A stretch of DNA of 64,000 nt from Candidatus Caccopulliclostridium gallistercoris. Lineage in GTDB: Bacteria > Bacillota > Clostridia > Christensenellales > UBA1242. The translations under genes and the position numbers were made by a program. Where the stretch lies: assembly GCA_018713725.1 (NCBI GenBank), contig DVOJ01000007.1:2486-66485 (forward strand). The letters are read 5' to 3'. The notes beneath the pieces were generated by a model. The model worked only from the letters and a program-made list of their open reading frames with translations. It searched no databases and was not told where the DNA came from. This document shows, one piece after another, positions 1 to 64,000 of this stretch; within the stretch, counting starts at the first letter, position 1; the number at the start of each line of letters is the position of its first letter.

Positions 1-101
1 AACTCCTGCTTTTAGGCATTTTTCGAGCCTTGCCTCGCTCGGTTAAATGAACAGTCTGATTTACTAATCAAAAGCCGACTGCTTTAAAAGCTTTTTAAAA
101 C

Positions 102-248
102 CTAAGCGTTAACGTTCTCGCACTTTTGGTTTGTAACGCCGCAAGACGTTTTGCAAGCAGATTGGCAAGAGGTTTGGCATTCGCCGCAACCGCCGCCGCA
201 TAGACTATCTTTTAAATTTCTTGTTTGAATTGTGTTTATTCTTTTCAT
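102..248 (-). CDS. SCIFF-type (six cysteines in forty-five residues) radical-SAM-modified peptide precursor, 48 aa
   Basis: An internal Met at 248 is preceded by a GGAAGGA SD. The peptide MKRINTIQTRNLKDSLCGGGCGECQTSCQSACKTSCGVTNQKCENVNA carries the GGCGECQTSCQSACKTSC signature of the Clostridia SCIFF family. The ORF-track start at 284 looks over-extended. Confidence 0.85.
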   Translation of the reverse strand: MKRINTIQTRNLKDSLCGGGCGECQTSCQSACKTSCGVTNQKCENVNA

Positions 249-364
249 GATTCTATCCTTCCTTTTACAAAAATAGTATTGCAAAAACTATAACGTTTTG
301 TCAACTAAATTTAAAATAAAAGCAAACCTTTATAAAAAGCGCATAAAATATTCAATGTGAATAT

Positions 365-393
365 TTGCATTCAAGTTTTTAATATGCTATAAT
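365..393 (+). promoter_or_regulatory. sigma-A type promoter (TTGCAT-17-TATAAT with TGc extended -10)
   Basis: TTGCAT at 365-370, a 17-nt spacer and TATAAT at 388-393. It lies upstream of the AGGAGG SD and the ATG at 422. Confidence 0.5.
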
Positions 394-421
394 GTTAAAA
401 AGTTTTCCTAGGAGGTTTTAA

Positions 422-700
422 ATGAGAAAAGTATTATATTTTATATTTGCAATATTAGGCCTTGCATACATAGCAATTATGGGGCTATACGGCGTAAGTT
501 TAATGCACCCATTCATGACGGAATTTTTTACAGGCGACTTTTTCCGTTTTATAGCTAATTGGGGAGCGGTGATTATAATAGGTGGTTTTTGTTTTACAAA
601 CTTCTTTGGTAAAACGTTAAAACTAATATTTTTCTTCCTATTACTTGCCGCAGTAGTGTTATACGTACTTGCTTTTGGTTTCCCAGAAATTTTTGCTTAA
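422..700 (+). CDS. small integral membrane protein, 92 aa, unknown function
   Basis: Strong AGGAGG SD 6 nt upstream. About three hydrophobic helices. No family recognised. Confidence 0.6.
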   Translation: MRKVLYFIFAILGLAYIAIMGLYGVSLMHPFMTEFFTGDFFRFIANWGAVIIIGGFCFTNFFGKTLKLIFFFLLLAAVVLYVLAFGFPEIFA

Positions 701-729
701 AAATTGCGAAATAAGGATAAAATAGCCAC

Positions 730-3225
730 GTGAAAGATAAGTTTTTAATAGTAGACGGAAATAGTTTAGCATATAGGGCATATTACGCAATGCCGTTTTT
801 AACAAGTCCAGAAGGCACCAACACGGGTGCCGTTTTTGGTTTTTTTAATATGCTTTTAAAAGCAATAGAAGATAACACTCCAAACTACATTGCCGTAGCC
901 TTCGATTTTTCAAAACACACTTTTAGAACGGAGATTTTTAAGGACTATAAAGGCACACGTCAAGAAACTCCGCCAGAGTTAAGGGAACAATTTCCAATAA
1001 TAAAGGAACTCTTAAAAAAGCTTAAAATAGCCGTTTTTGAAATGGAAAACATAGAAGCAGACGACATTATAGGCACGCTAGCAAAAAGCTCTAAAACCAC
1101 AAAAAATTTAATCTTGTCCGGAGATAGAGACTTACTTCAACTTATAGACACTAACACAGAAGTGCTTCTTACAAAACACGGCACAACTTCCACAAAATCT
1201 ATGACGCTTGAAAGCTTAAAAGAAGAAATGCACATTACTCCTAGCCAAGTAGTAGACTTAAAGGCGCTAATGGGCGACAATAGTGACAACATTCCAGGCG
1301 TAAAAGGTGTAGGTCCCAAAACCGCTCAGGATTTAATAGAAGCCTATGGCACGCTTGAAAACGTCTATAAACATATTGACGAGTTAAAGGGGAGCTTAAA
1401 AGAAAAGCTAATAAAAGATAAAGAAATGGCGTTTTTATCTTACACGCTTGCTAAAATTAAAACAGACGTAGAGTTAGACTTTAAATTAGAAAACCTAAAA
1501 CTTCATTATCCTTTTGATGTATCTATTAAAGAAGATTTTAAACGCTTTGGCTTTGGTATGTTCTTAAAAAGGAATATTTTTGCCGAAGTTAAGGAAGTGG
1601 AAGAAAAGAGCCAATCTAAAAACATAGAAATAGACAGCCTTGAAATTTTGGAAAATTTAGAGCTTAGTAACACTTTTGCCTTTAATTTTAACGGTAATAT
1701 AGAGTTTTCTACAAATAGCGATACCATATATACTTTAAAGAAAAACTTCGACCTATTTTCAAAAAGCATAGAAACAAACGACGTAATTTTGAAGTTAAAA
1801 AACGTTTTAGAAGACGATAGCATTCTAAAACTCACCTCAGATTTAAAACAAGAACTTCATTTGCTAAAAAATCTTGGCATAGAAGTAAAAAACGTATTTG
1901 ATTTAAAACTAGGTGCATACCTTATAGGTGGAAGTAAGAATATAACCACAAGCACAAACACGTATTTTGAACTTTACGAAGATATAAAAACAAAGCTTAA
2001 AAACTTAGACCTAGAAAAGCTTTACTATAATATAGAGCTTCCTTTGTTATACGTGCTTTACGACATGGAAAGCGCGGGTTTTAAAATTAATTCTAAGGAA
2101 CTTTTAGAACTATCAGATAAATACACCAAAGAACTTTCTGAATTAGAAAATAGCATTCAAGAGCTTGCAGGGGAGCAGTTTAACGTAAAATCTCCAAAGC
2201 AACTTGCTAGCATTCTATTTGATAAGTTAGGCTTAAAGGCTAAATTTTTTCACAAAAAAAATTCTACAAACATAGACGTTCTAAACGAGCTTATCTCCGA
2301 GCATCCAATAGTGCCGCTTATTATAAGATACAGAAAAATCCAAAAGCTTCATAGCACATACATCGAGCCATATATAGAGCTTGTAAAGAATAGCGGAGAT
2401 ATCATTCACACCGTTTTCAATCAAACTTTAACCGCTACGGGCAGACTATCAAGTAGCGAGCCGAACTTGCAAAACATTCCAGTTCGTGACGACGAAGGTA
2501 AGCTTTTAAGAAAACTATTTATTAGCCGTTTTGACGGCGGAAATATAATCTCAGCGGATTACAATCAGATTGAACTTAGGTTGCTTGCGCATTATAGTGG
2601 AGACGAAAAATTGGTGAACGCTTATAAAGAAAACAAGGACATTCACACCTTAACGGCTTCGCAGGTTTTCGGTGTGCCGGAAAGTGAAGTAACTCCAATT
2701 CAAAGGCGTAGCGCAAAGGCTGTGAACTTTGGTATTATTTACGGCATATCAGATTTTGGACTTTCTCAGAACGCAAACCTTTCAAGAAAAGAAGCAAAGC
2801 TTTACATTGAAAAATATTTTGCCACCTATCCAAGTGTGAAGGAGTACATGGATTCCAACGTAAAATTTGCGCGTGAAAACGGATATATTAAAACAATAAT
2901 GGGTAGAATTAGGCGCATACCAGAAATAAATTCAAACGTCTATCAAACGCGCCAATTTGGCGAGCGTGTGGCAATGAATATGCCACTTCAAGGCTCGGCT
3001 TCCGATATAATTAAAATGGCTATGATAAAGGTGGAAGATGCCTTAAAAAATTTAAAAAGCAAGCTTATTCTTCAAATTCACGACGAACTTATAGTAGATA
3101 CGTATCCAGGGGAAGAAAGCACAGTTAAACAAATTTTAAAGGACTGTATGGAAAACGTGGTAGCTTTAAAAGTGCCGCTTCCAGTGGATATCAATATGGG
3201 CAAAACTTGGTTTGACTGCAAATAA
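730..3225 (+). CDS. polA: DNA polymerase I
   Basis: 831 aa with a GTG start. N-terminal 5'-3' exonuclease motifs (LIVDGNSLAYRAYYA, SGDRDLLQL, DNIPGVKGVGPKTA). C-terminal family A polymerase motifs (DYNQIELRLLAH, RRSAKAVNFGIIYG, QIHDELIV). Confidence 0.95.
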   Translation: MKDKFLIVDGNSLAYRAYYAMPFLTSPEGTNTGAVFGFFNMLLKAIEDNTPNYIAVAFDFSKHTFRTEIFKDYKGTRQETPPELREQFPIIKELLKKLKIAVFEMENIEADDIIGTLAKSSKTTKNLILSGDRDLLQLIDTNTEVLLTKHGTTSTKSMTLESLKEEMHITPSQVVDLKALMGDNSDNIPGVKGVGPKTAQDLIEAYGTLENVYKHIDELKGSLKEKLIKDKEMAFLSYTLAKIKTDVELDFKLENLKLHYPFDVSIKEDFKRFGFGMFLKRNIFAEVKEVEEKSQSKNIEIDSLEILENLELSNTFAFNFNGNIEFSTNSDTIYTLKKNFDLFSKSIETNDVILKLKNVLEDDSILKLTSDLKQELHLLKNLGIEVKNVFDLKLGAYLIGGSKNITTSTNTYFELYEDIKTKLKNLDLEKLYYNIELPLLYVLYDMESAGFKINSKELLELSDKYTKELSELENSIQELAGEQFNVKSPKQLASILFDKLGLKAKFFHKKNSTNIDVLNELISEHPIVPLIIRYRKIQKLHSTYIEPYIELVKNSGDIIHTVFNQTLTATGRLSSSEPNLQNIPVRDDEGKLLRKLFISRFDGGNIISADYNQIELRLLAHYSGDEKLVNAYKENKDIHTLTASQVFGVPESEVTPIQRRSAKAVNFGIIYGISDFGLSQNANLSRKEAKLYIEKYFATYPSVKEYMDSNVKFARENGYIKTIMGRIRRIPEINSNVYQTRQFGERVAMNMPLQGSASDIIKMAMIKVEDALKNLKSKLILQIHDELIVDTYPGEESTVKQILKDCMENVVALKVPLPVDINMGKTWFDCK

Positions 3226-3230
3226 TATTA

Positions 3231-3297
3231 GGGGACACCAATTTTCAGAAAAAATGCCGAGCTTGTAGCTCGGTCATTTTTTAAAATTGGTTTCCCC
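3231..3297 (+). terminator. long near-perfect hairpin containing a bidirectional intrinsic terminator downstream of polA
   Basis: The outer arms ggggacaccaatttt / aaaattggtttcccc enclose aaaaaatgccgagc-ttgta-gctcggtcatttttt, which is an A-run, a GC stem and a T-run. Confidence 0.55.
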
Positions 3298-3317
3298 TAA
3301 TATACCCCTTCCTTGTC

Positions 3318-3380
3318 GTCAAAGCACGCTACGCTAGACAAGTTGCAAACAGCAACTTGTCTAGTGGAGCGTGCTTTGAC
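3318..3380. repeat. 63-nt GC-rich two-tier hairpin (member of the structured intergenic element family)
   Basis: gtcaaagcacgct pairs with agcgtgctttgac (13 bp) and ctagacaagttgc pairs with gcaacttgtctag (13 bp). A 3x3 internal loop separates the two tiers and the apical loop is aaaca. Confidence 0.6.
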
Positions 3381-3596
3381 GCGTCGAACGGATCTCCGTC
3401 GGGCAGGCGAAGTTTTTAAAAAATCCATTAAATTTTAATTTAAACAACAAAATACAAATGCAAAAAATGGGTTATTTAACCCCAAAATTAAAATAATTCC
3501 ACTTTTAATATAATTTTTCTACCTTAGGGTTAGCAATTTTCTATTATTTTGCTAATAAATATGTTATAATAGGGGCAAGTTAATAAGGAGATTACT

Positions 3597-6500
3597 ATGA
3601 GTTTAGGAGAAAAAATTAAACTTCTTAGAAAAAGTAAAAACTTAACTCAAAACGAGTTAGGCAAGCTTCTTAATGTCTCTTTTCAGGCGGTAAGTAAATG
3701 GGAAAAGAACGTTTCTCAGCCAGATATTGAAACTATTAAGAAAATTTGCGAAATTTTTGAAATTAACGTAGACAACTTTTTAAAAGATAATTTTACCCTT
3801 AAACCTAATAAAGAAGTTGTACATAGTAAAGTAGAAAAATCTGCTTTATATAATGAAGTTAACACTTCTAACGAAAAGGCGTTAGTTTTATCTAGAAATC
3901 AGCTAATTATTATAATTTGCGCCGCTTTGGCTGCAATTTTAGCCGTTGTTGGCATTATTTTAGCTATAACAATTCCAAATTCTAGGCGTGGAAGCGTTTA
4001 TGATAGCGTTAACCCTAGCGTTGTTTGTGTTTCTACAACGGCGGGGAATAATCTTCTTTTTGGTTCCGGTTTCTTTATTTCTAATACCCAAGTTGTAACA
4101 AACTATCACGTTGTGGCTGGAATTGAAAGCGGGAAAGTAAAACTTTCCGACGGTACAGAGCTTAATATAACAGGCATTGCGGGCTACGATAGAGAAAGGG
4201 ATATTGCCGTTTTAATTGTAGACACCGAACCCTTAAAGGATAGTGAAGAGTTTAAGGGTGGCGTAAAAACGGTAAGGCTTGGCAATAGCGACAACATTCG
4301 CGTTGGCGATAGAGTTTACGCTATTGGCTATCCGCAATCTTATTTTATTGGCAATAATGTAAGCACGCTTACGGAAGGTATAATTTCAAAAACGTCCTAT
4401 ATGCATGAAGGATATTCCTACATTCAAACCACAGCCGACATCACAAACGGAAATAGCGGCGGTGTGCTTGTAAATGAAAGTGGAGAAGTTATAGGCATAA
4501 CAACGGCGCAACTTTCCGTTGCTGGCGAAGATTATATGAATATGTCTATTCCAATTAATTCGCTTAAAAATTTAGATAAAAGCCATAACTACACATTGGA
4601 AGAATTTGTTTCATATAACGCAGTTTACACTATAAGATTTTACGTAGATAACTATGTAGACGAAGTAAGAAGCGTACATTATAACGAAACCGTAGAAAGC
4701 TATACTCCTACGAAAACGGGCTACACTTTTGTGCGTTGGAACGACGAACTTGGAACAGAGTTTAACTTTAATACCCCAATTAATAAAAACACAAATTTAT
4801 ATGCTGAATTTACTCCAAACGAATATACTATAACACTCTTTTTAGATGGCGGCAGCTTAGAAGAAGGCACAGAAAACTCAGTTAAAGTAACTTATAATGC
4901 ACCTTTTACTCTTCCAACACCTACAAAAGAAGGTTTTGAATTTATAAGGTGGACACTTAACGGCTCCGAGCTTCCAGCTGTTTACAACATTGCTGACAAC
5001 AGCATAGCCACAGCAGTTTGGAGAGAAGAACCTAAAACAATTATATATATTTTAAATGATGGCACAAACAATGCGGAGAACCCTACAAGTTTTAGAAACG
5101 ACGAAAGCCTTACAATTACTTTAAAACCTGCAAGCAAAGATTACTATAAATTTGGCGGCTGGTACTTAGATTCTAGTTTTAACACACAAGTTACAGAAAT
5201 TAATACTTTCGGCGAAGATGATATAACGCTCTACGCAAAATTTACGCCTATTACTTATACAATAGATTATGAATTAAACGATGGTAGTGTTATCCACACT
5301 TTCAAAAGAAGGTACACTATTGAAGATACTTTCACTTTACCAAATAACTTAGAAAAGGCGCATTACGATTTTCTAGGCTGGATATGTTTGCAAGACGAAA
5401 CCAGAGAGCCAAAGCTTGACTACACAGTAGAAAATAGGGCAGGTAATTTAACATTTGAAGCTATTTTTGAACCTACCAAATATAAGGCAACCTTCGACCT
5501 AGACGGCGGAACACTAGTTGAAGGGGAAGAACTTTTTGAAACTTTCACATATTTTGATAAGTTTGACCTACCAAAGCTTGAAAAAGAGCACTATGTTCAT
5601 ATAGGTTATACAATTAACGGGTTTTATATGCCAAACGGCGACCCTTATACCACTGTTCCAAATTGGGGTACAGATGCAACATTTAAAGCAGTTTATGAAA
5701 AGTTCAATTATGAAATAAATTATTACGATTTAAGCGGAAACTTATTTAAAACAGATTATTACACCTTCGACCAATTCCCAGTAACACTAGAAAATTTTGC
5801 GCCAGAAGATGCCTTTGAATTAAAAGATGACAAGAACTATTCTAGCGCAGAACTTACAAGCGAAATTTCAAGTATAACGGAAATTGGCAACCATAGTGTT
5901 TATAAAAACTTCTATGCTACGGCAGTAGTGGAATACACTATAAATAGTTATAATAAAAATGTAACCGTTACAGGTACAAATTTTAAAGGCACAGTTTATA
6001 TTCCAGCGGAAATAGGGGATTTCCCAGTTGTGTCAATTTCCTTTGGTGGTAATACTACCATAGAAACACTATATGTTCCAAACACGGTTGCAACTTATGG
6101 CTATCGTTGTTTTAAGAATTCAACCACACTAAAACAAGTTTTAATGTATGAAAGTGACCTTGAAAACACAAGGGAAGGCACCATTGGAGAACAGGCATTT
6201 TATGGTTGCACCAATTTAGAAAAGCTAGAACTTCCAGATAATGTTACCATAATTGATGGAAATGCTTTCAGTTTAACAAGCAAGCTTACTATGAATATAC
6301 CAAGTTCGCTTGAAAGAATAGAGAGTTATGCCTTTTCAAATAGTGGCTTTAATCCAACGGAAAACTTCCCAGAAACCTTAACTTATATAGGTCGTGGCGC
6401 ATTCAACAACTGTCCAATTCTAGAAAACGAACTATTTACAATAGATAACTGCGTAGTAATAAATAACATACTAGTACTTGGCAGAGTTAACCAGGAAGAC

Positions 6501-6992
6501 GGCAAAACAAGTGTAATTCCAGAAAATGTTACTAGGCTTACTGGTGGCTGTTATGGTGGCGATTATTTAGCTTATGATAGAGTAACAAAAACAATAGTAA
6601 TACCAGACGGCGTTAGTTCTATTCCAGCATATTTTGTTAATTATAGCTATGTTGAAACAATAGAAATAGGTGCAAATGTTACGTCTATTATATATAACGC
6701 ATTTAGCTCTTGTCCAAGCATAGAAAATGTGTATATCCGCGGAGCGCACAGGTCGTTAAGCGTAAGTACAAGCAGTGATATAAATTATTATTACGAAGCA
6801 AATAACTACATAGAATCTTATAAAACCTATTGCAAATTAGACCAAGGTTACGCGCATTGGGTAGGCACGAACGTATTAGAATTTAACGGCGAAACATACA
6901 ATTACAAACAAGAAGAGCCAACCTTCCCAGGCAATTTCTGGTATTATGATGAAGTGACTGGCAAAATAAAGTTATGGGGTCAAAACGCATAA
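3597..6992 (+). CDS. membrane-anchored multidomain protein: XRE-type HTH, TM helix, trypsin-like serine protease, Listeria-Bacteroides (Flg_new) repeats, BspA-type LRR
   Basis: 1131 aa with an AAGGAG SD. HTH: LTQNELGKLLNVSFQAVSKWEKN. TM helix: LIIIICAALAAILAVVGIILAI. S1 catalytic triad contexts: TNYHVV, RDIAVL, GNSGGVLVN. Repeated GYTFVRW...LYAEFTP-type modules. C-terminal FYGCTNLEKLELP LRR_5-like repeats. Confidence 0.85.
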   Translation: MSLGEKIKLLRKSKNLTQNELGKLLNVSFQAVSKWEKNVSQPDIETIKKICEIFEINVDNFLKDNFTLKPNKEVVHSKVEKSALYNEVNTSNEKALVLSRNQLIIIICAALAAILAVVGIILAITIPNSRRGSVYDSVNPSVVCVSTTAGNNLLFGSGFFISNTQVVTNYHVVAGIESGKVKLSDGTELNITGIAGYDRERDIAVLIVDTEPLKDSEEFKGGVKTVRLGNSDNIRVGDRVYAIGYPQSYFIGNNVSTLTEGIISKTSYMHEGYSYIQTTADITNGNSGGVLVNESGEVIGITTAQLSVAGEDYMNMSIPINSLKNLDKSHNYTLEEFVSYNAVYTIRFYVDNYVDEVRSVHYNETVESYTPTKTGYTFVRWNDELGTEFNFNTPINKNTNLYAEFTPNEYTITLFLDGGSLEEGTENSVKVTYNAPFTLPTPTKEGFEFIRWTLNGSELPAVYNIADNSIATAVWREEPKTIIYILNDGTNNAENPTSFRNDESLTITLKPASKDYYKFGGWYLDSSFNTQVTEINTFGEDDITLYAKFTPITYTIDYELNDGSVIHTFKRRYTIEDTFTLPNNLEKAHYDFLGWICLQDETREPKLDYTVENRAGNLTFEAIFEPTKYKATFDLDGGTLVEGEELFETFTYFDKFDLPKLEKEHYVHIGYTINGFYMPNGDPYTTVPNWGTDATFKAVYEKFNYEINYYDLSGNLFKTDYYTFDQFPVTLENFAPEDAFELKDDKNYSSAELTSEISSITEIGNHSVYKNFYATAVVEYTINSYNKNVTVTGTNFKGTVYIPAEIGDFPVVSISFGGNTTIETLYVPNTVATYGYRCFKNSTTLKQVLMYESDLENTREGTIGEQAFYGCTNLEKLELPDNVTIIDGNAFSLTSKLTMNIPSSLERIESYAFSNSGFNPTENFPETLTYIGRGAFNNCPILENELFTIDNCVVINNILVLGRVNQEDGKTSVIPENVTRLTGGCYGGDYLAYDRVTKTIVIPDGVSSIPAYFVNYSYVETIEIGANVTSIIYNAFSSCPSIENVYIRGAHRSLSVSTSSDINYYYEANNYIESYKTYCKLDQGYAHWVGTNVLEFNGETYNYKQEEPTFPGNFWYYDEVTGKIKLWGQNA

Positions 6993-6996
6993 AAGC

Positions 6997-7234
6997 GGCG
7001 CCTAGCTGCGTTTCTAAAAAACGGGGTCAGACAGTTACGTACGTAGGTACGCGCCTGCCTGACCCCATTTTTGAGCCTTGCTATGCTTGCTTTTCTGCGT
7101 TTTGACTATTTCTACTTAATTTTATGTAAGAAAATAAACCTTGTCGAGCCTTGCTCCACTCGTTTTTCTGCGTTTATTTCTACTTAACTTTAATAGCAAG
7201 AAAAATATTGGCGCCTAGCTGCGTTTCTAAAAAA
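6997..7234. repeat. composite intergenic repeat block bounded by 25-bp perfect direct repeats
   Basis: ggcgcctagctgcgtttctaaaaaa occurs at 6997-7021 and again at 7210-7234. Between the copies are the 7023-7066 hairpin and two roughly 73-nt tandem units that start with gagccttgct (7073 and 7146). Confidence 0.8.
7023..7066 (+). repeat. hairpin with a conserved 28-nt core (copy 1)
   Basis: Arms ggggtcag / ctgacccc flank acagttacgtacgtaggtacgcgcctgc. The same core occurs at 40009-40036 with different but complementary arms. Confidence 0.8.
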
Positions 7235-7337
7235 ATATATCTTTTTATTGAAAGTCAAGAAACAAGAATATTATTATAAGTGATTAATTATATTTTTCAA
7301 TTTTACAAACTCCTTTAAATTTTCATATATATTCACT

Positions 7338-7982
7338 ATGAAAAATGTTATAGCAGTGGTGGATAGCGGGCTTGGGGGTAAGAATATTTTAAACGCCTGT
7401 AAAAAACTTATGCCTAATGAAAATTTTGTATACTTTGCGGACACAAAAAACGCGCCTTACGGCAATAAACCTAGGCGTGAACTTTTAAAAATTGCAGAAA
7501 ATTTGGTGCAAAACGTTTTGGATATATATGACCCTAAAATAATTGTGCTTGGCTGCAACACTTTAACCGCTGTGTCTATTAAACATCTGCGAGATAAATT
7601 TAAAGACGTGGTTTTTGTGGGAACAGAGCCGGCAATAAAACCAGCGTTAAAAAAATATAATAAAAATGAAGTAGTTTTATTTGCTACAAAAAATACGTGT
7701 AAATATTATAAAAATATTAAGAAAATATATATTAAAAATCTGCCAAAATTAATAGACGAAAATATTAATAATTTAAATGTAATTAATCCTATATTAATTA
7801 AATATTTTTTAAAGAAAAAATATAAAAATATTAAGGGAATTATTTTAGGTTGTACGCATTTTATTTATTTAAAAGAAAATTTAGTTAATATTTTAGGTAA
7901 AAATATTGAATTTTTTGATAATTCAGAAGGCGTGGCAAGGCAAGTGAAAAGGCTTTCAGAAAATATTAAATTTCGTTATTAA
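7338..7982 (+). CDS. murI: glutamate racemase
   Basis: VVDSGLGG, YFADTKNAPYG, LGCNTLTA and LGCTHFIYL motifs (both catalytic Cys contexts are present). At 214 aa it is short, and the 3' half is extremely AT-rich. Confidence 0.8.
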   Translation: MKNVIAVVDSGLGGKNILNACKKLMPNENFVYFADTKNAPYGNKPRRELLKIAENLVQNVLDIYDPKIIVLGCNTLTAVSIKHLRDKFKDVVFVGTEPAIKPALKKYNKNEVVLFATKNTCKYYKNIKKIYIKNLPKLIDENINNLNVINPILIKYFLKKKYKNIKGIILGCTHFIYLKENLVNILGKNIEFFDNSEGVARQVKRLSENIKFRY

Positions 7983-8748
7983 TTTCTTTACAAAGTTCTT
8001 TATTTAAATTTAAAGCCTCTATATATGAATATTTTAATTTTGAATTAAAGGGTACACTTGTGGTTGAAGTGTAGTTTGAAAGCTCTGTTAAATTGTTACA
8101 TAAACTATCAATTTTTAATTTTACGCTTAAAATAGCGCTTGTAAGTTTAGAGTTAAAACTTGCTTCAAAAGTGGTTTTAATTTTATTTACATTAGATAAA
8201 ATGTCACTAAGTTCAACTTTGCAATCTGTTTCAGTTTTTATAGACGTATCCAAACTTACAGATAGGTCGTATAAACTTTGATACGTTGTTTTAAACACGT
8301 TTAACGCAGAATTAATCGCAGATTTTTCGCTTGCTGTAAGGTTGCTTGTTACGCTTATTTCTGGTATTGTTATAGTAATTATGCTAGGCGTGTAGCCCGA
8401 GCCTTCTAAATTTTCTTTTACAAGTTCGGCGTCGTTTTCTTGTTCGTATGCGCTAGCAAGAACGTAGTAAACGGACGCGTCGGAATATATGTAGCCCGCG
8501 CCGCTTTGGCTTTTAACTTGACTAGAACTTTCTTCCGCAGAGCTTAAAAGCGAACTTTGAAACATACTTATTGCATATACGTTATAGGCAGAAATTTTGC
8601 TGGACGAAGAAAAAAGTCCGGTAAAGTTTCCAGCAGTAAGTGCGGTGGAAAATAGGTCGGCAAGAGTTATAGTAAGGGCTATGCTCACGGCGCAAACTAG
8701 AAGCGCAAATAATTTGCCGGAAGACGTCTTTTTTTGTTTTTTTGTCAT
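7966..8748 (-). CDS. N-terminally anchored membrane protein with a possible SPOR-like domain
   Basis: 260 aa with a KK-rich N-terminus and a TM helix (LFALLVCAVSIALTITL). The segment YYVLASAYEQENDAELVKENLEGSGY resembles a SPOR fold. It overlaps the murI 3' end by 17 nt in convergent orientation. Confidence 0.5.
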   Translation of the reverse strand: MTKKQKKTSSGKLFALLVCAVSIALTITLADLFSTALTAGNFTGLFSSSSKISAYNVYAISMFQSSLLSSAEESSSQVKSQSGAGYIYSDASVYYVLASAYEQENDAELVKENLEGSGYTPSIITITIPEISVTSNLTASEKSAINSALNVFKTTYQSLYDLSVSLDTSIKTETDCKVELSDILSNVNKIKTTFEASFNSKLTSAILSVKLKIDSLCNNLTELSNYTSTTSVPFNSKLKYSYIEALNLNKELCKEINNEI

Positions 8749-8837
8749 AGTTGCTTGCTATTTTCCCCCTTTTTGTGCTATCACTTATATTGCTATGAAG
8801 AAGGAGCAAAAAGTATTCTTAAAAGGAGGAATTTATT

Positions 8838-9122
8838 ATGGAATTAAGACCGCTTTTTGACCGTATTGTAATAAAGCCATTAAAAACGGAATCTAAAACA
8901 GAAGGAGGCATAATGCTACCAGCTGTAGCGCAAGAAAAGAGCCAGCTAGCCACTGTGGTTTCAGTGGGCGAAGGCGGACTTGTGGACGGCAAAGAAGTTA
9001 AAATGGTAGTAAAGCCAAAGGATAAAATTTTGTATTCTAAATATGCAGGAACAGAAGTTAAGTTTGAAGGCGAGGAACTAATTGTTATAAGGCAAACAGA
9101 CGTACTCGCAGTTATTGAATAG
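8838..9122 (+). CDS. groES: co-chaperonin GroES
   Basis: 94 aa, MELRPLFDRIVIKP...GGIMLP. AAGGAGG SD. Confidence 0.95.
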   Translation: MELRPLFDRIVIKPLKTESKTEGGIMLPAVAQEKSQLATVVSVGEGGLVDGKEVKMVVKPKDKILYSKYAGTEVKFEGEELIVIRQTDVLAVIE

Positions 9123-9130
9123 GGAGGTAA

Positions 9131-10753
<1,623 letters not shown>

Positions 10754-10771
10754 AAACAATAGATAATTTTG

Positions 10772-10802
10772 AAGTGCACCCAAAAAGGTGCACTTTATTT
10801 TT
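10772..10802 (+). terminator. intrinsic terminator after groEL
   Basis: aagtgcacc-caaaaa-ggtgcactt followed by tattttt. Confidence 0.7.
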
Positions 10803-10847
10803 ATCTATCTTGTTCTATTAAAAAAAGTGTTTCCATAAACTACAAAT

Positions 10848-11933
10848 ATGAAAAAGGTTTTGCCAGCAGTTTTTTTAATTGTGGGAACATTAATAGGCGC
10901 GGGCTTTGCTAGCGGAAGGGAAATCTCCGTTTTCTTTGCAAGGTTCGGCGTGTATAGCCTATTTTTTCTTCCGATTTTATTTATTTTATTCTATTACGTA
11001 TTTAAATTGCTTCTTAGCATTGGTAAAGATAAGGAGTTCGATAACATCTATAAGCTTCACGCATTTACTAAAAATTCCGTGTTTATGAACGCTCTTATTT
11101 GCCTTGCCTTTATTATCTTTACTTCGGCAATGCTTTCCGCGGGAGTGGAACTTTTGTCTTCAAACTTTGTAAGCGTTCCTAGTGCAGTGTTTTATATTGT
11201 AATTTTACTACTATCATTCTTAGTGCTAAAATTCGGGTTTAAAGGGCTTGTAAAAATCAACGCAGTGCTTGTGCCACTTCTTATTTGCACAATTATCACG
11301 TTATGCGTATTTGCTACGTTTAATCCGGTAACAGACGCAGTTTTTGTTCCGGAAAACACTAAGGTTTACGAGCTTCCAATTTCTATGCTCTTATACGCTA
11401 TGGGCAATATTTTGCTTTCATATTACATTATAGTAAAGTCGGGAAGCGGGCTAGACGAAAAGAGGATAAGGCGTGTTAGCATAATATCCTCTTTAATAAT
11501 CTGCCTAGTAATTTTTATTAGCATTGTGTGTTTAATCAAAAACGGCAGTGCCATAATGGAAGCGGATATGCCCTTTGTTGCGCTTTCATATAGAATGGGC
11601 GAAGTATTTAACATATTCTTCATATTTATGGTGCTTATGGCAGTTCTAACTACGCTGTTTTCCGGGCTTTTCACAAGCTATGAAGCGCTTCCATTTAAAA
11701 AGCATAAAAAGCTCTTTACGTTATTTTTAGTATTTGCCATGAGTTTAGTAGGTTTTAAGCAGATAGTTAACTATATCTATCCAATAATAGGAATAATTGG
11801 AATTGTTGTAATTATTCGGCTTGCTTTTAGTTATAGGTCATTTCTTAAACCTAGCTTCAATTCTGGCAACTATGAAGTACATACCCCCAGCAAGCAAGCA
11901 GAGAATGAGCGTTGCCGTCATAACAAGGTCTAG
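10848..11933 (+). CDS. YkvI-family membrane transporter-like protein
   Basis: 361 aa and polytopic. The N-terminus GTLIGAGFASGREISVFF is typical of the YkvI family. The 3' end overlaps the convergent permease gene by 96 nt. Confidence 0.65.
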   Translation: MKKVLPAVFLIVGTLIGAGFASGREISVFFARFGVYSLFFLPILFILFYYVFKLLLSIGKDKEFDNIYKLHAFTKNSVFMNALICLAFIIFTSAMLSAGVELLSSNFVSVPSAVFYIVILLLSFLVLKFGFKGLVKINAVLVPLLICTIITLCVFATFNPVTDAVFVPENTKVYELPISMLLYAMGNILLSYYIIVKSGSGLDEKRIRRVSIISSLIICLVIFISIVCLIKNGSAIMEADMPFVALSYRMGEVFNIFFIFMVLMAVLTTLFSGLFTSYEALPFKKHKKLFTLFLVFAMSLVGFKQIVNYIYPIIGIIGIVVIIRLAFSYRSFLKPSFNSGNYEVHTPSKQAENERCRHNKV

Positions 11934-12680
11934 TCTGAACACCTGACCGCCGTACACAATTAGGTAGCCAAGTCCGGCGCGGCTTGAAAGATATTCTCCC
12001 ATAATTGTTCCAACCCAGCTCATACCAACGTTTATTTTTAACACGGAAATAAAGTCGGCTAAACTTGAAGGCAGAATAAGTTTGAAAAGAATTTGAAACT
12101 TGTTTGCGCCTAGCGATTTCATTAATTGAATTTTATCTTTATCACAGGCTAAAAACGCGTTTAACATAGATATTGTTGTAATAATCAAACAAATCATAAT
12201 ACACATTACAACAATAGACGTAGTGCCAATGCCAAACCAAATTACAATCATAGGCCCAAGAGCTATTTTAGGTAACGCGTTTAAAACTACAATGTAGGGG
12301 TCTAAAATTCTTCTTAGCTTTTCGCTCCACCAAAGAAGTATTGCTATAAGCGTTCCAAGAAGCGTGGCTATAATAAAGCCTAAGAGTGTTTCATAAAGCG
12401 TTACGCCAATGTGTGCCCAAATATCTCCTGTGGCGAACATCTCTCCAAGAGTGTTTATAATTCTAGAAGGGGAACTAAAATAGAACGAATCAAGTATGCC
12501 CACGGCAGTAAATAGTTCCCAAAGTCCAATTATTGCAACAAGTAGTAAAATTTGCGAAGATAAGACTATTGCCTTATCTTTTTTTATTTTTTTCAAATAC
12601 TCTTTGTGTGATGGGGAGAAGTTTAATTCAGCTTTCTTTTTCTTCTTTTTTATCATATTGTATCTCCTTCCAAATTTCAT
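11838..12680 (-). CDS. ABC transporter permease (NitT/TauT, SsuC/ThiX-like family)
   Basis: Six-helix BPD-type permease. The real start may be the Met at 12656 (MIKKKKKK). It overlaps the end of the ATPase gene. Confidence 0.85.
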   Translation of the reverse strand: MKFGRRYNMIKKKKKKAELNFSPSHKEYLKKIKKDKAIVLSSQILLLVAIIGLWELFTAVGILDSFYFSSPSRIINTLGEMFATGDIWAHIGVTLYETLLGFIIATLLGTLIAILLWWSEKLRRILDPYIVVLNALPKIALGPMIVIWFGIGTTSIVVMCIMICLIITTISMLNAFLACDKDKIQLMKSLGANKFQILFKLILPSSLADFISVLKINVGMSWVGTIMGEYLSSRAGLGYLIVYGGQVFRLDLVMTATLILCLLAGGMYFIVARIEARFKK

Positions 12681-13407
12681 CGAATAGTGCTCTAAATTCG
12701 TGCGCTTCGCGCCTTTTAAGCGGCGAGCCGTAGCTTGTTAAGTCTATGTTCATAATCTTTTTTACATACGACGGCCTTTCAGATAAAATAATAACCTTAT
12801 CGGCTAGGCTTATGGCTTCGGATATGTCGTGAGTAACAAGCAGTGCCGTTTTATTTTCGCTTTTTATAATGCTATAAACATCATCACATACGTTAAGCCT
12901 AGTTTGATAGTCTAGGGCAGAAAAAGGCTCATCTAATAGTAAAAGTTTAGGGTCTGTGGCAAGAGTTCTAATAAGGGCAACTCTTTGTCTCATACCGCCG
13001 GAAAGCTCGCGTGGTTTACTTTTAATAAAGTCCTTTAAGCCATATTTTTCAAGAAGATTTTTAACGTTATCCGTCATTAAAGTGTCTTTTTGTTTTTTCT
13101 TAATTTCAAGGCCTAAAATAACATTTTGCCAAATGGTGCGCCATTCAAACAAATGGTCTTTTTGAAACATGTAGCCAATTTTAGAAACGTCAACGGGTTT
13201 GCCGTCAAGAGTTATTTCGCCCTTAGTGGGTTTAAGTAGCCCAGCAATAAGGGAAAGAATAGTAGTTTTACCGCAGCCGCTAGGGCCCACAATCGCGCCA
13301 AACTCGCCTTTATCTAGGGTAAACGATATATTTTTAATAGCTTCAATTTCTTTATCTAACGTGTGATAAATAAAATTGATATTTTTAACATTCAGTACGT
13401 TATTCAT
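12628..13407 (-). CDS. ABC transporter ATP-binding protein (NitT/TauT family)
   Basis: Walker A GPSGCGKTT, signature LSGGMRQR, Walker B LLLLDEPFSALD. Confidence 0.92.
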   Translation of the reverse strand: MNNVLNVKNINFIYHTLDKEIEAIKNISFTLDKGEFGAIVGPSGCGKTTILSLIAGLLKPTKGEITLDGKPVDVSKIGYMFQKDHLFEWRTIWQNVILGLEIKKKQKDTLMTDNVKNLLEKYGLKDFIKSKPRELSGGMRQRVALIRTLATDPKLLLLDEPFSALDYQTRLNVCDDVYSIIKSENKTALLVTHDISEAISLADKVIILSERPSYVKKIMNIDLTSYGSPLKRREAHEFRALFDEIWKEIQYDKKEEKES

Positions 13408-13679
13408 GTGTGTCTCCCATAATTCATTTTATGGGGAAAGGTGTTTTTTAGTGAAATTAAATTAGTAAATTTAAAACTAAATAATTTTTTATAAATCCCT
13501 TAGTTTTACTTATATGATATTTTAAAACACATAATTTTTTAAAATAGAAAAAAGTAATGAAGTGATAAATAAAGTTACAGTCTATTGGAATGTAATTTGA
13601 CGAGTGTGTGGAAATATAAAGCAAAAAAATAAGCGGAACAAAAAAATGAAAAAATTTTAGGAAAGTTTCTTAAATTTAA

Positions 13680-13707
13680 TTGACAAAAATGCGGAGTGGG
13701 GTAGAAT
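13680..13707 (+). promoter_or_regulatory. near-consensus sigma-A promoter (TTGACA-16-TAGAAT)
   Basis: TTGACA at 13680-13685 and TAGAAT at 13702-13707. It sits about 245 nt upstream of the next + strand ORF, in a very AT-rich spacer. Confidence 0.4.
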
Positions 13708-13950
13708 TTATTAGCAAAAAAAATTATGTTATTTTATTATACTATTTATAAACAATTATTACTTTTATATAGATAAAATATATAAGTTAATTATTTATAG
13801 ATTATAATTTAAAAACATAATATATTTGCTTATGTTTATTAAAGAATTTGTTAAATTTGCTTTGATTTTATTGATTTAACCTTATAAATATGCTACACTA
13901 TAAACGAATAATAAATGTTAAATTTAACAAAATAAACAAAGGAGTAAAAA

Positions 13951-15261
13951 ATGAAAAGAACAAGAATAGTAGCACTTGTATCAACACTATGTATATGTCT
14001 TGCAATATTTGCCACAGGAGTATGGGCAATAGCTTCAACTGTTTTATTTAGCTTAAATGGAAATTTAAAATATTATCCAGAGGGTGTATATGTAGAACTA
14101 AGTGGACAGGTATATAGGGGAGATAGTTTAGACACACTAGAGCCAATAACATCAAATTCAAGGTTTACACTAGAAAAACAAACAAACTTTGATGATACAG
14201 ACGGTGAGCCAAGCGGGAACTTTCCAATAAAGACTTGGTATATAGGTAGTTTACCATTTGCTCCACAACTAAGATTTATAAAGATAGAAGTAAATGTAAC
14301 AAACTATTCTGATTTTGATATACAAGGTACAGCTCAAAATACCATAGATGGAACAAATTTAGAAATTACAGATAATGTTTATAATTTGGCTTGTATAGTG
14401 CCCAAAGAGACTATAACTTATGAATTGTTATTGGAGTTAACAGGAACAACAGAAATTGAAAAGACAATAGAAGTTAACTTTGATTTTGAAAAGTTTGTTG
14501 CTCAAGATGCGTCACAATATTCAACCTTAACATTCACCTCTAATGGTGATAGAACGGCACAGGTTAAGGCAAATTCATCAAATAAACCGACAGGAGATTT
14601 GGTAATACCTAAAAAAGTATCTATAGATGGAGTAATCCACAGTGTAACAAGTATAGGTTCTTATGCCTTTAGGAATTGCAGTGGTTTAACCAGTATAGAA
14701 ATTCCAAGCAGTGTAACAAGTATAGGTGATTCTGCCTTTTATGGTTGCAGTAGTTTAACCAGTATAGAAATCCCAAGCAGTGTAACAAGTATAGGTTCTG
14801 CTGCCTTTATGGGTTGCAGTAGTTTAACCAGTATAAAAATCCCAAGCGGTGTAACAAGTATAGGAAGTCTTGCCTTTTCTGGTTGCAGTAGTTTAACCAG
14901 TATAGAAATACCAAACAGTGTAACAAGTATAGGTAATACTGCCTTTTCTGGTTGCAGTAGTTTAACCAGTATAGAAATCCCAAGCAGTGTAACAAGTATA
15001 GGTCCTGCTGCCTTTATGAGTTGCAGTAGTTTAACCAGTATAAAAATCCCAAGCGGTGTAACAAGCATAGGTTCTCTTGCCTTTCATAGTTGCAGTGGTT
15101 TGAAATATATTCACCTTTCAGGAAATCTTACCTCTCCATACTCACTTAGTGGTACATGGCAATATTCAGCTACTGAACTTACTACTCCAACTTTTTCTAC
15201 TACTACTTCATCTATGCAAAGTGCAGGGTGGTATTATCAAAAATCAGCTTGGAATGCTTAA
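13951..15261 (+). CDS. secreted/cell-surface BspA-type leucine-rich-repeat protein
   Basis: 436 aa with an AAAGGAG SD. N-terminal signal/anchor: IVALVSTLCICLAIFATGVWA. Seven SVTSIGxxAFxGCSSLTSIEIPS repeats. AT-rich codon usage. Confidence 0.85.
   Translation: MKRTRIVALVSTLCICLAIFATGVWAIASTVLFSLNGNLKYYPEGVYVELSGQVYRGDSLDTLEPITSNSRFTLEKQTNFDDTDGEPSGNFPIKTWYIGSLPFAPQLRFIKIEVNVTNYSDFDIQGTAQNTIDGTNLEITDNVYNLACIVPKETITYELLLELTGTTEIEKTIEVNFDFEKFVAQDASQYSTLTFTSNGDRTAQVKANSSNKPTGDLVIPKKVSIDGVIHSVTSIGSYAFRNCSGLTSIEIPSSVTSIGDSAFYGCSSLTSIEIPSSVTSIGSAAFMGCSSLTSIKIPSGVTSIGSLAFSGCSSLTSIEIPNSVTSIGNTAFSGCSSLTSIEIPSSVTSIGPAAFMSCSSLTSIKIPSGVTSIGSLAFHSCSGLKYIHLSGNLTSPYSLSGTWQYSATELTTPTFSTTTSSMQSAGWYYQKSAWNA
14641..15123 (+). 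repeat. seven in-frame 69-bp tandem repeats (23-aa LRR units)
   Basis: The units start at 14641, 14710, 14779, 14848, 14917, 14986 and 15055. The central units are nearly identical at the DNA level. Confidence 0.9.
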
Positions 15262-15289
15262 ATTTATAAATAGTATATTTTAGATATGA

Positions 15290-15336
15290 AAAAAAGAATA
15301 GATATTTTGGTATATCCAATTAATCTATTCTTTTAT
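15290..15336. terminator. bidirectional terminator between the convergent LRR gene and the SBP gene
   Basis: aaaagaatagat ... atctattctttt is a 12-bp stem with an inner ttgg/ccaa stem, flanked by A and T runs. Confidence 0.6.
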
Positions 15337-15349
15337 TAATAAAAGTCTT

Positions 15350-16375
15350 TTAGGCCACTAGTTCTGCCATGAGTTCGTTTGCTATGCTGTTGTTTACAAC
15401 TTTGCTGAATGGTACGTTTTCTGGGTTATCTAACTCGCCGGCGTTATCCATTATGTCTAACATTCTGTTGTATGCGCTTTCGCTCATAACGGGCGTTGCG
15501 TTCCATGCGTCAGATGCAATGTAACTATTTATTGCTGTTACTATGTCGTCGTCTGAGAAACTATCAAACGATGGCTTTAAAGCTGCCGCAATTTCTTCAA
15601 CGCTAGCAGATTTTAAGAATTCTAAGCCTCTCATAACTGCCTTTAAGAACTTTTTGGCGTTTTCTCTATTATTTTCTAAATAACTTTTTGTTGCCGTGAA
15701 TGCAGTGTAGGGCACTTCGCCACTTTCTAGACCTACGCTTGCCACAACATAGCCCTTGCCTTGCGTTTCCATGTCACTTGCCGTGGGCTCGAATAGTGTG
15801 CAATATTCGGCGTCTGTGCTATCGAACACGCTTGCAGTTAGGTCGAAAGCTACGTCCGTTCTTAAATTTACTTGGTTAGCTTCCGTACCAATTGTTAAGC
15901 CCGCTTCTTTTTCAATTACGTATTGAAGAGTCATAGCGGGCATACCGCCTTTTCTTCCGCCTATAATTGTTTTACCAACAAGGTCGCTCCATTGGAAGTT
16001 GTTTGTATCCGTTTTTGCAACTATGAAGGAGCCATCACGCTTTGTTAGCTGACCAAACACAACTGGGTGGTCACTTGCTCCGCCGTCTACAACATATACA
16101 GTTGCCTCAGGGCCCAGTAATCCAATATCTGCGCTGCCTGATACAATGGACGTCATACCTTTGTCAGAGCCGCCCGCGTTGGTGAGTTCCACTTCAAGCC
16201 CAGCGTCGTCAAAATATCCGTTATTTAGGGCAACGTAAAGTGGGGCGTAGAAAATGCTATGTGTAACTTCAACTAGTCTTATCTTATTAGAATTTGTGTC
16301 ACCGCAAGCAGTTAGCACAAAAGATAAGCCCAGAATTAGCATTAATCCAGCCATTAAACTTGCTATTTTTTTCAT
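15350..16375 (-). CDS. ABC transporter substrate-binding lipoprotein (NMT1/THI5-like, NitT/TauT family)
   Basis: 341 aa. Lipobox LTAC after the signal peptide. The IRLVEVTHSIFYAPLYVA...GYF segment is typical of NMT1-like binding proteins. Confidence 0.85.
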   Translation of the reverse strand: MKKIASLMAGLMLILGLSFVLTACGDTNSNKIRLVEVTHSIFYAPLYVALNNGYFDDAGLEVELTNAGGSDKGMTSIVSGSADIGLLGPEATVYVVDGGASDHPVVFGQLTKRDGSFIVAKTDTNNFQWSDLVGKTIIGGRKGGMPAMTLQYVIEKEAGLTIGTEANQVNLRTDVAFDLTASVFDSTDAEYCTLFEPTASDMETQGKGYVVASVGLESGEVPYTAFTATKSYLENNRENAKKFLKAVMRGLEFLKSASVEEIAAALKPSFDSFSDDDIVTAINSYIASDAWNATPVMSESAYNRMLDIMDNAGELDNPENVPFSKVVNNSIANELMAELVA

Positions 16376-16508
16376 TAAACCTCCCTTTGACTATAAAAAT
16401 TGTATTCAAAACTAGTAAATTATGTTAAATTTATAAATATTTTTGAAAAAAGTATTGAAAAATTAAAACTTTCGTGATAGAATAGAAACCAAGGAAGAGG
16501 GAGAACTT

Positions 16509-16733
16509 ATGCTTTTATTTGTAGATTTATTAACAAGGCTCGCAATGCCAAATGTAATTACAGGTTTAGTTTTAGCAGCACTTGGTCTTGCTATAACATT
16601 TTTAGCTAGAAAAATTGCAAGGGTTATTAGAAAGGAAAAGGAAATTCCAAACAACGATAACGTTTACTTAATATGTAAAGCTCTTGGTCTTGTAATGATT
16701 TGCGTTGCGCTAATAGTTATGATTATCCAATAA
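16509..16733 (+). CDS. small two-helix membrane protein, 74 aa
   Basis: GGAAGAGGGAG SD. Two hydrophobic helices separated by a basic loop. Confidence 0.55.
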   Translation: MLLFVDLLTRLAMPNVITGLVLAALGLAITFLARKIARVIRKEKEIPNNDNVYLICKALGLVMICVALIVMIIQ

Positions 16734-16740
16734 GTTTTAA

Positions 16741-16766
16741 AGCTTGGCGTTTAGCCAAGTTTTTTA
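16741..16766. terminator. intrinsic terminator
   Basis: cttggc-gttta-gccaag followed by tttttt. Confidence 0.6.
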
Positions 16767-16787
16767 TATTAAAAAATTGCTTAAAAG

Positions 16788-17234
16788 TTATACACTTTTA
16801 AGCAATTTTTCTACTTCGCATCTTGCAAGTTCGTCGCATCTATTATTTAGTTCATTATCGGCATGACCTTTAACCTTATGCCAAGTTATTTTATGAACGT
16901 TTGAAAGTTTTAAAAGTTCTTGCCAAAGTTCCTTATTTAAAACGTCCTTTTTATCCGCCGTTTTCCAGCCGTTTTTTTGCCAGTTGTCAATCCAGCCGTT
17001 GTTAAAGGAATTTATCACGTAAGCGCTATCGGAAAAAACGTCAACCACGCAAGGCTCTTTTAAAGCCTTTAAGCCTTCAATTACGGCAGTAAGTTCCATT
17101 TTGTTATTTGTTGTAAGGTTATCTCCGCCGGAAAGTTCTTTTTTATGTTCGTCGTATATAAGCACGCACGCCCAGCCACCAGCACCGGGGTTTCCCGAGC
17201 AAGCGCCGTCTGAATACAAAGTTATATTTTTCAT
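16788..17234 (-). CDS. rnhA: ribonuclease HI
   Basis: 148 aa. The motifs YSDGACSGNPGAGGWA, TNNKMELTA, DSAYV and KGHADNELNNRCDELA give the D-E-D-D catalytic pattern. Confidence 0.92.
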   Translation of the reverse strand: MKNITLYSDGACSGNPGAGGWACVLIYDEHKKELSGGDNLTTNNKMELTAVIEGLKALKEPCVVDVFSDSAYVINSFNNGWIDNWQKNGWKTADKKDVLNKELWQELLKLSNVHKITWHKVKGHADNELNNRCDELARCEVEKLLKSV

Positions 17235-17329
17235 GACACTATTTTAGAATAAAACAACTTCAAAAATCAAGGCATTTTCAAAGAAAAGACAAATTAGAAT
17301 AAAAATAGTAAATTAGTTAAATAAAAAAG

Positions 17330-17359
17330 TTGACAAATAGTGAAAAATTAGTATATACT
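17330..17359 (+). promoter_or_regulatory. promoter for tRNA-Trp (TTGACA-18-TATACT)
   Basis: TTGACA at 17330-17335 and TATACT at 17354-17359, about 12 nt upstream of the mature tRNA 5' end. Confidence 0.5.
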
Positions 17360-17370
17360 AACAAAGTTTT

Positions 17371-17444
17371 AGGGGTGTAGTTAAACGGTATAGCGATGGT
17401 CTCCAAAACCATTATTGAGGGTTCGATTCCTTCCACCCCTGCCA
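17371..17444 (+). tRNA. trnW: tRNA-Trp (anticodon CCA)
   Basis: I folded a cloverleaf by hand. Acceptor stem AGGGGTG/CACCCCT, anticodon stem ATGGT/ACCAT with loop CTCCAAA, T-loop GGTTCGATTCC, and an encoded CCA end. Confidence 0.9.
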
Positions 17445-17900
17445 CTAGGGAAATTATCGCGCTTTTAGGCGTGATTTTTTTTATAAAAAAATCATCGCCA
17501 TTTACGCGCGTAATTTCCCTAATACGCGCCAGACGAAAACTCCAGCCTTACAGGCTTGGGAGTTTTGCGCGTACTCTCGTGCGAAGTGAACGCTACGAAG
17601 ATAATAAAAGTATGGTTATTGTTGCGCTTTTAGGCGCAATTTTTTTATAAAAAATTGTCGCCGCTTGCGCGCACGTTTTTCCTTTTACCGCCCAAACGCA
17701 AGCTCCAGCTTGAAGTGCTCCCAAAAATTTTTAATTTTTGGGAAAAGGAAAGAACGCGGAGCGACAAGCATAGTTACGTTAGTAACTTGCCTAGCGTAGC
17801 GATTCTTGACGCCTTGGGCGGTACTCTCGTGCGAAGAAAATTCTTCGAAGAAAATAAGATAGTTATGCTGCGCTTTTAGGCGCAATTTTTTTTATTCTTA
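17445..17900 (+). repeat. degenerate tandem array of structured units downstream of tRNA-Trp
   Basis: Three copies of the hairpin plus T-run (tcgcgcttttaggcgtga, ttgcgcttttaggcgcaa, ctgcgcttttaggcgcaa) lie near 17459, 17623 and 17869. There are two copies of gtactctcgtgcgaag (17575 and 17822). Shared ataaaaaa-tcgcc-cgcgc and ctccagc modules are also present. Confidence 0.75.
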
Positions 17901-18010
17901 ATATAAAATTAATATTGGTTTTTCTAAGAAAAATTAATTTTTCCGTACAAGCAAAATTCGACAAAATAGGGCATATAAATACCCTAGGCAAATAGCCTTG
18001 GGAGGCAAAA

Positions 18011-18703
18011 ATGGTTTTTGAGAATTTTATGCTCTTTATGAATAAGATAATGCTCTTTTCTTCCTATGTTAACAATGCGTCGGGCTTTCCTAAGCCGCTT
18101 ACTCCGGAAGAAGAGAAAATGTACTTTGAAAAGTTTAAAAATGGAGATAATAAAGCAAAAGAAATTCTTATAAATCATAATTTAAGGCTAGTTGCGCACA
18201 TTGTGAAAAAATATTCCGGCGCGGGCGAGGCAGACGATTTAATTTCCGTGGGTTCAATAGGTTTAATAAAAGCCATAAATAACTTTGAATACGGCAAGGG
18301 CACTCAGCTTTCCACTTATGCCGCTCGTTGCATAGAAAATGAAATTTTAATGCTAATTAGAATGAATAAAAAGCATAAAAAAGTGCTTTCCATTCAAGAG
18401 AGTTTAGGGCGAGATAAAGACGGCAACGAAATAGAACTTCTAGACGTATTACCGGGCTTAGACGACGAAGTTTACAACATTGTTGAAAACAATATTTTAA
18501 CAGAAAAAATAAACAAAATAATAAAGGAAAAGCTCCCTGAACGTGAAGCGGAAATTATAAGGCTCAGATACGGCCTTGGTGGCAAGCCGGCGTTAACGCA
18601 AAGAGAAGTTGCAGTAAAATTAAATATTTCTAGGTCTTATATTTCAAGGCTAGAAACTAAGGCAATAGCTGTTATAAAAGAAGAACTTGAAGCTGAGCGA
18701 TAA
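18011..18703 (+). CDS. sigK: RNA polymerase sporulation sigma factor, pro-sigma-K type
   Basis: 230 aa with a GGGAGG SD. A hydrophobic pro-sequence precedes SYVNNASGFPKPLTPEEE. The motifs HNLRLVAHIVKKY, DLISVGSIGLIKA, TYAARCIENEILM and ISRSYISRLE resemble B. subtilis SigK. The gene is uninterrupted. Confidence 0.8.
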   Translation: MVFENFMLFMNKIMLFSSYVNNASGFPKPLTPEEEKMYFEKFKNGDNKAKEILINHNLRLVAHIVKKYSGAGEADDLISVGSIGLIKAINNFEYGKGTQLSTYAARCIENEILMLIRMNKKHKKVLSIQESLGRDKDGNEIELLDVLPGLDDEVYNIVENNILTEKINKIIKEKLPEREAEIIRLRYGLGGKPALTQREVAVKLNISRSYISRLETKAIAVIKEELEAER

Positions 18704-18848
18704 AAATAAATTAAAAATTTAAAAAATATAATAAAAACAAAAAATTTTTTATAAAATTTTTAAAAAGTAATTGAATTTTATTTTATTTTAATATATATTA
18801 AATATATGTAAGTAAATTTCTGCAAATTTTTAAAAGTGAGAATGGCCT

Positions 18849-20210
18849 ATGGAAAAAGAACAGTTCATTGGAATAGTTGAAGGCATACTTTTGCCTTTAT
18901 TTACGGGGTCTAAAATTGTGGGCGAAGAGGAGTCTACTGCGCGTGATTCCGAAGTTGCTCAGGGTGCTAGCGGAACTGTGCTTATTAAGCCATATAAGCA
19001 AGACGAATATCGTTTAATTGTAAAACGAAATCAACCTTTTAAAAGTAACGAAGTTTCAATTATTAAAAGTATAATGTCTGAACTTATAAAGGTATCAGAA
19101 TTTAATATAACGGAGCCAACGTATTTAAAAAGAATGCAAACAACGGCTATTGAAAAAGCCATTTGTAATTCACTTTCAGAAACGGCAAGCGAAACACTTT
19201 TAGGGCTAATAAACGCTCTTGGTCATTGGGTGGATAGAACGTATGAAGGCAGGCGCACGTCTTTTGGTATTGTGTTAAATGAAAGCACGTCTATTCAAAA
19301 CAAAATGGACAATCTAAAATATTCCAGCGTGCTTCAAAGCGATTTTTCAGCGCTTCTTTCAGACGGAAGGCTCAGCTGCCTTGAATTTGATAAAGACGGC
19401 TACATTATGGGGCATTTAATTATGGAACGTATTCGCTATGCTCCAACGCTCTGCCCGTATGATTTTATAAATTTTGCAAGGCTTTGTAATGAAAAGAGAA
19501 TTGGTATAGCGCTCCTTGAAAGTGGGGATATGCTTTTATTTAAAAATAGAGAACTTATGTTTGCAAGGCGTAGGGGCGTGTGGAACAGCTATTCGCACGA
19601 AGAAATTATTCAGCTTCTTTCAAACCGCTCTTCGCACACAATTAAAGAGATAAGGCGCGCCATATATTACACAGCGCTCGACGTATCCTTTTCAGGCTGC
19701 GGCGGCTGTATTGTGTATTTAAATAAAGATAAATCCGAGCAGGCGCTTTCACACATAAACGCTTACGATATTTTAAGCGAAAAGCACTACGAAATTAAAA
19801 GGGAAATGGAGAAGGAAGAAGCAGGAAAACTCTATAACCTAGATAACCCAGATTATGAAGAAGTAGTAAATAACGATTTTGGCGCCTTTATTCAAAGTTC
19901 AAACTGCGTAAAGTCGGCAACAATTTTAAAGATTATTGGCAACAAAAAGTTCCACGAACTTAATAGAAAACTCAGAGAAGAACTTGTAGCCATGGACGGC
20001 GCAACAATTGTAGACTACGACGGCACAATTATAGCCACAGGCGCTATAATTAAAATTGAAGCAGGCAGTAAAGCGGGCGGTAGACTTGCTGCAACAAAAA
20101 CGCTTGCACGCTATGGCGTGGCTATAAAAATATCACAAGACGGCATAATTCAGGGCTACACCTACGATAAAAAGGCGTTTAAGGCAAGGAACGTATTTTC
20201 AGTAGGTTGA
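18849..20210 (+). CDS. uncharacterised protein with a C-terminal DisA_N (diadenylate cyclase)-like segment
   Basis: 453 aa. The C-terminus MDGATIVDYDGTIIATGAIIKI...GGRLAAT...GVAIKISQDGII resembles the DAC pattern DGAvii..g.i.aAg...GtRHRAA...vivVSeetG. The RHR motif is replaced by GRL. The N-terminal two thirds are unassigned. Confidence 0.6.
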   Translation: MEKEQFIGIVEGILLPLFTGSKIVGEEESTARDSEVAQGASGTVLIKPYKQDEYRLIVKRNQPFKSNEVSIIKSIMSELIKVSEFNITEPTYLKRMQTTAIEKAICNSLSETASETLLGLINALGHWVDRTYEGRRTSFGIVLNESTSIQNKMDNLKYSSVLQSDFSALLSDGRLSCLEFDKDGYIMGHLIMERIRYAPTLCPYDFINFARLCNEKRIGIALLESGDMLLFKNRELMFARRRGVWNSYSHEEIIQLLSNRSSHTIKEIRRAIYYTALDVSFSGCGGCIVYLNKDKSEQALSHINAYDILSEKHYEIKREMEKEEAGKLYNLDNPDYEEVVNNDFGAFIQSSNCVKSATILKIIGNKKFHELNRKLREELVAMDGATIVDYDGTIIATGAIIKIEAGSKAGGRLAATKTLARYGVAIKISQDGIIQGYTYDKKAFKARNVFSVG

Positions 20211-20256
20211 TACTTGAAAAATTTTCACGGCTATGGTATAATAATAAAGGGGATAT

Positions 20257-20853
20257 ATGAAAGAAAAATTTGATATAAATAAAAATTTAAGAATGCTTAA
20301 ATATACGCTTGCAAAAGATGACCTTTACGAGTTTTTGGACGACGTAGATAGCAAGATGACTAAGAAAATCTATTCAATAATTAAGAGTCATGAAAGAAGC
20401 ATTGAAGACGAAGGCAAAGGCTATGATAAAATAGTAGATTTAATTGCAAAAATGTTTCAAGACGATTCAAATTCTAGCGTTTATGTTTTGGAAAGGACAA
20501 GGCTTGCCGAAGACGGAAAAATAAAAGTTGTACCAGTGTCATTTATCATATATTCCACAGGGCGTGAAGATAATAAAAACGCTCATATGGAACTTATTTA
20601 TACAGACAAAAGGTTTTTAAACGTTGGCTATGCAGAAATTTTAGTTGAAAATTCTTTTAAAGATTTAATTAAAGCAGGCTATACAAGTGTAAACTCCGTA
20701 GTAGCAGAAGATAACACGCCGTCATTAAATTTTAATCAAAAGGTTATAAAGAAAATAGCCGACGGCAAAGTATATAATAGAGAAAACGGCACATATGGTT
20801 TTGCTTTTGATATAACAAAGTTAAAAAAGAAAGAACAAGAAAGGGCAGATTAA
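20257..20853 (+). CDS. hypothetical protein, possibly a divergent GNAT-fold acetyltransferase
   Basis: 198 aa with an AAAGGGGA SD. The segment ELIYTDKRFLNVGYAEILVENSFKDLIKAGYTSV resembles a GNAT motif A region. Confidence 0.45.
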   Translation: MKEKFDINKNLRMLKYTLAKDDLYEFLDDVDSKMTKKIYSIIKSHERSIEDEGKGYDKIVDLIAKMFQDDSNSSVYVLERTRLAEDGKIKVVPVSFIIYSTGREDNKNAHMELIYTDKRFLNVGYAEILVENSFKDLIKAGYTSVNSVVAEDNTPSLNFNQKVIKKIADGKVYNRENGTYGFAFDITKLKKKEQERAD

Positions 20854-20869
20854 AATTGGAAGAATTTAA

Positions 20870-20896
20870 ACAAGAGCTAAACGCTCTTGTTTTTTA
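20870..20896 (+). terminator. intrinsic terminator
   Basis: acaagagc-taaac-gctcttgt followed by ttttt. Confidence 0.65.
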
Positions 20897-20927
20897 TATT
20901 TTATAAATTTAAAGCATATAGTATTCT

Positions 20928-21752
20928 ATGCGAAAGCTTTTTAAACTGCACCCGCTATTTTTAGTAACCGGACTTGTGTTTATTATTTTAGGTCAAGCTC
21001 TGGTATTTTTTGTGTACTTTATTGTTGTTGTTTTGCACGAGTTTGCACATGGATTTGTTGCGGAAAAGCTAGGCTACAATTTAAACAAAATTTATCTGCT
21101 TCCTTTTGGTGCAATGCTTGATATAAATCAAAATTTTATATCTCGTGAAGACGAAATAAAGGTGGCTATTGCCGGGCCAGCGTTCAACTTTATATTAGCT
21201 TTTCTATGTTTAGGACTTTGGTGGATTTTCCCAGAAACCTACGCATATACTAGTTTTTTTGTTTTCTGTAATATAATCACCGGGCTTGTAAATTTACTGC
21301 CTTGCTATCCCTTAGATGGTGGCAGAATATTAGTTTCAAGTCTTTCGCAAAAATTAAGTAGAACAAAAGCCCTTAAAATTTCATATATTTTTAATTATAT
21401 TTTTTCAATTATTTTTATAATATTATTTTTTATTAATTTAAAGGTAGAAGTAAATATTTCCTATGCATTAATGGCGATTTTTATATTTTTTGGCACAATT
21501 AATAATAAATTTTCAGGTAATTATTCTATGATTAATTTAAATAAAAATAAGAGCGTTTACGACGTAAAAAACCTTTTTGTTAAAGGAGATACGCCGCTAT
21601 ATAAAATATTTAAGCATTTTAATTCAAAAAAATTTAATATAATTTACGTACAATTAAATAACGGGCAAATTAAAATGATAACGGAAAACTTAGTGCAAAA
21701 ATATTTAGAAAAATATTCTTTTAACACAAAAATAGAAGAAATTTTGAATTAA
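20928..21752 (+). CDS. M50 site-2 metalloprotease, SpoIVFB-like
   Basis: 274 aa. HEFAH zinc motif in a TM helix and NLLPCYPLDGGRI (NxxPxxxLDG) motif. It lies 2.2 kb downstream of sigK. The C-terminal third is Asn/Lys/Ile-rich and I could not recognise a CBS domain. Confidence 0.7.
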   Translation: MRKLFKLHPLFLVTGLVFIILGQALVFFVYFIVVVLHEFAHGFVAEKLGYNLNKIYLLPFGAMLDINQNFISREDEIKVAIAGPAFNFILAFLCLGLWWIFPETYAYTSFFVFCNIITGLVNLLPCYPLDGGRILVSSLSQKLSRTKALKISYIFNYIFSIIFIILFFINLKVEVNISYALMAIFIFFGTINNKFSGNYSMINLNKNKSVYDVKNLFVKGDTPLYKIFKHFNSKKFNIIYVQLNNGQIKMITENLVQKYLEKYSFNTKIEEILN

Positions 21753-21779
21753 TTTTATTAAAATTAAAATAATAAAATT

Positions 21780-22292
21780 ATGAAACAAACGCTAAAATAT
21801 ATCTATGAAAGACTACTTGAAAACATGAAGTTTGCAGAAGGCAAGCACGCTGTAACCATAGCGCTTGCCAGTGCTGTAATTGTGTTTGCGTTAAATTTTT
21901 TAAGTTTGACTGCGCCTTTTGTGGCAACCTTGTCTGCTGGCTGTATTGTGTTTAGTTTAATTTCTGTACTATATGGGTTTATAGCGCTGTCAGCAAGGAA
22001 GGTTAAAATAGGCGAAGCTAAAATTAAAGAAGATGTTAAATATAACTTAATGTACTATAAAGATATTATTTTATTTGACGTTGAAACTTATGTTACAAAA
22101 GTAAAACAAGAGTACAATATGCCAAAGGCGTATAAACCAGATAATATGGACAAAGATTTGGCGCGCCAAATAATTTCCGTGGCTAAGGTTACAAGCTTAA
22201 AATTTTCTTATTTTAACTTGTCGCTCTTGTTTTTATTTTTAAGCCTAACATGCGCAGTGGCTACAATTCTGTTGCTAGGGCTAGCACTATGA
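21780..22292 (+). CDS. 3-TM membrane protein resembling 2TM abortive-infection effector modules (Pycsar PycTM/DUF5706- or SLATT-like)
   Basis: 170 aa. An N-terminal helix (YERLLENMKFAEGKHA) is followed by two adjacent TM helices, a soluble stretch of about 70 aa and a C-terminal TM helix. The family assignment is from memory only. Confidence 0.5.
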   Translation: MKQTLKYIYERLLENMKFAEGKHAVTIALASAVIVFALNFLSLTAPFVATLSAGCIVFSLISVLYGFIALSARKVKIGEAKIKEDVKYNLMYYKDIILFDVETYVTKVKQEYNMPKAYKPDNMDKDLARQIISVAKVTSLKFSYFNLSLLFLFLSLTCAVATILLLGLAL

Positions 22293-22633
22293 AAGAAGAG
22301 TTTTTTTTGTGGCTTAGTGGCATAGAAGAAGACGATCCGCTCCCATACGAAATTGGGTACGTTTATTTTTGTGTGCATAGGTCGAATGGCGGAGCGTATT
22401 TTGCATACTACGCCAGCGAAAATGAACAGAGCCTAGCTTTAAACTTCGACTATTTTCCATTAGACGGGCAATACTTTTATCACGAAGACATAGAAGGCGG
22501 AAGTCCGTTTTATAAGCTTAGAAGTTTAGTGGAAGATTTTTTAAATAGCGAAGAGTCTGCATTTTTAAAGAACAAAAAAATTTATATAGCGGAGTTTGGC
22601 AAGCCAGCTTTGTTTGATTTTTACTCTGGTTAA
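22289..22633 (+). CDS. small acidic cytoplasmic protein, translationally coupled to the upstream TM protein
   Basis: 114 aa counted from the ATG at 22289. ATGA start/stop overlap with the preceding gene (stop 22290-22292). The ORF-track start at 22250 lies inside the upstream gene. Confidence 0.55.
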   Translation: MKEEFFLWLSGIEEDDPLPYEIGYVYFCVHRSNGGAYFAYYASENEQSLALNFDYFPLDGQYFYHEDIEGGSPFYKLRSLVEDFLNSEESAFLKNKKIYIAEFGKPALFDFYSG

Positions 22634-22651
22634 AAAAAGAGCTAAAAACGT

Positions 22652-22680
22652 TTGCAAAATCTTATTTTAAACTTTATAAT
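22652..22680 (+). promoter_or_regulatory. consensus-like promoter (TTGCAA-17-TATAAT) placed for a leaderless transcript
   Basis: TTGCAA at 22652-22657 and TATAAT at 22675-22680. The ATG at 22688 is 7 nt downstream of the -10 box and has no SD. Confidence 0.5.
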
Positions 22681-22687
22681 AACTTAT

Positions 22688-24880
22688 ATGGAAATACTAA
22701 GGAATATATCTCAGATAAACGAAAAATTAATAGACCTTTTTGGTTTTAAGGAAGAAGACCTTGAAAACTTTTTAAATGAGATAATGGACGATGAATTAAT
22801 TAAGAAAACGGTGGAAAACGTAGGGAATATAAGCGAGAAAAAAGCCGAGCTTAATTCGCTTCGCGAGCTTATATTTCAACTTCAAGACTATTTAACTCCG
22901 CTAGCAAACTTAATTAAAATGCTTTTATACTCTAAAAATTACGATTTAATTTACGACCTTATTACAAAAATTTTCGTAGGGCAAATAGGAAGCATTCGCT
23001 ATCAAAGTAAGTCCTCTACCAACTTTACCGAGCGCTATTTTGATAGATTTATAGAAATAGTAAAGAATTGTAAAATTCCAAGCGAAGCATACATTCCATT
23101 CATAGCAAGCATTTTTAAAACGGAACAGCTAGACGGCATAGCGCTTTGGAAAAGGCCGGCACTTGAATATTTACAAAATTTTTATAACGAAAATGAAGAT
23201 TGGCTCTTAAAATTTGTAAATTCTAACCCGGAGCAGAAGTACGGAATACTAGAAGCCATAGTGCAGTTTAACACCATGAAGGGTGTGGCGCTACTAATAG
23301 ATAACTTTACAAACGAGCAGTTAGAAGAAGAGCTTGAACATAGCCTTCAAATTATAAAGGAACACAAGCGCGACATTTTAAACTATATGGATAGGGAAAT
23401 GGTGAGCGCAGACGAAGATAAACTTGCTAAGTTTACGCAAATTATGCTTGCCATGGATAACGACCCCGAAGTAGTTTCTAGGCTAAAAGATTTATACGAT
23501 AGAACGGAATCTGAAAAGGTTCGAGAGCTTATTTCAAACAAGTGGGGCATATCTGAAACTATGAACATAAAAACTGAAAAACAGTTTTTAAACGCCGTTC
23601 GAAGAAAAATTAAGGAGCCGCAAGAGCGTTCGCTTGGCGTTCCATTTGATTCTTTACACGTAAAACTAAAAAGCGGCTATCCAGCGGACAACGCCGTTTA
23701 TACCTTTATAATCTATTTATTTAAAGAAGAGAAAAATTTAAAGAATTTAAACAAGCTTAAAATTTTAAAAACCAACATATTAGACGAAGATTCCGTGCAT
23801 GAATTTGCCTATAAAATGTTTAAGGTGCTATCTTCTAAGCCAGATATAAACCAAGCAAAGTGGTGTATAAGAATGTTCTGCCTTTTCGCCGATAGCGAAC
23901 TTTTAAAAGAAATTTACGAGTTTTTAATAGATTTATTTAAAGAAGGCAGAAACAAAGAAGGAAGATATTTAGCTTTGTGTTTAATAAATTGCGGCTATAA
24001 GGATATTGTAAACGTATTTAGAAGATTGCTAACTATTCAAAATGAATACATAAAGGAAAATATAGATTTTTTCATAGATGAACTTTCTCGTGCCACAAGC
24101 ACAGATAAAAACGAGCTTTTAGATATGTTAGTGCCGGACGTATTCACGGAAGAAGAATACGAAAAGCAAAAGTTAAGGCTTTACGACGCCTTTATAAGCG
24201 GTAGATTATATACAAAGGACGAGTTTAAACATCTATTTTTAGACAATCCAATTTACAAAGAGCTTGGTAAAAGTTTAGTTTTTGGAGAATATAAGTTTGG
24301 AAGGCTTCATAACGCCTTTGTAATAGAGAATGACGACATTAAATTCTTAATAGGTCAACCGCTTCCAGAACAAGAAGTGGAGGGCATAGACGGCAAAGTA
24401 GGAATTGGCATTATTCATTCACTAGACTGCGATTTTAGGTATGAAAAGATATTCAATTACTACGAAAATCCGCCTTTTACGCAGTTTAAGACCATAAACT
24501 TCGACGTAACGGACATAAATAGGTCCAACATATCGGTAAATAGGTTTATAGGAACTTTTGTAGACGCTAAAAAGTTCTTTGAAATGATGAAGAGATACGG
24601 TTTTAAAATAAACAAGACGGAAGAAGAGATAGAGTTCACGTCTATGGTGCATGAAATGCCAACGTTAAACCTTTTAACAGAAGTAGAGTTTGAAAGCAAA
24701 CAAACGGAGAACTCTCTCACGTGCACAATAGGTGCAATAAGGTTTTATAACTTAGATTCCACCATGAAGGCAAAAGATAAGTTTATAACGCAAAAATCCA
24801 ATGCTTTAAGCATCTCTGCCATACCGTACCGTTTCTACGATTTTGTTTTAAGCGCCGTATATTATTCGAGTATAAAATAG
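22688..24880 (+). CDS. large helical-repeat protein with a C-terminal DUF4132-like domain
   Basis: 730 aa counted from the ATG at 22688. The C-terminal segment GIGIIHSLDCDFRYEKIFNYYENPPFTQFKTINFDV matches the remembered DUF4132 pattern (HP..l...W......QPF.QL.R). Confidence 0.6.
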   Translation: MEILRNISQINEKLIDLFGFKEEDLENFLNEIMDDELIKKTVENVGNISEKKAELNSLRELIFQLQDYLTPLANLIKMLLYSKNYDLIYDLITKIFVGQIGSIRYQSKSSTNFTERYFDRFIEIVKNCKIPSEAYIPFIASIFKTEQLDGIALWKRPALEYLQNFYNENEDWLLKFVNSNPEQKYGILEAIVQFNTMKGVALLIDNFTNEQLEEELEHSLQIIKEHKRDILNYMDREMVSADEDKLAKFTQIMLAMDNDPEVVSRLKDLYDRTESEKVRELISNKWGISETMNIKTEKQFLNAVRRKIKEPQERSLGVPFDSLHVKLKSGYPADNAVYTFIIYLFKEEKNLKNLNKLKILKTNILDEDSVHEFAYKMFKVLSSKPDINQAKWCIRMFCLFADSELLKEIYEFLIDLFKEGRNKEGRYLALCLINCGYKDIVNVFRRLLTIQNEYIKENIDFFIDELSRATSTDKNELLDMLVPDVFTEEEYEKQKLRLYDAFISGRLYTKDEFKHLFLDNPIYKELGKSLVFGEYKFGRLHNAFVIENDDIKFLIGQPLPEQEVEGIDGKVGIGIIHSLDCDFRYEKIFNYYENPPFTQFKTINFDVTDINRSNISVNRFIGTFVDAKKFFEMMKRYGFKINKTEEEIEFTSMVHEMPTLNLLTEVEFESKQTENSLTCTIGAIRFYNLDSTMKAKDKFITQKSNALSISAIPYRFYDFVLSAVYYSSIK

Positions 24881-24931
24881 TTTAAATGTAGCAATTCGTC
24901 TAGCAGTGCGATTCTCGACGACATGCGTGTG

Positions 24932-24960
24932 TGACCATGCAAATTAACTTTGCATGGTCA
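24932..24960 (+). terminator. 12-bp perfect hairpin after the DUF4132 gene (weak T tract)
   Basis: tgaccatgcaaa-ttaac-tttgcatggtca followed by ttct. Confidence 0.4.
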
Positions 24961-25107
24961 TTCTAACAATAAATAATTTTTTAAATACTTAAATTGTATA
25001 TTTTAGTTATTTTGTAACAAACATAATTATAGTAAAAAATTTTAATATTGTTGATAAAATGGTTGACATTAATTCCATTGATTAAGATAATTAAAGGTGA
25101 GGGAAAT

Positions 25108-25932
25108 ATGAATAAAAGATTTAGATTAATAACTTCAATTTCATTGTGTTGTTTGTGTATTGCAATGTTATCTTTTGCTGTATATGCAGCTGCAAGTTTA
25201 ATATCGTTTAACATTAGTGCAAGCATGTCGTTTAATCCTAATAACTGCTATGTTGAAATAACTGGAACTATAAGCGGCGAAGGTATAACAAACGCTTCAA
25301 CATATAGTTATACAACTGATGGAACAGACTCTTATCCTGAATGGGATATTGGAAATTTAAATTTAATAAATAGCATAACTATACAGTTAACCTTTAAAAA
25401 TTATTCTACCTATCCAGTGGAAATTGGAATTTCAGGCGTTGAATCTGGTTCAAATTATACAGGAACAATAGCTAATAATAACATTACCTTACAAACCTAT
25501 GTTTTAGATCAAACTCCGGATTCAGACACTATAACAATAACATATAAACTTGCAGACCAATCTGCTCCGGTTAACATATCAAATATTAATATTACTACAA
25601 ATATAGAAAAAGTGGTACAAACATTTACTTATACTTACTCACTTAATGATTTAGGTATTTTAGATAGTGTTGCTTTATATGACGACGGGGTTGAAGTAGA
25701 CATAACAGGAACAACTGGAAGTTTTCAAGTAGAAGACGGTTCCGTGCTAACATTGGTTGAAAGAAGTACAACTAAAAATAATGTAAGTTTATATGACATA
25801 CAGTTTGCTCCGGGTATAGGTAGTTTAAATTTTTATGTTCGTAATACTCAAGATGAATCAGTTCTTTTTGCTTATTTTGAAGCCGATTTTGTAAATATTG
25901 TATTAGGTAGTTACACAGTCAACGGAAAATAA
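25108..25932 (+). CDS. secreted/anchored hypothetical protein whose N-terminal domain is paralogous to that of the 13951 LRR protein
   Basis: 274 aa counted from the ATG at 25108 (GGTGAGGGA SD). Signal/anchor: LITSISLCCLCIAMLSFAVYAAAS. AT-rich. Confidence 0.65.
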   Translation: MNKRFRLITSISLCCLCIAMLSFAVYAAASLISFNISASMSFNPNNCYVEITGTISGEGITNASTYSYTTDGTDSYPEWDIGNLNLINSITIQLTFKNYSTYPVEIGISGVESGSNYTGTIANNNITLQTYVLDQTPDSDTITITYKLADQSAPVNISNINITTNIEKVVQTFTYTYSLNDLGILDSVALYDDGVEVDITGTTGSFQVEDGSVLTLVERSTTKNNVSLYDIQFAPGIGSLNFYVRNTQDESVLFAYFEADFVNIVLGSYTVNGK

Positions 25933-25964
25933 AAAATCTAGCTTTTGCTAGATTTTTTTGTTTT
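25931..25964. terminator. bidirectional terminator
   Basis: aaaaaatctagc-tttt-gctagatttttt. Confidence 0.7.
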
Positions 25965-25966
25965 AT

Positions 25967-27691
25967 CTACGCTATATTTCGCTTTTTAAATACTATTAAC
26001 GAAGCAAGGTTGAATACAAGTATTATTCCAAGTAGATAACCTAGGCTTAAACCTAAGGAGCCGTCTATAATTGTGTTAAAGGTTAAAAAGCCACCGCTAG
26101 AACTAGCTCCACCAAAGTATTTAAATATGTCTAAGTGTGCAATTGGTAGCCACTTGAACCAGGAAACGCCAACCATAAGCATATTGCATAGAACTGTTGC
26201 TACATACACTATAAAGGAAGTTAACACTGCCACTGTGCTAGAACGGAAGATAACGGAAAGTAGAAGGGCAAGTGAGATATAGAAAATTAGGTTAAGTATG
26301 CAACTTGCAAGGTAAATTAGCATAACTACAAATGGGTGCACAACAGCCACTTGGCTTGCGTTTATTACAAGTAAAACATTAGTAAGGTTTACTCCAAACA
26401 TTACAGCGCCAACTATAAACGACGCCACAAAAGATACTAGAAGCAGTATTAACATAAACGCAATACAAGCCACAAATTTGCCAAGATATATTTTATTTCT
26501 AGTGTAGGGGCGAATTGCAAGCATCTTCATAGTTTTTCCTGTATGTTCGCCGGCAATTAAGCCCGAGCCGAAGAACAAGCAGAACACTGCAATTATAAAG
26601 GTTAAAATCTGCATAGCATAAATTGTGAAATCGTAAGCAGACGTTTCAAAACCCGCAGTTGTGCCAAAGTTGAAGTTATTGGCAAAATCTATATCGTAAT
26701 TGCCGGTATTTAAAAGGTAAGTATTTTTTGTAAGAGTTTCTTCAATGGTGTATTTATTTATATCTTCAAAACCTACATAGCTATTTAATGCGGAATTAGA
26801 AAGGTTAGATGTCTTTAATAGGGTATAGGAATTTTCTAAACACTCTTTTGCCATTAAAACTATGCTTTTATAGTTAGAAAACATATTATTTAAAGCTTCA
26901 ATATCTTCGTCTTGCCTGCTGCCAACATGAGAAGTGTAATATTCTTCAATCTGCCTTTCGTATACGTTTAGCTTGCTATCTGTGTCTGTTACAATGTTGT
27001 AATAATAATCTTCTACTATTTTATCAATTTCTGTGGCATCAAGAGTAATTTCTTGCAAATTGTTTGTTATTGAATATACATTATTTGAAAAGTTGCGGCT
27101 TTCGTTTAAAAAGTTTGCTAGTTCAATTAAGTCGTCTTTATCGTAGTTTGTGGTAACGGTAGGTAAGTCGTTATTAAGCCTTTCAAAAAAGTTCTTTAAC
27201 CTATTTAGTTGCCCCGACGTAATGTAAAAATCTATATCCGTTTCAATTGTGGAAAGGTAAACTTGAAAATCTAGCACTAAACTTTTAAAGTTAGATAGGT
27301 TTTGCCTAACTGGTGTAAGGCTAGTTTCGTTATCTACTGCATTTAAAATGCTGGAATGAAAGGTTTTAAAGCTATCTTCTGCGCGAACAATTTTGTTTTT
27401 TAACTCGTCTAATTTAGACGTTCCGTTGTTTATGTTGTAGGTGAAGTTGTTTATTTCGTCCACAACGCCAGAAAGTTCGGCTATAATAGAATTTTTTTCG
27501 CTTTGAAATTGCGTGTGAATTTCCGTAGTGTTTGCGCCTTCATAGGCTATTCTTGTATCCGTTCTAACGGTTGGATTATAAAGTATTGCAACTAAAACTA
27601 AGGCAACAACTAAAAACCCTGCCATTAAAAATATGGCTGGTCGTTGAAATAACTTGTTTAGTTCTGCTCTTGCTAGTCTAAAAACTTTCAT
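25967..27691 (-). CDS. ABC-2 type permease with a large extracytoplasmic domain
   Basis: 574 aa. An N-terminal TM helix is followed by a soluble region of about 320 aa and then five or six C-terminal TM helices. It sits directly downstream of the ATPase gene. Confidence 0.7.
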   Translation of the reverse strand: MKVFRLARAELNKLFQRPAIFLMAGFLVVALVLVAILYNPTVRTDTRIAYEGANTTEIHTQFQSEKNSIIAELSGVVDEINNFTYNINNGTSKLDELKNKIVRAEDSFKTFHSSILNAVDNETSLTPVRQNLSNFKSLVLDFQVYLSTIETDIDFYITSGQLNRLKNFFERLNNDLPTVTTNYDKDDLIELANFLNESRNFSNNVYSITNNLQEITLDATEIDKIVEDYYYNIVTDTDSKLNVYERQIEEYYTSHVGSRQDEDIEALNNMFSNYKSIVLMAKECLENSYTLLKTSNLSNSALNSYVGFEDINKYTIEETLTKNTYLLNTGNYDIDFANNFNFGTTAGFETSAYDFTIYAMQILTFIIAVFCLFFGSGLIAGEHTGKTMKMLAIRPYTRNKIYLGKFVACIAFMLILLLVSFVASFIVGAVMFGVNLTNVLLVINASQVAVVHPFVVMLIYLASCILNLIFYISLALLLSVIFRSSTVAVLTSFIVYVATVLCNMLMVGVSWFKWLPIAHLDIFKYFGGASSSGGFLTFNTIIDGSLGLSLGYLLGIILVFNLASLIVFKKRNIA

Positions 27692-27702
27692 AAATCTTCC
27701 TT

Positions 27703-28626
27703 TTAATTGATGTTAGAGTGTTTTCCTACAATGTTTAAGAACATATCTTCAAGCGAGTAGTCCACTTCGCCAGCGCTATAAACTGGCACCTTGTTTTTTG
27801 TAAGCATAACTATAATTTTAGCAAGGTCGGATTCCGACGCGTTGAATAGCACCTTGTTTCCACAAATTCCAACCTTAATGTTAAAGCCATCTTGAATAAG
27901 TTTTCCAGCAAAGTTTGGCGTGCCAACTTTTACGTAAGTGGAGCCGTTTTGCGCGTAGCGCTGTTTAATTTCGTTTAGCGTTTTAATTTCTATAAGTTTT
28001 CCGTTGTCTATAATGGCAATTCTATCGCAAAGGCTTTCCATGGTGGAAAGAATGTGGCTGGAAATGAGAATTGACGTGCCGCGCTCTTTTGTAAGCCTTT
28101 TTAAAAGCATTTTAATTTCTTTTATGCCGTTTGCATCAAGCCCGTTTGTGGGTTCGTCTAGCACAAGTAGCTTTGGGTCATGAAGAAGGGCTTGGGCAAT
28201 GCCAAGACGCTGTTTCATGCCTAGTGAGTAATTTCTAACCTTATCGTTAAGCCTTCTAGATAGCCCAACAATGCTAGCTACTTCCATTATTTTAGATTTT
28301 TTAATGCCTTTATAAAGGCTTGCATAGAACTTTAAATTGCCGTAGCCGGTAAGGTAAGGGTAAAGGTAAGGCGTTTCAATAAGCCCGCCCACGTTTACAA
28401 TTGCCTTTTCAAAGTCTGTTTGCACGTTTTTGCCGCAGATATAAACGTTTCCGCTAGTTATGCTAGTCAAGCCTAAAATCATTTTCATGGTAGTACTTTT
28501 GCCAGCGCCGTTAGCACCCAAAAAGCCTAAAATTTCCCCATTTCTAACGGAAAAACTAACGTCGTCCACAGCTACACGCGTTCCATAAATTTTTGTTAAA
28601 TTTTCAACTTGTAATATGTTTTCCAT
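27703..28626 (-). CDS. ABC transporter ATP-binding protein (ABC-2/bacitracin-type)
   Basis: Walker A GANGAGKST, signature YSLGMKQR, Walker B LLVLDEPTNGLD. Confidence 0.9.
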   Translation of the reverse strand: MENILQVENLTKIYGTRVAVDDVSFSVRNGEILGFLGANGAGKSTTMKMILGLTSITSGNVYICGKNVQTDFEKAIVNVGGLIETPYLYPYLTGYGNLKFYASLYKGIKKSKIMEVASIVGLSRRLNDKVRNYSLGMKQRLGIAQALLHDPKLLVLDEPTNGLDANGIKEIKMLLKRLTKERGTSILISSHILSTMESLCDRIAIIDNGKLIEIKTLNEIKQRYAQNGSTYVKVGTPNFAGKLIQDGFNIKVGICGNKVLFNASESDLAKIIVMLTKNKVPVYSAGEVDYSLEDMFLNIVGKHSNIN

Positions 28627-28719
28627 AAACTTAAAGTTATTTTATCACAAAACAACGCTTTTGCCAAGTTAAAAAACGTAATTTATAAAATTAGCATAAA
28701 ATACAAGGGGAGATTTTGT

Positions 28720-29865
28720 ATGAATATATTAGTTTTATTTGGCGGAAAAAGCTCTGAGCACGATATTTCCGTCATAACAGCCTTGCAGGCTATAAACGCC
28801 ATAGATAAAGTAAAATATAACGTTATTCCCGTGTATGTAACAAGAGAAGGCAAGTGGCTTACGGGAGAAAAGCTGCTTTTTAAGGAAACGTATTTGAATT
28901 TTAACGAGAAAAATTTTAAGGAAGTAAGTTTAAATTTTTGCAAAAGTGAAATTGAAATAAAAAAGGTAATTTCAAAGAAAATAAAGGTGGACTGCGCTCT
29001 ACTATGCCTTCACGGCTTAAACGGGGAAGATGGCACTGTGCAAGGCGCGTTGGAACTTGCAAATATTCCTTACACGTCGTCTAATGTTTTAGGTAGCAGC
29101 GTTTGCATGGATAAAATTATTATGAAAGACATCTTTAAGGCAAACAACATGAGCATTGTAGACTACGTATGGTTCACGCGCGAGGAGTTTGAAGCAAACG
29201 AAGATGAGATTTTAGACAAAATCTATTCAAAAATAGATTATCCGTACATAGTAAAGCCGTGCAGTTTAGGAAGTAGCATAGGCATATCTAAATGCGAGTG
29301 CGAAGACGACCTAATATACGCCATAGAAGTAGCATGTAAATACGATAGCAGAATAATAGTAGAAAAGGCAGTGGAGAATTTAAGAGAAATAAACTGCGCG
29401 TGCATTGGATATGGCAACAAGGTTAGAACGTCTATGCTAGAAGAGCCTGTTTCATGGAATAAATTTTTAAGTTTTAAGGATAAATATTTAAGTTTTAGTA
29501 AGTCAGCCACGCGCGGAGAGCCCAATTTAGAAGAAGATATCAAAGAAAAGATAAAGGAAACCGCGATTAAAGCCTTTATTTCAACATGTCAGAGCGGCGT
29601 TGTTAGAATAGACTTTTTATTAGATAGCCTATCGGGCGAACTTTTTATAAATGAAATCAACACCATTCCTGGAAGCCTTGCAAACTACCTTTTCCCAGAG
29701 CACTTTGGAAAGCTAATAGACGAGCTTATAACCCTTGCAATTAAAAGGGAAAACGATAAAAAGAAGAATAATTTTAGCTATAAATCCGCCGCGCTTTTCG
29801 AGTATATAAAGAATAGCGGAAAAATGGGAACAAAAAATATTAAAAAAATTAGAACAAATGTTTGA
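28720..29865 (+). CDS. ddl: D-alanine--D-alanine ligase
   Basis: 381 aa. LVLFGGKSSEHDISVITA N-terminus, an ATP-grasp core and NEINTIPG near the C-terminus. Confidence 0.9.
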   Translation: MNILVLFGGKSSEHDISVITALQAINAIDKVKYNVIPVYVTREGKWLTGEKLLFKETYLNFNEKNFKEVSLNFCKSEIEIKKVISKKIKVDCALLCLHGLNGEDGTVQGALELANIPYTSSNVLGSSVCMDKIIMKDIFKANNMSIVDYVWFTREEFEANEDEILDKIYSKIDYPYIVKPCSLGSSIGISKCECEDDLIYAIEVACKYDSRIIVEKAVENLREINCACIGYGNKVRTSMLEEPVSWNKFLSFKDKYLSFSKSATRGEPNLEEDIKEKIKETAIKAFISTCQSGVVRIDFLLDSLSGELFINEINTIPGSLANYLFPEHFGKLIDELITLAIKRENDKKKNNFSYKSAALFEYIKNSGKMGTKNIKKIRTNV

Positions 29866-29918
29866 CAAATTAAAAAGCGTATGTTAAACTCTCCTTGTAA
29901 GAAATAAAGGAGAGTTTT

Positions 29919-30176
29919 ATGCGTCAATTTTTAATACTTGGTATATTCATATACATATATAGGAGCGGCAAAACCACCACGAAGGAGATAGCGGAAAGGT
30001 TTGAAGTGTCGCCGCGCACTGTGTATAGGTATATAAACAGCATATGTGAAGCCGGGGTACCAATAATAACAAAAGCAGGCTATGGTGGTGGAGTGTATAT
30101 AATGGACGGCTTTAAACTAGAAAGTTTATTTTACACGGAAGACGAGCGAAGGAAGATAGAAAAGGCGTTAGCGTAA
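29919..30176 (+). CDS. stand-alone HTH_11/DeoR-N-type DNA-binding protein (YafY-like N-terminal domain only)
   Basis: 85 aa with an AAGGAGAG SD. The segment TTTKEIAERFEVSPRTVYRYINSICEAGVPI gives the HTH. No WYL domain follows. Confidence 0.6.
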   Translation: MRQFLILGIFIYIYRSGKTTTKEIAERFEVSPRTVYRYINSICEAGVPIITKAGYGGGVYIMDGFKLESLFYTEDERRKIEKALA

Positions 30177-30311
30177 ATAACAGCCATTTGACAAATTTAT
30201 AATAAAACGCTATAAATAAAAAGGGGCTTTAAATGGAAATGTCTTTTTAATAAAAAACCGCTAAGAGAGTTTTGGGGTTCACCCAGAGTTACTTAGCGAT
30301 TTTTTTTATGT

Positions 30312-30527
30312 CTAAAATATCCCAGCAAAGCTTTGAAAGCCTTTGTGCGAAATTATACTCTCGGCAAGGTCGCGTTTGGCGGCGGGCATCTTTACGGAAA
30401 TTCCGCACGACAGGTTTAAACTTCGTGGCGTGTTTATTATTTGAAAAGGAACGTTATATCCTCTAAGTATGCTAGCAAAGCTAAGTGTTTCCGTTCGCGC
30501 TTTGAAAACAACTATTATATAGTTCAT
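30312..30527 (-). CDS. DUF3343-family small protein (putative S/Se carrier-like)
   Basis: 71 aa. The pattern IIVVFKARTETLSFASILRGYNVPFQIINTPRSLNLSCGISV matches the DUF3343 pattern with its conserved CG. Confidence 0.6.
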   Translation of the reverse strand: MNYIIVVFKARTETLSFASILRGYNVPFQIINTPRSLNLSCGISVKMPAAKRDLAESIISHKGFQSFAGIF

Positions 30528-30589
30528 AATTTTCTCCTAACAATAATGTTTTTTCTCTCATATCATTATACTAGGAGATTTTATAAAAA

Positions 30590-31723
30590 GTGATATATCT
30601 AGATAACAGCGCCACCACTTTCCCCAAGCCAAAAGAAGTGCAAAAAGCCCTAAATGATGTTTTTACAAAGTACGGCGCTAATCCCGGCAGAAGTGGTCAT
30701 TCCTTTTCGCTTGCATCTGCGCTTAAAGTGAATGAAGTTAGGGAAGACGTAGCCGACTTTTTCAACGTATCTAGGCCAGAGAAGGTTATTTTCACGTCTG
30801 GCTGTACGGAAGCTTTGAACTTAGCTATTCTTGGCAGCGTGCAGGAAGGTGGACATGTAATTTGCACTGTTAATGAACACAACTCCGTTTTAAGACCGCT
30901 CTTCGAGCTTAAAGCAAAAGGGCTAATAGACGTAACGGTGGCCGAACCGGAAAATTCTGCGCGTTTAACTGTTTCCGATATAGTAAAGCACATTCGCCCA
31001 AACACTTACATGGTTTGCGTGAATCACGTTTCAAACGTAGACGGCATGGAAGCCGAACTTGAAGCAATAGGGGAGCTGTGTGCGGAACATTGCATATATT
31101 TTTTAGTGGACGCCGCTCAAAGTGCTGGGCACAAAGTTATAGATATGCAAAAGCAAAACATAGATTTTCTAGCACTCGCTGGGCATAAAGGGCTTTACGC
31201 CTTACAGGGCGTGGGAGCTTTGTGTTACAGCGCAAAGGCAAAACTTTTGCCAATAAAATTTGGCGGAACGGGCACGGATTCTATAAACGTGCGTCAGCCG
31301 CTTGAAGCTCCGGAAGCTTTTGAAAGCGGAACAATTGCCACGCCGGCAATAATATCCCTTGGCGCAGGGCTCAAATTTGTTAAAGAGCATTATTCTGAAA
31401 TAGAAGAAAAACTTGACGACTTAACAACGTATTTAAATTACGAATTAAGAAGTATTGACGGCGTAAAGGTCTACACGCATCCAGACAATTCAAACGGCGT
31501 GCTTTCCTTTAATATTAGAGATATGCCGTCTACGGACGTTTCTAGTATTTTAGATGAAAAATATAAAATTTGTTCTAGAAGCGGCTTGCACTGCGCTCCG
31601 TTAAAACATAAATTTAACGGCACTACTTATCAGGGCAGTGTCAGATTATCTCTCTCATATTTTTCGACTTTTACAGAAATTTCTAGAACTTTAAAGGCAA
31701 TAAAAGAAATAGCCAAAGGTTAG
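30590..31723 (+). CDS. class V aminotransferase-fold cysteine desulfurase family protein
   Basis: 377 aa with a GTG start. IYLDNSATTFPKP N-terminus, PLP lysine context LAGHKGL and C-terminal active-site-like SGLHCAP. Confidence 0.85.
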   Translation: MIYLDNSATTFPKPKEVQKALNDVFTKYGANPGRSGHSFSLASALKVNEVREDVADFFNVSRPEKVIFTSGCTEALNLAILGSVQEGGHVICTVNEHNSVLRPLFELKAKGLIDVTVAEPENSARLTVSDIVKHIRPNTYMVCVNHVSNVDGMEAELEAIGELCAEHCIYFLVDAAQSAGHKVIDMQKQNIDFLALAGHKGLYALQGVGALCYSAKAKLLPIKFGGTGTDSINVRQPLEAPEAFESGTIATPAIISLGAGLKFVKEHYSEIEEKLDDLTTYLNYELRSIDGVKVYTHPDNSNGVLSFNIRDMPSTDVSSILDEKYKICSRSGLHCAPLKHKFNGTTYQGSVRLSLSYFSTFTEISRTLKAIKEIAKG

Positions 31724-31857
31724 TTATCAACAAGTAGCGGGCCGACAATTCTTAGCTTAAAGTATGGGTGAGAAAAGAACTCGGCAAGGGTAACGCCAAG
31801 GCCGGAGCAAATTTTTCCCAAAGTGCTCATAGTGCAACTAGAAGCCTTACTTTTCAT
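31720..31857 (-). pseudogene. remnant of an XRE-family HTH gene (C-terminal half of the HTH only)
   Basis: The 45-aa ORF MKSKASSCTMSTLGKICSGLGVTLAEFF... matches only helix 3 onward of HTH_3 (S..tL.kIc.aLGvtLaeFF). There is no convincing SD, and upstream frames are closed. Confidence 0.3.
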
Positions 31858-31978
31858 AAAGGACCTATCCCTATAATACTTACTGCGCGCGTCCTGCTTT
31901 TAAAATCTCAATAATATAATTAAGAGATAGCAAATTTTCTGCTATCAAAAATAATTAAAAATTTTATTTTACAATACT

Positions 31979-32020
31979 AAAACAGCAAAGGTAAAAAGCT
32001 TTTGCTGTTTTATTTATTTT
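31979..32020 (+). terminator. orphan intrinsic terminator-like hairpin upstream of the pcrA promoter
   Basis: aaaacagcaaag-gtaaaaa-gcttttgctgtttt followed by atttattttt. Confidence 0.5.
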
Positions 32021-32058
32021 TCTTTGCATTTAAAAATGCTTTGTGCTAAAATGGGAGC

Positions 32059-34248
32059 ATGACTTACGATATTGATAGTTTAAACGAAGAACAAAAAAAG
32101 GCGCTTTATGTTACCGACGGCGCTATTTTAGTGACGGCGGGCGCGGGTAGCGGTAAAACTAGGCTGCTTACTCATAGAATTGCTTATCTTATTAAGGAAA
32201 AGGGTGTAAGCCCGTTTAATATTCTTGCCATAACCTTTACAAACAAGGCGGCAAACGAGATGCGCGAAAGGGTGGCTGGAATGGTACAGGGGGCGGAAAA
32301 CGTTTGGATTTCCACCTTCCACTCTATGTGTGCAAAAATTTTAAGGCTAAACATACATAACCTAGATTCTAGCTACGATAACAACTTTACAATCTACTCG
32401 GATTCGGATACGGATAAAGTTATAAAGCAAATTCAAGTGGAAATGGACAGAACGGACGACGATAAGTTCAAAAAGAATTTAGCTTTTCATATTTCAAATT
32501 ATAAAAATAATTTTAACGATTTAAACGCCTATAAAAAAGAGAACGAATTCGATAGAAACATAGACGAAATTATTCCTGCAATAATTAGATACGAAGAGAT
32601 TTTAAGAGAAAATAACGCGGTGGACTTCGACGACCTTCTTATTTTAACGGACAGGCTTTTTGAAAGGTGCCCAGAAGTTTTGCAGCACTATGCTGATAGA
32701 TTTCACTACATTTTAGTAGACGAATTTCAAGACACGAACAAAATTCAGTTCGACCTAGTAAAGAAGCTAGCAAGCGTTCATAAAAACCTATTTGTTGTGG
32801 GCGACGAAGACCAGTGCATATACTCTTGGCGCGGGGCTAACTTTGAAAACATTTACCACTTTAAAGACAATTTCGAAAATGTGCAAGTGTTCAAACTTGA
32901 AAGAAATTATAGGTCTACCAAAAACATATTGAACACGGCAAATTTATTAATAAAGAACAATAAATCTCGCTATTTTAAAAATTTATGGACGGAAAAAGAC
33001 GACGGCAACGAAGTAGTTCGCAGAGAGCTTAACGACGAGCAGGAAGAGGCGGACTACGTAAGTAGAACAATTTATTCGCTTGTAAACAATAACGGGTATT
33101 CTTACAAAGATTTTGCCATACTTTTAAGGCTCAACGCGCTCACGCTTCCGTTCGAAGAGCGCTTGCTTGCCTATAATATTCCGCACAAAATTTTCGGCGG
33201 CTTTAAATTCTATGAAAGGGCGGAAATTAAAAACGTGCTTTCATATTTAAGATTGTTTGTAAACCCAAAGGACGAACAGGCTTTTTTAAGGGTTATAAAT
33301 TTCCCGAAGCGCGGCATTGGAGATTCCGCCATTGCAAGTTTAAGAAAGGTGGCAATAAATAACAAAAAATCCCTTCTTGAAACGTGTTTAAACATAGAAA
33401 ACTTGACGGCGGAACGCTCTCTTATTAATAAATTTTCTGGCTTTGCAAGAATTTACAAAGACCTTCTATCTTCCTACGAGTTAGAGCCACTCGACGAGTT
33501 TACAAACGAAGTGATAGAAAAGTTTGGAATAAAACTTGCTTATCAAGGCAAAAATGAAGAAGATATAGATAAGCTCATGAATATAGACTCTTTGCTTGCT
33601 TCAATTCAAAGTTTTGTGCAGAAAAACCCAAGCTCCGGGCTAAGCGAATATCTAGAAAGTGTGTCACTAGTTAGCGATATCGATAGCTTTGACGAAAGTA
33701 ACAACGTAACCGTTGCCACCGTGCATGCAGTGAAGGGCTTAGAGTTTAAAGTTGTGTTCGTTGTGGGCTTAGAAGAAAAGATTTTTCCAATATCTAGGGC
33801 GATAGGCAGCGATGCCGATATGGAAGAAGAGCGCAGGCTAATGTATGTGGCTATCACTCGTGCGGAAGAGAACTTGTTCTTAACAAATTGCAGAACACGC
33901 TTTATTTACGGCAAGCGCGACTACATGATTCCAAGTAGATTCCTAGGCGAACTTGGCTACACGAACGTCAAGGCCAAAACTTCTTACTTTACGGAAAGGC
34001 ACGAAACGCCGTCTTATAGTCACGACATCAATGCTTTTAAAACAACCGCTTCACAAAGCACCACGTTTACAAAAGCCAAAGTGGATACAAGCATATATAA
34101 AGTTGGTCAAATGGTGCTTCACACCAAGTTTGGTATAGGAACAATTCAAAGCATAACGGCGGACGGCAAATGTGCGGACATTGCCTTTAACGGCATTGGC
34201 ACAAAAACACTGCTACTTGAAATTGCGCCGCTAAAAATAATAAAATAG
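32059..34248 (+). CDS. pcrA: ATP-dependent DNA helicase PcrA (UvrD family)
   Basis: 729 aa. Motifs AGAGSGKTR, TFTNKAANEM, VDEFQDTN, NYRST and VTVATVHAVKGLEF. Confidence 0.93.
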   Translation: MTYDIDSLNEEQKKALYVTDGAILVTAGAGSGKTRLLTHRIAYLIKEKGVSPFNILAITFTNKAANEMRERVAGMVQGAENVWISTFHSMCAKILRLNIHNLDSSYDNNFTIYSDSDTDKVIKQIQVEMDRTDDDKFKKNLAFHISNYKNNFNDLNAYKKENEFDRNIDEIIPAIIRYEEILRENNAVDFDDLLILTDRLFERCPEVLQHYADRFHYILVDEFQDTNKIQFDLVKKLASVHKNLFVVGDEDQCIYSWRGANFENIYHFKDNFENVQVFKLERNYRSTKNILNTANLLIKNNKSRYFKNLWTEKDDGNEVVRRELNDEQEEADYVSRTIYSLVNNNGYSYKDFAILLRLNALTLPFEERLLAYNIPHKIFGGFKFYERAEIKNVLSYLRLFVNPKDEQAFLRVINFPKRGIGDSAIASLRKVAINNKKSLLETCLNIENLTAERSLINKFSGFARIYKDLLSSYELEPLDEFTNEVIEKFGIKLAYQGKNEEDIDKLMNIDSLLASIQSFVQKNPSSGLSEYLESVSLVSDIDSFDESNNVTVATVHAVKGLEFKVVFVVGLEEKIFPISRAIGSDADMEEERRLMYVAITRAEENLFLTNCRTRFIYGKRDYMIPSRFLGELGYTNVKAKTSYFTERHETPSYSHDINAFKTTASQSTTFTKAKVDTSIYKVGQMVLHTKFGIGTIQSITADGKCADIAFNGIGTKTLLLEIAPLKIIK

Positions 34249-34256
34249 GGGAATTT

Positions 34257-36206
34257 ATGGATAGAATGCAAGAGCTTGTGCAAGAATTAGACAAGCATAT
34301 TTATAACTATTACGTACTTGATAACCCAACCATTTCCGATGCGGAATACGATAAGCTTTACGACGAACTAGTAAAACTTGAAAAGGAAACGGGTATAATT
34401 TTACCAAACTCTCCAACGCAGCGCGTAGGCGGAGAAGTGCTAGAAGGTTTTAAAAAGCATAGGCACGAAGTGCAACTTTATAGCCTAGATAAGTGTCAAA
34501 GTAAAGAAGAGCTAGAAAAGTGGGTAGACGGTATAAAAAAGGTATTTCCAGCCGCTACTTTTGCCGTAGAATATAAGTTCGACGGGCTTACAATAGTTTG
34601 TAAATACCAAAACGGCTTTTTTGTTGAAGCGTCCACTCGCGGCAACGGCATAATAGGCGAAGACGTGACGGAGCAGGCAAAAACTATAAGAAGCATTCCG
34701 CTTAAAATACCGTTTAAAAACGAGCTTTTAATTCAAGGCGAAGGCATGATAACGCTTTCTAACCTAGAAAAATATAATAAAACGTCCACCGAGCCTTTAA
34801 AAAACGCACGAAATGCCGTTGCAGGCGCTATTAGAAATTTAGACCCAAAGGAAACAGCAAAGAGAAAACTAGACCTATTTTCCTATCAAATTTTAAAGAT
34901 AGACGGCAAAACCTTTAAAACGCAAGAAGAAATGCACAACTTTTTAGTTGAAAACGGCTTTAAAACAGGCGACTATTTTAAAATTTGCACAAGTTTTCAA
35001 GAAATTTGGCAGCAAATAGAGCATATAGGAAATATAAAGAAGAGTTTGGACATTTTAATGGACGGCGTTGTAATAAAGTTAAACGAAGTTAGCCATCGCG
35101 ACGAGTTCGGTTACACGGCGAAGTTTCCAAAGTGGGCAATAGCCTTTAAATTTCCAGCAGAAGAGCTTTCCACAACGCTAGAAGACGTAGTTTGGCAAGT
35201 GGGTAGAACGGGTAAACTTACGCCAATTGCTATAATAGACCCAGTAAATTTAGCGGGTGCAAGCGTAAGAAGGGCAACGCTAAACAATATGGGCGACATA
35301 GAAAGAAAGAAGGTAAAAATAGGTAGCCGCGTGTTTGTAAGGCGTAGCAATGAAGTTATACCGGAAATTCTCGGTCTTGCCGAAGATATGCCAAATTCTA
35401 AGGAAATAACAGCGCCCACACATTGTCCAAGTTGCGGGGCGGAGCTAATAGAAAACGGCGCTAACATTTTCTGCCCAAATTCTAGTTCTTGCCCAGAGCA
35501 AATTATAGATAGGCTAACTAATTTTGCTTCGCGTGAAGCCATGGATATAGACGGTTTTAGCATAATGACGGCGGGCGATTTATATGAAAAATTAGGAGTT
35601 AAAAAGTTTCACGAGCTATACACTCTCACGCGTGAAGACGTTTTAAAATTAGAAAATTTTAAGGATAAAAAAGCGGATAATTTATTAAACGCTATAAATA
35701 ACTCTAAAACCGCCACGCTTCCAAAGTTTATTTATGCACTTGGAATAGAAGGCGTGGGCGTTAAAACGGCAAAGGATTTAGCTAAAAAGTTTGGGAATTT
35801 AGAAAATTTAAGAAATGCAAGTTTTGAAGATATTCTTTCCGTGTTTAACATAGGGGAAGTTATAGCAAAGAATATTTTTGACTATTTCCATAATGAAGAT
35901 AACGTTGAAGAACTAGATAAACTATTAAACTTTGTAAAAGTTGAAAATTATAGAGAAGAGATAAAGGAAAACGAATTCACAAATAAAAAAGTTGTAATAA
36001 CAGGCACTTTTGAAAGGTTTGGAAGAATGGAACTTACAGCTCTTCTTGAAAGCTTTGGCGCCCAGGTTGTGGGAAGTGTATCTAAAAATACGGACTTAGT
36101 TCTTGCGGGCGAAAGTGCGGGTAGTAAACTTGCCAAAGCGCAAACTCTTGGCGTTAAAGTTATGGAAGAAGAAGAGTTTTATAGAGTTTTAGACGGGCAA
36201 AATTAA
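34257..36206 (+). CDS. ligA: NAD-dependent DNA ligase
   Basis: 649 aa. Adenylation motif EYKFDG, Zn finger CPSCGAELIENGANIFCPN, HhH repeats and a C-terminal BRCT domain. Confidence 0.95.
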   Translation: MDRMQELVQELDKHIYNYYVLDNPTISDAEYDKLYDELVKLEKETGIILPNSPTQRVGGEVLEGFKKHRHEVQLYSLDKCQSKEELEKWVDGIKKVFPAATFAVEYKFDGLTIVCKYQNGFFVEASTRGNGIIGEDVTEQAKTIRSIPLKIPFKNELLIQGEGMITLSNLEKYNKTSTEPLKNARNAVAGAIRNLDPKETAKRKLDLFSYQILKIDGKTFKTQEEMHNFLVENGFKTGDYFKICTSFQEIWQQIEHIGNIKKSLDILMDGVVIKLNEVSHRDEFGYTAKFPKWAIAFKFPAEELSTTLEDVVWQVGRTGKLTPIAIIDPVNLAGASVRRATLNNMGDIERKKVKIGSRVFVRRSNEVIPEILGLAEDMPNSKEITAPTHCPSCGAELIENGANIFCPNSSSCPEQIIDRLTNFASREAMDIDGFSIMTAGDLYEKLGVKKFHELYTLTREDVLKLENFKDKKADNLLNAINNSKTATLPKFIYALGIEGVGVKTAKDLAKKFGNLENLRNASFEDILSVFNIGEVIAKNIFDYFHNEDNVEELDKLLNFVKVENYREEIKENEFTNKKVVITGTFERFGRMELTALLESFGAQVVGSVSKNTDLVLAGESAGSKLAKAQTLGVKVMEEEEFYRVLDGQN

Positions 36207-36234
36207 AAAATTCTAAAAAAATTTTAAAAAAGTG

Positions 36235-36263
36235 TTCACAAAATAAAAAAGTTATGATATAAT
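36235..36263 (+). promoter_or_regulatory. promoter (TTCACA-17-TATAAT with TG extended -10)
   Basis: TTCACA at 36235-36240 and TGATATAAT ending at 36263. Confidence 0.5.
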
Positions 36264-36293
36264 CTCTTGGTTAAAAAGCGAGGTGTTAATAGT

Positions 36294-36503
36294 ATGGCAA
36301 TGATTGAACCACCAATCGACGAGCTTGCAGGTAAATTTGGCGGGAATAAATATAAGCTTAGTTGCGTTCTTTCTAAGCGCGCAAAAGAGCTTGAAAAACG
36401 TATTCCAGCTGAAATTGAAAAGAGCGATAAAAAAGCTATCAGCCTAGCAGCCGACGAGATTATGAGAGGAGAAGTTATCTCTTCGGATTCAGACCAAGAA
36501 TAA
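36294..36503 (+). CDS. rpoZ: DNA-directed RNA polymerase subunit omega
   Basis: 69 aa counted from the ATG at 36294 (GAGGTG SD). The segment IEPPIDELAGKFGGNKYKLSCVLSKRAKEL supports the call. Confidence 0.8.
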   Translation: MAMIEPPIDELAGKFGGNKYKLSCVLSKRAKELEKRIPAEIEKSDKKAISLAADEIMRGEVISSDSDQE

Positions 36504-36539
36504 TTTTTTGGCTAATTTAACAAGAAAGGAGTTGATAAA

Positions 36540-36740
36540 ATGGCAGTACCAAAGGGAAAAGTTTCCAAGGCTAGAAGAAATACTAGAAATTCCGCAAATT
36601 ATAAGGCTGGCACTGTTACACTTGTTGAGTGTCCACATTGCCACGAGCTTAAAGCTCCACACAAAGTTTGCAAAGCTTGCGGAATGTACGACGGAAAGAA
36701 AGTTGTAGAAACAGAGAAAAAAGAAAAAAAGGCTAATTAA
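36540..36740 (+). CDS. rpmF: 50S ribosomal protein L32
   Basis: MAVPKGKVSKARRNTR with the zinc-ribbon pattern CPHC...CKAC. Confidence 0.93.
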   Translation: MAVPKGKVSKARRNTRNSANYKAGTVTLVECPHCHELKAPHKVCKACGMYDGKKVVETEKKEKKAN

Positions 36741-36742
36741 AG

Positions 36743-37075
36743 ATGTGTGTATTTTGTGATATAATTGCTGGCAAAATCCCGTCTACTAAGCATTATGAAG
36801 ACGAAAACTTTATAATAATAGACGATATAAGCCACAAAGCAAAAAAACATTATTTAATAATTCCAAAAGTTCATTACGAACATTTTGAAGACCAAAAGCC
36901 CGAAGATGCAGCAAACCTTGGAAATATAATAAAAAAGCTTCCAAGCCTAATAAAAAAGCTTGGCTTTGAAAACGGTTTTAGATTAATTATGAACCAAGGC
37001 GAAGCTGGCGGGCCAATGATAAACCACTTACACGTTCACATACTAGGGGGAGAAAAACTTCCCGACGCACCATAA
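36743..37075 (+). CDS. HIT (histidine triad) family protein
   Basis: CVFCDIIAGKIPS and HLHVHILGG motifs. Confidence 0.9.
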   Translation: MCVFCDIIAGKIPSTKHYEDENFIIIDDISHKAKKHYLIIPKVHYEHFEDQKPEDAANLGNIIKKLPSLIKKLGFENGFRLIMNQGEAGGPMINHLHVHILGGEKLPDAP

Positions 37076-37112
37076 AAGCAAAATATAAAACTAAAAGGCG
37101 GTGAAAACAAGA

Positions 37113-37295
37113 ATGACCACAGTTAAGGTTGGCGAAAATGAAAGCTTAGAGAGCGCACTTAAACGTTTTAAAAGAAAGTGTCAAAAAGACGGCATAATAG
37201 GTGACATTAGAAGAAAAGAAGCATACGACAAGCCAAGTGTTGCCAAGAAGAAAAAACGTGAAGCCGCTAGAAAGAAAGCAAGAAAACATATGTAA
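37113..37295 (+). CDS. rpsU: 30S ribosomal protein S21
   Basis: TTVKVGENESLESALKRFKRKCQKDG. I prefer the ATG at 37113 over the GTG at 37101. Confidence 0.9.
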   Translation: MTTVKVGENESLESALKRFKRKCQKDGIIGDIRRKEAYDKPSVAKKKKREAARKKARKHM

Positions 37296-37303
37296 TTAAA
37301 ATG

Positions 37304-37328
37304 GAAGCTGGATAGCAGCTTCTTTTTA
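37304..37328 (+). terminator. intrinsic terminator after rpsU
   Basis: gaagctg-gatag-cagcttc followed by tttttatt. Confidence 0.65.
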
Positions 37329-37503
37329 TTATATAAAATTTACTATAAAAATCTTTTACTCTTTTAACTTTTTCACTTTACAAATTTATTTTTATATGCT
37401 ATTATACCTTTGGCTTTAAGCTGAGTTTGCTCGCAATTTTTGTTATTCTCTTAACGGCTTACTCGGTTTTTAGGGTCTAAACTATAAAAGGAGAATGTTT
37501 TTC

Positions 37504-37758
37504 ATGAAAGAAAAAAAGGAAATTATCGAATCTTACAAGCAGTCTGAAAACGATACAGGTTCTGTAAACGTTCAAGTGGCTCTTCTTACTGAAAGAATTA
37601 ATCACTTAACAGAACACTTAAAGGCTAACCCAAACGATAACCACTCAAGACGCGGCCTTTTACAGCTTGTTGGTAGAAGAAAAGGGCTTTTAAAATATCT
37701 TGAAAAGAAAGATATTGAAGCTTACCGTGAACTTAAAAAATCTTTAAATATAAGATAA
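37504..37758 (+). CDS. rpsO: 30S ribosomal protein S15
   Basis: The segment [35 protein letters not shown] supports the call. The ATG at 37504 follows an AAAGGAGA SD. Confidence 0.93.
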
Positions 37759-37769
37759 ATATGCATTAT

Positions 37770-37805
37770 GCCTAAAAGCAGGAGTTGACTGTTTTTAGGC
37801 GTTTT
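37770..37805 (+). terminator. rpsO terminator / pnp leader hairpin
   Basis: gcctaaaagc ... gtttttaggc is a 10-bp stem with one mismatch, followed by gtttt. It contains a 19-mer that is also present at 1-19. Confidence 0.55.
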
Positions 37806-37882
37806 ACAGTAAACGCATAGAGTTATGCATGCTTAACTTTCGCGGTTTCAAGGCAGGGTGATAAATTAAATTAGGAGATTTT

Positions 37883-39967
37883 ATGGAAAATCATATTTTT
37901 GAAACAGAAATTGGCGGTAAAAAGGTTACCGTTGAAACGGGCAGGTACTGCGAGCAAGCAGACGGCACCTGCTGGGTAAAATGCGGTGAAACCGTAATTA
38001 TGGTAAACGTTACCATGGCAGAGCAGCCACGTCCGGGCATAGATTTTTTCCCACTCGGCGTAGATTTTGAAGAAAAAATGTACTCCGTTGGAAAAATCCC
38101 AGGCGGCTTTAAAAAGAGAGAAGGTAGACCTTCCGACAAGGCTATTTTAACGTCAAGACTTATAGACAGACCACTTCGTCCACTTTTCCCAAAGGGCTTT
38201 TTTAACGATGTTAGCGTTGTAGCAACAGCACTTTCAATCGACCCAGACGTAGCACCTGAGCCACTTGCAATGCTTGGTTCTAGTTTTGCGCTAACTATTT
38301 CCGGCATACCATTTGCTGGTCCAACAGGCTCTGTGAACGTAGCTCTTATAGACGGCAAATATATAGCCAACCCAAATAATGAAGAGCGCGAAAAGAGCAG
38401 AATGAGCTTAACCGTAAGCGGAACAAGAGATGCCGTTTTAATGGTTGAAGCTGGCGCCAAGGAAGTTACGGAAGAAGAAATGCTCGGCGGAATTATGTTT
38501 GCGCACGACATTATTAAAAAGCTTGTAGACTTCCAATTAAAAGCAAAGGAAGAAATTGGCAAAGCTCCAAAAGAAGTGGAGTATTATGTAATAGACAAGG
38601 AACTAGAAGACGCAGTTCGTGCTTATGCTAGTGAAAAATTAGATTACGCCTTAGACACTTTTGATAGGCAAGAACGTCAGACACGTCAAGACGAAGTGGA
38701 TAAAGACGTAAAAGAACATTTTGCTGAAACCTTCCCAGAAAAAGAAAGGGAAATCGGCGATGTGCTCTATAAGATGACAAAGGAAAAGGTTAGAGCAAAA
38801 ATCTTAAATAAGGGTATACGTCCAGACGGAAGAAAATTAACGGATATTCGTCCTATTTGGTGCGATGCGGGCGTGCTTCCACGCGTTCACGGCACTGGCG
38901 TGTTCACACGTGGGCAAACACAAGTTTTAACAACATTAACACTTGGCACAATAAGTGATGCTCAAAAACTTGAAGGCTTAGACGACGAAGAAGTAAAGCG
39001 CTACGTACACCACTACAATATGCCTCCATATTCAACAGGAGAAGCTCGCCAATTAAAGAGCCCAGGAAGAAGAGAGATAGGCCACGGTGCACTTGCAGAA
39101 AGGGCGTTAGAGCCAGTTATTCCAAGTGAAGAAGAGTTCCCATACGCATTAAGGCTTGTAAGTGAAGTTTTAAGCTCAAACGGCTCATCATCTATGGCAA
39201 GCGTGTGCGGTTCAACACTTGCACTTATGGACGGCGGCGTTCAAATTAAAGCCCCAGTTGCAGGAATTGCAATGGGTTTAATCAAGGACGACGAAAGCGG
39301 TAAAGTAGCAGTTCTATCCGATATCCAAGGCTTAGAAGATTTCCTTGGCGATATGGACTTTAAGGTTGCAGGTACAACAAAGGGTATTACAGCTATTCAA
39401 ATGGATATAAAAATTAAGGGCATAGACGAAAATATTTTAAGAACAGCCCTAGAACAAGCTCGTCAAGGTAGGCTCTACATTCTAGACAAGATGCTTGCCG
39501 TAATAGACAAGCCACGTGCTGAAATATCTAAGTACGCACCAAAAATTATAACCTTTACAATTAATCCGGATAAGATTAAAGATGTTATTGGTTCCGGCGG
39601 AAAGACAATTAACAATATTATTGAAGAAACCGGCGTAAAGATTGATATAGAAGACGATGGACAAGTGTTCATAGCAACACCAGATTCCGACATGGCAGAA
39701 AAAGCTAAACAAATAATTTTAAATATAGCTGAAGACCTAGAAGTTGGAAAAATCTACTCAGGTAAAGTTGCAAGAATAATGAACTTCGGTGCTTTTGTGG
39801 ACATAGCTCCGGGAAAGGAAGGCATGATTCACATCAGCAAACTTTCTTCTAAACGTGTAGAAAAAGTAGAAGACGTTGTAAACATTGGCGACGAAGTAGA
39901 AGTTGAAGTTATTAAAATTGATAATAAGGGTAGAGTAGACTTAAAACTTGTTGCTGTTAGTAAATAA
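37883..39967 (+). CDS. pnp: polynucleotide phosphorylase
   Basis: 694 aa with two RNase PH domains, a KH domain and a C-terminal S1 domain (GKVARIMNFGAFVDI). Confidence 0.96.
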   Translation: MENHIFETEIGGKKVTVETGRYCEQADGTCWVKCGETVIMVNVTMAEQPRPGIDFFPLGVDFEEKMYSVGKIPGGFKKREGRPSDKAILTSRLIDRPLRPLFPKGFFNDVSVVATALSIDPDVAPEPLAMLGSSFALTISGIPFAGPTGSVNVALIDGKYIANPNNEEREKSRMSLTVSGTRDAVLMVEAGAKEVTEEEMLGGIMFAHDIIKKLVDFQLKAKEEIGKAPKEVEYYVIDKELEDAVRAYASEKLDYALDTFDRQERQTRQDEVDKDVKEHFAETFPEKEREIGDVLYKMTKEKVRAKILNKGIRPDGRKLTDIRPIWCDAGVLPRVHGTGVFTRGQTQVLTTLTLGTISDAQKLEGLDDEEVKRYVHHYNMPPYSTGEARQLKSPGRREIGHGALAERALEPVIPSEEEFPYALRLVSEVLSSNGSSSMASVCGSTLALMDGGVQIKAPVAGIAMGLIKDDESGKVAVLSDIQGLEDFLGDMDFKVAGTTKGITAIQMDIKIKGIDENILRTALEQARQGRLYILDKMLAVIDKPRAEISKYAPKIITFTINPDKIKDVIGSGGKTINNIIEETGVKIDIEDDGQVFIATPDSDMAEKAKQIILNIAEDLEVGKIYSGKVARIMNFGAFVDIAPGKEGMIHISKLSSKRVEKVEDVVNIGDEVEVEVIKIDNKGRVDLKLVAVSK

Positions 39968-40000
39968 AATAAACGGCGCATAGCGGCGTTACTGCCAAAC

Positions 40001-40044
40001 GAGACTAGACAGTTACGTACGTAGGTACGCGCCTGCCTAGTCTC
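40001..40044 (+). repeat. hairpin with a conserved 28-nt core (copy 2)
   Basis: Arms gagactag / ctagtctc flank the identical core acagttacgtacgtaggtacgcgcctgc. As in copy 1, it is followed by the attt-gagccttgct motif. Confidence 0.8.
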
Positions 40045-40225
40045 ATTTGTCGAGCCTTGCTCTGCTTGTTTATTTTTCTTACTAACCATTCTTTAAAATT
40101 TTCAAATAAAAGTAAAAAATACACTCTTGAATTTTCAAGAGTGTTGTTTTTTGCTGTAAACTAATTTTTTAAAATGCTTAACTAAAAACTGCAAATTTAA
40201 TTGCAGTGCTAGTGTTTTTAAATAG

Positions 40226-40429
40226 TTATGCTACAAATAGTACGTCAGGAGTGATTTCTAACGCATTACATATTGCAAATAATGAAGTTAACGAAATGTT
40301 CATTTTTGCGTTTTCTACTTTGTGAATGTAACTTGGATCCTTTTCAATTTTTAATGATAGGGCGTAAGCTGACATTCCTTTTTCTTGTCTTATTTTTGCT
40401 AGTTTTTGACCAAATTCTTTTAAATCCAT
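40226..40429 (-). CDS. XRE-family HTH transcriptional regulator, 67 aa
   Basis: FGQKLAKIRQEKGMSAYALSLKIEKDPSYIHKVENAK is a classic HTH_3 pattern. Confidence 0.8.
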   Translation of the reverse strand: MDLKEFGQKLAKIRQEKGMSAYALSLKIEKDPSYIHKVENAKMNISLTSLFAICNALEITPDVLFVA

Positions 40430-40641
40430 AATTTTACCTCTTATTTTTATTTACAGAATTTCGTAAACTCTATAATTATTATAATGCAATTTTTTAACCC
40501 AATAATTGACTAATATTCACATTATATGCATTTTTTTACAAAAAGCAAGTTATTTTTATCTATTTTTTAATTTTTTCAAAAAAATTTCTAAGAATTGAAG
40601 TGTTTTAGCATTAATAACTTTTTGTTTTCATAATTTAAAGT

Positions 40642-41391
40642 ATGAAATTAATTGTAATGCATCAGAACAATAGTAGCTTAAATTCTAAGGCAAGGCGTTT
40701 TAGAAACGTATTTGCAAATGTTGTAATTTCGCTAATGCTTGTGGGGGTGTTTGCGCTAACTTATGCAGGCGGAGTGCTAAACGTGTTCAGTTCTAGCGGG
40801 GATAGCTTTGCTATATATCATGGCAACACGGAAAATAAAAACGTTAGCTTAATGATTAACGTTTATTGGGGAACGGAATATTTAGAACCTATGCTTGATG
40901 TTTTAAAAGAAAAGAATGCAAAGTGTACCTTTTTTGTAGGTGGCATGTGGGCTTCTAACAATGAAGAGCTTATGAAAAAAATTTTAGATGGCGGACATGA
41001 GCTTGGTAATCATGGCTATTATCATAAAGACCACGATAAAATTTCTAAGGAAAAGAACGAGCAAGAAATTTATCAGACGCATGAAATTGTGAAGGCGTTA
41101 ACGGGTGTTGAAATGAACTTGTTTGCTCCGCCAAGCGGCGCGTATAATCAAACTACGTTAGACGTTGCAAAAACTTATGGCTATCAAACTATAATGTGGA
41201 CTAAGGATACTATAGATTGGCGTGACAAGGTCGCTAAAACTATATACGATAGGGCGGTGGCTAATCCGCAGAACGGGGATTTAATTTTAATGCATCCAAC
41301 TGAAAAAACATTAGAAGTGTTTGGAGATATTATAGACTTTTATCAAGAAAACGGTTTTAATGTAGTTACTGTTTCTGAAAATATTGCATAG
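40642..41391 (+). CDS. membrane-anchored polysaccharide deacetylase (NodB homology domain, PdaB-like)
   Basis: 249 aa. TM anchor, then KCTFFVGGMW, GHELGNHGYYH and LILMHP motifs. Confidence 0.8.
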   Translation: MKLIVMHQNNSSLNSKARRFRNVFANVVISLMLVGVFALTYAGGVLNVFSSSGDSFAIYHGNTENKNVSLMINVYWGTEYLEPMLDVLKEKNAKCTFFVGGMWASNNEELMKKILDGGHELGNHGYYHKDHDKISKEKNEQEIYQTHEIVKALTGVEMNLFAPPSGAYNQTTLDVAKTYGYQTIMWTKDTIDWRDKVAKTIYDRAVANPQNGDLILMHPTEKTLEVFGDIIDFYQENGFNVVTVSENIA

Positions 41392-41397
41392 CGAAGC

Positions 41398-41481
41398 GAA
41401 AGGCGCAGCCCGCCCGTAAGGGCGGGCAATGCCGCTTAAAGCGGCATTAAATTTTGGCATAAGCCAAAATTTGCGCCTTTC
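41398..41481. other. 84-nt perfectly paired four-way junction (cloverleaf-like) element
   Basis: The closing stem gaaaggcgca/tgcgcctttc encloses three abutting hairpins: gcccgccc-gtaa-gggcgggc, aatgccgc-ttaaa-gcggcatt and aaattttggc-ataa-gccaaaattt. The element is preceded by gcgaagc and followed by tattttt. Confidence 0.7.
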
Positions 41482-41525
41482 TATTTTTCACGTTTAAGAT
41501 ATTCAAAAATGGCAATATTTAATGC

Positions 41526-41897
41526 ATGGAAATGTTTTTAAATTATTTGTGGGTATTTTTAATAGGCGGCTTTATATGTATGATAGGGCAAATTTTAATA
41601 ATAAGAACTAATATAACGTCAGCTAGAATTTTAGTTACTTTTGTTTTAATAGGTGTAATTTTAGAGGCTGTAGGAATATTTGAACCCATTTCAGCTTTTG
41701 CAAAAGCGGGCATAAACGTGCCAATTATAGGGTTTGGAGCGTCGCTTGCTAAGGGTGCTATTGCAGGCGTGGAAGCTCGCGGACTTATAGGCGCATTTAC
41801 TGGTGGCTTAGAAGCTGTTGCGGGTGGGATAGCGGCAGCGGTTGGTTTTGCATTTTTGTTTGCTCTCATATTTCACGCACATACAAAAAAGAATTAA
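41526..41897 (+). CDS. spoVAE: stage V sporulation protein AE (SpoVAC/SpoVAEB family)
   Basis: 123 aa. The segments FLIGGFICMIGQILI, VPIIGFGASLAKG and GLIGAFTGGLEAVAGGIAAA are typical of SpoVAEB. Confidence 0.75.
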   Translation: MEMFLNYLWVFLIGGFICMIGQILIIRTNITSARILVTFVLIGVILEAVGIFEPISAFAKAGINVPIIGFGASLAKGAIAGVEARGLIGAFTGGLEAVAGGIAAAVGFAFLFALIFHAHTKKN

Positions 41898-41966
41898 AAT
41901 ATGTATTGCAAATTTTTTCAAGGTGTGATATAGTTTAAGTGAAAAGAATTTTGCGGAGGGTGAATT

Positions 41967-43202
41967 ATGGCAAAATTTAGCGTAAAAAAAGCATTAGCAG
42001 TAGTTGGCTGTTTAACAGCTTTGGGCGCTGGTGTGTTTTTCGGAATAGATGCAGTATCTGATGATTTTAATGTAGTGTTTTATCCAGAAACAACTATAAC
42101 AAGACCAACACCAGATCCAACACCAGATCCAATACCAGTACCAGACCCAACTCCAGTTGTAGTTCAGCTTGCAGCGCCAGCAGTTACATACGACCAAGAA
42201 ACAAATCTTTTATCTTGGAGCGAAGTAGATAACGCTTCAGGTTATAGGGTAATGGTAAATGGGCAGACGAAAGATTACGGAGCAGACACAACAGAATTAG
42301 AAGTAACCATAGACGAAGGCGACTCTTATACCATGTCTGTTCAAGCATTAGGTGACGGAGAAAATTATTCAAACAGTGAAATCTCCACCATAACCGGCGA
42401 GCGCGAAAACCTAGACCAAATGTATTACGAGCAGATTAAAACAGATTTAAAGGAAATTATAGAAGGTAAAACAATTGCATTTGCAAAATATAGCATTCAA
42501 GATTTTTTAAATATAGATTTCCAAGAAAATAATTTACTTGTTACAGCTAAATGTTACTCTAATCAAGGAACAAGTGCTGTATATACAACATTTGCTTTTA
42601 AATTAAATAATCAACACGAAGTTAACACTATTTCTGATATAGCAGATATTGTTAATGAAATTAAGTCCGATTCTACAATAAGGATATCATTACAAAACAC
42701 GCATTATGCAAGTTATGATTATAATTTAGATTGCTATAATAAATTAATTGAAGATACAAAATTAACTGGACAATTAAAAAACTATTTAGATAATGGTTAT
42801 GAGCCTACATTATTATATTCGTGTGTAGGTAGAGGAAATCAAGTAGATAATTTTGCTGTTGATTCCTATATCAAATTAACTAAAGGTAACGATATAAAAG
42901 TTGTAACAGTTCAAAATATTGTATCTCAAAAATATAATGATTCATATGCATTTGATGGTTACGTAAATGCTTATATTAATGGCACGGCAGAAGATGTTAC
43001 AATTGAAGAAACGTCTTTTACTGAAGCATCTCCAGTATCTTCTATATGGCAAGCAGCAAATGATAAATACGGGATTCAAGAGCCGCAAGTAACAAATAAT
43101 AAAAACTTAAACAATATAAAATATGAATCTATGATAATTTCGCAAAACGGAAAGCAATATAAACTTACTTATCCAGTAGACGATTATACAATAGAGTTTT
43201 AA
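41967..43202 (+). CDS. cell-surface protein: signal/lipobox, Pro-Thr-Asp linker, Fn3-like domain, AT-rich C-terminal domain
   Basis: 411 aa with a GGAGGGTG SD. Possible lipobox at LAVVGC. PTPDPTPDPIPVPDPTP linker. The segment LSWSEVDNASGYRVMVNG suggests an Fn3-like domain. Composition drops sharply after about 42470. Confidence 0.7.
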   Translation: MAKFSVKKALAVVGCLTALGAGVFFGIDAVSDDFNVVFYPETTITRPTPDPTPDPIPVPDPTPVVVQLAAPAVTYDQETNLLSWSEVDNASGYRVMVNGQTKDYGADTTELEVTIDEGDSYTMSVQALGDGENYSNSEISTITGERENLDQMYYEQIKTDLKEIIEGKTIAFAKYSIQDFLNIDFQENNLLVTAKCYSNQGTSAVYTTFAFKLNNQHEVNTISDIADIVNEIKSDSTIRISLQNTHYASYDYNLDCYNKLIEDTKLTGQLKNYLDNGYEPTLLYSCVGRGNQVDNFAVDSYIKLTKGNDIKVVTVQNIVSQKYNDSYAFDGYVNAYINGTAEDVTIEETSFTEASPVSSIWQAANDKYGIQEPQVTNNKNLNNIKYESMIISQNGKQYKLTYPVDDYTIEF

Positions 43203-43203
43203 A

Positions 43204-43237
43204 GAAAAATGATTAGTTTAAAACTAATCATTTTTTA
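43204..43237. terminator. bidirectional terminator shared by convergent genes
   Basis: gaaaaa-tgattag-tttaaaa-ctaatca-tttttt. It overlaps the GNAT stop codon. Confidence 0.6.
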
Positions 43238-43691
43238 TTATTTTTCTGAAAGTAGATTTCAAATATTTAAAGTCACTTTTTTTATATAAATTAATAGCTG
43301 GTTCATTTTTGTTATAACAGCAAACTTCATAGTTATATATATTTTGAGATTTTAACCATTTTTCAAATTCCAATATCAATTTAGTAGCTAATCCATTTTT
43401 TCTGTAAGAATCTTTTATATACAATAATTCTAAACTTCCGAGTCCGTTTTTATAACAATAGTTAGGAGTATTTAAAATTTGCCCATATAAAAATCCTATA
43501 GCTATATTTTTATCCCATATTGTAAGCAAAATTGTCCCTTCAATTCCAATTTTGTTGTCAAAAAAATTATCTGGACATTCATTCAATGAATAATCATATT
43601 TTTTTTCGCTATAAAATAAATCTTTAAATAAGTTATTTATTTTTTCTAAATCTTTGTTATTATTAGTTATAAGTTTAATTTTCATATTCAT
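43224..43691 (-). CDS. GNAT-family N-acetyltransferase
   Basis: 155 aa. The segment LELLYIKDSYRKNGLATKLILEFEKWLKSQN matches the (R/Q)xxGxA motif A region. Very AT-rich. Confidence 0.75.
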   Translation of the reverse strand: MNMKIKLITNNNKDLEKINNLFKDLFYSEKKYDYSLNECPDNFFDNKIGIEGTILLTIWDKNIAIGFLYGQILNTPNYCYKNGLGSLELLYIKDSYRKNGLATKLILEFEKWLKSQNIYNYEVCCYNKNEPAINLYKKSDFKYLKSTFRKIIKND

Positions 43692-43737
43692 ATATTAGCA
43701 CTTTTGTAAAAAAAAATAAAGTATTTTGTAAATTTAT

Positions 43738-43766
43738 TTGATTTTTTACATTTTATCGTATATAAT
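43738..43766 (+). promoter_or_regulatory. promoter (TTGATT-17-TATAAT) of the peptide/rSAM cassette
   Basis: TTGATT at 43738-43743 and TATAAT at 43761-43766, followed by the AAAGGAG SD at 43774-43780. Confidence 0.55.
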
Positions 43767-43786
43767 CTAGGAAAAAGGAGTAAGGA

Positions 43787-43948
43787 ATGGATAAAATCTT
43801 AAGTAAATTCAAAAAAACAAGAATTAATGTTAATAAAAGTTTAAATGCTATCGAAAGCGAAAATGGAAAGGGTGCTATTTGTAAATGCCAGTGTGTAGGA
43901 AACAACTGTCAATGTGGAACGAGTAATCCAAATGAAAGAGAAATGTAA
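43787..43948 (+). CDS. 53-aa Cys-rich candidate RiPP precursor peptide (absent from the ORF track)
   Basis: The ATG is 7 nt after the AAAGGAG SD. The peptide is MDKILSKFKKTRINVNKSLNAIESENGKGAICKCQCVGNNCQCGTSNPNEREM, a basic leader followed by CKCQCVGNNCQCG. Its last 17 nt overlap the start of the rSAM gene. Confidence 0.65.
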   Translation: MDKILSKFKKTRINVNKSLNAIESENGKGAICKCQCVGNNCQCGTSNPNEREM

Positions 43949-44969
43949 GCTAAAACTTACAACTTGCTGGTTAAATATTAATAGATGTTGTAACTTGAGA
44001 TGTGAATGGTGTTATGCTAAAAACACTGGATTTGACCCCTATTCAAACATATCTTTAGATGATGCTAAAAAAACTATAAATTTAATTGCAGAGATAGGAA
44101 TAAACTCCGTTATTTTAATTGGGGGAGAACCTACTTTGCATCCTTTTTTATGTGAAATTATAAGGTACGCTAAAGATAAAAGCATGGTTGTTTCTATCGT
44201 TAGTAATGGTCTTAAATTTACTGACATGGACTTTTTACAAAAAGTTAAAGATTCAGGTTTAGACTTTATCAATCTTTCATTAAAAGGTGAAAACCAAAAT
44301 CAATTTCAAAATATTACTGGTGTTGATGCTTTTAATGAGGTTATGAATGCAATTAAGAACATTTCAAAATCAGGTATTGAGTTTAATGTAGCAATGGTAT
44401 TAACTTTAAAAAATATACATTCTTTTTTGAACGGGATAAAAGAAGCTAAAAGATATGGGTGTAATTTTTTTGATTTATCTTTTTGTTACAACTTAAATTT
44501 AGATGATAACAATAAGATTTTTTTAGAAGAAAATAATCCTAAAAAAATTATTGAAGAGTTTTCTAAAATTTATGATGAATTAAATAACATTACTAATGGG
44601 AAATTTGCTTTAGAACAATCTTTTCCATTATGTTTATGGAATAATAATGATGTAATACAAAAAATGATAGAAAGGAAGCAAATAAATACATTGTGTCAAT
44701 TATTGCAAAGACAAGGGTTAATTTTAGATGAAGAATTAAATGTGATTCCTTGTAATGTTTTACATATGTTAAAATTAGGAAATATTAAAGGTTTTACTAA
44801 TGGTAATGAAATTTTAAACTTAGTTAGGAAATCGGAAAGAATATATAATAGATTGACTGCTGTTCCATCAAAAAAATGCGTGAGTTGTAAAGATTATATA
44901 AGTTGTGGTGGTGGATGCCCAGTTCAATGGACCAATTATTCATTTAAAGAATTATTTAACAAATTATAG
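43932..44969 (+). CDS. radical SAM / SPASM-domain peptide-modifying enzyme
   Basis: 345 aa counted from the ATG at 43932 (an alternative GTG is at 43914). The CNLRCEWCY CX3CX2C cluster is at residues 20-27. GGEPTL motif. C-terminal CVSCKDYISCGGGCP SPASM cluster. There is no N-terminal RRE-sized extension. Confidence 0.85.
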   Translation: MKEKCKLKLTTCWLNINRCCNLRCEWCYAKNTGFDPYSNISLDDAKKTINLIAEIGINSVILIGGEPTLHPFLCEIIRYAKDKSMVVSIVSNGLKFTDMDFLQKVKDSGLDFINLSLKGENQNQFQNITGVDAFNEVMNAIKNISKSGIEFNVAMVLTLKNIHSFLNGIKEAKRYGCNFFDLSFCYNLNLDDNNKIFLEENNPKKIIEEFSKIYDELNNITNGKFALEQSFPLCLWNNNDVIQKMIERKQINTLCQLLQRQGLILDEELNVIPCNVLHMLKLGNIKGFTNGNEILNLVRKSERIYNRLTAVPSKKCVSCKDYISCGGGCPVQWTNYSFKELFNKL

Positions 44970-45012
44970 ATATCGCTTGATAAATTCATAATAACTTGTT
45001 AAAATAATAACA

Positions 45013-46614
45013 ATGAAAAAACTATTTAGTGGAATTTTAGTTTGTTTTTTGGTAGCTGTATCATTTTTAACCACAGGTTGTTTTAATTTACCTGGCGGTG
45101 ACGATACAGGTAATTTGTTATATCCTTCTGGCACAATTTCTGGCTATAAGGTTTGTTATAAACCGACACAGTATAATTTTGAAAGATTATTTTTAACCTT
45201 TAGTGATAATATAGTAAGTAATTTATTTACTTATTTTACATTTTATAATTATAGATTCGATGATGAAAATAATTTTCCAGGTGTTTCAGAAGACAACTAT
45301 TTAACTATTTGGGATGAAGCTTTAAATTTAGATAGAGTAAGATACCAACCAAAATTTGTAAATGATGAAGATGGTGTTCAATATTATACCTATGATAATG
45401 TTGGGTGGAATTGGTCATTTGGAGATAATATTGAATTTTTAATAAATCCGCTAATTTCTTCAGGTACAAATGGAAAACTTGAAAAAAATAAAAACATTTT
45501 GGAAGATTTTTTAGCAAGAATTGCAGAATATAATATTTATTACTTAAATGATATTATAAGTATATATTCCACAGTCCTAGAATACAATATTTATGAACTC
45601 GTTCTCGGCAGAACTCCAACAGCACCAGTAATTGAAATTTCAGATACTGCAACTACTGTATTAGAGTCTGTTAAGGTAACTTTAAATAGTCAAATAGTTG
45701 ATGGAACAACTACTACCAGAGATACAATAATGGATCCAATCCAAGAAGAATTTTCTTTATACGGCACTTATGTTGGATTTTCTGAAAGAGATAGGGAAAA
45801 TTTAACTAACTATATCTTGGAAACCGTAATTGGCGACCAAATTGTAAATAATCCAACTTATAATAAAAATAATGAATATCAAACAAAAGTTGCCGAAATT
45901 ATAGAGAATGCTAACCCTACTTCAAATCAAGACGTTGAAGAAGGGCAGGAGCCGCCAAGAGATTTCTTTGACCCATACCCAGCTAGTAAAATTAAAGATT
46001 TTAATGGCACGGCTTTCTATATTAACGGCGGTATAGACGAAAACGGAAACTTGTCTAACACCAACGCTTTTGACCATATTCAATCTGCGGAATATCAAAG
46101 CTTTGTTATCATGCCGGAGCAGGAAGATTTATCCTTATGCGCGCTTTGGCTTGCGTTTGAATCTGAACAGCCAATCGACGCTGTAATTAGAGTGCGTTAT
46201 TATAATGGCGCTGGCAGACTATTTGAAACCGCAAAGCAGCAAATTTCAATGTCTGGCGACCCATTTGACGCAACCACGGATATTGTAATGATGGACCTTG
46301 TTTATAACGAAATTTCAGACACTGAACTAGATACTGAAGTTGATATGATTTTAGATCCGTTTGATAATGAGCTTGACGGCGGAATTTTAAAGGCAGACGA
46401 TATAGATGGCAAGTATGTAACTGGCACGCTTGCACATTACTATAATATAATTGAATCTGATAGCGGTTTTGGGGCTATTGGTGTGCTTAATCATAATAGA
46501 ATACCATTTTCATATATGGAAATAGTAATAGACGTAATTAAAGACCCAAACGAGCCGCAAGCTACTTATCCATTTAAAATGGGTGTTGTTGGAATATTCC
46601 CAACGGCAGAATAA
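45013..46614 (+). CDS. lipoprotein of unknown function
   Basis: 533 aa. Signal peptide with lipobox LTTGC. The 5' 900 nt are very AT-rich and the 3' 700 nt are near 45-50 % GC. Confidence 0.7.
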   Translation: MKKLFSGILVCFLVAVSFLTTGCFNLPGGDDTGNLLYPSGTISGYKVCYKPTQYNFERLFLTFSDNIVSNLFTYFTFYNYRFDDENNFPGVSEDNYLTIWDEALNLDRVRYQPKFVNDEDGVQYYTYDNVGWNWSFGDNIEFLINPLISSGTNGKLEKNKNILEDFLARIAEYNIYYLNDIISIYSTVLEYNIYELVLGRTPTAPVIEISDTATTVLESVKVTLNSQIVDGTTTTRDTIMDPIQEEFSLYGTYVGFSERDRENLTNYILETVIGDQIVNNPTYNKNNEYQTKVAEIIENANPTSNQDVEEGQEPPRDFFDPYPASKIKDFNGTAFYINGGIDENGNLSNTNAFDHIQSAEYQSFVIMPEQEDLSLCALWLAFESEQPIDAVIRVRYYNGAGRLFETAKQQISMSGDPFDATTDIVMMDLVYNEISDTELDTEVDMILDPFDNELDGGILKADDIDGKYVTGTLAHYYNIIESDSGFGAIGVLNHNRIPFSYMEIVIDVIKDPNEPQATYPFKMGVVGIFPTAE

Positions 46615-46625
46615 CGGAGAAAAAT

Positions 46626-46961
46626 ATGGGTTTTTTTGACAAAATTTTAAAAGGTTTAGGTTTTGAAAGTGAAGAAAAGAATAATCCTAAGCCTAAAAAA
46701 GAAATAAAAAGAAAAGCTGGCGAATATACATTAGATGGAGAAGAAGAGGAAATAATTGAAGAAATGAAGCCTAAAAGCCAGGAAGAAGTATCTAAGGTTG
46801 TAGACTACTTAAAAAAAGAAGGTAAAGTTATTGTAAACCTTTCTAATTTTGAAGATACTAATTTTAACACTGCACTAAGTTTTCTTTCTGGCGCCGTGTA
46901 CGCTTTTGGCGGAGAAGTGTATAAGCTAGATGACGCCCGCTACAAACTTTTGGTGGTATAA
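46626..46961 (+). CDS. sepF: cell division protein SepF
   Basis: 111 aa. MGFFDKILKGLGF N-terminus and a C-terminal DUF552-like segment (VIVNLSNFEDTNFNTALSFLSGAVYAFGG). Confidence 0.8.
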   Translation: MGFFDKILKGLGFESEEKNNPKPKKEIKRKAGEYTLDGEEEEIIEEMKPKSQEEVSKVVDYLKKEGKVIVNLSNFEDTNFNTALSFLSGAVYAFGGEVYKLDDARYKLLVV

Positions 46962-47516
46962 ATGGTAAAAAATAAATTCTTTAAAAGGTACAAACGCGGT
47001 CTTTTTGCCATACTTCTTATTTTAGGAATTATAGCGCTTGTAATTGGCGTGGATATTTTAACCAAAGTGCTTACAGACGGTAAATCTATTTTAGTTTTAC
47101 CAAGTTTTTTTAATTTTATATCCGTTCACAACACTGGCGGTGCTTGGAGCATTCTAAACGAGCATACTTGGATATTAATAACTCTAACATTTGTATTTTT
47201 AATAGCATTTTGTATCTTTAATTATTTCTTTAAGCAAAGAACTACCCTCTATCTTGTGGGCTTTTCCTTAGTATTCGGCGGTGCGGTTGGAAATTTGATA
47301 GATAGGTTATTTTTAGGCTACGTTAGAGATTTTATAGCCTTAGATTTTATTAACTTTCCAATATTCAACATTGCAGATATGTGCCTTTGTGCAGGCGTAA
47401 TAGTGCTTCTAGTGTTCTTTTTATTTTTATATCCCAAATACAATAAAAAGTATTTAAAAACTAAGCAAAAATTTGCCTTAGCAAAAAAGCTTAAAAAGGT
47501 TAGTTATGGACTTTAA
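46962..47516 (+). CDS. lspA: lipoprotein signal peptidase II
   Basis: HNTGGAWS, GNLIDR and FNIADM motifs, with four TM helices. Confidence 0.9.
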   Translation: MVKNKFFKRYKRGLFAILLILGIIALVIGVDILTKVLTDGKSILVLPSFFNFISVHNTGGAWSILNEHTWILITLTFVFLIAFCIFNYFFKQRTTLYLVGFSLVFGGAVGNLIDRLFLGYVRDFIALDFINFPIFNIADMCLCAGVIVLLVFFLFLYPKYNKKYLKTKQKFALAKKLKKVSYGL

Positions 47517-48408
47517 TATAGAAGAAAAGGATAAAAATAAGCGCCTAGATATTTTTTTGCTTGAAAAGTATCCAGATTTAACGCGCTCTCATATAAAAAA
47601 CATGATAGACGGCGGGAAAGCGCTTTTAAATGGTAAAACCGTTAAAGCAGGGGAAAAGTTAAGGGTAAACGATAAAATCCACGTTGAAAACTTAGAGCCG
47701 GAAGAAGTTAAAACAAAACCGGAAGATATTCCAATAGAAATTGTATACGAAGACGACGATTTAGCCGTAATAAACAAGCCACAAGGCATGGTGGTGCACG
47801 CAGGCGCGGGGAATACGACCGGAACACTTGTAAACGCGCTTTTATTTAAGCTTAAAAATTTAAGCGGAATAAATGGCAAGCTTCGTCCGGGAATAGTACA
47901 CAGATTAGACAAAAACACGTCTGGGCTTCTTCTTATTGCTAAAAACGATTTTGCGCACAATAGCCTTGCAAAACAAATTCAAGAGAAGACGTGTGTAAGA
48001 AAATACATAGCGCTTTTAGAAGGTACGCTAAAAGAGCAAGAAGGGCATATTGAAACGCATATATCAAGAGATAAAAAGCATAGAACTTTAATGAATGTAT
48101 GCCCAGAAAGCCAAGGCAAACTTGCTATAACAGACTACAAAGTTTTAAAGTACTATAACGGCTATACCTTAGTTGAATTTACTTTAAAAACGGGCAGAAC
48201 TCATCAAATTAGGGTTCATGCATCTAGGGTACTACACAAGCCAATAGTGGGCGATAAGGAGTATAATCCTAGCACAAAATTAAACGGGCAACTGCTCCAC
48301 GCGTATAAAATAGAGTTCACCCAGCCAAGAACTGGGCAAAGGATAACTCTTGAAACGTCGCTTCCGGAAAATTTCAAAAAAGTCCTAAAAAAATTACAGG
48401 AAAAATAG
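47506..48408 (+). CDS. rluD: RluA-family 23S rRNA pseudouridine synthase (RluD-like)
   Basis: N-terminal S4 domain, HRLDKNTSGLLLIAK catalytic motif and GRTHQIRVH. Confidence 0.88.
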   Translation: MDFNIEEKDKNKRLDIFLLEKYPDLTRSHIKNMIDGGKALLNGKTVKAGEKLRVNDKIHVENLEPEEVKTKPEDIPIEIVYEDDDLAVINKPQGMVVHAGAGNTTGTLVNALLFKLKNLSGINGKLRPGIVHRLDKNTSGLLLIAKNDFAHNSLAKQIQEKTCVRKYIALLEGTLKEQEGHIETHISRDKKHRTLMNVCPESQGKLAITDYKVLKYYNGYTLVEFTLKTGRTHQIRVHASRVLHKPIVGDKEYNPSTKLNGQLLHAYKIEFTQPRTGQRITLETSLPENFKKVLKKLQEK

Positions 48409-48456
48409 TAGACAAATTATGTTTTTGAATATATAATTAATAGGTCAAAAGGAGAT

Positions 48457-48807
48457 ATGTATATGGCAAACAAAAGTACTAATAAAAGTTCAAGTAGTTC
48501 TAGTTCAAGCAGTTCTCAAACTACGCAAAAGAGAAACACATCTATTAAATGGGTTTTAAATATGCTTTCATTCTTTGCGCTAGTTCTTGTAGGTATTTGT
48601 TTATTATTGCAAGTTATCTTTAACGCAATCGACGCAAGCAAGCTTGCAGGTGCAACAAATGCTATAAGAACAGTTGGTGAATGTATTGCTTACTGCGTAA
48701 TAGCAGTTTATGCCTTTTTCTTTATTAGACACAAGAAAAATCCAGTTTGGGCAGTACTCTACGCAATTGCACTTACAGCTATATTAATTTTAATTATATT
48801 TAGATAA
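48457..48807 (+). CDS. small membrane protein with an N-terminal poly-Ser tract
   Basis: 116 aa (an alternative start is at 48463). KSSSSSSSSSSQTTQKR is followed by three TM helices. Confidence 0.55.
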   Translation: MYMANKSTNKSSSSSSSSSSQTTQKRNTSIKWVLNMLSFFALVLVGICLLLQVIFNAIDASKLAGATNAIRTVGECIAYCVIAVYAFFFIRHKKNPVWAVLYAIALTAILILIIFR

Positions 48808-49187
48808 TGGCAAAAAAAATTATATTTATTACTATGCTCTCGTTGCTTGCACTGGGCTTTGCGTGCTTAATTTTGCAGCTTGCTAGCCCAGTGTTTGTCT
48901 ATGTTTCGCTATTTTGTTTGGCGCTGTTTTCCGGGCTCTTTGGCGTGTATCAAATTTTTAGGTTTATAGAGCTTAATGCGCAAATTAAAGCGGATTATCC
49001 TTCCTATTTAGCTGAGCTTTATATAAAGGGCGTTGCAACGAAATTTCAAGTAGAAAACGTAGACAAGATGCTTTATAAAGAGCATAAAAAGAAATATTTG
49101 ACATTAAAACTTGTAAACTTTGGGCTAATCATGTTAGGCTTTTCACTGATGATAACTCTTCTTTGTGTGTTTTTTGCCAAAGTTTAA
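48807..49187 (+). CDS. small membrane protein
   Basis: 126 aa. The start abuts the upstream stop codon. Two N-terminal TM helices and one C-terminal TM helix. Confidence 0.5.
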   Translation: MAKKIIFITMLSLLALGFACLILQLASPVFVYVSLFCLALFSGLFGVYQIFRFIELNAQIKADYPSYLAELYIKGVATKFQVENVDKMLYKEHKKKYLTLKLVNFGLIMLGFSLMITLLCVFFAKV

Positions 49188-49198
49188 CAAAAAATTAT

Positions 49199-49227
49199 TT
49201 GAAAATCATTTTAGAGTATGTTATACT
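49199..49227 (+). promoter_or_regulatory. promoter of tig (TTGAAA-17-TATACT)
   Basis: TTGAAA at 49199-49204 and TATACT at 49222-49227. Confidence 0.5.
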
Positions 49228-49250
49228 CTCGCAAGTAAAAGGAGAAAATT

Positions 49251-50531
49251 ATGTATACAGCAGAAAAAATTGAAGGAGACAAATTTAAAGTTAAAATTTC
49301 TTTAACCGCTCAGGAATGGAACGAATATGTAAATGAGGCCTACGAGCAAAACAAAGGAAAATTTTCCGTACAAGGTTTTAGAAAGGGTAAAGTGCCTAAA
49401 AAGGTTATAGAACAAAATTATGGCGCAGACATCTTTTTTGACGACGCGCTTCAACTTGCTTTTTCTAAGGAATACGGCGATATGCTAGCAAAGGAAACGG
49501 AAATTGAACCAGTAGACCACCCAGACGTAAGCCTTGAAAAGTTCGATTCAGACGGTCTTGTTTTAAACGTTACAGTTCAAAGCATGCCAGAAGTTAAACT
49601 TGGAAAATACAAGGGGCTTGAAATAGAGAGTGCTAAGGGCGAAGTTGAAGAAAAACAAGTTGAAAAAGAACTTAATCAAGTTCGTGAACGCAACGCACGC
49701 TACGTAGAAGTTCAAAGAGAAGCAAAGCTTGGCGACTTTGTTACAATCGACTTTTCCGGAAGCATAGACGGAGTTAAATTCCCAGGTGGAGAAGCTAAGG
49801 ACTATCGTTTAGAGCTAGGTTCTAAAAGCTTTATTGAAGGTTTTGAAGAGCAAATTGTTGGAATGAAGATTGGCGAGACAAAAACTATTAAAGTAACATT
49901 CCCAGAAAACTATCATGCTGAGGAACTTAAAGGAAAACCAGCTGATTTTGAAATAACCTTAAAAGGCGTTGAAGAAAAGCAGCTTCCAGAGTTAAACGAC
50001 GAATTTGCTTCAAACGTAAGCGAATTTGAAACATTAGATGAATACAAAAAGGATATTAGGAAACACTTAGAAGAGACTTTAAATGAGCGCTTAGAAAGGG
50101 AAACGGAAAACAATATCATAAAGGCAGTTGTAAAGGAAGCCGAAGTTAACATTCCAGAATGCATGGTCGAAAGCCAGCTCGACGCCTATATGAAGGACAT
50201 GGAAACAAGGCTTGCTTACCAAGGTTTAAAACTAGACGACTATTGCAAATATATGAACACAACGCCTGAAAATATTAGAAAAGAAAACCACGACCACGCT
50301 TTAGAAACTGTAAAAACAAGGCTTGCTATTGAAAAGATTATAGAAGTTGAAAACTTAAAAGTTACAGACGAAGAACTTGATTCAAAACTTGAAGAAGTGG
50401 CTAAAAAGTACAACAAAACAGTAGATGACTATAAAAAGTCTTTGGGCGAAAAACAACTAATATACTTTGAAAACGATATTTTAATGGATAAACTTGTTAA
50501 GTTCTTAAAAGAAAATAATAAATTAATTTAA
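49251..50531 (+). CDS. tig: trigger factor
   Basis: 426 aa. GFRKGKVPKKVIE ribosome-binding motif and a central FKBP-type PPIase (GDFVTIDFSGSIDGVKFPGG). Confidence 0.95.
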   Translation: MYTAEKIEGDKFKVKISLTAQEWNEYVNEAYEQNKGKFSVQGFRKGKVPKKVIEQNYGADIFFDDALQLAFSKEYGDMLAKETEIEPVDHPDVSLEKFDSDGLVLNVTVQSMPEVKLGKYKGLEIESAKGEVEEKQVEKELNQVRERNARYVEVQREAKLGDFVTIDFSGSIDGVKFPGGEAKDYRLELGSKSFIEGFEEQIVGMKIGETKTIKVTFPENYHAEELKGKPADFEITLKGVEEKQLPELNDEFASNVSEFETLDEYKKDIRKHLEETLNERLERETENNIIKAVVKEAEVNIPECMVESQLDAYMKDMETRLAYQGLKLDDYCKYMNTTPENIRKENHDHALETVKTRLAIEKIIEVENLKVTDEELDSKLEEVAKKYNKTVDDYKKSLGEKQLIYFENDILMDKLVKFLKENNKLI

Positions 50532-50541
50532 GAGGTGAAAT

Positions 50542-51135
50542 ATGTTAATTCCAATGGTCGTAGACCAAACTGCTAACGGAGAACGTTCATACGACATCTA
50601 TTCTCGTTTGCTAGAAGATAGAATTATTTTTCTTACGGGAGAAATAAACGACGCTATGGCAAACATTATAGTTGCGCAAATGATATATCTAGAAGGAAAA
50701 AATCCAGATAAGGATATTTACCTATATATAAACAGCCCGGGCGGAAGTGTAAGCGCAGGCATGGCAATTTACGACACAATGAACTACTTAAAGTGCGATG
50801 TGTCCACAATTTGCATAGGGCTTGCAGCATCTATGGGCGCGTTTATACTAAGTAGCGGTGCTAAAGGGAAGCGTTTTGTTCTTCCTAATAGTGAAGTTAT
50901 GATACACCAACCACTTGGTGGTGCACAAGGTCAGGCAAGCGACATTGCTATTCAAGCTAAACACATTCAGCACATAAAGGATAAAATAAACAAAATCCTT
51001 AGTGAAAATACAGGTCAACCGCTTGAAAAGATAGAGAAGGACACGGATAGAGATAACTACATGACGGCGGAAGAAGCTAAAAAGTATGGCCTTGTGGATA
51101 AAATTTTCGTTAAACGTTCAAGCGAAAACAAGTAA
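50542..51135 (+). CDS. clpP: ATP-dependent Clp protease proteolytic subunit
   Basis: [11 protein letters not shown] (active-site Ser) and MIHQPLGG (His) motifs. Confidence 0.96.
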
Positions 51136-51152
51136 TCTAAAAGAGGTGAAAT

Positions 51153-52433
51153 TTGAAAGGAAATAACGACAATTTATTTTGCTCATTCTGTGGAAAATCT
51201 CAAAGGCAGGCAAGAAGGCTTATAGCCAGCCCTGACGGCGAAAGCTATATTTGCGACGAGTGCGTGGAAGTTTGCAAGGATATAATTAAGCAAGATAAGG
51301 TTACGACAGTTGAAACGAGCATAGACCTTCCAACTCCGCAGCAAATTAAAGAGCAACTTGACGAGTATATAATAGGGCAAGAAGACGCGAAGCGTGTGCT
51401 TTCTGTTGCCGTGTATAACCATTATAAAAGAATAAACTACAATCTTGTTGCAAAGAGGAGCAAAGACGCAGAAGATACGTCTATTGAGCTTGAAAAGAGC
51501 AACATTTTAATGGTGGGCCCAACAGGTTGCGGAAAGACGTTACTTGCTAAAACGCTTGCCAAAATTTTAAAAGTTCCATTTGCTTCCGCTGATGCTACAA
51601 CGCTTACAGAAGCAGGGTATGTTGGAGACGATGTAGAAAACATACTTTTAAAACTCATTCAAAATGCAGACTACGATATAGCCAAAGCTCAACGTGGAAT
51701 TATATACGTAGACGAAATAGATAAGATAGCTAGAAAAACGCAAAACGTATCAATCACGCGTGACGTTTCCGGCGAAGGTGTTCAACAGGCACTGCTAAAA
51801 ATTATAGAGAGCACAACAGCCAGCGTTCCGCCACAAGGTGGAAGAAAACACCCGCATCAAGAAATGATTCAAATAGATACTACAAACATTCTTTTCATTT
51901 GCGGTGGTGCATTTGTAGGATTAGATAAGATTATAGAATCTAGAATGAACAATACAAGCCTAGGCTTTAATGCTACTATAAACACGACTATTGAAAAGAG
52001 TCAAATAAACTTTGTTAAACACTTGCAGCCGCAAGACCTTATAAAGTTTGGGCTAATTCCAGAATTTGTAGGGCGTCTTCCAGTTGTGGTAGGTTTGCAC
52101 GATTTAACAGAGAACGCATTAATTAGAATTCTAACAGAGCCTAAAAACGCAATCTTAAAACAATATAAAAAGATGTTCGATATAGATAAGGTAGACCTTG
52201 AATTTGAACCCGAAGCTATTCGTTCAGTAGCTCACAAGGCATTAGAATTAAAAACGGGTGCCCGCGGGCTTAGAACAATCCTTGAAGACGGTATGCTAGA
52301 ACTCATGTATGAAATTCCAAGCCGAAAGGATGTAGCAAAAGTAATAATTCCAAAAAACTACTTTACGGAAACGGACATAAAACCAATACTAATTACCAAA
52401 GAAGAAGAGAAGAAAACAGAAGACGTTGGATAA
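51153..52433 (+). CDS. clpX: ATP-dependent Clp protease ATP-binding subunit ClpX
   Basis: TTG start. Zinc ribbon CSFCGK...CDEC, Walker [18 protein letters not shown] and GARGLR. Confidence 0.96.
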
Positions 52434-52436
52434 ATA

Positions 52437-52470
52437 AAAACAGAGCTTGATCCTAGCTCTGTTTTTTATT
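52437..52470 (+). terminator. intrinsic terminator after clpX
   Basis: aaaacagagct-tgatcct-agctctgtttt followed by ttatttt. Confidence 0.7.
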
Positions 52471-52604
52471 TTTACTATATTTTGTGTATATTCTTTATGT
52501 ATTAGTACTATATTTTGTGGTATTATGCAAAATTTTAAACAATTTATTGAATTTATTTTACTAAAATTTTGCAATTTGTTAAAATATAAAACAAGGAGAT
52601 AAAT

Positions 52605-53231
52605 ATGCAAGAACCAAATATAAAAATTAATTGCCATAGCAGTATTTGTATAGACGAGAATATTTTTATAGACCCGTTTAATATAAACAGTCGGGCAGAA
52701 GCTAAGGCTATTTTTATAACGCACTCACACTTTGACCATTTAGATATCAACTCTATAAAAAATATTTTAACACCAAACACTGTTATTGTTTGCACTAAGG
52801 ATAGCGCGGAAATTTTAGAAAAGGCGGGGATAACAAATAACATAAACATTGTAACACCAAACCAAACAGGCAAAGTTTTAGATATAAGTTTCCAAACTTT
52901 TCCTTCTTATAACTTTGGTCATCATCACTTTAAAAACTATGGCTTTGTTGGCTACACTTTAAATGTTAACGGAGCAACCTATACCATTTGCGGAGATACC
53001 GACGCTACTCCGGAACTTGAAAACGTTAAAACGGACGTTCTCTTAATTCCAATTGGTGGAATTTACACCATGGACGCAGAAGAAGCCGCAAAGGTTACAA
53101 ACATTATTAAACCTAAATATGTTATTCCAACTCACTATAACTATTTAGACGACACCGCAGGCAAGGAAGGGGAAAAACTTTTTACAAAACTTGTTGACAA
53201 AAACATAAAAGTTTTAATAAAAATAGATTAG
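52605..53231 (+). CDS. MBL-fold metallo-hydrolase
   Basis: 208 aa with an HSHFDHLD (HxHxDH) motif. AAGGAGA SD. Confidence 0.8.
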   Translation: MQEPNIKINCHSSICIDENIFIDPFNINSRAEAKAIFITHSHFDHLDINSIKNILTPNTVIVCTKDSAEILEKAGITNNINIVTPNQTGKVLDISFQTFPSYNFGHHHFKNYGFVGYTLNVNGATYTICGDTDATPELENVKTDVLLIPIGGIYTMDAEEAAKVTNIIKPKYVIPTHYNYLDDTAGKEGEKLFTKLVDKNIKVLIKID

Positions 53232-53240
53232 GGAGAGTTT

Positions 53241-53759
53241 ATGAACGAAACAATTAAAACACTTATAGAAAGAAGAAGTTGCAAAAAGTTTAAATCTGAG
53301 CAAATTAAAAAGGAAGAACTAGATTTAATTTTGCAGGCAGGCATGAACGCACCAACTGGAAAGGGAATGCAGTCGCCTATAATATTAGTTTTACAAGATA
53401 AAGAAAAGATAGAAAAATTAAGAGAGATAAATAAAAAAATTCTAGGCAGAGATGTAGACCCGTTCTATAATGCGCCAACCGTGCTAGTTGTTATGGCGGA
53501 TAAAAATATGTTTACTTACGTTGAAGACGGCAGTTTAGTTCTAGGCAACATGATGAACGCCGCTTTTAGTTTGGGTGTGGGCTCTTGCTGGATTCATAGA
53601 GCAAAAGAAGAGTTTGAATCTCCGGAAGGTAAAGCCCTTTTAAAAGAATGGAATATTTCAGAAAATTATGTAGGTGTTGGTCACTGCATTTTAGGCTATG
53701 CGGGCATGGAATATCCAGAGCCTAAGCCTCGTAAAAAAGATTACGTTCGCTATATTTAA
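53241..53759 (+). CDS. nitroreductase family protein
   Basis: 172 aa. RRSCKKFK and QAGMNAPTGKGMQ motifs. Confidence 0.85.
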   Translation: MNETIKTLIERRSCKKFKSEQIKKEELDLILQAGMNAPTGKGMQSPIILVLQDKEKIEKLREINKKILGRDVDPFYNAPTVLVVMADKNMFTYVEDGSLVLGNMMNAAFSLGVGSCWIHRAKEEFESPEGKALLKEWNISENYVGVGHCILGYAGMEYPEPKPRKKDYVRYI

Positions 53760-53780
53760 AAGTCTATTTATATAAAAACT

Positions 53781-53815
53781 AAAACCCCAAAACAAAATAT
53801 CGTTTGGGGTTTTTG
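53781..53815. terminator. bidirectional terminator
   Basis: aaaaccccaaa ... tttggggtttt. Confidence 0.65.
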
Positions 53816-53818
53816 ATA

Positions 53819-55084
53819 CTAATTATTTCTATCTTTTTTCCTAACTAAGTTTTTTTCTCTACCATTTTGGCTCGGAATATAATAAACTCTATCCTTTAAG
53901 CTTTCGGGCATATAGCGCTGTTTTACATAGCCGCCAAAATCGTGTGGATACTTATATTTTATATGTTTTGTATCGTTTGTGCTAGGGTGATTTTTCAAAT
54001 AATCCGGCACATTATCGTCCTTCACATTTTCCGCGTCTGCACGAGATAAATCCCGTGCCACAATCACAGAGTTAGATTTTTCCGCTTCGCAGGCGTATAT
54101 TATTGCGTGAAAAAGTGGAATAAGCCCTTCCGGTGCTCCCATTTTTTCCACGGCATACATGGCGCTTGTGGAAAGAAGTAGGGCGTTGCTATCCGCCATG
54201 CCTATGTCTTCGCTAGAATGAGCTACAAGGCGTCTAGCTATTATCATAGGGTCTATGCCGGCTATAAGCATGCGCTGTGCCCAGTAAAGTGCGGCTTCCG
54301 TATCTGAACCACGAATAGACTTACAAAATGCGCTTAGCATATCGTAGTATTGGTTTTCGTCTATGGAAAGTGCTTTTTTTTGAATGGATTGCTCAGCAAT
54401 TTCCTTTGTAATTACAATTTCTTTATCCTTATTAAAAGGTGTAGTTAGCACGGCAAGTTCAAGAGCATTTAGCGCCATTCTAACGTCGCCACTAGAAGCC
54501 CAAGCAAAGTGTTTTAAGGCGCTTTCGTCTACTTTAATTGGCATTTTAGAAAGCACTTCGTCCTTTTCAAGTGCGCGTTTCATGGCTTTAATAACGTCTT
54601 TATCTTCAAGTGCTTTAAATTCAAACACTCTGCATCTAGAAACAATAGCTCTTGTCATACTAGTGAAGGGATTTTCCGTGGTGGAGCCTATAAAAACAAT
54701 ACTGCCTTTTTCAATTGCTTCTAAAACGCAGTCGCTTTGTGCTTTATTCCATCTATGGCACTCGTCAAGCAGTAAATAGGTCTGTGTTCCAAACATTGCC
54801 TTCAAGTTTTCTGCTTCTCTAATTATCTCTTTGGCGTCGGATACGCCGCTAGAAACGGCGTTCAATTTTCTAAATTCGCCTTTTAGCTGCTTTGCCACAA
54901 TGTTAGCAAGCGTAGTTTTACCAGTGCCAGGAGGGCCATAAAAAATACAGCTACCAAGTTCTCCAACTTCAATAGCGCGCCTTAAAAGCATATTTTTGCC
55001 AATAATATGTTCTTGCCCTACAAAGTCGTCAAAACTAGTAGGTCGCATTCTCTCCGCAAGTGGCGGACGTTTCGTAATTTCCAT
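53819..55084 (-). CDS. rarA: replication-associated recombination protein A (AAA+ ATPase)
   Basis: 421 aa. GPPGTGKTT, LLLDECHRWNK and the C-terminal MgsA domain (ALYWAQRML). Confidence 0.92.
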   Translation of the reverse strand: MEITKRPPLAERMRPTSFDDFVGQEHIIGKNMLLRRAIEVGELGSCIFYGPPGTGKTTLANIVAKQLKGEFRKLNAVSSGVSDAKEIIREAENLKAMFGTQTYLLLDECHRWNKAQSDCVLEAIEKGSIVFIGSTTENPFTSMTRAIVSRCRVFEFKALEDKDVIKAMKRALEKDEVLSKMPIKVDESALKHFAWASSGDVRMALNALELAVLTTPFNKDKEIVITKEIAEQSIQKKALSIDENQYYDMLSAFCKSIRGSDTEAALYWAQRMLIAGIDPMIIARRLVAHSSEDIGMADSNALLLSTSAMYAVEKMGAPEGLIPLFHAIIYACEAEKSNSVIVARDLSRADAENVKDDNVPDYLKNHPSTNDTKHIKYKYPHDFGGYVKQRYMPESLKDRVYYIPSQNGREKNLVRKKDRNN

Positions 55085-55136
55085 AAAATAATTATATCAT
55101 ATATATTAAAATTTTACTAGTGTTTATAAGTAAAAT

Positions 55137-55163
55137 AAAAATCCGCACTTAGCGGATTTTTTT
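55137..55163 (-). terminator. intrinsic terminator after the GDPD gene
   Basis: aaaaatccgc-actta-gcggattttt. Confidence 0.65.
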
Positions 55164-55890
55164 AAAGCTTAGGTTCAAAACCTTCAAAAATTATATTATC
55201 ACAAAATTTAATTACTTTTAAATATTCTTCTTGGCTTCTAACCGTCCAGGCAAGAAGGGGAAGAGTTTTATATTTTCTAACAAACCTGTTTGGAAGCGTG
55301 CTCGCTTCGTAGGAAATAAAGTGCGGCTGACTGACTTTTTTATTAAGCGTCATACGTTTTAAAAATAACTTCTTTAAAAAGGAAAGTTGTTCTCCTTTAA
55401 AGTAGCCAGATAGCTGCCCACGAAGAACTTCTGGCGCGTTGTTTTTAAACCATTCTAGTACAAATGGATTAAACGCCTGAATTGCGTATTCGCCTTTATA
55501 CTCTTTAAGCTTTGCGTAGAGCGCGCTTTCTAGCTCGCCAACTTTATTTGTGTTTTTAATTTCAATTAATACAGGAACTCTACCGTCAACAAAGTTTAAA
55601 AATTCGTCTAAGGTAGGAATTTTTTGGTCTGTGCCTTTTAGACGGATATTTTCCAAATCTTCCTTCTTTAAATTTTTAACGTAGCCATCTTGCCCTGTCA
55701 TTCTTTGAAGGGAAGAGTCGTGAAATATAATAATAGTACCATCGGCAATTTGATGTACGTCAGTTTCAATAGGATAGCCTTCTTTAATTGCATTTTCAAA
55801 GGCAAGCATAGAGTTTTCCGGAGCTTTATCGTCGTGTAAACCCCTGTGAGCGATGCAATCTTCTACAAGCCAAGTTTTAAATAAATCCAT
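55162..55890 (-). CDS. glycerophosphodiester phosphodiesterase family protein
   Basis: IAHRGLHDDKAPENS, ETDVH and IFHD motifs of the GDPD fold. Confidence 0.85.
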   Translation of the reverse strand: MDLFKTWLVEDCIAHRGLHDDKAPENSMLAFENAIKEGYPIETDVHQIADGTIIIFHDSSLQRMTGQDGYVKNLKKEDLENIRLKGTDQKIPTLDEFLNFVDGRVPVLIEIKNTNKVGELESALYAKLKEYKGEYAIQAFNPFVLEWFKNNAPEVLRGQLSGYFKGEQLSFLKKLFLKRMTLNKKVSQPHFISYEASTLPNRFVRKYKTLPLLAWTVRSQEEYLKVIKFCDNIIFEGFEPKL

Positions 55891-56066
55891 AAAAATAACC
55901 CTTTTAATTTAATATATCCATAATAACATAAAAAATATTAATTTTAAAACAATTTTAGACATTCTTTTAAAAAAAGTTGGCAAGTTTGCGGGTGTTTACA
56001 AGATTTTTGCAAACAAAATTTAAAAAATAATGTACTTTAACCTTTGAAAAGTGTATAATAAAATCT

Positions 56067-57872
56067 ATGGATAGACAGGAAAAGATTAGAAACTTTTGCA
56101 TTATCGCACACATAGACCACGGTAAAAGCACACTTGCAGATAGGCTTATAGAGAAGACCGGCACGCTATCTAAGCGCGAAATGAGCGACCAGCTTTTAGA
56201 CAGCATGGACATAGAACGCGAGCGTGGCATAACAATAAAACTAACTCCAACAAGAATGTTTTATAACTATAATGGAGAAGAATACACTTTGAATTTAATA
56301 GACACTCCGGGGCACGTGGACTTCACTTACGAAGTATCGCGTTCTCTTGCTGCGTGCGAAGGGGCTATTTTAATTGTAGACGCAAGCCAAGGCGTAGAAG
56401 CTCAAACGCTTGCGAACACCTATCTTGCAATAGATAACAATCTAGAAATTTTGCCTGTTATAAACAAAATAGACCTTCCAAGCGCAAACCCAGAAGAAGC
56501 TAAAAAAGAAATAGAAGACATCATCGGCTTGCCGGCTGACGACGCTCCGCTAATTTCTGCCAAGGAAGGAATTAACATAGATGAAGTTTTAGAGCAGATT
56601 ATAACAAAAATACCATCGCCTAAGGGAGATGAAAGTGCTCCATTAAAGGCGCTAATTTTTGATAGCTACTACGATAACTTTAAGGGTGCAATAAGTTTTG
56701 TAAGGATATTTGACGGCGAAGTAAAAATTGGCACCAAAATTAAAATGATGGAAACGGGGAAAACCTACGAAGTAACCGAAGTAGGTGTTTTTACACCTAG
56801 CATGAAACCTGTGGAAAAACTAGAAGTTGGCGACGTTGGCTATATTGCCGCCAGCATTAAAAACGTAGCGGACACCAAAGTTGGCGATACGATAACCTTA
56901 GCGGAAGACGGCGCAAAAGAAGCACTACCGGGATATAAATCCGTGCAGCCCGTAGTATTTTGCGGTATATTCTTAACAGACGGCTCTAAATTCAACGATT
57001 TAAAGGACGCACTAGAAAAATTAAAACTAAACGACGCATCACTTGTGTTTACTCCGGAAAATTCTCAGGCGTTAGGCTTTGGTTTTAGGTGCGGCTTTTT
57101 AGGGCTACTTCACATGGAGATTATAACGGAAAGATTAGAGCGCGAGTTTAACTTAGATATTATCACAACGGCGCCAGGGGTATCCTATAACGTATATAAA
57201 ACAAACGGAGATATGTTAGAGGTATCAAACCCTACAAATCTTCCAAGCCCTGTGGAGATAGATAGAATAGAAGAGCCTATGGCAAAGCTTCATATCTACA
57301 CACCACCGGAATACGTTGGGCCAATTATGGAACTATGTAAGGAAAAGCGCGGCGAGTTCCTTGATATGCAATACTTGGATAAAAAGCGTGTTAGAATGGA
57401 CTATAAAATGCCACTTAACGAAATGATTTACGACTTCTTTGACGGCTTAAAATCTCGCACGCGTGGCTATGCCAGCCTAGATTACGAGCTTATAGGTTTT
57501 GAACCTAGCGACTTAATAAGGCTAGATATCCTATTAAATGGCGAAGTTTGCGACGCTTTAAGTTTAATCGTGCATAAGGATAAGGCGTACCAAAGGGGTA
57601 GAGCTATAGTAGAAAATTTTAAAAAGGTAATTCCACGCCAAATGTTTGAAGTGCCAATTCAAGCAAGTATTGGTAATAAAATAATAGCGCGTGAAACGGT
57701 CAGCGCGCTTAGAAAGGACGTTTTAGCTAAATGTTACGGTGGCGACATATCAAGAAAACGTAAACTTTTAGAAAAACAAAAAGAAGGCAAAAAGCGCATG
57801 AGACAGATTGGTAGCATAGAGCTTCCAAGTGAAGCCTTCATGAGCATTTTAAAGATAGACGACGATGAGTAA
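56067..57872 (+). CDS. lepA: translation elongation factor 4
   Basis: [20 protein letters not shown] and DTPGHVDF motifs, with the LepA C-terminal domain. Confidence 0.96.
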
Positions 57873-58962
57873 TCTAGGCATATACGTGCATATTCCTTTT
57901 TGCCAAAGTAAATGCAAATATTGTAACTTTGTTTCTGGAAAATATCCAAGAGAAATGCAAAAAAGGTACGTGCAAAGTTTAATAAAGGAAATTGAAGAAA
58001 CAAAATATAAAAGAAAGGTTTCTTCTATCTTTTTTGGCGGCGGAACTCCAAGCATACTTCCAGCGGAAGATATTAAAGAAATAATGCTTGCAATAAAAAG
58101 CAAATTTGCCTTAACAAAAAATGCGGAAATTTCCATAGAATGTAACCCAAATTCCATAACGGAAGAAAAACTTAAAATTTATAAAAATTTAGGCTTTAAT
58201 AGAATTAGTTTCGGTGTTCAAAGTTTAGACGACGACGTTTTAAAACTTATAGGCCGCGTTCACAACAGAAGTGAAGCGTTACAAGCGATAAACCTAGCCA
58301 ATATCGCAGGTTTTACAAACATAAACGCAGACCTTCTTTTAGGTATAAAGGAAAATAAAAATATTTCAAGAGATATAGAAGAGTTAAAAGCCGCGGGCAT
58401 TACACATATTTCGGCATACATGCTAATTTTAGAGCATGGCACGCCACTTGAAATTTTAGCTAAACAAAACAAAGTAAAACTATTATCAGAAGACGAAAGT
58501 GTAGCGCAATATGAAGAATATTTAAAAGTTTTAAGGCAAAACGGCTTTTACCGATATGAAATATCCAATTTTGCTTTAAAGGGTTACAAATGTAAGCACA
58601 ATATTAATTACTGGGAGTGCGGAGAATATTTAGGCTTTGGTGTAGCCGCACATTCCTATATAAACGGCACGCGCTACTCAAACACTGAAAATATATTAGA
58701 GTATATAGAAAACTACAATAATAAAAGTTATGAAAAGTTAACAAATCAAGAAAAGTTAGAAGAGCTTATTATGCTAGGGCTTAGAACGAAGCGTGGCGTT
58801 AGCCTTAAAAAACTAGAAGAGCTTGGCTATAAGGTATTAGAAAATAAAAACGCATTAAAAATGCTCAGTTTAGGAATAATAAAACTAAACAGCACGCACT
58901 TATATATAACATCAAAAAACTTCGGCATAGCAAATCAAATAATATTAAGGCTGGTAGAATAA
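57865..58962 (+). CDS. hemW: radical SAM heme chaperone HemW (HemN-like)
   Basis: [16 protein letters not shown] and FFGGGTPS motifs. It overlaps the lepA stop by 8 nt. Confidence 0.88.
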
Positions 58963-59113
58963 AAAAACTATCATTTATTAAAAGTTGGTTTTATAATAGT
59001 TCTTCGAAGGCTCTTGCAACGGGTTGCTTTGTTGAAGTATAGGCTATTATCATCAAAAATCCGCTTGGGATAAAGCTAGCTAAGGTTATAACTGTTTTTA
59101 AAATAATTTGTTT

Positions 59114-59144
59114 AAAATCTCATGAAATTCATGAGATTTTTTTG
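59114..59144 (+). terminator. intrinsic terminator about 150 nt downstream of hemW
   Basis: aaaatctcatgaa / ttcatgagatttt is a 13-nt palindrome followed by tttg. Confidence 0.6.
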
Positions 59145-59220
59145 TTAAATACTTTACAAAGGCGTTTTTATATGCTATTATATTCAAGTGTTAAATAAAA
59201 ATGTTTAACAGAGGTGTAAG

Positions 59221-59541
59221 TTGAAATTAGACGACGTGGTTAGGCTAAACGAACTCTTCGATGCCTACGGAGAACTGCTTACAAACTATCAAAGAGATGT
59301 TCTCTCTGATTTTTTAAAGTACAACTTAACTTTTTCTGAAATTGCGGAAAATAGAAAGGTGAGTAGGCAGGCATGCTTTATCGTGCTTAACAAATGCATT
59401 AAAAAACTTGAAGGCTTTGAAGAAAAAGTAGGCGCAGTTAAAGCTAAAAAAGAGTATAAAGAAAAAATTTCAGCTGCGGTCAATTTCCTTGAAAAAGGCG
59501 ACGTAAAATCTGCATTAAACGTTTTGAAAAAGGAGGGTTAA
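59221..59541 (+). CDS. ylxM: YlxM/UPF0122 putative DNA-binding protein (SRP operon)
   Basis: TTG start. LFDAYGELLTNYQRDVLSDF...NLTFSEIAENRKVSRQA, positioned directly upstream of ffh. Confidence 0.8.
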   Translation: MKLDDVVRLNELFDAYGELLTNYQRDVLSDFLKYNLTFSEIAENRKVSRQACFIVLNKCIKKLEGFEEKVGAVKAKKEYKEKISAAVNFLEKGDVKSALNVLKKEG

Positions 59542-60854
59542 TGGCACTATTCTCTGGTTTAAGCGAAAGATTATCTCACATTTTTAGTAAAATCACAAAG
59601 CGCGGCAAACTTACAGAGCTTGAAATTAAAGAATCTATGCGTGAAGTAAGAATAGCTCTTTTAGAGGCTGACGTTAACTACAAAGTTGTAAAGGATTTTA
59701 TTAAAAACGTATCTGAAAAAGCCGTTGGGGAAGAAGTGCTTAAAAGTTTGACCCCAGCACAGCAAGTTATAAAAATAGTCAATGAAGAGTTAACCGCTCT
59801 TATGGGCAGCACGAATTCCAAGCTTGCCGTAAGCCCAAAGCCTCCAACAATAATAATGATGTGCGGGCTTCAAGGTGCGGGCAAAACAACAATGTGCGCA
59901 AAGCTTGGCTACTATTTAAAAAAGAGTGGTAAAAAGCCACTACTCGTTGCCTGCGATATTTATAGACCCGCGGCAATTGACCAATTAAAAGTTGTAGGTA
60001 AGCAAGCGGGCTGTGAAGTGTTTGAAAAAGGCATGCAAAACCCAGTGAAAACCGCAAAACAAGCAGTAGAACACGCGTTAAAGCAAAACCTAGACACCGT
60101 TATAATAGATACAGCAGGAAGGCTTCATATTAATGAAGAGCTAATGAAGGAACTTGCAGACATTAAAAAAGAGCTTAGCCCCACGGAAATACTTCTTGTA
60201 GTAGACTCTATGACAGGTCAGGACGCTGTAACCGTTGCAGAAACCTTTAACGAAAAGCTAGATATTACGGGCGTAATTCTTACAAAACTCGACGGCGACA
60301 CCCGTGGCGGTGCAGCACTTTCAATCAGGGCAATTACAGGCAAACCTATAAAATTCTCCGGCGTAGGCGAGAAAATTGGAGATTTAGAGCCCTTCTATCC
60401 AGATAGAATTGCTAGCAGAATTTTAGGCATGGGCGACGTGCTTTCCTTAATTGAAAAGGCGCAGGAAGCTGTCAGCGAAGAAGACGCTAAAAAGCTTGAA
60501 AAAGCGTTCAAGGAAAATTCCTTTACTTTTGAAGATTACCTTTCTCAAATTGAAAACATGAAGAAAATGGGAAATTTAAAAGATGTTATAGCAATGATTC
60601 CAGGCCTTGGTTCTAAGCTTAAAAACGTAGACATAGACGAAGACCAGCTTAAACGAAATAAGGCAATAATTCAAAGCATGACACCAAAGGAAAGAAAAAA
60701 CCCAGAGCTTATAAAATCTGGTCAAAGAAAGCGTATAGCAGACGGCAGCGGAACTACAATACAAGATGTAAATACACTTCTTCGTCAGTTTGAACAAACT
60801 AAGGAAATGATGAAGATGATGAAAAATAAAAAGGGCATACGCGGGCTATTTTAA
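59541..60854 (+). CDS. ffh: signal recognition particle protein
   Basis: GLQGAGKTT, DTAGR and TKLDGD motifs, with a Met-rich M domain. Confidence 0.96.
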   Translation: MALFSGLSERLSHIFSKITKRGKLTELEIKESMREVRIALLEADVNYKVVKDFIKNVSEKAVGEEVLKSLTPAQQVIKIVNEELTALMGSTNSKLAVSPKPPTIIMMCGLQGAGKTTMCAKLGYYLKKSGKKPLLVACDIYRPAAIDQLKVVGKQAGCEVFEKGMQNPVKTAKQAVEHALKQNLDTVIIDTAGRLHINEELMKELADIKKELSPTEILLVVDSMTGQDAVTVAETFNEKLDITGVILTKLDGDTRGGAALSIRAITGKPIKFSGVGEKIGDLEPFYPDRIASRILGMGDVLSLIEKAQEAVSEEDAKKLEKAFKENSFTFEDYLSQIENMKKMGNLKDVIAMIPGLGSKLKNVDIDEDQLKRNKAIIQSMTPKERKNPELIKSGQRKRIADGSGTTIQDVNTLLRQFEQTKEMMKMMKNKKGIRGLF

Positions 60855-60923
60855 TTTGGTATTTTCTTGCGAGTAGCAAGTGAATATATACGAAAATCGT
60901 ATTAAATTTATAAGGAGGAAAAC

Positions 60924-61172
60924 ATGGCATTAAAGATTAGACTTACAAGACTTGGAGATAAAAAGTCACCTTTTTACAGAGTTGTTGTAGCTGATTCAAG
61001 GTCACCAAGAGACGGCAAGTTTGTTGAAATTTTAGGAACCTATAATCCTTTAACAAACCCAGCTGAAATCAAAATTGACAACGAAAAAGCTGACAAATGG
61101 CTAAAAAACGGTGCTATCCCAACAGACACTGTTAAGGACTTGCTTGTTAAGAGTGGCGCTATTCAAAAGTAA
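60924..61172 (+). CDS. rpsP: 30S ribosomal protein S16
   Basis: [32 protein letters not shown]. Confidence 0.95.
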
Positions 61173-61183
61173 GGAGCAAAATT

Positions 61184-61411
61184 TTGGAAAAATTAGTTGA
61201 ATATATTGTTAAAAGCTTAGTAGACCACCCAGACGAAGTAAAAGTTACTTCTAAAAACGATAAAAACGCCGTTATTATAGACGTTAAAACAAACGAAGAC
61301 GATATCGGCAAAGTTATAGGGAAGAATGGTCGAATTATTAGTAGCATTAGAACAATTGTAAAGAATATGAGCGTAAAATCTAACAAAAAATTTATTGTAA
61401 AAATAGGATAA
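61184..61411 (+). CDS. KH-domain RNA-binding protein (UPF0109, YlqC-like)
   Basis: TTG start. LVEYIVKSLVDHPDEV and GKVIGKNGR (GXXG) motifs. Confidence 0.85.
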   Translation: MEKLVEYIVKSLVDHPDEVKVTSKNDKNAVIIDVKTNEDDIGKVIGKNGRIISSIRTIVKNMSVKSNKKFIVKIG

Positions 61412-61415
61412 ACTT

Positions 61416-61907
61416 TTGGAAAAGATTTGTATAGCAAAAATTTTAAAACCGCAAGGCATAAAAGGGGAACTTAAATGTAAGCCTTTTACAGATGAAAACT
61501 TTTTTCAAAACTTGAAAGAAGTTTTTATTCATGATAAAAGGTTTGACGTTTTAAGTTCCGTTTATCGTTTTGGTTATGTTTATATAACTTTAAACGGTGT
61601 AAATTCGCGTAATGACGCAGAGAAATTTAGAAATCTAGATATTTATGCCGATAGGTCTATATTCGAGGAAGCCATACTTGTTTCCGACCTTGAAAATTGC
61701 ACGGTGTTAGACGAATTTTCAAACACTCTTGGCAAAGTAACAGGTGTGGAGCAGTATGGCTCTGCTGATATTCTAAACATCACTCTAAATTCAGGAAAAA
61801 CGTGTTCTATTGCTGTAACAAGCGGGCTTATATTGAAAGTTTTACCAAAGGAAAAGCTACTAATTTTAAATAGGCAAATTTTTGACGAGCAAAAAATAGA
61901 GGATTAA
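61416..61907 (+). CDS. rimM: 16S rRNA processing protein RimM
   Basis: TTG start. The IAKILKPQGIKGELK N-terminus and the position between the KH gene and trmD support the call. Confidence 0.85.
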   Translation: MEKICIAKILKPQGIKGELKCKPFTDENFFQNLKEVFIHDKRFDVLSSVYRFGYVYITLNGVNSRNDAEKFRNLDIYADRSIFEEAILVSDLENCTVLDEFSNTLGKVTGVEQYGSADILNITLNSGKTCSIAVTSGLILKVLPKEKLLILNRQIFDEQKIED

Positions 61908-62579
61908 ATGAGAATAGACGTTTTAACGCTCTTTCCGGAAATGTTTGGCGCGTTTAATGAAAGCATAATAGGTAGAGCGCGCGAAAGCGGACTTTTGGAA
62001 ATCAACGTTATAAATATAAGAGATTTTTCAAAAGACAAACACAAAAAGTGCGACGATGCACCTTTTGGCGGTGGCGCTGGCATGGTTATGACGCCACAGC
62101 CGCTTTTTGATGCAATAGAAAGCGTAAAAACTAAGGATTCTCTTGTAATTCTTACCAGCCCACGCGGTCAAACTTTTAACCAAGAGATGTGCAAAGAACT
62201 ATCAAATTTTAAACACCTTATCTTCGTCTGCGGGCACTATGAAGGTGTAGACGAGCGAATTATAGAGCTTTGCATAGACAGAGAAATTTCTATTGGCGAC
62301 TTCGTTTTAACGGGTGGAGAAATTCCAGCCATGGCAATGGTAGATGCAATTTCTAGGTACGTGGACGGCGTTTTGGGGAATAATCAGAGTTTAGAAGAAG
62401 AAAGTTTTTCTTCTGGACTTCTTGAATATCCGCAGTATACGCGTCCGGCGGAGTTTAAGGGCTTAAAAGTGCCCGAAGTGCTACTTTCTGGCAATCATGC
62501 AGAGATTGCAAAGTTCAGAAAAGCGCAGGCGGAAAAAATTACAAAAGCTAGGCGTCCAGATATAATAGGAGAAACATGA
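61908..62579 (+). CDS. trmD: tRNA (guanine37-N1)-methyltransferase
   Basis: [32 protein letters not shown] and [11 protein letters not shown] motifs. Confidence 0.95.
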
Positions 62580-63415
62580 AAATAAATTGGTTTCCGGGGC
62601 ACATGACGAAGGCTCTTCGAGAACTAAAAAAGGAAGTAAAAAACGTAGATGCAATTATCTATGTTCTAGACGCACGCGCGCCACTTGCTTCGTTGAACCC
62701 AGAACTAGATAAACTTGCGGAAAACAAGCCAGTGTTATTTGTATTAAATAAAATAGACCTTGCAGATACTGATAAAATAAACAAACTTATCTCTGACGAA
62801 GTTATAAAAAAGAAATATAAAAATTCTTATATTATAAAACTAAATGCCACAGCGTCGGGGGCTATAAAAATTATAGCTAGCGAAATTAAAGAACTTTGCA
62901 AAAATAAAATTGAACGTTTTGAAAATAAAGGGTTAAATTCCTTTATTCGTGCAATGGTTGTTGGTGTTCCAAATTCTGGTAAAAGCACGCTTGTAAACAA
63001 CCTTTGTGGAAGGGTGAAAGCTCTTACGGGAAATAAGGCTGGGGTTACGCGCGGAAAACAGTGGCTTACGGTTTCTAACGGCTTTCAAATTTTAGACACG
63101 CCTGGAACGCTGTATCCAAATCTTGAAAATCAAAACGTGGCAAGAAAGCTTGCCTATATTGGTAGCATTCGCGATGAAGTTTTAGATAAAAACGAGCTTG
63201 CCTGCGATTTTATTTCAGACATTAGAAAAATTTATCCAAATGCGCTTAGCAAAAGGTACAATATAGACGAAAGCGGCGAGACATATGAAGTGTTAGAAAA
63301 AATTGCCTTTTCACGAAAATTTCTATTAAAGGGCGGCGAGGTAGACTACGATAGAGCTAGCATTGCCTTAATAGACGATTTTAGAAAAGGGAAATTAGGG
63401 AATATAACGCTATGA
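62576..63415 (+). CDS. rbgA: ribosome biogenesis GTPase A
   Basis: [11 protein letters not shown], circularly permuted G motifs (NKIDL then GVPNSGKST) and DTPG. Confidence 0.92.
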
Positions 63416-63753
63416 ACACTAAAATTTTAGGAAATATTGGCGAGGCTCATGCGGAAGCTTATTTAAAAGAAAACGGCTATAAAATTTTAGAGCGAAACTA
63501 CAAAAACAAGATTGGCGAAATAGATTTAATTGCGGAAAAAGATAAAGAGATAATCTTTGTAGAAGTTAAGGCTAGGTCAACGGAGAAGTTTGGCACGCCA
63601 AAAGAAGCAGTAAATTTTCATAAGCAATTTAAAATAAGAAAGGTAGCTGAGTGCTATTTACTTAGCGCAAAAAAGTATTATTCCAAGGTAAGCTTTGACG
63701 TTATAGAGTATATGCCAGACGCGGAAATAGTACATTTAAAAAATTGTTTTTGA
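63412..63753 (+). CDS. yraN: YraN-family (UPF0102) endonuclease-like protein
   Basis: GEAHAEAYLKENGYKILERNYKNKIGEIDLIA...FVEVKAR. Confidence 0.85.
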   Translation: MNTKILGNIGEAHAEAYLKENGYKILERNYKNKIGEIDLIAEKDKEIIFVEVKARSTEKFGTPKEAVNFHKQFKIRKVAECYLLSAKKYYSKVSFDVIEYMPDAEIVHLKNCF

Positions 63754-63870
63754 AAATTTAAAAAAGTGCTTGCAAAATATAGTTAAATATGGTATCTTAT
63801 AACAGACTTCGGGTGGTCCGCTGTGAACACGTTCGCATGAACACCATGTATAAATAGGAGGAAAAGTCGT

Positions 63871-64000
63871 ATGAATATGGTAGACATCATTGAAAAAGAA
63901 AATTTAAACGAAAACGCTCCAAAAATAAACGTTGGAGATACAGTTAAAGTTTTCTACAAGATTAAGGAAGGCGATAAGGAAAGAATTCAAGGCTATGAAG
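63871..64000 (+). CDS. rplS: 50S ribosomal protein L19 (5' part, runs off the window)
   Basis: TAGGAGG SD. The peptide MNMVDIIEKENLNENAPKINVGDTVKVFYKIKEGDKERIQ matches the L19 N-terminus. Confidence 0.88.
   Translation, partial: MNMVDIIEKENLNENAPKINVGDTVKVFYKIKEGDKERIQGYE

Follow-up and report, generated by a model that had tools for sequence, protein, structure and literature searches.

A Family of Nested Hairpin Repeats at Gene 3' Ends in Candidatus Caccopulliclostridium gallistercoris, Probably a Terminator-Targeting Mobile Element

The two 44-nt hairpins located at 7023-7066 and 40001-40044 of the window (the whole stretch of 64,000 nucleotides analyzed here, C17:2486-66485) are the central stems of a nested hairpin of approximately 140 nt, which is one of a family of repeats at gene ends. 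The family has spread to approximately 39 gene 3' ends, and its target is an intrinsic terminator or the region of the stop codon. We consider it likely that the family is a non-autonomous mobile DNA element, a miniature asymmetric nested palindrome that inserts at terminators. The host genome is 1.12 Mb in size, with 35% G+C and 18 contigs, and the relatives identified through pnp were uncultured gut Clostridia labeled Christensenellales or Christensenella sp. UBA1242.

A sequence-only reading of the window had described the two sites as an identical 28-nt core held between substituted but complementary arms. The 28-mer ACAGTTACGTACGTAGGTACGCGCCTGC was found with the same letters at 7031-7058 and 40009-40036; these were its two matches in the window at three mismatches or fewer, and no match arose in 100 shuffles. 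The arms (ggggtcag/ctgacccc versus gagactag/ctagtctc) are unlike at four of eight positions and each pair is fully complementary. The hairpins begin 31 and 34 nt after the stop codons at 6992 (the 1131-aa surface protein) and 39967 (pnp), respectively, and the downstream motif that had been said to be common to both copies was confirmed on the sequence. The hairpin pair is real; what had to be revised was its extent, because the 44-nt hairpins form only the center of a longer element, with a likeness of approximately 100-140 nt that runs from about 25 nt before the stop codon to about 45 nt past the hairpin. A diverged relative proposed at 17771-17798 was rejected as a member of the family, since it was missed by nhmmer and by the covariance model, with filters off, even at E<=10. 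The layers of the two copies were as follows.

6970-7108, + strand: copy A, full element behind the 1131-aa surface-protein gene; covariance model R1, 133 bits (+) and 52 bits (-)
6978-6997 / 7089-7106, + strand: outer stem S1 of copy A
6995-7010 / 7072-7089, + strand: S2 of copy A
7023-7066, + strand: central hairpin of copy A, arms and core, with 8-bp arms, a CAG/CTG step and an inner 5-bp hairpin (cgtac-gtag-gtacg)
39948-40087, + strand: copy B, full element behind pnp; covariance model R1, 136 bits (+) and 50 bits (-)
39956-39974 / 40068-40086, + strand: S1 of copy B; the left arm holds the last pnp codons and the stop
40001-40044, + strand: central hairpin of copy B, from sequence, folding and covariation
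40051-40078, + strand: local hairpin of the right part of copy B, CGAGCCTTGCTCTGCTTG, followed by a T-run; terminator-like
40121-40154, + strand: ordinary intrinsic terminator 3' of copy B; canonical part given as 40121-40144

For both window copies, the R1 score was 133-136 bits on the + strand versus 50-52 bits on the - strand, indicating that the element is oriented. Folded as single-stranded DNA, copy A gave z = -6.3 (+) and -8.9 (-). Because an ordinary intrinsic terminator stands downstream of it, copy B lies in the pnp 3' UTR; no canonical terminator was predicted after copy A.

In the own genome, iterated nhmmer with the two strands merged yielded 39 loci, and covariance model R1 yielded 34 matches. 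A full copy comprises five nested helices: S1, the outermost (16-20 bp); S2; S3, which is short and has a conserved asymmetric bubble (gtttactg versus cgagcc); the 8-bp arms with an A/T leader; and the innermost 5-bp hairpin. The predicted RNA folding energies of the copies were -45 to -78 kcal/mol, and as single-stranded DNA both strands folded far better than shuffles (z -5.7 to -8.9). The outer stem occurs in two types, namely type I, tCAGRCTGyyyAAAAAC with the right tail TTAATTTGTCTACAAGCTG, and type II, which is gtcaaaacgcaTAAaagcg-like; copies A and B both belong to type II. Type I copies end in 5'-CAGRCTG … CTG-3' and their S1 arms (CAGRCTGyyyAAAAAC / GTTTTTGAACAGYCTG) form terminal inverted repeats, a trait that was scored on type I copies. 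A long form of approximately 250 nt (about 14 copies) has its right arm swapped for a module of approximately 105 nt with two extra hairpins. Several contig ends carry near-identical long forms, on which the assembly breaks. At approximately 140-260 nt, without an ORF and with 39 loci in 1.12 Mb, the element is small, non-coding and multi-copy. The Rfam scan that had been suggested for the hairpins matched no family: with gathering thresholds the whole window returned only a tRNA, and scanning five element loci and 6900-7300 by E-value produced one chance match, to a plant miRNA hairpin (25.7 bits, with a gathering score of 140). Further traces of the family in the window are listed below.

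1-81, + strand: right part of a type I copy lying across the window start (C17:2391-2566)
3318-3380, strand unassigned: candidate diverged relative 3' of polA, a long hairpin whose outer stem gtcaaagcacgc is S1-like and whose arms read ctagacaagtt; weak covariance-model matches, E = 0.24-0.5
7141-7187, + strand: right-half fragment (S2R, S1R, tail) of a second truncated tandem copy; weak covariance-model match at 7113-7181
7210-7234, + strand: 25-nt exact repeat of 6997-7021, the left part of the element
20871-20889, + strand: empty target, a single intact terminator hairpin caagagctaaacgctcttg followed by a T-tail; the G004 orthologue is filled
37734-37849, - strand: decayed reverse-oriented copy in the rpsO-pnp spacer; R1 20.8 bits, E = 0.006; allele series L152-L157

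Pairing was kept by compensatory change in every layer of the element. In the alignment of 18 full copies (A2), double compensatory changes were detected at 32 of the 46 pairs, and 92.6% of the cells were paired versus 74.9% after shuffling; with the partner slid by 1-3 columns, the paired fraction was 31-45%. The larger alignment (A3; 68 copies from at least 10 genomes, fitted to the covariance-model structure) showed double changes at 43 of 46 pairs, with 93.1% of the cells paired versus 67.0% in shuffles and 31-46% with the partner slid by the same 1-3 columns. It held 793 cells with two-sided changes, compared with 235 in shuffles, and 0 of 500 shuffles was as high as the observed value. 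The arm covariation noted by the sequence-only reading thus persists in both alignments. Its contrast with a conserved loop does not, because the inner hairpin varies among copies while remaining paired (cgtac/gtacg, tgaac/gttca, tttag/ctaaa, tgtac/gtaca); the conserved loop is a trait of one subfamily, the core covaries too, and the arms are one of five covarying helices. The arms do lie inside a longer repeat, but the copies of this repeat are not identical, and the covariation holds. The core matched neither a known IS end or MITE nor an Rfam family, and the earlier impression that this was not an ordinary terminator was borne out.

The pairing was of the Watson-Crick type. With two invariant U·G columns set aside, the mismatches in A2 were G·T/T·G in 10 cells versus A·C/C·A in 12, and in A3 they were 61 versus 61. 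If selection acted on an RNA fold, covarying pairs should contain many more G·U than A·C mismatches, and neither alignment had such an excess; strictly Watson-Crick pairing therefore points to a constraint at the DNA level rather than on RNA, or to copying from arm to arm. At orthologous positions of the own genome (G000) and G004, 41 concerted double changes and 16 single-sided changes were counted. Several of these "orthologous" sites hold different subfamilies, implying that much of the double-change signal reflects replacement or re-insertion at a hot spot. The clean case was provided by the pnp copies of the two genomes, which differ by one A-T to G-C arm exchange together with uncompensated decay of S1. 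Many orthologous copies of G000 and G004 have been retained with their pairing intact, which speaks against a mobile reading and could mean selection in situ.

Type I copies bear the signature of insertion at terminators. They are flanked on both sides by direct repeats that differ per locus and correspond to the whole terminator hairpin of the upstream gene. In the own genome, these hairpin duplications measured 27, 22, 23, and 17-19 bp; a systematic scan of G004 and G032 revealed the same pattern at 18-28 bp, and duplications of 16 and 21 bp were found on two metagenome contigs. The total came to 12 independent type I insertions with a duplication of 16-28 bp. The hairpin duplication is shown for this type only, the two window copies being of type II, and this restriction counts against the mobile reading. 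The order of parts was fixed: an A-tract, the hairpin with 0-4 T, CAGRCTG … TCTAYARNCTG, the same hairpin, and a T-tail. The duplication ended 1-3 nt or less from the palindrome borders in 11 of the 12 cases, and in the best-preserved subfamily (5'-CAGRCTG…TCTAYARNCTG-3') the element follows immediately on the 3' side of the terminator stem. Of the two hairpin copies, only the downstream one retains a T-tail, the upstream one having lost it, so that the element joins the 3' UTR. One clean filled/empty pair supports the hairpin duplication: the own genome carries the hairpin once at 20871-20889, and in G004 (site L108) the 19-bp hairpin caagagcgaaaagctcttg is present on each side of a type I element. 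Target duplication, found for type I, and empty sites in relatives are both expected of MITEs, although the duplication is atypical in being so long and palindromic.

The family is patchy among relatives. R1 matches were obtained in 18 of 61 related genomes, with counts of 32, 18, 3, 0, 0, and 0 inside the genus. Among other genera of the host family, one had 23 copies with scores as high as those of the own genome, one had 13, and most had none; single matches occurred in three other families of the order. The element was present at none of 80 pnp loci of relatives in the species collection, and looking up the exact pnp protein gave no match. The site of copy B is filled in G004 and empty in G001, G002, G003, G005, and G006, where a short ordinary terminator lies within 5-7 nt of the pnp end. 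The site of copy A is empty in G004 and G006, in which the surface protein ends in ...KLW* and is followed by the terminator agcRcattaag-aatttt-cttaRtgtgct; the own genome has lost this native stop and terminator, and its ORF continues for four extra codons (GQNA) to a TAA inside S1. These empty orthologous sites in congeners indicate that both window copies are insertions. Since G004 shares copy B and has an empty copy A site, copy B is older than the split of G000 and G004 and copy A younger. We also considered that S1 might be the native gene end copied by fold-back synthesis; this was rejected for copy A on account of the native end ...KLW* in G004 and G006, and near-identical S1 sequences behind unrelated genes, in differing frames, count against it as well. 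Three explanations had been offered for the hairpins from the sequence alone, of which a miniature mobile element targeting hairpins came closest, given the empty sites in congeners, the type I copies that adjoin and duplicate terminators, and the one copy found in a terminator loop. Insertion polymorphism, a patchy distribution and G·U counts no higher than those of A·C disfavor an RNA- or protein-binding 3'-UTR element.

At most loci, the model start was 0-20 nt from a stop codon, and in several copies the stop codon is the TAA within the conserved part of S1. After tandem copies had been merged, the element had the orientation of the upstream gene at 24 of 27 assessable independent loci (p = 2.5e-5). 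The spacer C16:64326-65282 contains two + copies behind a + gene and one - copy behind a - gene; because these opposite copies each follow their own gene, orientation tracks the gene, and control by the replication strand was rejected. The upstream genes include housekeeping genes in conserved synteny, such as pnp, rpsL, and rpsO. Strict co-orientation with the upstream gene would not be expected from recognition of a symmetric palindrome, which is a point against mobility, and an RNA role or selection could explain it.

Comparison of strains whose pnp is 98.7% identical revealed several states of the rpsO terminator. It is intact (accacc-tttta-tggtggt) in L153, L154, and L156; in L152 and G004, a reverse-oriented copy lies between the stem arms, that is, in the loop, without duplication; L155 has a partly deleted copy; and the own genome keeps the decayed remnant at 37734-37849. 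Behind pnp, strain contig L153 carries two complete tandem copies, whereas in L152 and G004 (the G004-like species) the second tandem copy is cut to the left part joined to the right outer arm, its central hairpin having been deleted between short GTTT repeats. On the evidence of these strain contigs, the 21-25-nt direct repeats after type II copies, which had been considered as target duplications or rolling-circle redundancy, were reassigned to a tandem copy with a deleted central hairpin, and by analogy 7210-7234 is taken for what is left of a tandem copy after loss of the central hairpin. Recent strain-level mutations were single and uncorrected.

The genomes were searched for an enzyme or an autonomous partner. 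PF01797 (Y1/RAYT) gave 0 matches in G000, G002, G004, and G017 and matched only in genomes without the family; PF00078 (reverse transcriptase, RVT_1) gave none in G000, G002, G004, and G032; and PF01609 (IS4/IS1634-type DDE) gave none in 17 genomes, while named control genomes gave matches in each of these searches. Retro-mobility by a genome-encoded enzyme was dropped, as PF00078 was absent from the genomes searched. Self-BLAST of the own genome yielded no multi-copy IS-like sequence, only paralogous secreted surface proteins, and no larger element with the same ends was found there, every left end having a right end within 300 nt. Phage and plasmid collections and viral contigs contained no match to the element. 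A metagenome scan with the right-end 18-mer returned 58 matches, close to the number estimated to arise by chance, of which only two were real copies, both small; a parent IS with the same ends was therefore found in none of the phages, plasmids, viral contigs, or metagenome matches. All genomes are MAGs, from which mobile genes may be lost in binning and in which assemblies break at repeats. We infer mobility only from comparative footprints.

A mechanism consistent with these footprints can be outlined. A structure-specific enzyme would act on a terminator palindrome that is folded or extruded, cutting the strands at its two bases, the element would be joined at the cuts, and repair of the staggered gaps would duplicate the palindrome; equivalently, resolution of a cruciform would leave the whole palindrome on each end. 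Staggered cuts at the palindrome bases are proposed because the length of the duplication tracks that of the palindrome. The long hairpin of the element itself, which has to form when the DNA is single-stranded or extruded, is probably what the enzyme requires of its substrate, with the conserved asymmetric bubbles giving polarity. If only lineages that keep Watson-Crick pairing go on multiplying, covariation without tolerance of G·T would result in every stem. Once inserted, copies would degenerate as they are duplicated in tandem, lose the central hairpin or acquire point mutations. Whatever the 3'-end hairpin and the terminator-like right part do to the host mRNA is likely incidental. A further account, held tentatively and rather unlikely as it stands, is a hitherto unrecognized mode of DNA transposition directed by structure and not by sequence, in which the enzyme, possibly a host protein or one encoded on a mobile element missing from the bins, recognizes folded or extruded palindromes, cuts at both bases or enters the loop, and each captured target could add to the outside of the element. 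A palindrome repeated directly is at the same time repeated in inverted orientation, and insertion into a loop adds an outer stem, so the nested covarying layers would be relics of past insertions. S2L and S2R each form a local hairpin preceded by an A-run and followed by a T-run, and as direct repeats they are approximately 69% alike.

That the repeat instead functions as RNA in the 3' UTR, with selection maintaining the RNA structure and duplication spreading it secondarily, seems to us quite unlikely. Such an element could serve as a barrier to 3' exonucleases (a stabilizer of mRNA), as a terminator, in ribosome stalling like a stop-proximal REP, or as a protein-binding site, and the fact that 24 of 27 loci carry it in the sense direction, with a start 0-20 nt behind the stop, is in keeping with these roles, as are the position of copy B between the pnp stop and a canonical terminator, the terminator-like right part, the two invariant U·G positions, which hold for the + strand only, and the pairing kept at sites common to G000 and G004. 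However, structural RNAs tolerate G·U, which was no commoner here than A·C (10/12 and 61/61), and the - strand as single-stranded DNA folds at least as well as the + strand. The family is also absent from most congeners and from most genera of the host family, where the same genes have plain terminators; within species it is present, absent or decayed; one copy, located in a terminator loop, runs antisense to its gene; and no Rfam family matched.

The covariation might also be a mutational by-product, one arm being corrected to the other by template switching (quasipalindrome correction) or by repair of extruded hairpins, in which case the repeats could still be mobile or merely duplicated. 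This would agree with Watson-Crick-only pairing at equal rates of G·T and A·C, with the 41 double versus 16 single-sided changes between G000 and G004, with the clean arm exchange between the pnp copies, and with the central-hairpin deletions that mark these palindromes as hot spots of replication error. We nevertheless regard it as unlikely, because copying should erase asymmetric features, yet almost all of the 68 copies retain them (the bubbles gtttactg/cgagcc of S3 and ccc/ttca of type I S1, and a C/T versus T/C position); moreover, several of the "orthologous" pairs differ in subfamily, which makes many double changes replacement or re-insertion, and the recent strain-level mutations remained uncorrected. 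Folded recombination sites of the attC kind, at which a tyrosine recombinase would move or shuffle the upstream genes as cassettes, share imperfect palindromes of variable sequence and kept structure, conserved unpaired bases, a position at or over the stop of the upstream ORF in its orientation, and a similar size range (approximately 60-140 nt). This explanation is very improbable: upstream stand housekeeping genes whose synteny is conserved (pnp, rpsL, rpsO), not cassette arrays, the element comes and goes while the gene stays, the ends lack R''/R' boxes (RYYYAAC/GTTRRRY) and read AAAAC(G)…(C)GTTTT(T)G in alignments A2 and A3, and target duplications are not a trait of attC recombination.

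If the mobile reading is right, the family would be a clean case of an element homing to intrinsic terminators with duplication of the whole hairpin, a footprint that no mechanistic model covers. It would also offer a lead to a new enzyme, since the hosts are of approximately 1 Mb, nearly IS-free and carry none of the transposase families tested, so that phylogenetic profiling should be able to point to it. The family rewrites the 3' ends of approximately 4% of genes, including C-termini (e.g., that of the surface protein), terminators, and 3' UTRs, and it breaks MAG assemblies. Its strong covariation would pass for structured RNA unless G·U is compared with A·C.

Among known systems, bacterial MITEs (Correia, RUP, bcr1, QMITE; PMC10969869) are alike in being shorter than 300 bp, multi-copy, intergenic and non-coding, with long hairpins, short terminal inverted ends (here CAG…CTG), target duplications, presence/absence polymorphism, and tandem or nested clusters. 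They differ in their fixed duplication of 2-10 bp, compared with 16-28 bp here, which amounts to the whole terminator palindrome; here, moreover, the internal stems covary strongly among copies, and neither a parent IS with matching ends nor a transposase was found in the host genomes. REP/REPIN sequences (RAYT, Y1) are likewise extragenic palindromes with long hairpins and compensatory pairing, located in 3' UTRs or between convergent genes, and movement as a folded single strand has been proposed for them, which we count as a likeness. A REPIN is a doublet of 20-35-nt REPs, in contrast to the single asymmetric unit of 140 nt with hairpin-length duplications described here; compensatory conservation of the hairpin was found, but a RAYT gene was not (G000, G002, G004, G017). 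The pneumococcal BOX element (PMC3049150) is also an interspersed repeat of a Firmicute, modular and with optional inner modules, comparable to the module of approximately 105 nt. SPRITE is terminator-like, lies near CDS 3' ends, has no known transposase and is limited to a few related species (Croucher et al. 2011, PMC3049150), and the present family resembles it in all four respects. BOX and SPRITE show no sequence kinship with our family, whose orientation bias is much stronger, and an empty site and target duplication, both seen here, were not established for SPRITE (PMC3049150).

Group IIC introns and REP-targeting IS (IS1397/ISKpn1 and the IS110 family, e.g., ISPpu10) also use a DNA stem-loop, a terminator or REP, as the target and insert beside it or in its loop. 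Unlike the present family, they are autonomous, 1-2 kb long, encode a reverse transcriptase or transposase, and do not duplicate the hairpin; a group IIC intron consists of a ribozyme and a reverse-transcriptase ORF, whereas the element is 140-260 nt long and RVT_1 was absent from G000, G002, G004, and G032. A precedent for duplications of tens of bp is provided by IS1634/IS1549, whose long variable direct repeats (8-514 bp) are still unexplained (PMC2266710), but no IS4/IS1634-type DDE was found in the 17 genomes. Integron attC sites form ORF-attC arrays, in contrast to the single copies or short tandems dispersed here behind housekeeping genes. In CRISPR adaptation by Cas1-Cas2, likewise a precedent for duplications of this length, the whole repeat, which is often palindromic, is cut at both borders and duplicated; here, the duplicated unit is whichever terminator palindrome stands at the site. 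A palindrome-defined duplication of terminators was not found described in the MITE review (PMC10969869) or by full-text search. The family has no Y1 gene that would make it RAYT-REPIN, no parent IS that would make it an IS-derived MITE, and neither the arrays nor the core boxes of attC; it is most likely a terminator-targeting, MITE/REPIN-like mobile element, so far undescribed.

The window carries a decayed copy of the nested-hairpin element in reverse orientation:

window 37734-37849, minus strand, decayed reverse-oriented element copy in the rpsO-pnp spacer

In near-identical strains (loci L152 to L157), three states of this site were seen. The site was either empty, with the rpsO terminator intact, or held a full element copy within the terminator loop, or held an element copy that was partly deleted. 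A length difference was also found beside the site of copy A, the copy behind the surface-protein gene. At locus L174 of the congener G004, about 600 nt separate the terminator of the surface-protein gene from the gene that follows, and this stretch, which by eye contains a putative antisense ORF, is absent from our genome and from the congener G006. The length difference at L174 is an indel adjoining the copy A site.

Two long palindromes were located downstream of polA:

window 3226-3302, long palindrome 1
window 3318-3380, long palindrome 2

The first holds a terminator (CGAGC-ttgta-GCTCG plus a T-run) that resembles the hairpin of S2R, the right part of the second helix of the element. The second has an outer stem like S1, that of the element (gtcaaagcacgc/gcgtgctttgac), and arms reading ctagacaagtt. 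Covariance-model matches at both were weak (E = 0.03-0.5), and each palindrome is probably a diverged relative of the element family.

In the long form of the element, the right arm is replaced by an extra module of about 105 nt (gcgtcaaaagcYgcgctttaatgaattttgc…ccccaaaaa…tttttgggg). Copies outside the window include the following, among others:

C9:5681-5945, long-form copy
C13:50565-50833, long-form copy
C8:17700-17960, long-form copy

Because near-identical long-form copies occupy the ends of contigs C1, C2, C6, C8, C9, C13, and C17, the assembly was broken at these copies. The sole long repeats of the genome are paralogous genes for secreted proteins with signal peptides (DNA identity, 77-88%), all outside the window:

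C7:142590-144125, secreted-protein paralogue
C14:20289-21797, secreted-protein paralogue
C18:22504-24015, secreted-protein paralogue
C12:43740-44705, secreted-protein paralogue
C16:12233-14314, secreted-protein paralogue
C11:1758-3347, secreted-protein paralogue

Element copies adjoin several of these paralogues.

Columns 49 and 106 in the alignment of 18 full copies are opposed in the stem (e.g., window 40017 and the 40049 region) and read C/T, T/C, G/C, T/A, or A/T. They form a correlated pyrimidine-pyrimidine mismatch whose sides are exchanged between copies, and the same swap distinguishes the pnp copies of our genome and G004.

S2L and S2R, the left and right parts of the second helix (e.g., window 6995-7010 and 7072-7089), each form a local hairpin and, compared by eye as direct repeats, are about 69% alike; an A-run precedes S2L and a T-run follows S2R. 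The inner left end of the element, ACTGCCAAAC, is similar to the end of the type I subfamily, CAGACTGCCCAAAAAC, and its inner right end, ATTTGTC, is similar to the type I tail. The layers of the element may be fossil target duplications left by nested insertions.

Follow-up and report, generated by a model that had tools for sequence, protein, structure and literature searches.

Within the window, as the 64,000-nucleotide stretch of Candidatus Caccopulliclostridium gallistercoris DNA analysed here is called, a Cys-rich 53-aa ORF and the 345-aa gene that overlaps it very probably form a true precursor-maturase pair (Table 1). Taken as a whole, and judged from sequence, the cassette is probably a RiPP precursor with its radical SAM/SPASM maturase, acting in a leader-guided manner and most likely installing Cys thioether cross-links, the thioether step on its own being close to an even call. 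The pairing put forward by the original prediction is strongly supported by co-conservation of the two genes in distant relatives and by an enzyme that passes both the Radical_SAM and the SPASM cut-offs, and the sequence features then described (promoter hexamers, Shine-Dalgarno sequence, 53-codon ORF, 17-nt overlap and both enzyme Cys motifs) are all present. The cassette is no orphan as had been thought, and belongs to a large cross-phylum family of about 1,200 enzyme clusters at 50% identity.

Table 1. Coordinates in the window of the cassette and its divergent neighbour
Feature	Position	Strand	Basis or remark
GNAT acetyltransferase, 155 aa, divergent	43224..43691	-	PF00583 at 1.1e-12; possible accessory or tailoring gene, membership uncertain
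Candidate sigma-70-like promoter: TTGATT (43738-43743), 17-nt spacer, TATAAT (43761-43766)	43738..43766	+	Read directly and by scan
Shine-Dalgarno AAAGGAG	43774..43780	+	6 nt 5' of the peptide ATG at 43787
Cys-rich peptide ORF, 53 codons, MDKILSKFKKTRINVNKSLNAIESENGKGAICKCQCVGNNCQCGTSNPNEREM	43787..43948	+	Read directly
Leader region, residues 1-30, MDKILSKFKKTRINVNKSLNAIESENGKGA	43787..43876	+	Leader-only HMM match
Core region, residues 31-53, ICKCQCVGNNCQCGTSNPNEREM, Cys 32, 34, 36, 41 and 43, with stop codon	43877..43948	+	Read directly
Predicted radical SAM/SPASM peptide maturase, 345 aa, no RRE	43932..44969	+	PF04055 and TIGR04085
CX3CX2C (C20, C24, C27), radical SAM [4Fe-4S] cluster motif	43989..44012	+	Invariant or nearly so in 40 homologues
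Auxiliary-cluster region (C234, C255, C274, C316, C319, C325, C329)	44631..44918	+	Seven invariant Cys, including CX2CX5CX3C

The 53-codon ORF, the final 17 nt of which overlap the enzyme ATG at 43932, is a real gene, and purifying selection on it is very strong. Compared with its copy at the sister-species locus L001 it carries 12 synonymous and three non-synonymous changes (pN/pS 0.05), against a pN/pS of 0.165 for the enzyme gene and values above 1 for both other frames of the same DNA, and the five differences that fall in the core are all synonymous, two of them in Cys codons. At 96% identity to the sister-species copy the peptide is the best conserved of 13 syntenic genes, the other 12 ranging from 52 to 95%. 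The TTGATT, TATAAT and AAAGGAG elements are all kept at L001, and the candidate promoter is weak on its own match because a scan of the AT-rich window gives 23 such sites and shuffling 22.7. Identity between L001 and the window is 98-99.7% downstream of the cassette and about 78-86% inside it. A hypervariable allelic island was dropped as the reading of this pattern given L002, which has an identical enzyme and about 77% identity throughout, and L001 is instead taken as a mosaic, either recombinant or a chimeric assembly. The word unannotated applied to the ORF in the original prediction is true of the ORF track then used but does not hold more widely, since gene callers had already predicted it in L001-L003 and the 53-aa peptide is present in public collections, NCBI nr and UniRef included, and is found on 52 contigs. 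Those public entries bear no family assignment, the peptide has no NCBIfam family match at E <= 1 with no NCBIfam or Pfam peptide model fitting it, and a search for its relatives recovered only its own 90% cluster. Rfam and tRNA scans gave nothing near the cassette, and a site scan detected no terminator-like site in the interval from the enzyme gene to the lipoprotein gene downstream.

Co-conservation of the small ORF with the enzyme gene, which the original prediction had proposed as a check, is seen across the family. Membership is defined here by full-length enzyme homology, ten invariant Cys residues and a neighbouring peptide on the same strand that carries the leader motif and has Cys in its C-terminal core, and the window pair, an RRE-less SPASM enzyme with a CxC-core precursor, has all of these. 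There are at least 532 matches to the enzyme in species-representative genomes (Bacillota, Patescibacteria/Saccharibacteria and others), and in a metagenome scan the window enzyme picked up 8 loci, with identities of 38% at most. In relatives at 28-43% enzyme identity and with unrelated neighbourhoods the enzyme gene is directly adjoined by a small ORF that is rich in Cys and has the family leader motif; at L004, again in an unrelated context, Cys-rich ORFs flank the enzyme gene, and multiple paralogous precursors are present at L004, L011, L078 and L098. Adjacent same-strand matches to a leader HMM at E < 1 are found at 68 of 93 loci, the surroundings of which are unrelated, set against two non-adjacent matches, one being itself a further precursor, and at E < 0.01 the counts are 42 adjacent and none non-adjacent. 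A dense same-strand CxC segment adjoins the enzyme gene in 34 of 81 loci, around 0.04 being expected per locus. Some relatives carry extra enzymes, for example a second SPASM protein or an HExxH protein, the latter with weak peptidase similarity at about 25 loci, and given these the family chemistry may exceed one step. A full-text literature search found the family described nowhere, an unnamed mention in Haft and Basu 2011, Hudson et al. 2019 or the RaS-RiPP atlas being possible, and the curated databases searched hold no entry describing it.

The leader HMM was trained on 61 peptides from other loci only, the window peptide being left out, and when run on the 469 small ORFs of the window it ranks that peptide first with an E value of 0.006 (runner-up 0.8), the score itself being a modest 12.2 bits. 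The family leader pattern, hydrophobic-x-x-(K/R/Y)-x-(G/A/T)-T-x-(I/L/N), is present in the window leader and is exemplified elsewhere by L038 (KLLKTRHTTNFNF). Cores across the family are hypervariable and rich in CxC and (D/N)C, with 1-23 Cys each, and extend from a single D-C-D, as in the single-Cys example NYDCDP, to more than 20 Cys, with GACGACGACG cores in members L013, L014, L017 and L019. Cys is the sole residue type common to all of them. By composition they are 28% Cys and 20% Asp, with Gly, Ser and Asn as the other dominant residues, and Cys is preceded by Asp 42% and by Asn 11% of the time. Of 57 family peptides, 50 have a CxC motif, and L044 shows the same CKCQC pentapeptide as the window core, which holds three CxC motifs. 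The window core is atypical for the family in having no Asp beside Cys and just one N-C pair; it has no aromatic residues, and the whole peptide is free of Tyr.

The enzyme belongs to the radical SAM superfamily on PF04055 (83.4 bits, cut-off 29.5) and to the SPASM proteins on TIGR04085, which matches residues 220-345 at 32.1 bits (cut-off 27); Pfam PF13186 reported no match on it. An alignment of homologues covering 94-100% of the enzyme gives ten invariant Cys, three in the radical SAM motif and seven in the auxiliary region, the C-terminal motif of the protein being C316-x2-C319-x5-C325-GGG-C329. C185 is Cys in just 55% of homologues, so that seven Cys ligands are left for two presumed clusters, an arrangement that from sequence is compatible with an open auxiliary-cluster site of the CteB kind, a non-Cys ligand being possible as well. 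In CteB a substrate Cys binds an auxiliary cluster with an open coordination site. A profile search of the PDB has SuiB, SkfB, CteB and anSME as its best matches, all of which modify peptides, and the full-length fold matches of the AlphaFold2 model (pLDDT 92) are led by anSME and ChlB at a TM score of about 0.70, with SuiB at 0.67. As originally supposed no N-terminal RRE, a region of about 90 residues in RRE-dependent maturases, is fused to the enzyme: the HMM alignments and the model start in the barrel, the protein itself beginning 10 residues ahead of the first barrel strand (residues 11-15), and the profile alignments begin at enzyme residues 5-15, equivalent to residue 136 of SuiB and residue 96 of CteB. 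Nor was a discrete PqqD-like RRE (PF05402) found as a neighbour at the window locus.

Against NCBIfam the enzyme reaches no equivalog cut-off (SCIFF, CcpM, PapB, anSME, PqqE, StsB or ACGX), and the searches with the SCIFF, CLI_3235 and anSME models, named with the original prediction, leave both proteins below threshold and the enzyme outside the anSME and cofactor-maturase equivalogs. PqqE (57.3 bits, cut-off 381) and MftC (68.2 bits, cut-off 265) fall short, no PqqD-like partner is found here where such enzymes work with PqqD or MftB, and the features of their substrates, E-x3-Y or a C-terminal VY, are not in a peptide that has no Tyr. PapB and freyrasin (ranthipeptides, NF047865) share with the window pair a short SPASM enzyme (about 330-345 aa), aligning end to end with residues 10-331 opposite model positions 3-318 (of 330), and a leader-bearing substrate with repeated Cys and acidic residues. 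PapB tolerates separations of 0 to 6 residues between the Cys and the Asp that it joins (PMC9413430), a latitude that would fit the CDCD cores of the present family. However, the window enzyme scores 56.9 bits against a cut-off of 340 and so is not a PapB family member, the leaders are unrelated, and the present family has CxC or (D/N)C repeats in place of CX3D, with no CX3D or CX3E repeat in the window core. The PapB leader is moreover expected by its authors to bind an RRE (PMC9413430), in contrast to a window enzyme that is without one.

SCIFF and ScfB (TIGR03973/TIGR03974) are similar in being a two-gene set of Cys-rich peptide and SPASM maturase, with no protease or exporter, in anaerobic Bacillota, and a genuine SCIFF peptide at 102-248 of the window served as a control, scoring 78.4 bits on TIGR03973. 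The equivalog cut-offs are 50 bits for the peptide and 425 bits for the enzyme. The window enzyme differs in that it falls short of ScfB (model length 451) by about 100 residues and has no counterpart of the ScfB N-terminal RRE region; TIGR03974 does not appear in the best 25 matches of the enzyme, all of them at or below 96 bits, and the not_ScfB model gives 54.9 bits against a cut-off of 855. A weak echo of the SCIFF leader had been heard in the KTRINV of the window leader, and this has to be given up, in that the family leader HMM gives the SCIFF peptide -0.3 bits and the window peptide has no match to TIGR03973. Leader homology between the two was also rejected on BLASTP, where an E value of 1.7e-4 came with composition correction off and from aligned Cys-rich stretches. 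For CLI_3235/CcpM (TIGR04065/TIGR04068) the peptide is unmatched and TIGR04068 (cut-off 500 bits) lies outside the best 25 matches of the enzyme, the lowest of which is at 50.3 bits.

Sactisynthases and ranthipeptide synthases differ in the bond made, a sactipeptide joining the Cys sulfur to the C-alpha of the acceptor and a ranthipeptide joining it to C-beta or C-gamma. The CteB alignment spans the full window enzyme (residues 5-332 against CteB 96-423). The StsA core, CxCxCx4GxGxG, receives three thioethers (sactionine links) from StsB (PMC10288494), and its CxCxC opening resembles the CKCQC of the window core. CteB carries its RRE as a fused domain and StsB uses a discrete one, in contrast to the window enzyme, and the StsB model covers the N-terminal half only of the window enzyme, at 68.5 bits against a cut-off of 625. 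The best whole-chain structural matches, at 13-20% sequence identity, are anSME, which oxidises Cys or Ser and likewise has no RRE, the cyclophane synthase ChlB, crystallised with the leader of its substrate bound (entry 9gm3), and the Lys-Trp cyclase SuiB, and by analogy these three are models for RRE-independent recognition. The window peptide contains neither the anSME substrate motif C/S-x-P/A-x-R, nor the aromatic-x-basic motif of ChlB, nor the Lys plus Trp of SuiB, and the anSME model TIGR03942 gives 16.6 bits on the C-terminal part of the enzyme (cut-off 349) and is outside the best 25 matches at full length. Haft's ACGX-repeat system (TIGR04340) is alike in having a SPASM enzyme of about 340 aa, with no RRE, beside peptides with short-period Cys repeats. 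Membership of that system was considered for relatives with GACGACG cores and rejected, as their enzymes and peptides miss the ACGX models, the highest TIGR04340 score seen being 50.3 bits for the L035 enzyme against a cut-off of 400.

In the mechanism proposed, the peptide and enzyme genes would be transcribed together and be translationally coupled, and the leader (residues 1 to about 30) would dock directly on the enzyme, as in the RRE-independent SuiB and ChlB. Reductive cleavage of SAM would then yield a 5'-deoxyadenosyl radical which takes hydrogen from a core residue, and the resulting carbon radical would be captured by a core Cys thiolate, possibly held by an auxiliary cluster with just three protein Cys ligands, to give a thioether at a cost of 2 Da per link (-2 Da). 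Up to five links are conceivable for the window peptide. Across the family the preferred partners may well be the Asp or Asn flanking each Cys, in place of which the window core has Lys, Gln, Asn and Val. With neither a dedicated protease nor a dedicated exporter at hand, the product may remain intracellular as with SCIFF, or else use general machinery, and the neighbouring GNAT may acetylate it.

That the pair is genuine and its chemistry other than thioether formation seems rather unlikely, the candidates being anSME-like Cys oxidation (to formylglycine or a thioaldehyde), C-C or C-O cross-links, epimerisation or an undescribed reaction of CxC. It would account for top full-length folds that are those of anSME and a cyclophane synthase and of no thioether synthase, for the missed thioether-maturase equivalogs (PapB, StsB and not_ScfB, at the scores above) and for cores where Cys at every second residue leaves few sterically sensible acceptors. 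However, the presence of Cys in all cores, even the single-Cys one, points for SPASM enzymes to Cys as the reacting group, the motif and the model score both argue against anSME chemistry, and the aromatics required for cyclophane or Lys-Trp links are missing from the window core. Still further from the preferred reading, the small ORF could be incidental or regulatory and the enzyme could serve cofactor or haem maturation with a substrate other than a peptide, in the manner of AhbD, NirJ or MoaA, which are indeed the leading NCBIfam matches by E-value. These matches span only the N-terminal radical SAM core, residues from about 8 to 185, and score 84-96 bits where the cut-offs are 231-515, no gene for haem or molybdenum cofactor was found near the cassette in the window, purifying selection is stronger on the peptide ORF than on the enzyme gene, and leader and adjacency are kept in those 68 of the 93 loci; the co-conservation of peptide and enzyme largely refutes the proposal, which is scarcely credible.

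What the peptide product does is a separate matter. With no leader peptidase, exporter or immunity gene at the window locus a secreted antimicrobial role is unsupported, and the original prediction was right that neither protease nor exporter is adjacent; most Bacillota loci also have no protease, exporter or immunity gene. An intracellular metal-binding (metallothionein-like) or redox peptide, following a logic like that of SCIFF or mycofactocin and with cross-links that would pre-organise the remaining Cys, Asp and Asn ligands, is somewhat unlikely though it draws on several observations: those same absences, the prevalence of Cys, Asp, Gly, Ser and Asn in the cores, the occurrence of the family in reduced-genome Patescibacteria and the two-gene architecture of SCIFF, itself in the window. 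Hypervariable cores, paralogous precursors and a patchy cross-phylum spread are however more typical of antagonistic or signalling peptides, and the HExxH protein of about 25 loci would suit leader removal. That the cassette belongs to a conflict or defence module, or descends from one, appears very improbable. In the nearest enzyme clade the peptide and radical SAM genes sit in operons with UvrD/GajB-like helicases and HIRAN proteins, tightly packed on the same strand at L098, L099 and L101 in a gene order shuffled between loci, with a 1467-aa SF1 helicase at L100 and a resolvase and methylase fragment at L097; GajB models are matched by the helicases at 1e-73 to 1e-81, and PDC-M03B by the HIRAN protein. 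But the window locus has no adjacent helicase, the nearest being that of the housekeeping PcrA-LigA pair about 9.5 kb upstream, and the genes around it are of housekeeping or envelope type, with synteny in the sister species. A viperin-type defence enzyme was considered and rejected: PADLOC pVip matches do not extend beyond the generic radical SAM core, and the score on the NCBIfam viperin model is 59 against a cut-off of 180.

Radical SAM RiPPs are a main source of new peptide chemistry, and systematic mining for them has leaned on the RRE. Other filters are required for maturases that lack an RRE association (PMC10288494). The window is an entry point to a family unnamed in current catalogues, with no RRE and with a conserved leader of its own, and the pair, a 53-aa substrate and a 345-aa enzyme, is a minimal test case for RRE-less SPASM action on CxC and for leader recognition. 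The most far-reaching reading, of a large cross-phylum RiPP family missed by RRE-based mining, with an undescribed modification of (D/N)C/CxC repeats and an intracellular product in place of a secreted bacteriocin, is speculative and on balance unlikely. It would have as candidates very small or contiguous Cys-to-neighbour rings, or a metal-binding cross-linked scaffold, and as roles metal or redox handling, or a part in conflict systems as the helicase-linked sister clade hints. Should Cys-to-neighbour thioethers form, the ring topologies of ranthipeptides and sactipeptides would be extended; an intracellular metal or redox peptide would bear on the role of SCIFF-like two-gene cassettes and on peptide metabolism in reduced-genome Patescibacteria; and an ordinary sactionine link would make this a solid but unsurprising new RiPP family.

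The divergent GNAT had been listed in the original prediction among the neighbours of the cassette, where it is indeed found, but it may belong to the cassette and not be a bystander. The link is circumstantial, and participation is a possibility put at somewhat short of even. Four other family loci have same-strand GNAT genes upstream, and in P0061 and P0062 the enzyme carries a fused GNAT domain; the window GNAT is syntenic in the sister species. Specific kinship of the window GNAT to the P0061-fused or the L055-type GNAT was considered and dropped, the similarity being generic or weak (pairwise E values 0.72 and 8e-4), and against L080 phmmer gives 4e-6. The 1.75 kb that holds the GNAT, peptide and enzyme genes has the lowest GC in the window (0.247, against 0.355 +/- 0.033).

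Each cassette feature described in the original prediction is recovered in window 43500-45200 by direct reading and ORF listing (see table), and the small ORF proves to be a genuine gene. Compared with L001, the syntenic locus of a sister species, it carries 12 synonymous and 3 non-synonymous differences (pN/pS 0.05, with 0.165 for the gene of the 85% identical enzyme), the ratio exceeds 1 in both alternative frames of this DNA, and none of the five changes within the peptide core, two of which fall in Cys codons, alters an amino acid. At the enzyme-homologue locus L002, where the DNA is about 77% identical to the window throughout and the enzyme sequence is the same as that of L001, the peptide is 96% identical and is the most conserved among 13 syntenic genes (the other 12, 52-95%). 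The DNA is AT-rich and a site scan finds 23 promoter-like sites in the window against 22.7 expected, and so the promoter match alone means little; both hexamers and the SD are conserved in the sister-species locus. Gene callers report the ORF in L001-L003 and its protein is in public collections, on 52 contigs, so that "unannotated" holds for the ORF track first used and not elsewhere. A sequence-level search with the peptide gave no relatives outside its own 90% cluster.

Layout of the peptide-enzyme cassette in the window
Feature	Position	Strand	Basis
Promoter-like hexamers, 17-nt spacer	TTGATT 43738-43743; TATAAT 43761-43766	+	direct reading
SD AAAGGAG, upstream of ATG at 43787	43774-43780	+	direct reading
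Small ORF, 53 codons, product MDKILSKFKKTRINVNKSLNAIESENGKGAICKCQCVGNNCQCGTSNPNEREM	43787-43948	+	direct reading and ORF listing
Enzyme ORF, 345 aa, start ATG 17 nt inside small ORF	43932-44969	+	ORF listing
Enzyme Cys motifs	C20-x3-C24-x2-C27; C316-x2-C319-x5-C325-GGG-C329	+	direct reading

The cassette had been thought an orphan, and this it is not, since homologues of the enzyme are widespread and almost every enzyme gene in the fetched loci adjoins a small ORF on the same strand. A protein search with the window enzyme returns 151 homologues, an exhaustive HMM search 1,216 clusters at 50% identity (E <= 1e-30) and a scan of species-representative genomes at least 532 relatives; those listed include, by record title, Bacillota (Erysipelotrichaceae, Lachnospiraceae, Christensenellaceae and others) and many Patescibacteria and Saccharibacteria, together with MAGs labelled Proteobacteria, Verrucomicrobiia, Bacteroidota and Actinomycetota. 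The small ORF is mostly downstream of the enzyme gene in distant relatives and upstream in the window and several Bacillota, and at L004, an Erysipelotrichaceae MAG locus of unrelated context with a 43% identical enzyme, one is found on each side (53 aa ending ...CGGSDCDCWTGNNCNCDCNCDCSSDD and 55 aa ending ...CSWQCVCDCDCHDEGICQCADCSGE). The peptides have in common an N-terminal pattern (e.g. LL..YKGT.I.AP.A.G., LLERRNATNISL and the window's ILSKFKKTRINVNKSL) followed by widely variable C-terminal cores with a residue composition of 28% Cys and 20% Asp; 42% of the Cys follow an Asp and 11% an Asn. One or more CxC motifs are present in 50 of 57 family peptides, Cys counts run from 1 (NYDCDP) to 23, and the CKCQC pentapeptide of the window core recurs in L044.

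The pairing was tested against chance. Under a strict CxC criterion, which asks for 4 or more Cys among 14 residues and two or more CxC motifs on the enzyme's strand and inside -500/+600 nt, 34 of 81 loci score; the flanks predict about 0.04 per locus. An HMM of the leader only, trained on residues 1-30 of 61 peptides all from loci other than the window, ranks the window peptide first among 469 small ORFs of the window (E 0.006, runner-up 0.8). When 17,605 candidate ORF starts across 93 loci are scanned, the adjacent same-strand ORF matches at E < 0.01 in 42 loci with no match elsewhere, and at E < 1 in 68 of the 93 as against two ORFs elsewhere, one of these being an additional CxC-rich precursor (L078); peptides outside the training set (L071, L089, L095, L099, L100) are also recovered. 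The interpretation of the window peptide and enzyme as a precursor-maturase pair is thereby supported and is very probably correct. With its conserved leader, hypervariable core, tightly coupled SPASM radical SAM enzyme and, at some loci, paralogous precursors, the cassette has the anatomy of a RiPP system.

The enzyme matches Pfam Radical_SAM (83.4 bits) and Fer4_12, and the NCBIfam SPASM domain model scores 32.1 bits on its last 126 residues, above the cut-off of 27. Of 79 NCBIfam matches to the enzyme none reaches its own cut-off, the strongest (AhbD, MoaA, NirJ) covering only the N-terminal core and the weak full-length ones being NirJ2, GeoRSP, PapB (56.9 vs cut-off 340), WgkB and not_ScfB. 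In a search of solved structures with a profile of 40 homologues the best relative is SuiB (1e-26; enzyme 15-338 with SuiB 136-452), aligned over the whole of SuiB except its RRE, followed by SkfB, CteB and anSME. In the AF2 model (pLDDT 92, pTM 0.90) the chain enters its first barrel strand already at residues 11-15, leaving no space for an RRE, just as had been proposed from the lack of an N-terminal extension of that size. Whole-chain Foldseek TM is best, about 0.70, to anSME and to ChlB, a cyclophane synthase crystallised together with its substrate leader, and 0.67 to SuiB. The 40-homologue alignment has exactly ten invariant or nearly invariant Cys, three from CX3CX2C and seven in the C-terminal half, and C185 is Cys in 55% of the sequences.

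The window cassette is outside every named family. Scores of the window enzyme and of four distant members of its family stay below the cut-offs of all NCBIfam equivalogs covered (SCIFF/ScfB, CcpM, anSME, PapB, PqqE, MftC, StsB, ACGX), and the window peptide and eleven other family peptides match no NCBIfam or Pfam model, so that placement with SCIFF, CcpM (CLI_3235) or anSME, each considered in the original prediction, finds no backing. A canonical SCIFF (six-cysteine ranthipeptide) precursor, MKRINTIQTRNLKDSLCGGGCGECQTSCQSACKTSCGVTNQKCENVNA, lies at window 102-248 (-), and its ScfB maturase would be past the left window end; as a positive control it scores 78.4 bits on TIGR03973 (cut-off 50). 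The family leader HMM ignores it, and the SCIFF echo once read into the window leader thus falls away; the genome therefore holds two unrelated Cys-rich-peptide/radical SAM cassettes. New radical SAM RiPP families are regular discoveries; what speaks for this one is its size, its spread across phyla and its lack of curation, and the window pair offers an ideal minimal system for testing it. A literature search gave no description of the family, which may be mentioned unnamed in Haft and Basu 2011, Hudson 2019 or the RaS-RiPP atlas. The published compendium, with some 15,000 radical SAM enzymes of RiPP pathways, took RRE association as its basis and states that non-RRE maturases need other filters (PMC10288494).

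By analogy, the cassette would work in the manner of sactipeptide and ranthipeptide systems, with leader recognition probably RRE-independent as in SuiB and ChlB. Cys is the sole residue type present in every family core, which together with the SPASM enzyme indicates a Cys-centred chemistry. CteB binds its substrate Cys at an auxiliary cluster having only three protein ligands, and the seven invariant auxiliary-cluster Cys of the enzyme would be compatible with a similarly open site. Thioether formation is the best-precedented such chemistry, and for this enzyme may be put at about an even chance. PapB accepts spacings of 0 to 6 residues between the Cys and the downstream Asp or Glu that it links (PMC9413430), and StsB makes three sactionine links from a CxCxC core (PMC10288494); the window core CKCQCVGNNCQC is without Asp, and so the acceptor residues are uncertain.

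As originally noted, no protease or exporter adjoins the cassette, and NCBIfam and Pfam find no PqqD-like gene among its neighbours either, these being a divergent GNAT, two lipoprotein-like genes and the housekeeping SepF, LspA, RluD and PNPase. The GNAT is syntenic in the sister species and makes up, jointly with the genes for peptide and enzyme, the 1.75-kb segment whose GC is the lowest in the window (0.247 vs 0.355 +/- 0.033). Same-strand GNAT genes are upstream in L055, L064, L080 and L086, and in P0061 and P0062 a GNAT domain is fused to the enzyme N-terminus, with a CxC peptide downstream in L087; mutual similarity of these GNATs is generic only. Since GNATs are common, that of the window is only a possible tailoring gene. 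The wider GC trough (0.21-0.30, window 42580-45550) takes in the GNAT, peptide and enzyme genes and reaches into both lipoprotein-like genes, covering the 3' half of the one for 411 aa and the 5' third of the one for 533 aa, and suggests old acquisition or accessory-gene character for the block; these two flanking genes belong to no family and are 52% and 73% identical to their L002 counterparts. Across window 39052-50017 L001 is a mosaic, 78-86% identical up to the lipoprotein gene and 98-99.7% from SepF onward (pS 0.43-0.69 and 0.00-0.07), and stems either from a recombinant strain or from chimeric metagenome assembly.

In about 25 CPR-type loci a downstream protein of about 200 aa (e.g. L026:2364-3059, L034:5153-5809; some 23 others) has an invariant HExxH and faint zincin-peptidase similarity (LTA4 hydrolase catalytic region, E 0.006; SprT-like; DUF5700). 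Those motif residues alone are invariant and no Pfam family matches; the protein is a candidate leader peptidase or alpha-KG-HExxH-type tailoring enzyme. Eight loci carry, besides the family enzyme, another radical SAM enzyme (about 450 aa) that is a relative of the Clo7bot and CefB maturases. The clade nearest to the window enzyme (41-48% identical; L098:786-5499, L099:1404-5071, L101:1-3306, L100:1-4177, L007/L008/L012) has its peptide and radical SAM genes tightly arrayed on the same strand as a UvrD/GajB-like SF1 helicase gene, in many cases joined by one for a small HIRAN protein and in differing gene order, and L097 has a resolvase and DNA-methylase fragment as well. Such coupling of a RiPP cassette to a helicase is unusual; the only helicase in the window is that of the housekeeping PcrA-LigA pair, further upstream at 32059-36206. 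An additional SPASM protein, about 415 aa long and with a degenerate radical SAM region (L097:2144-3397, L098:4047-5288, L101:2890-3306), has an N-terminus, MEKIDLSFIKKT...GFG, resembling the precursor leader (L101 copy, leader HMM E 0.009), which may be a docking tag on a partner enzyme, and is followed by extra CDC-rich peptides with a different leader, MK.I.DFVTNSSEADYY. Family enzymes P0150, P0208, P0223, P0230 and P0247 (560-587 aa) are extended at the C-terminus by about 220 aa, the extensions of P0208, P0223 and P0230 being a common conserved domain of unknown type, and P0218, P0225 and P0240 exceed 1000 aa with several matched stretches; such fusions could point to further partners.
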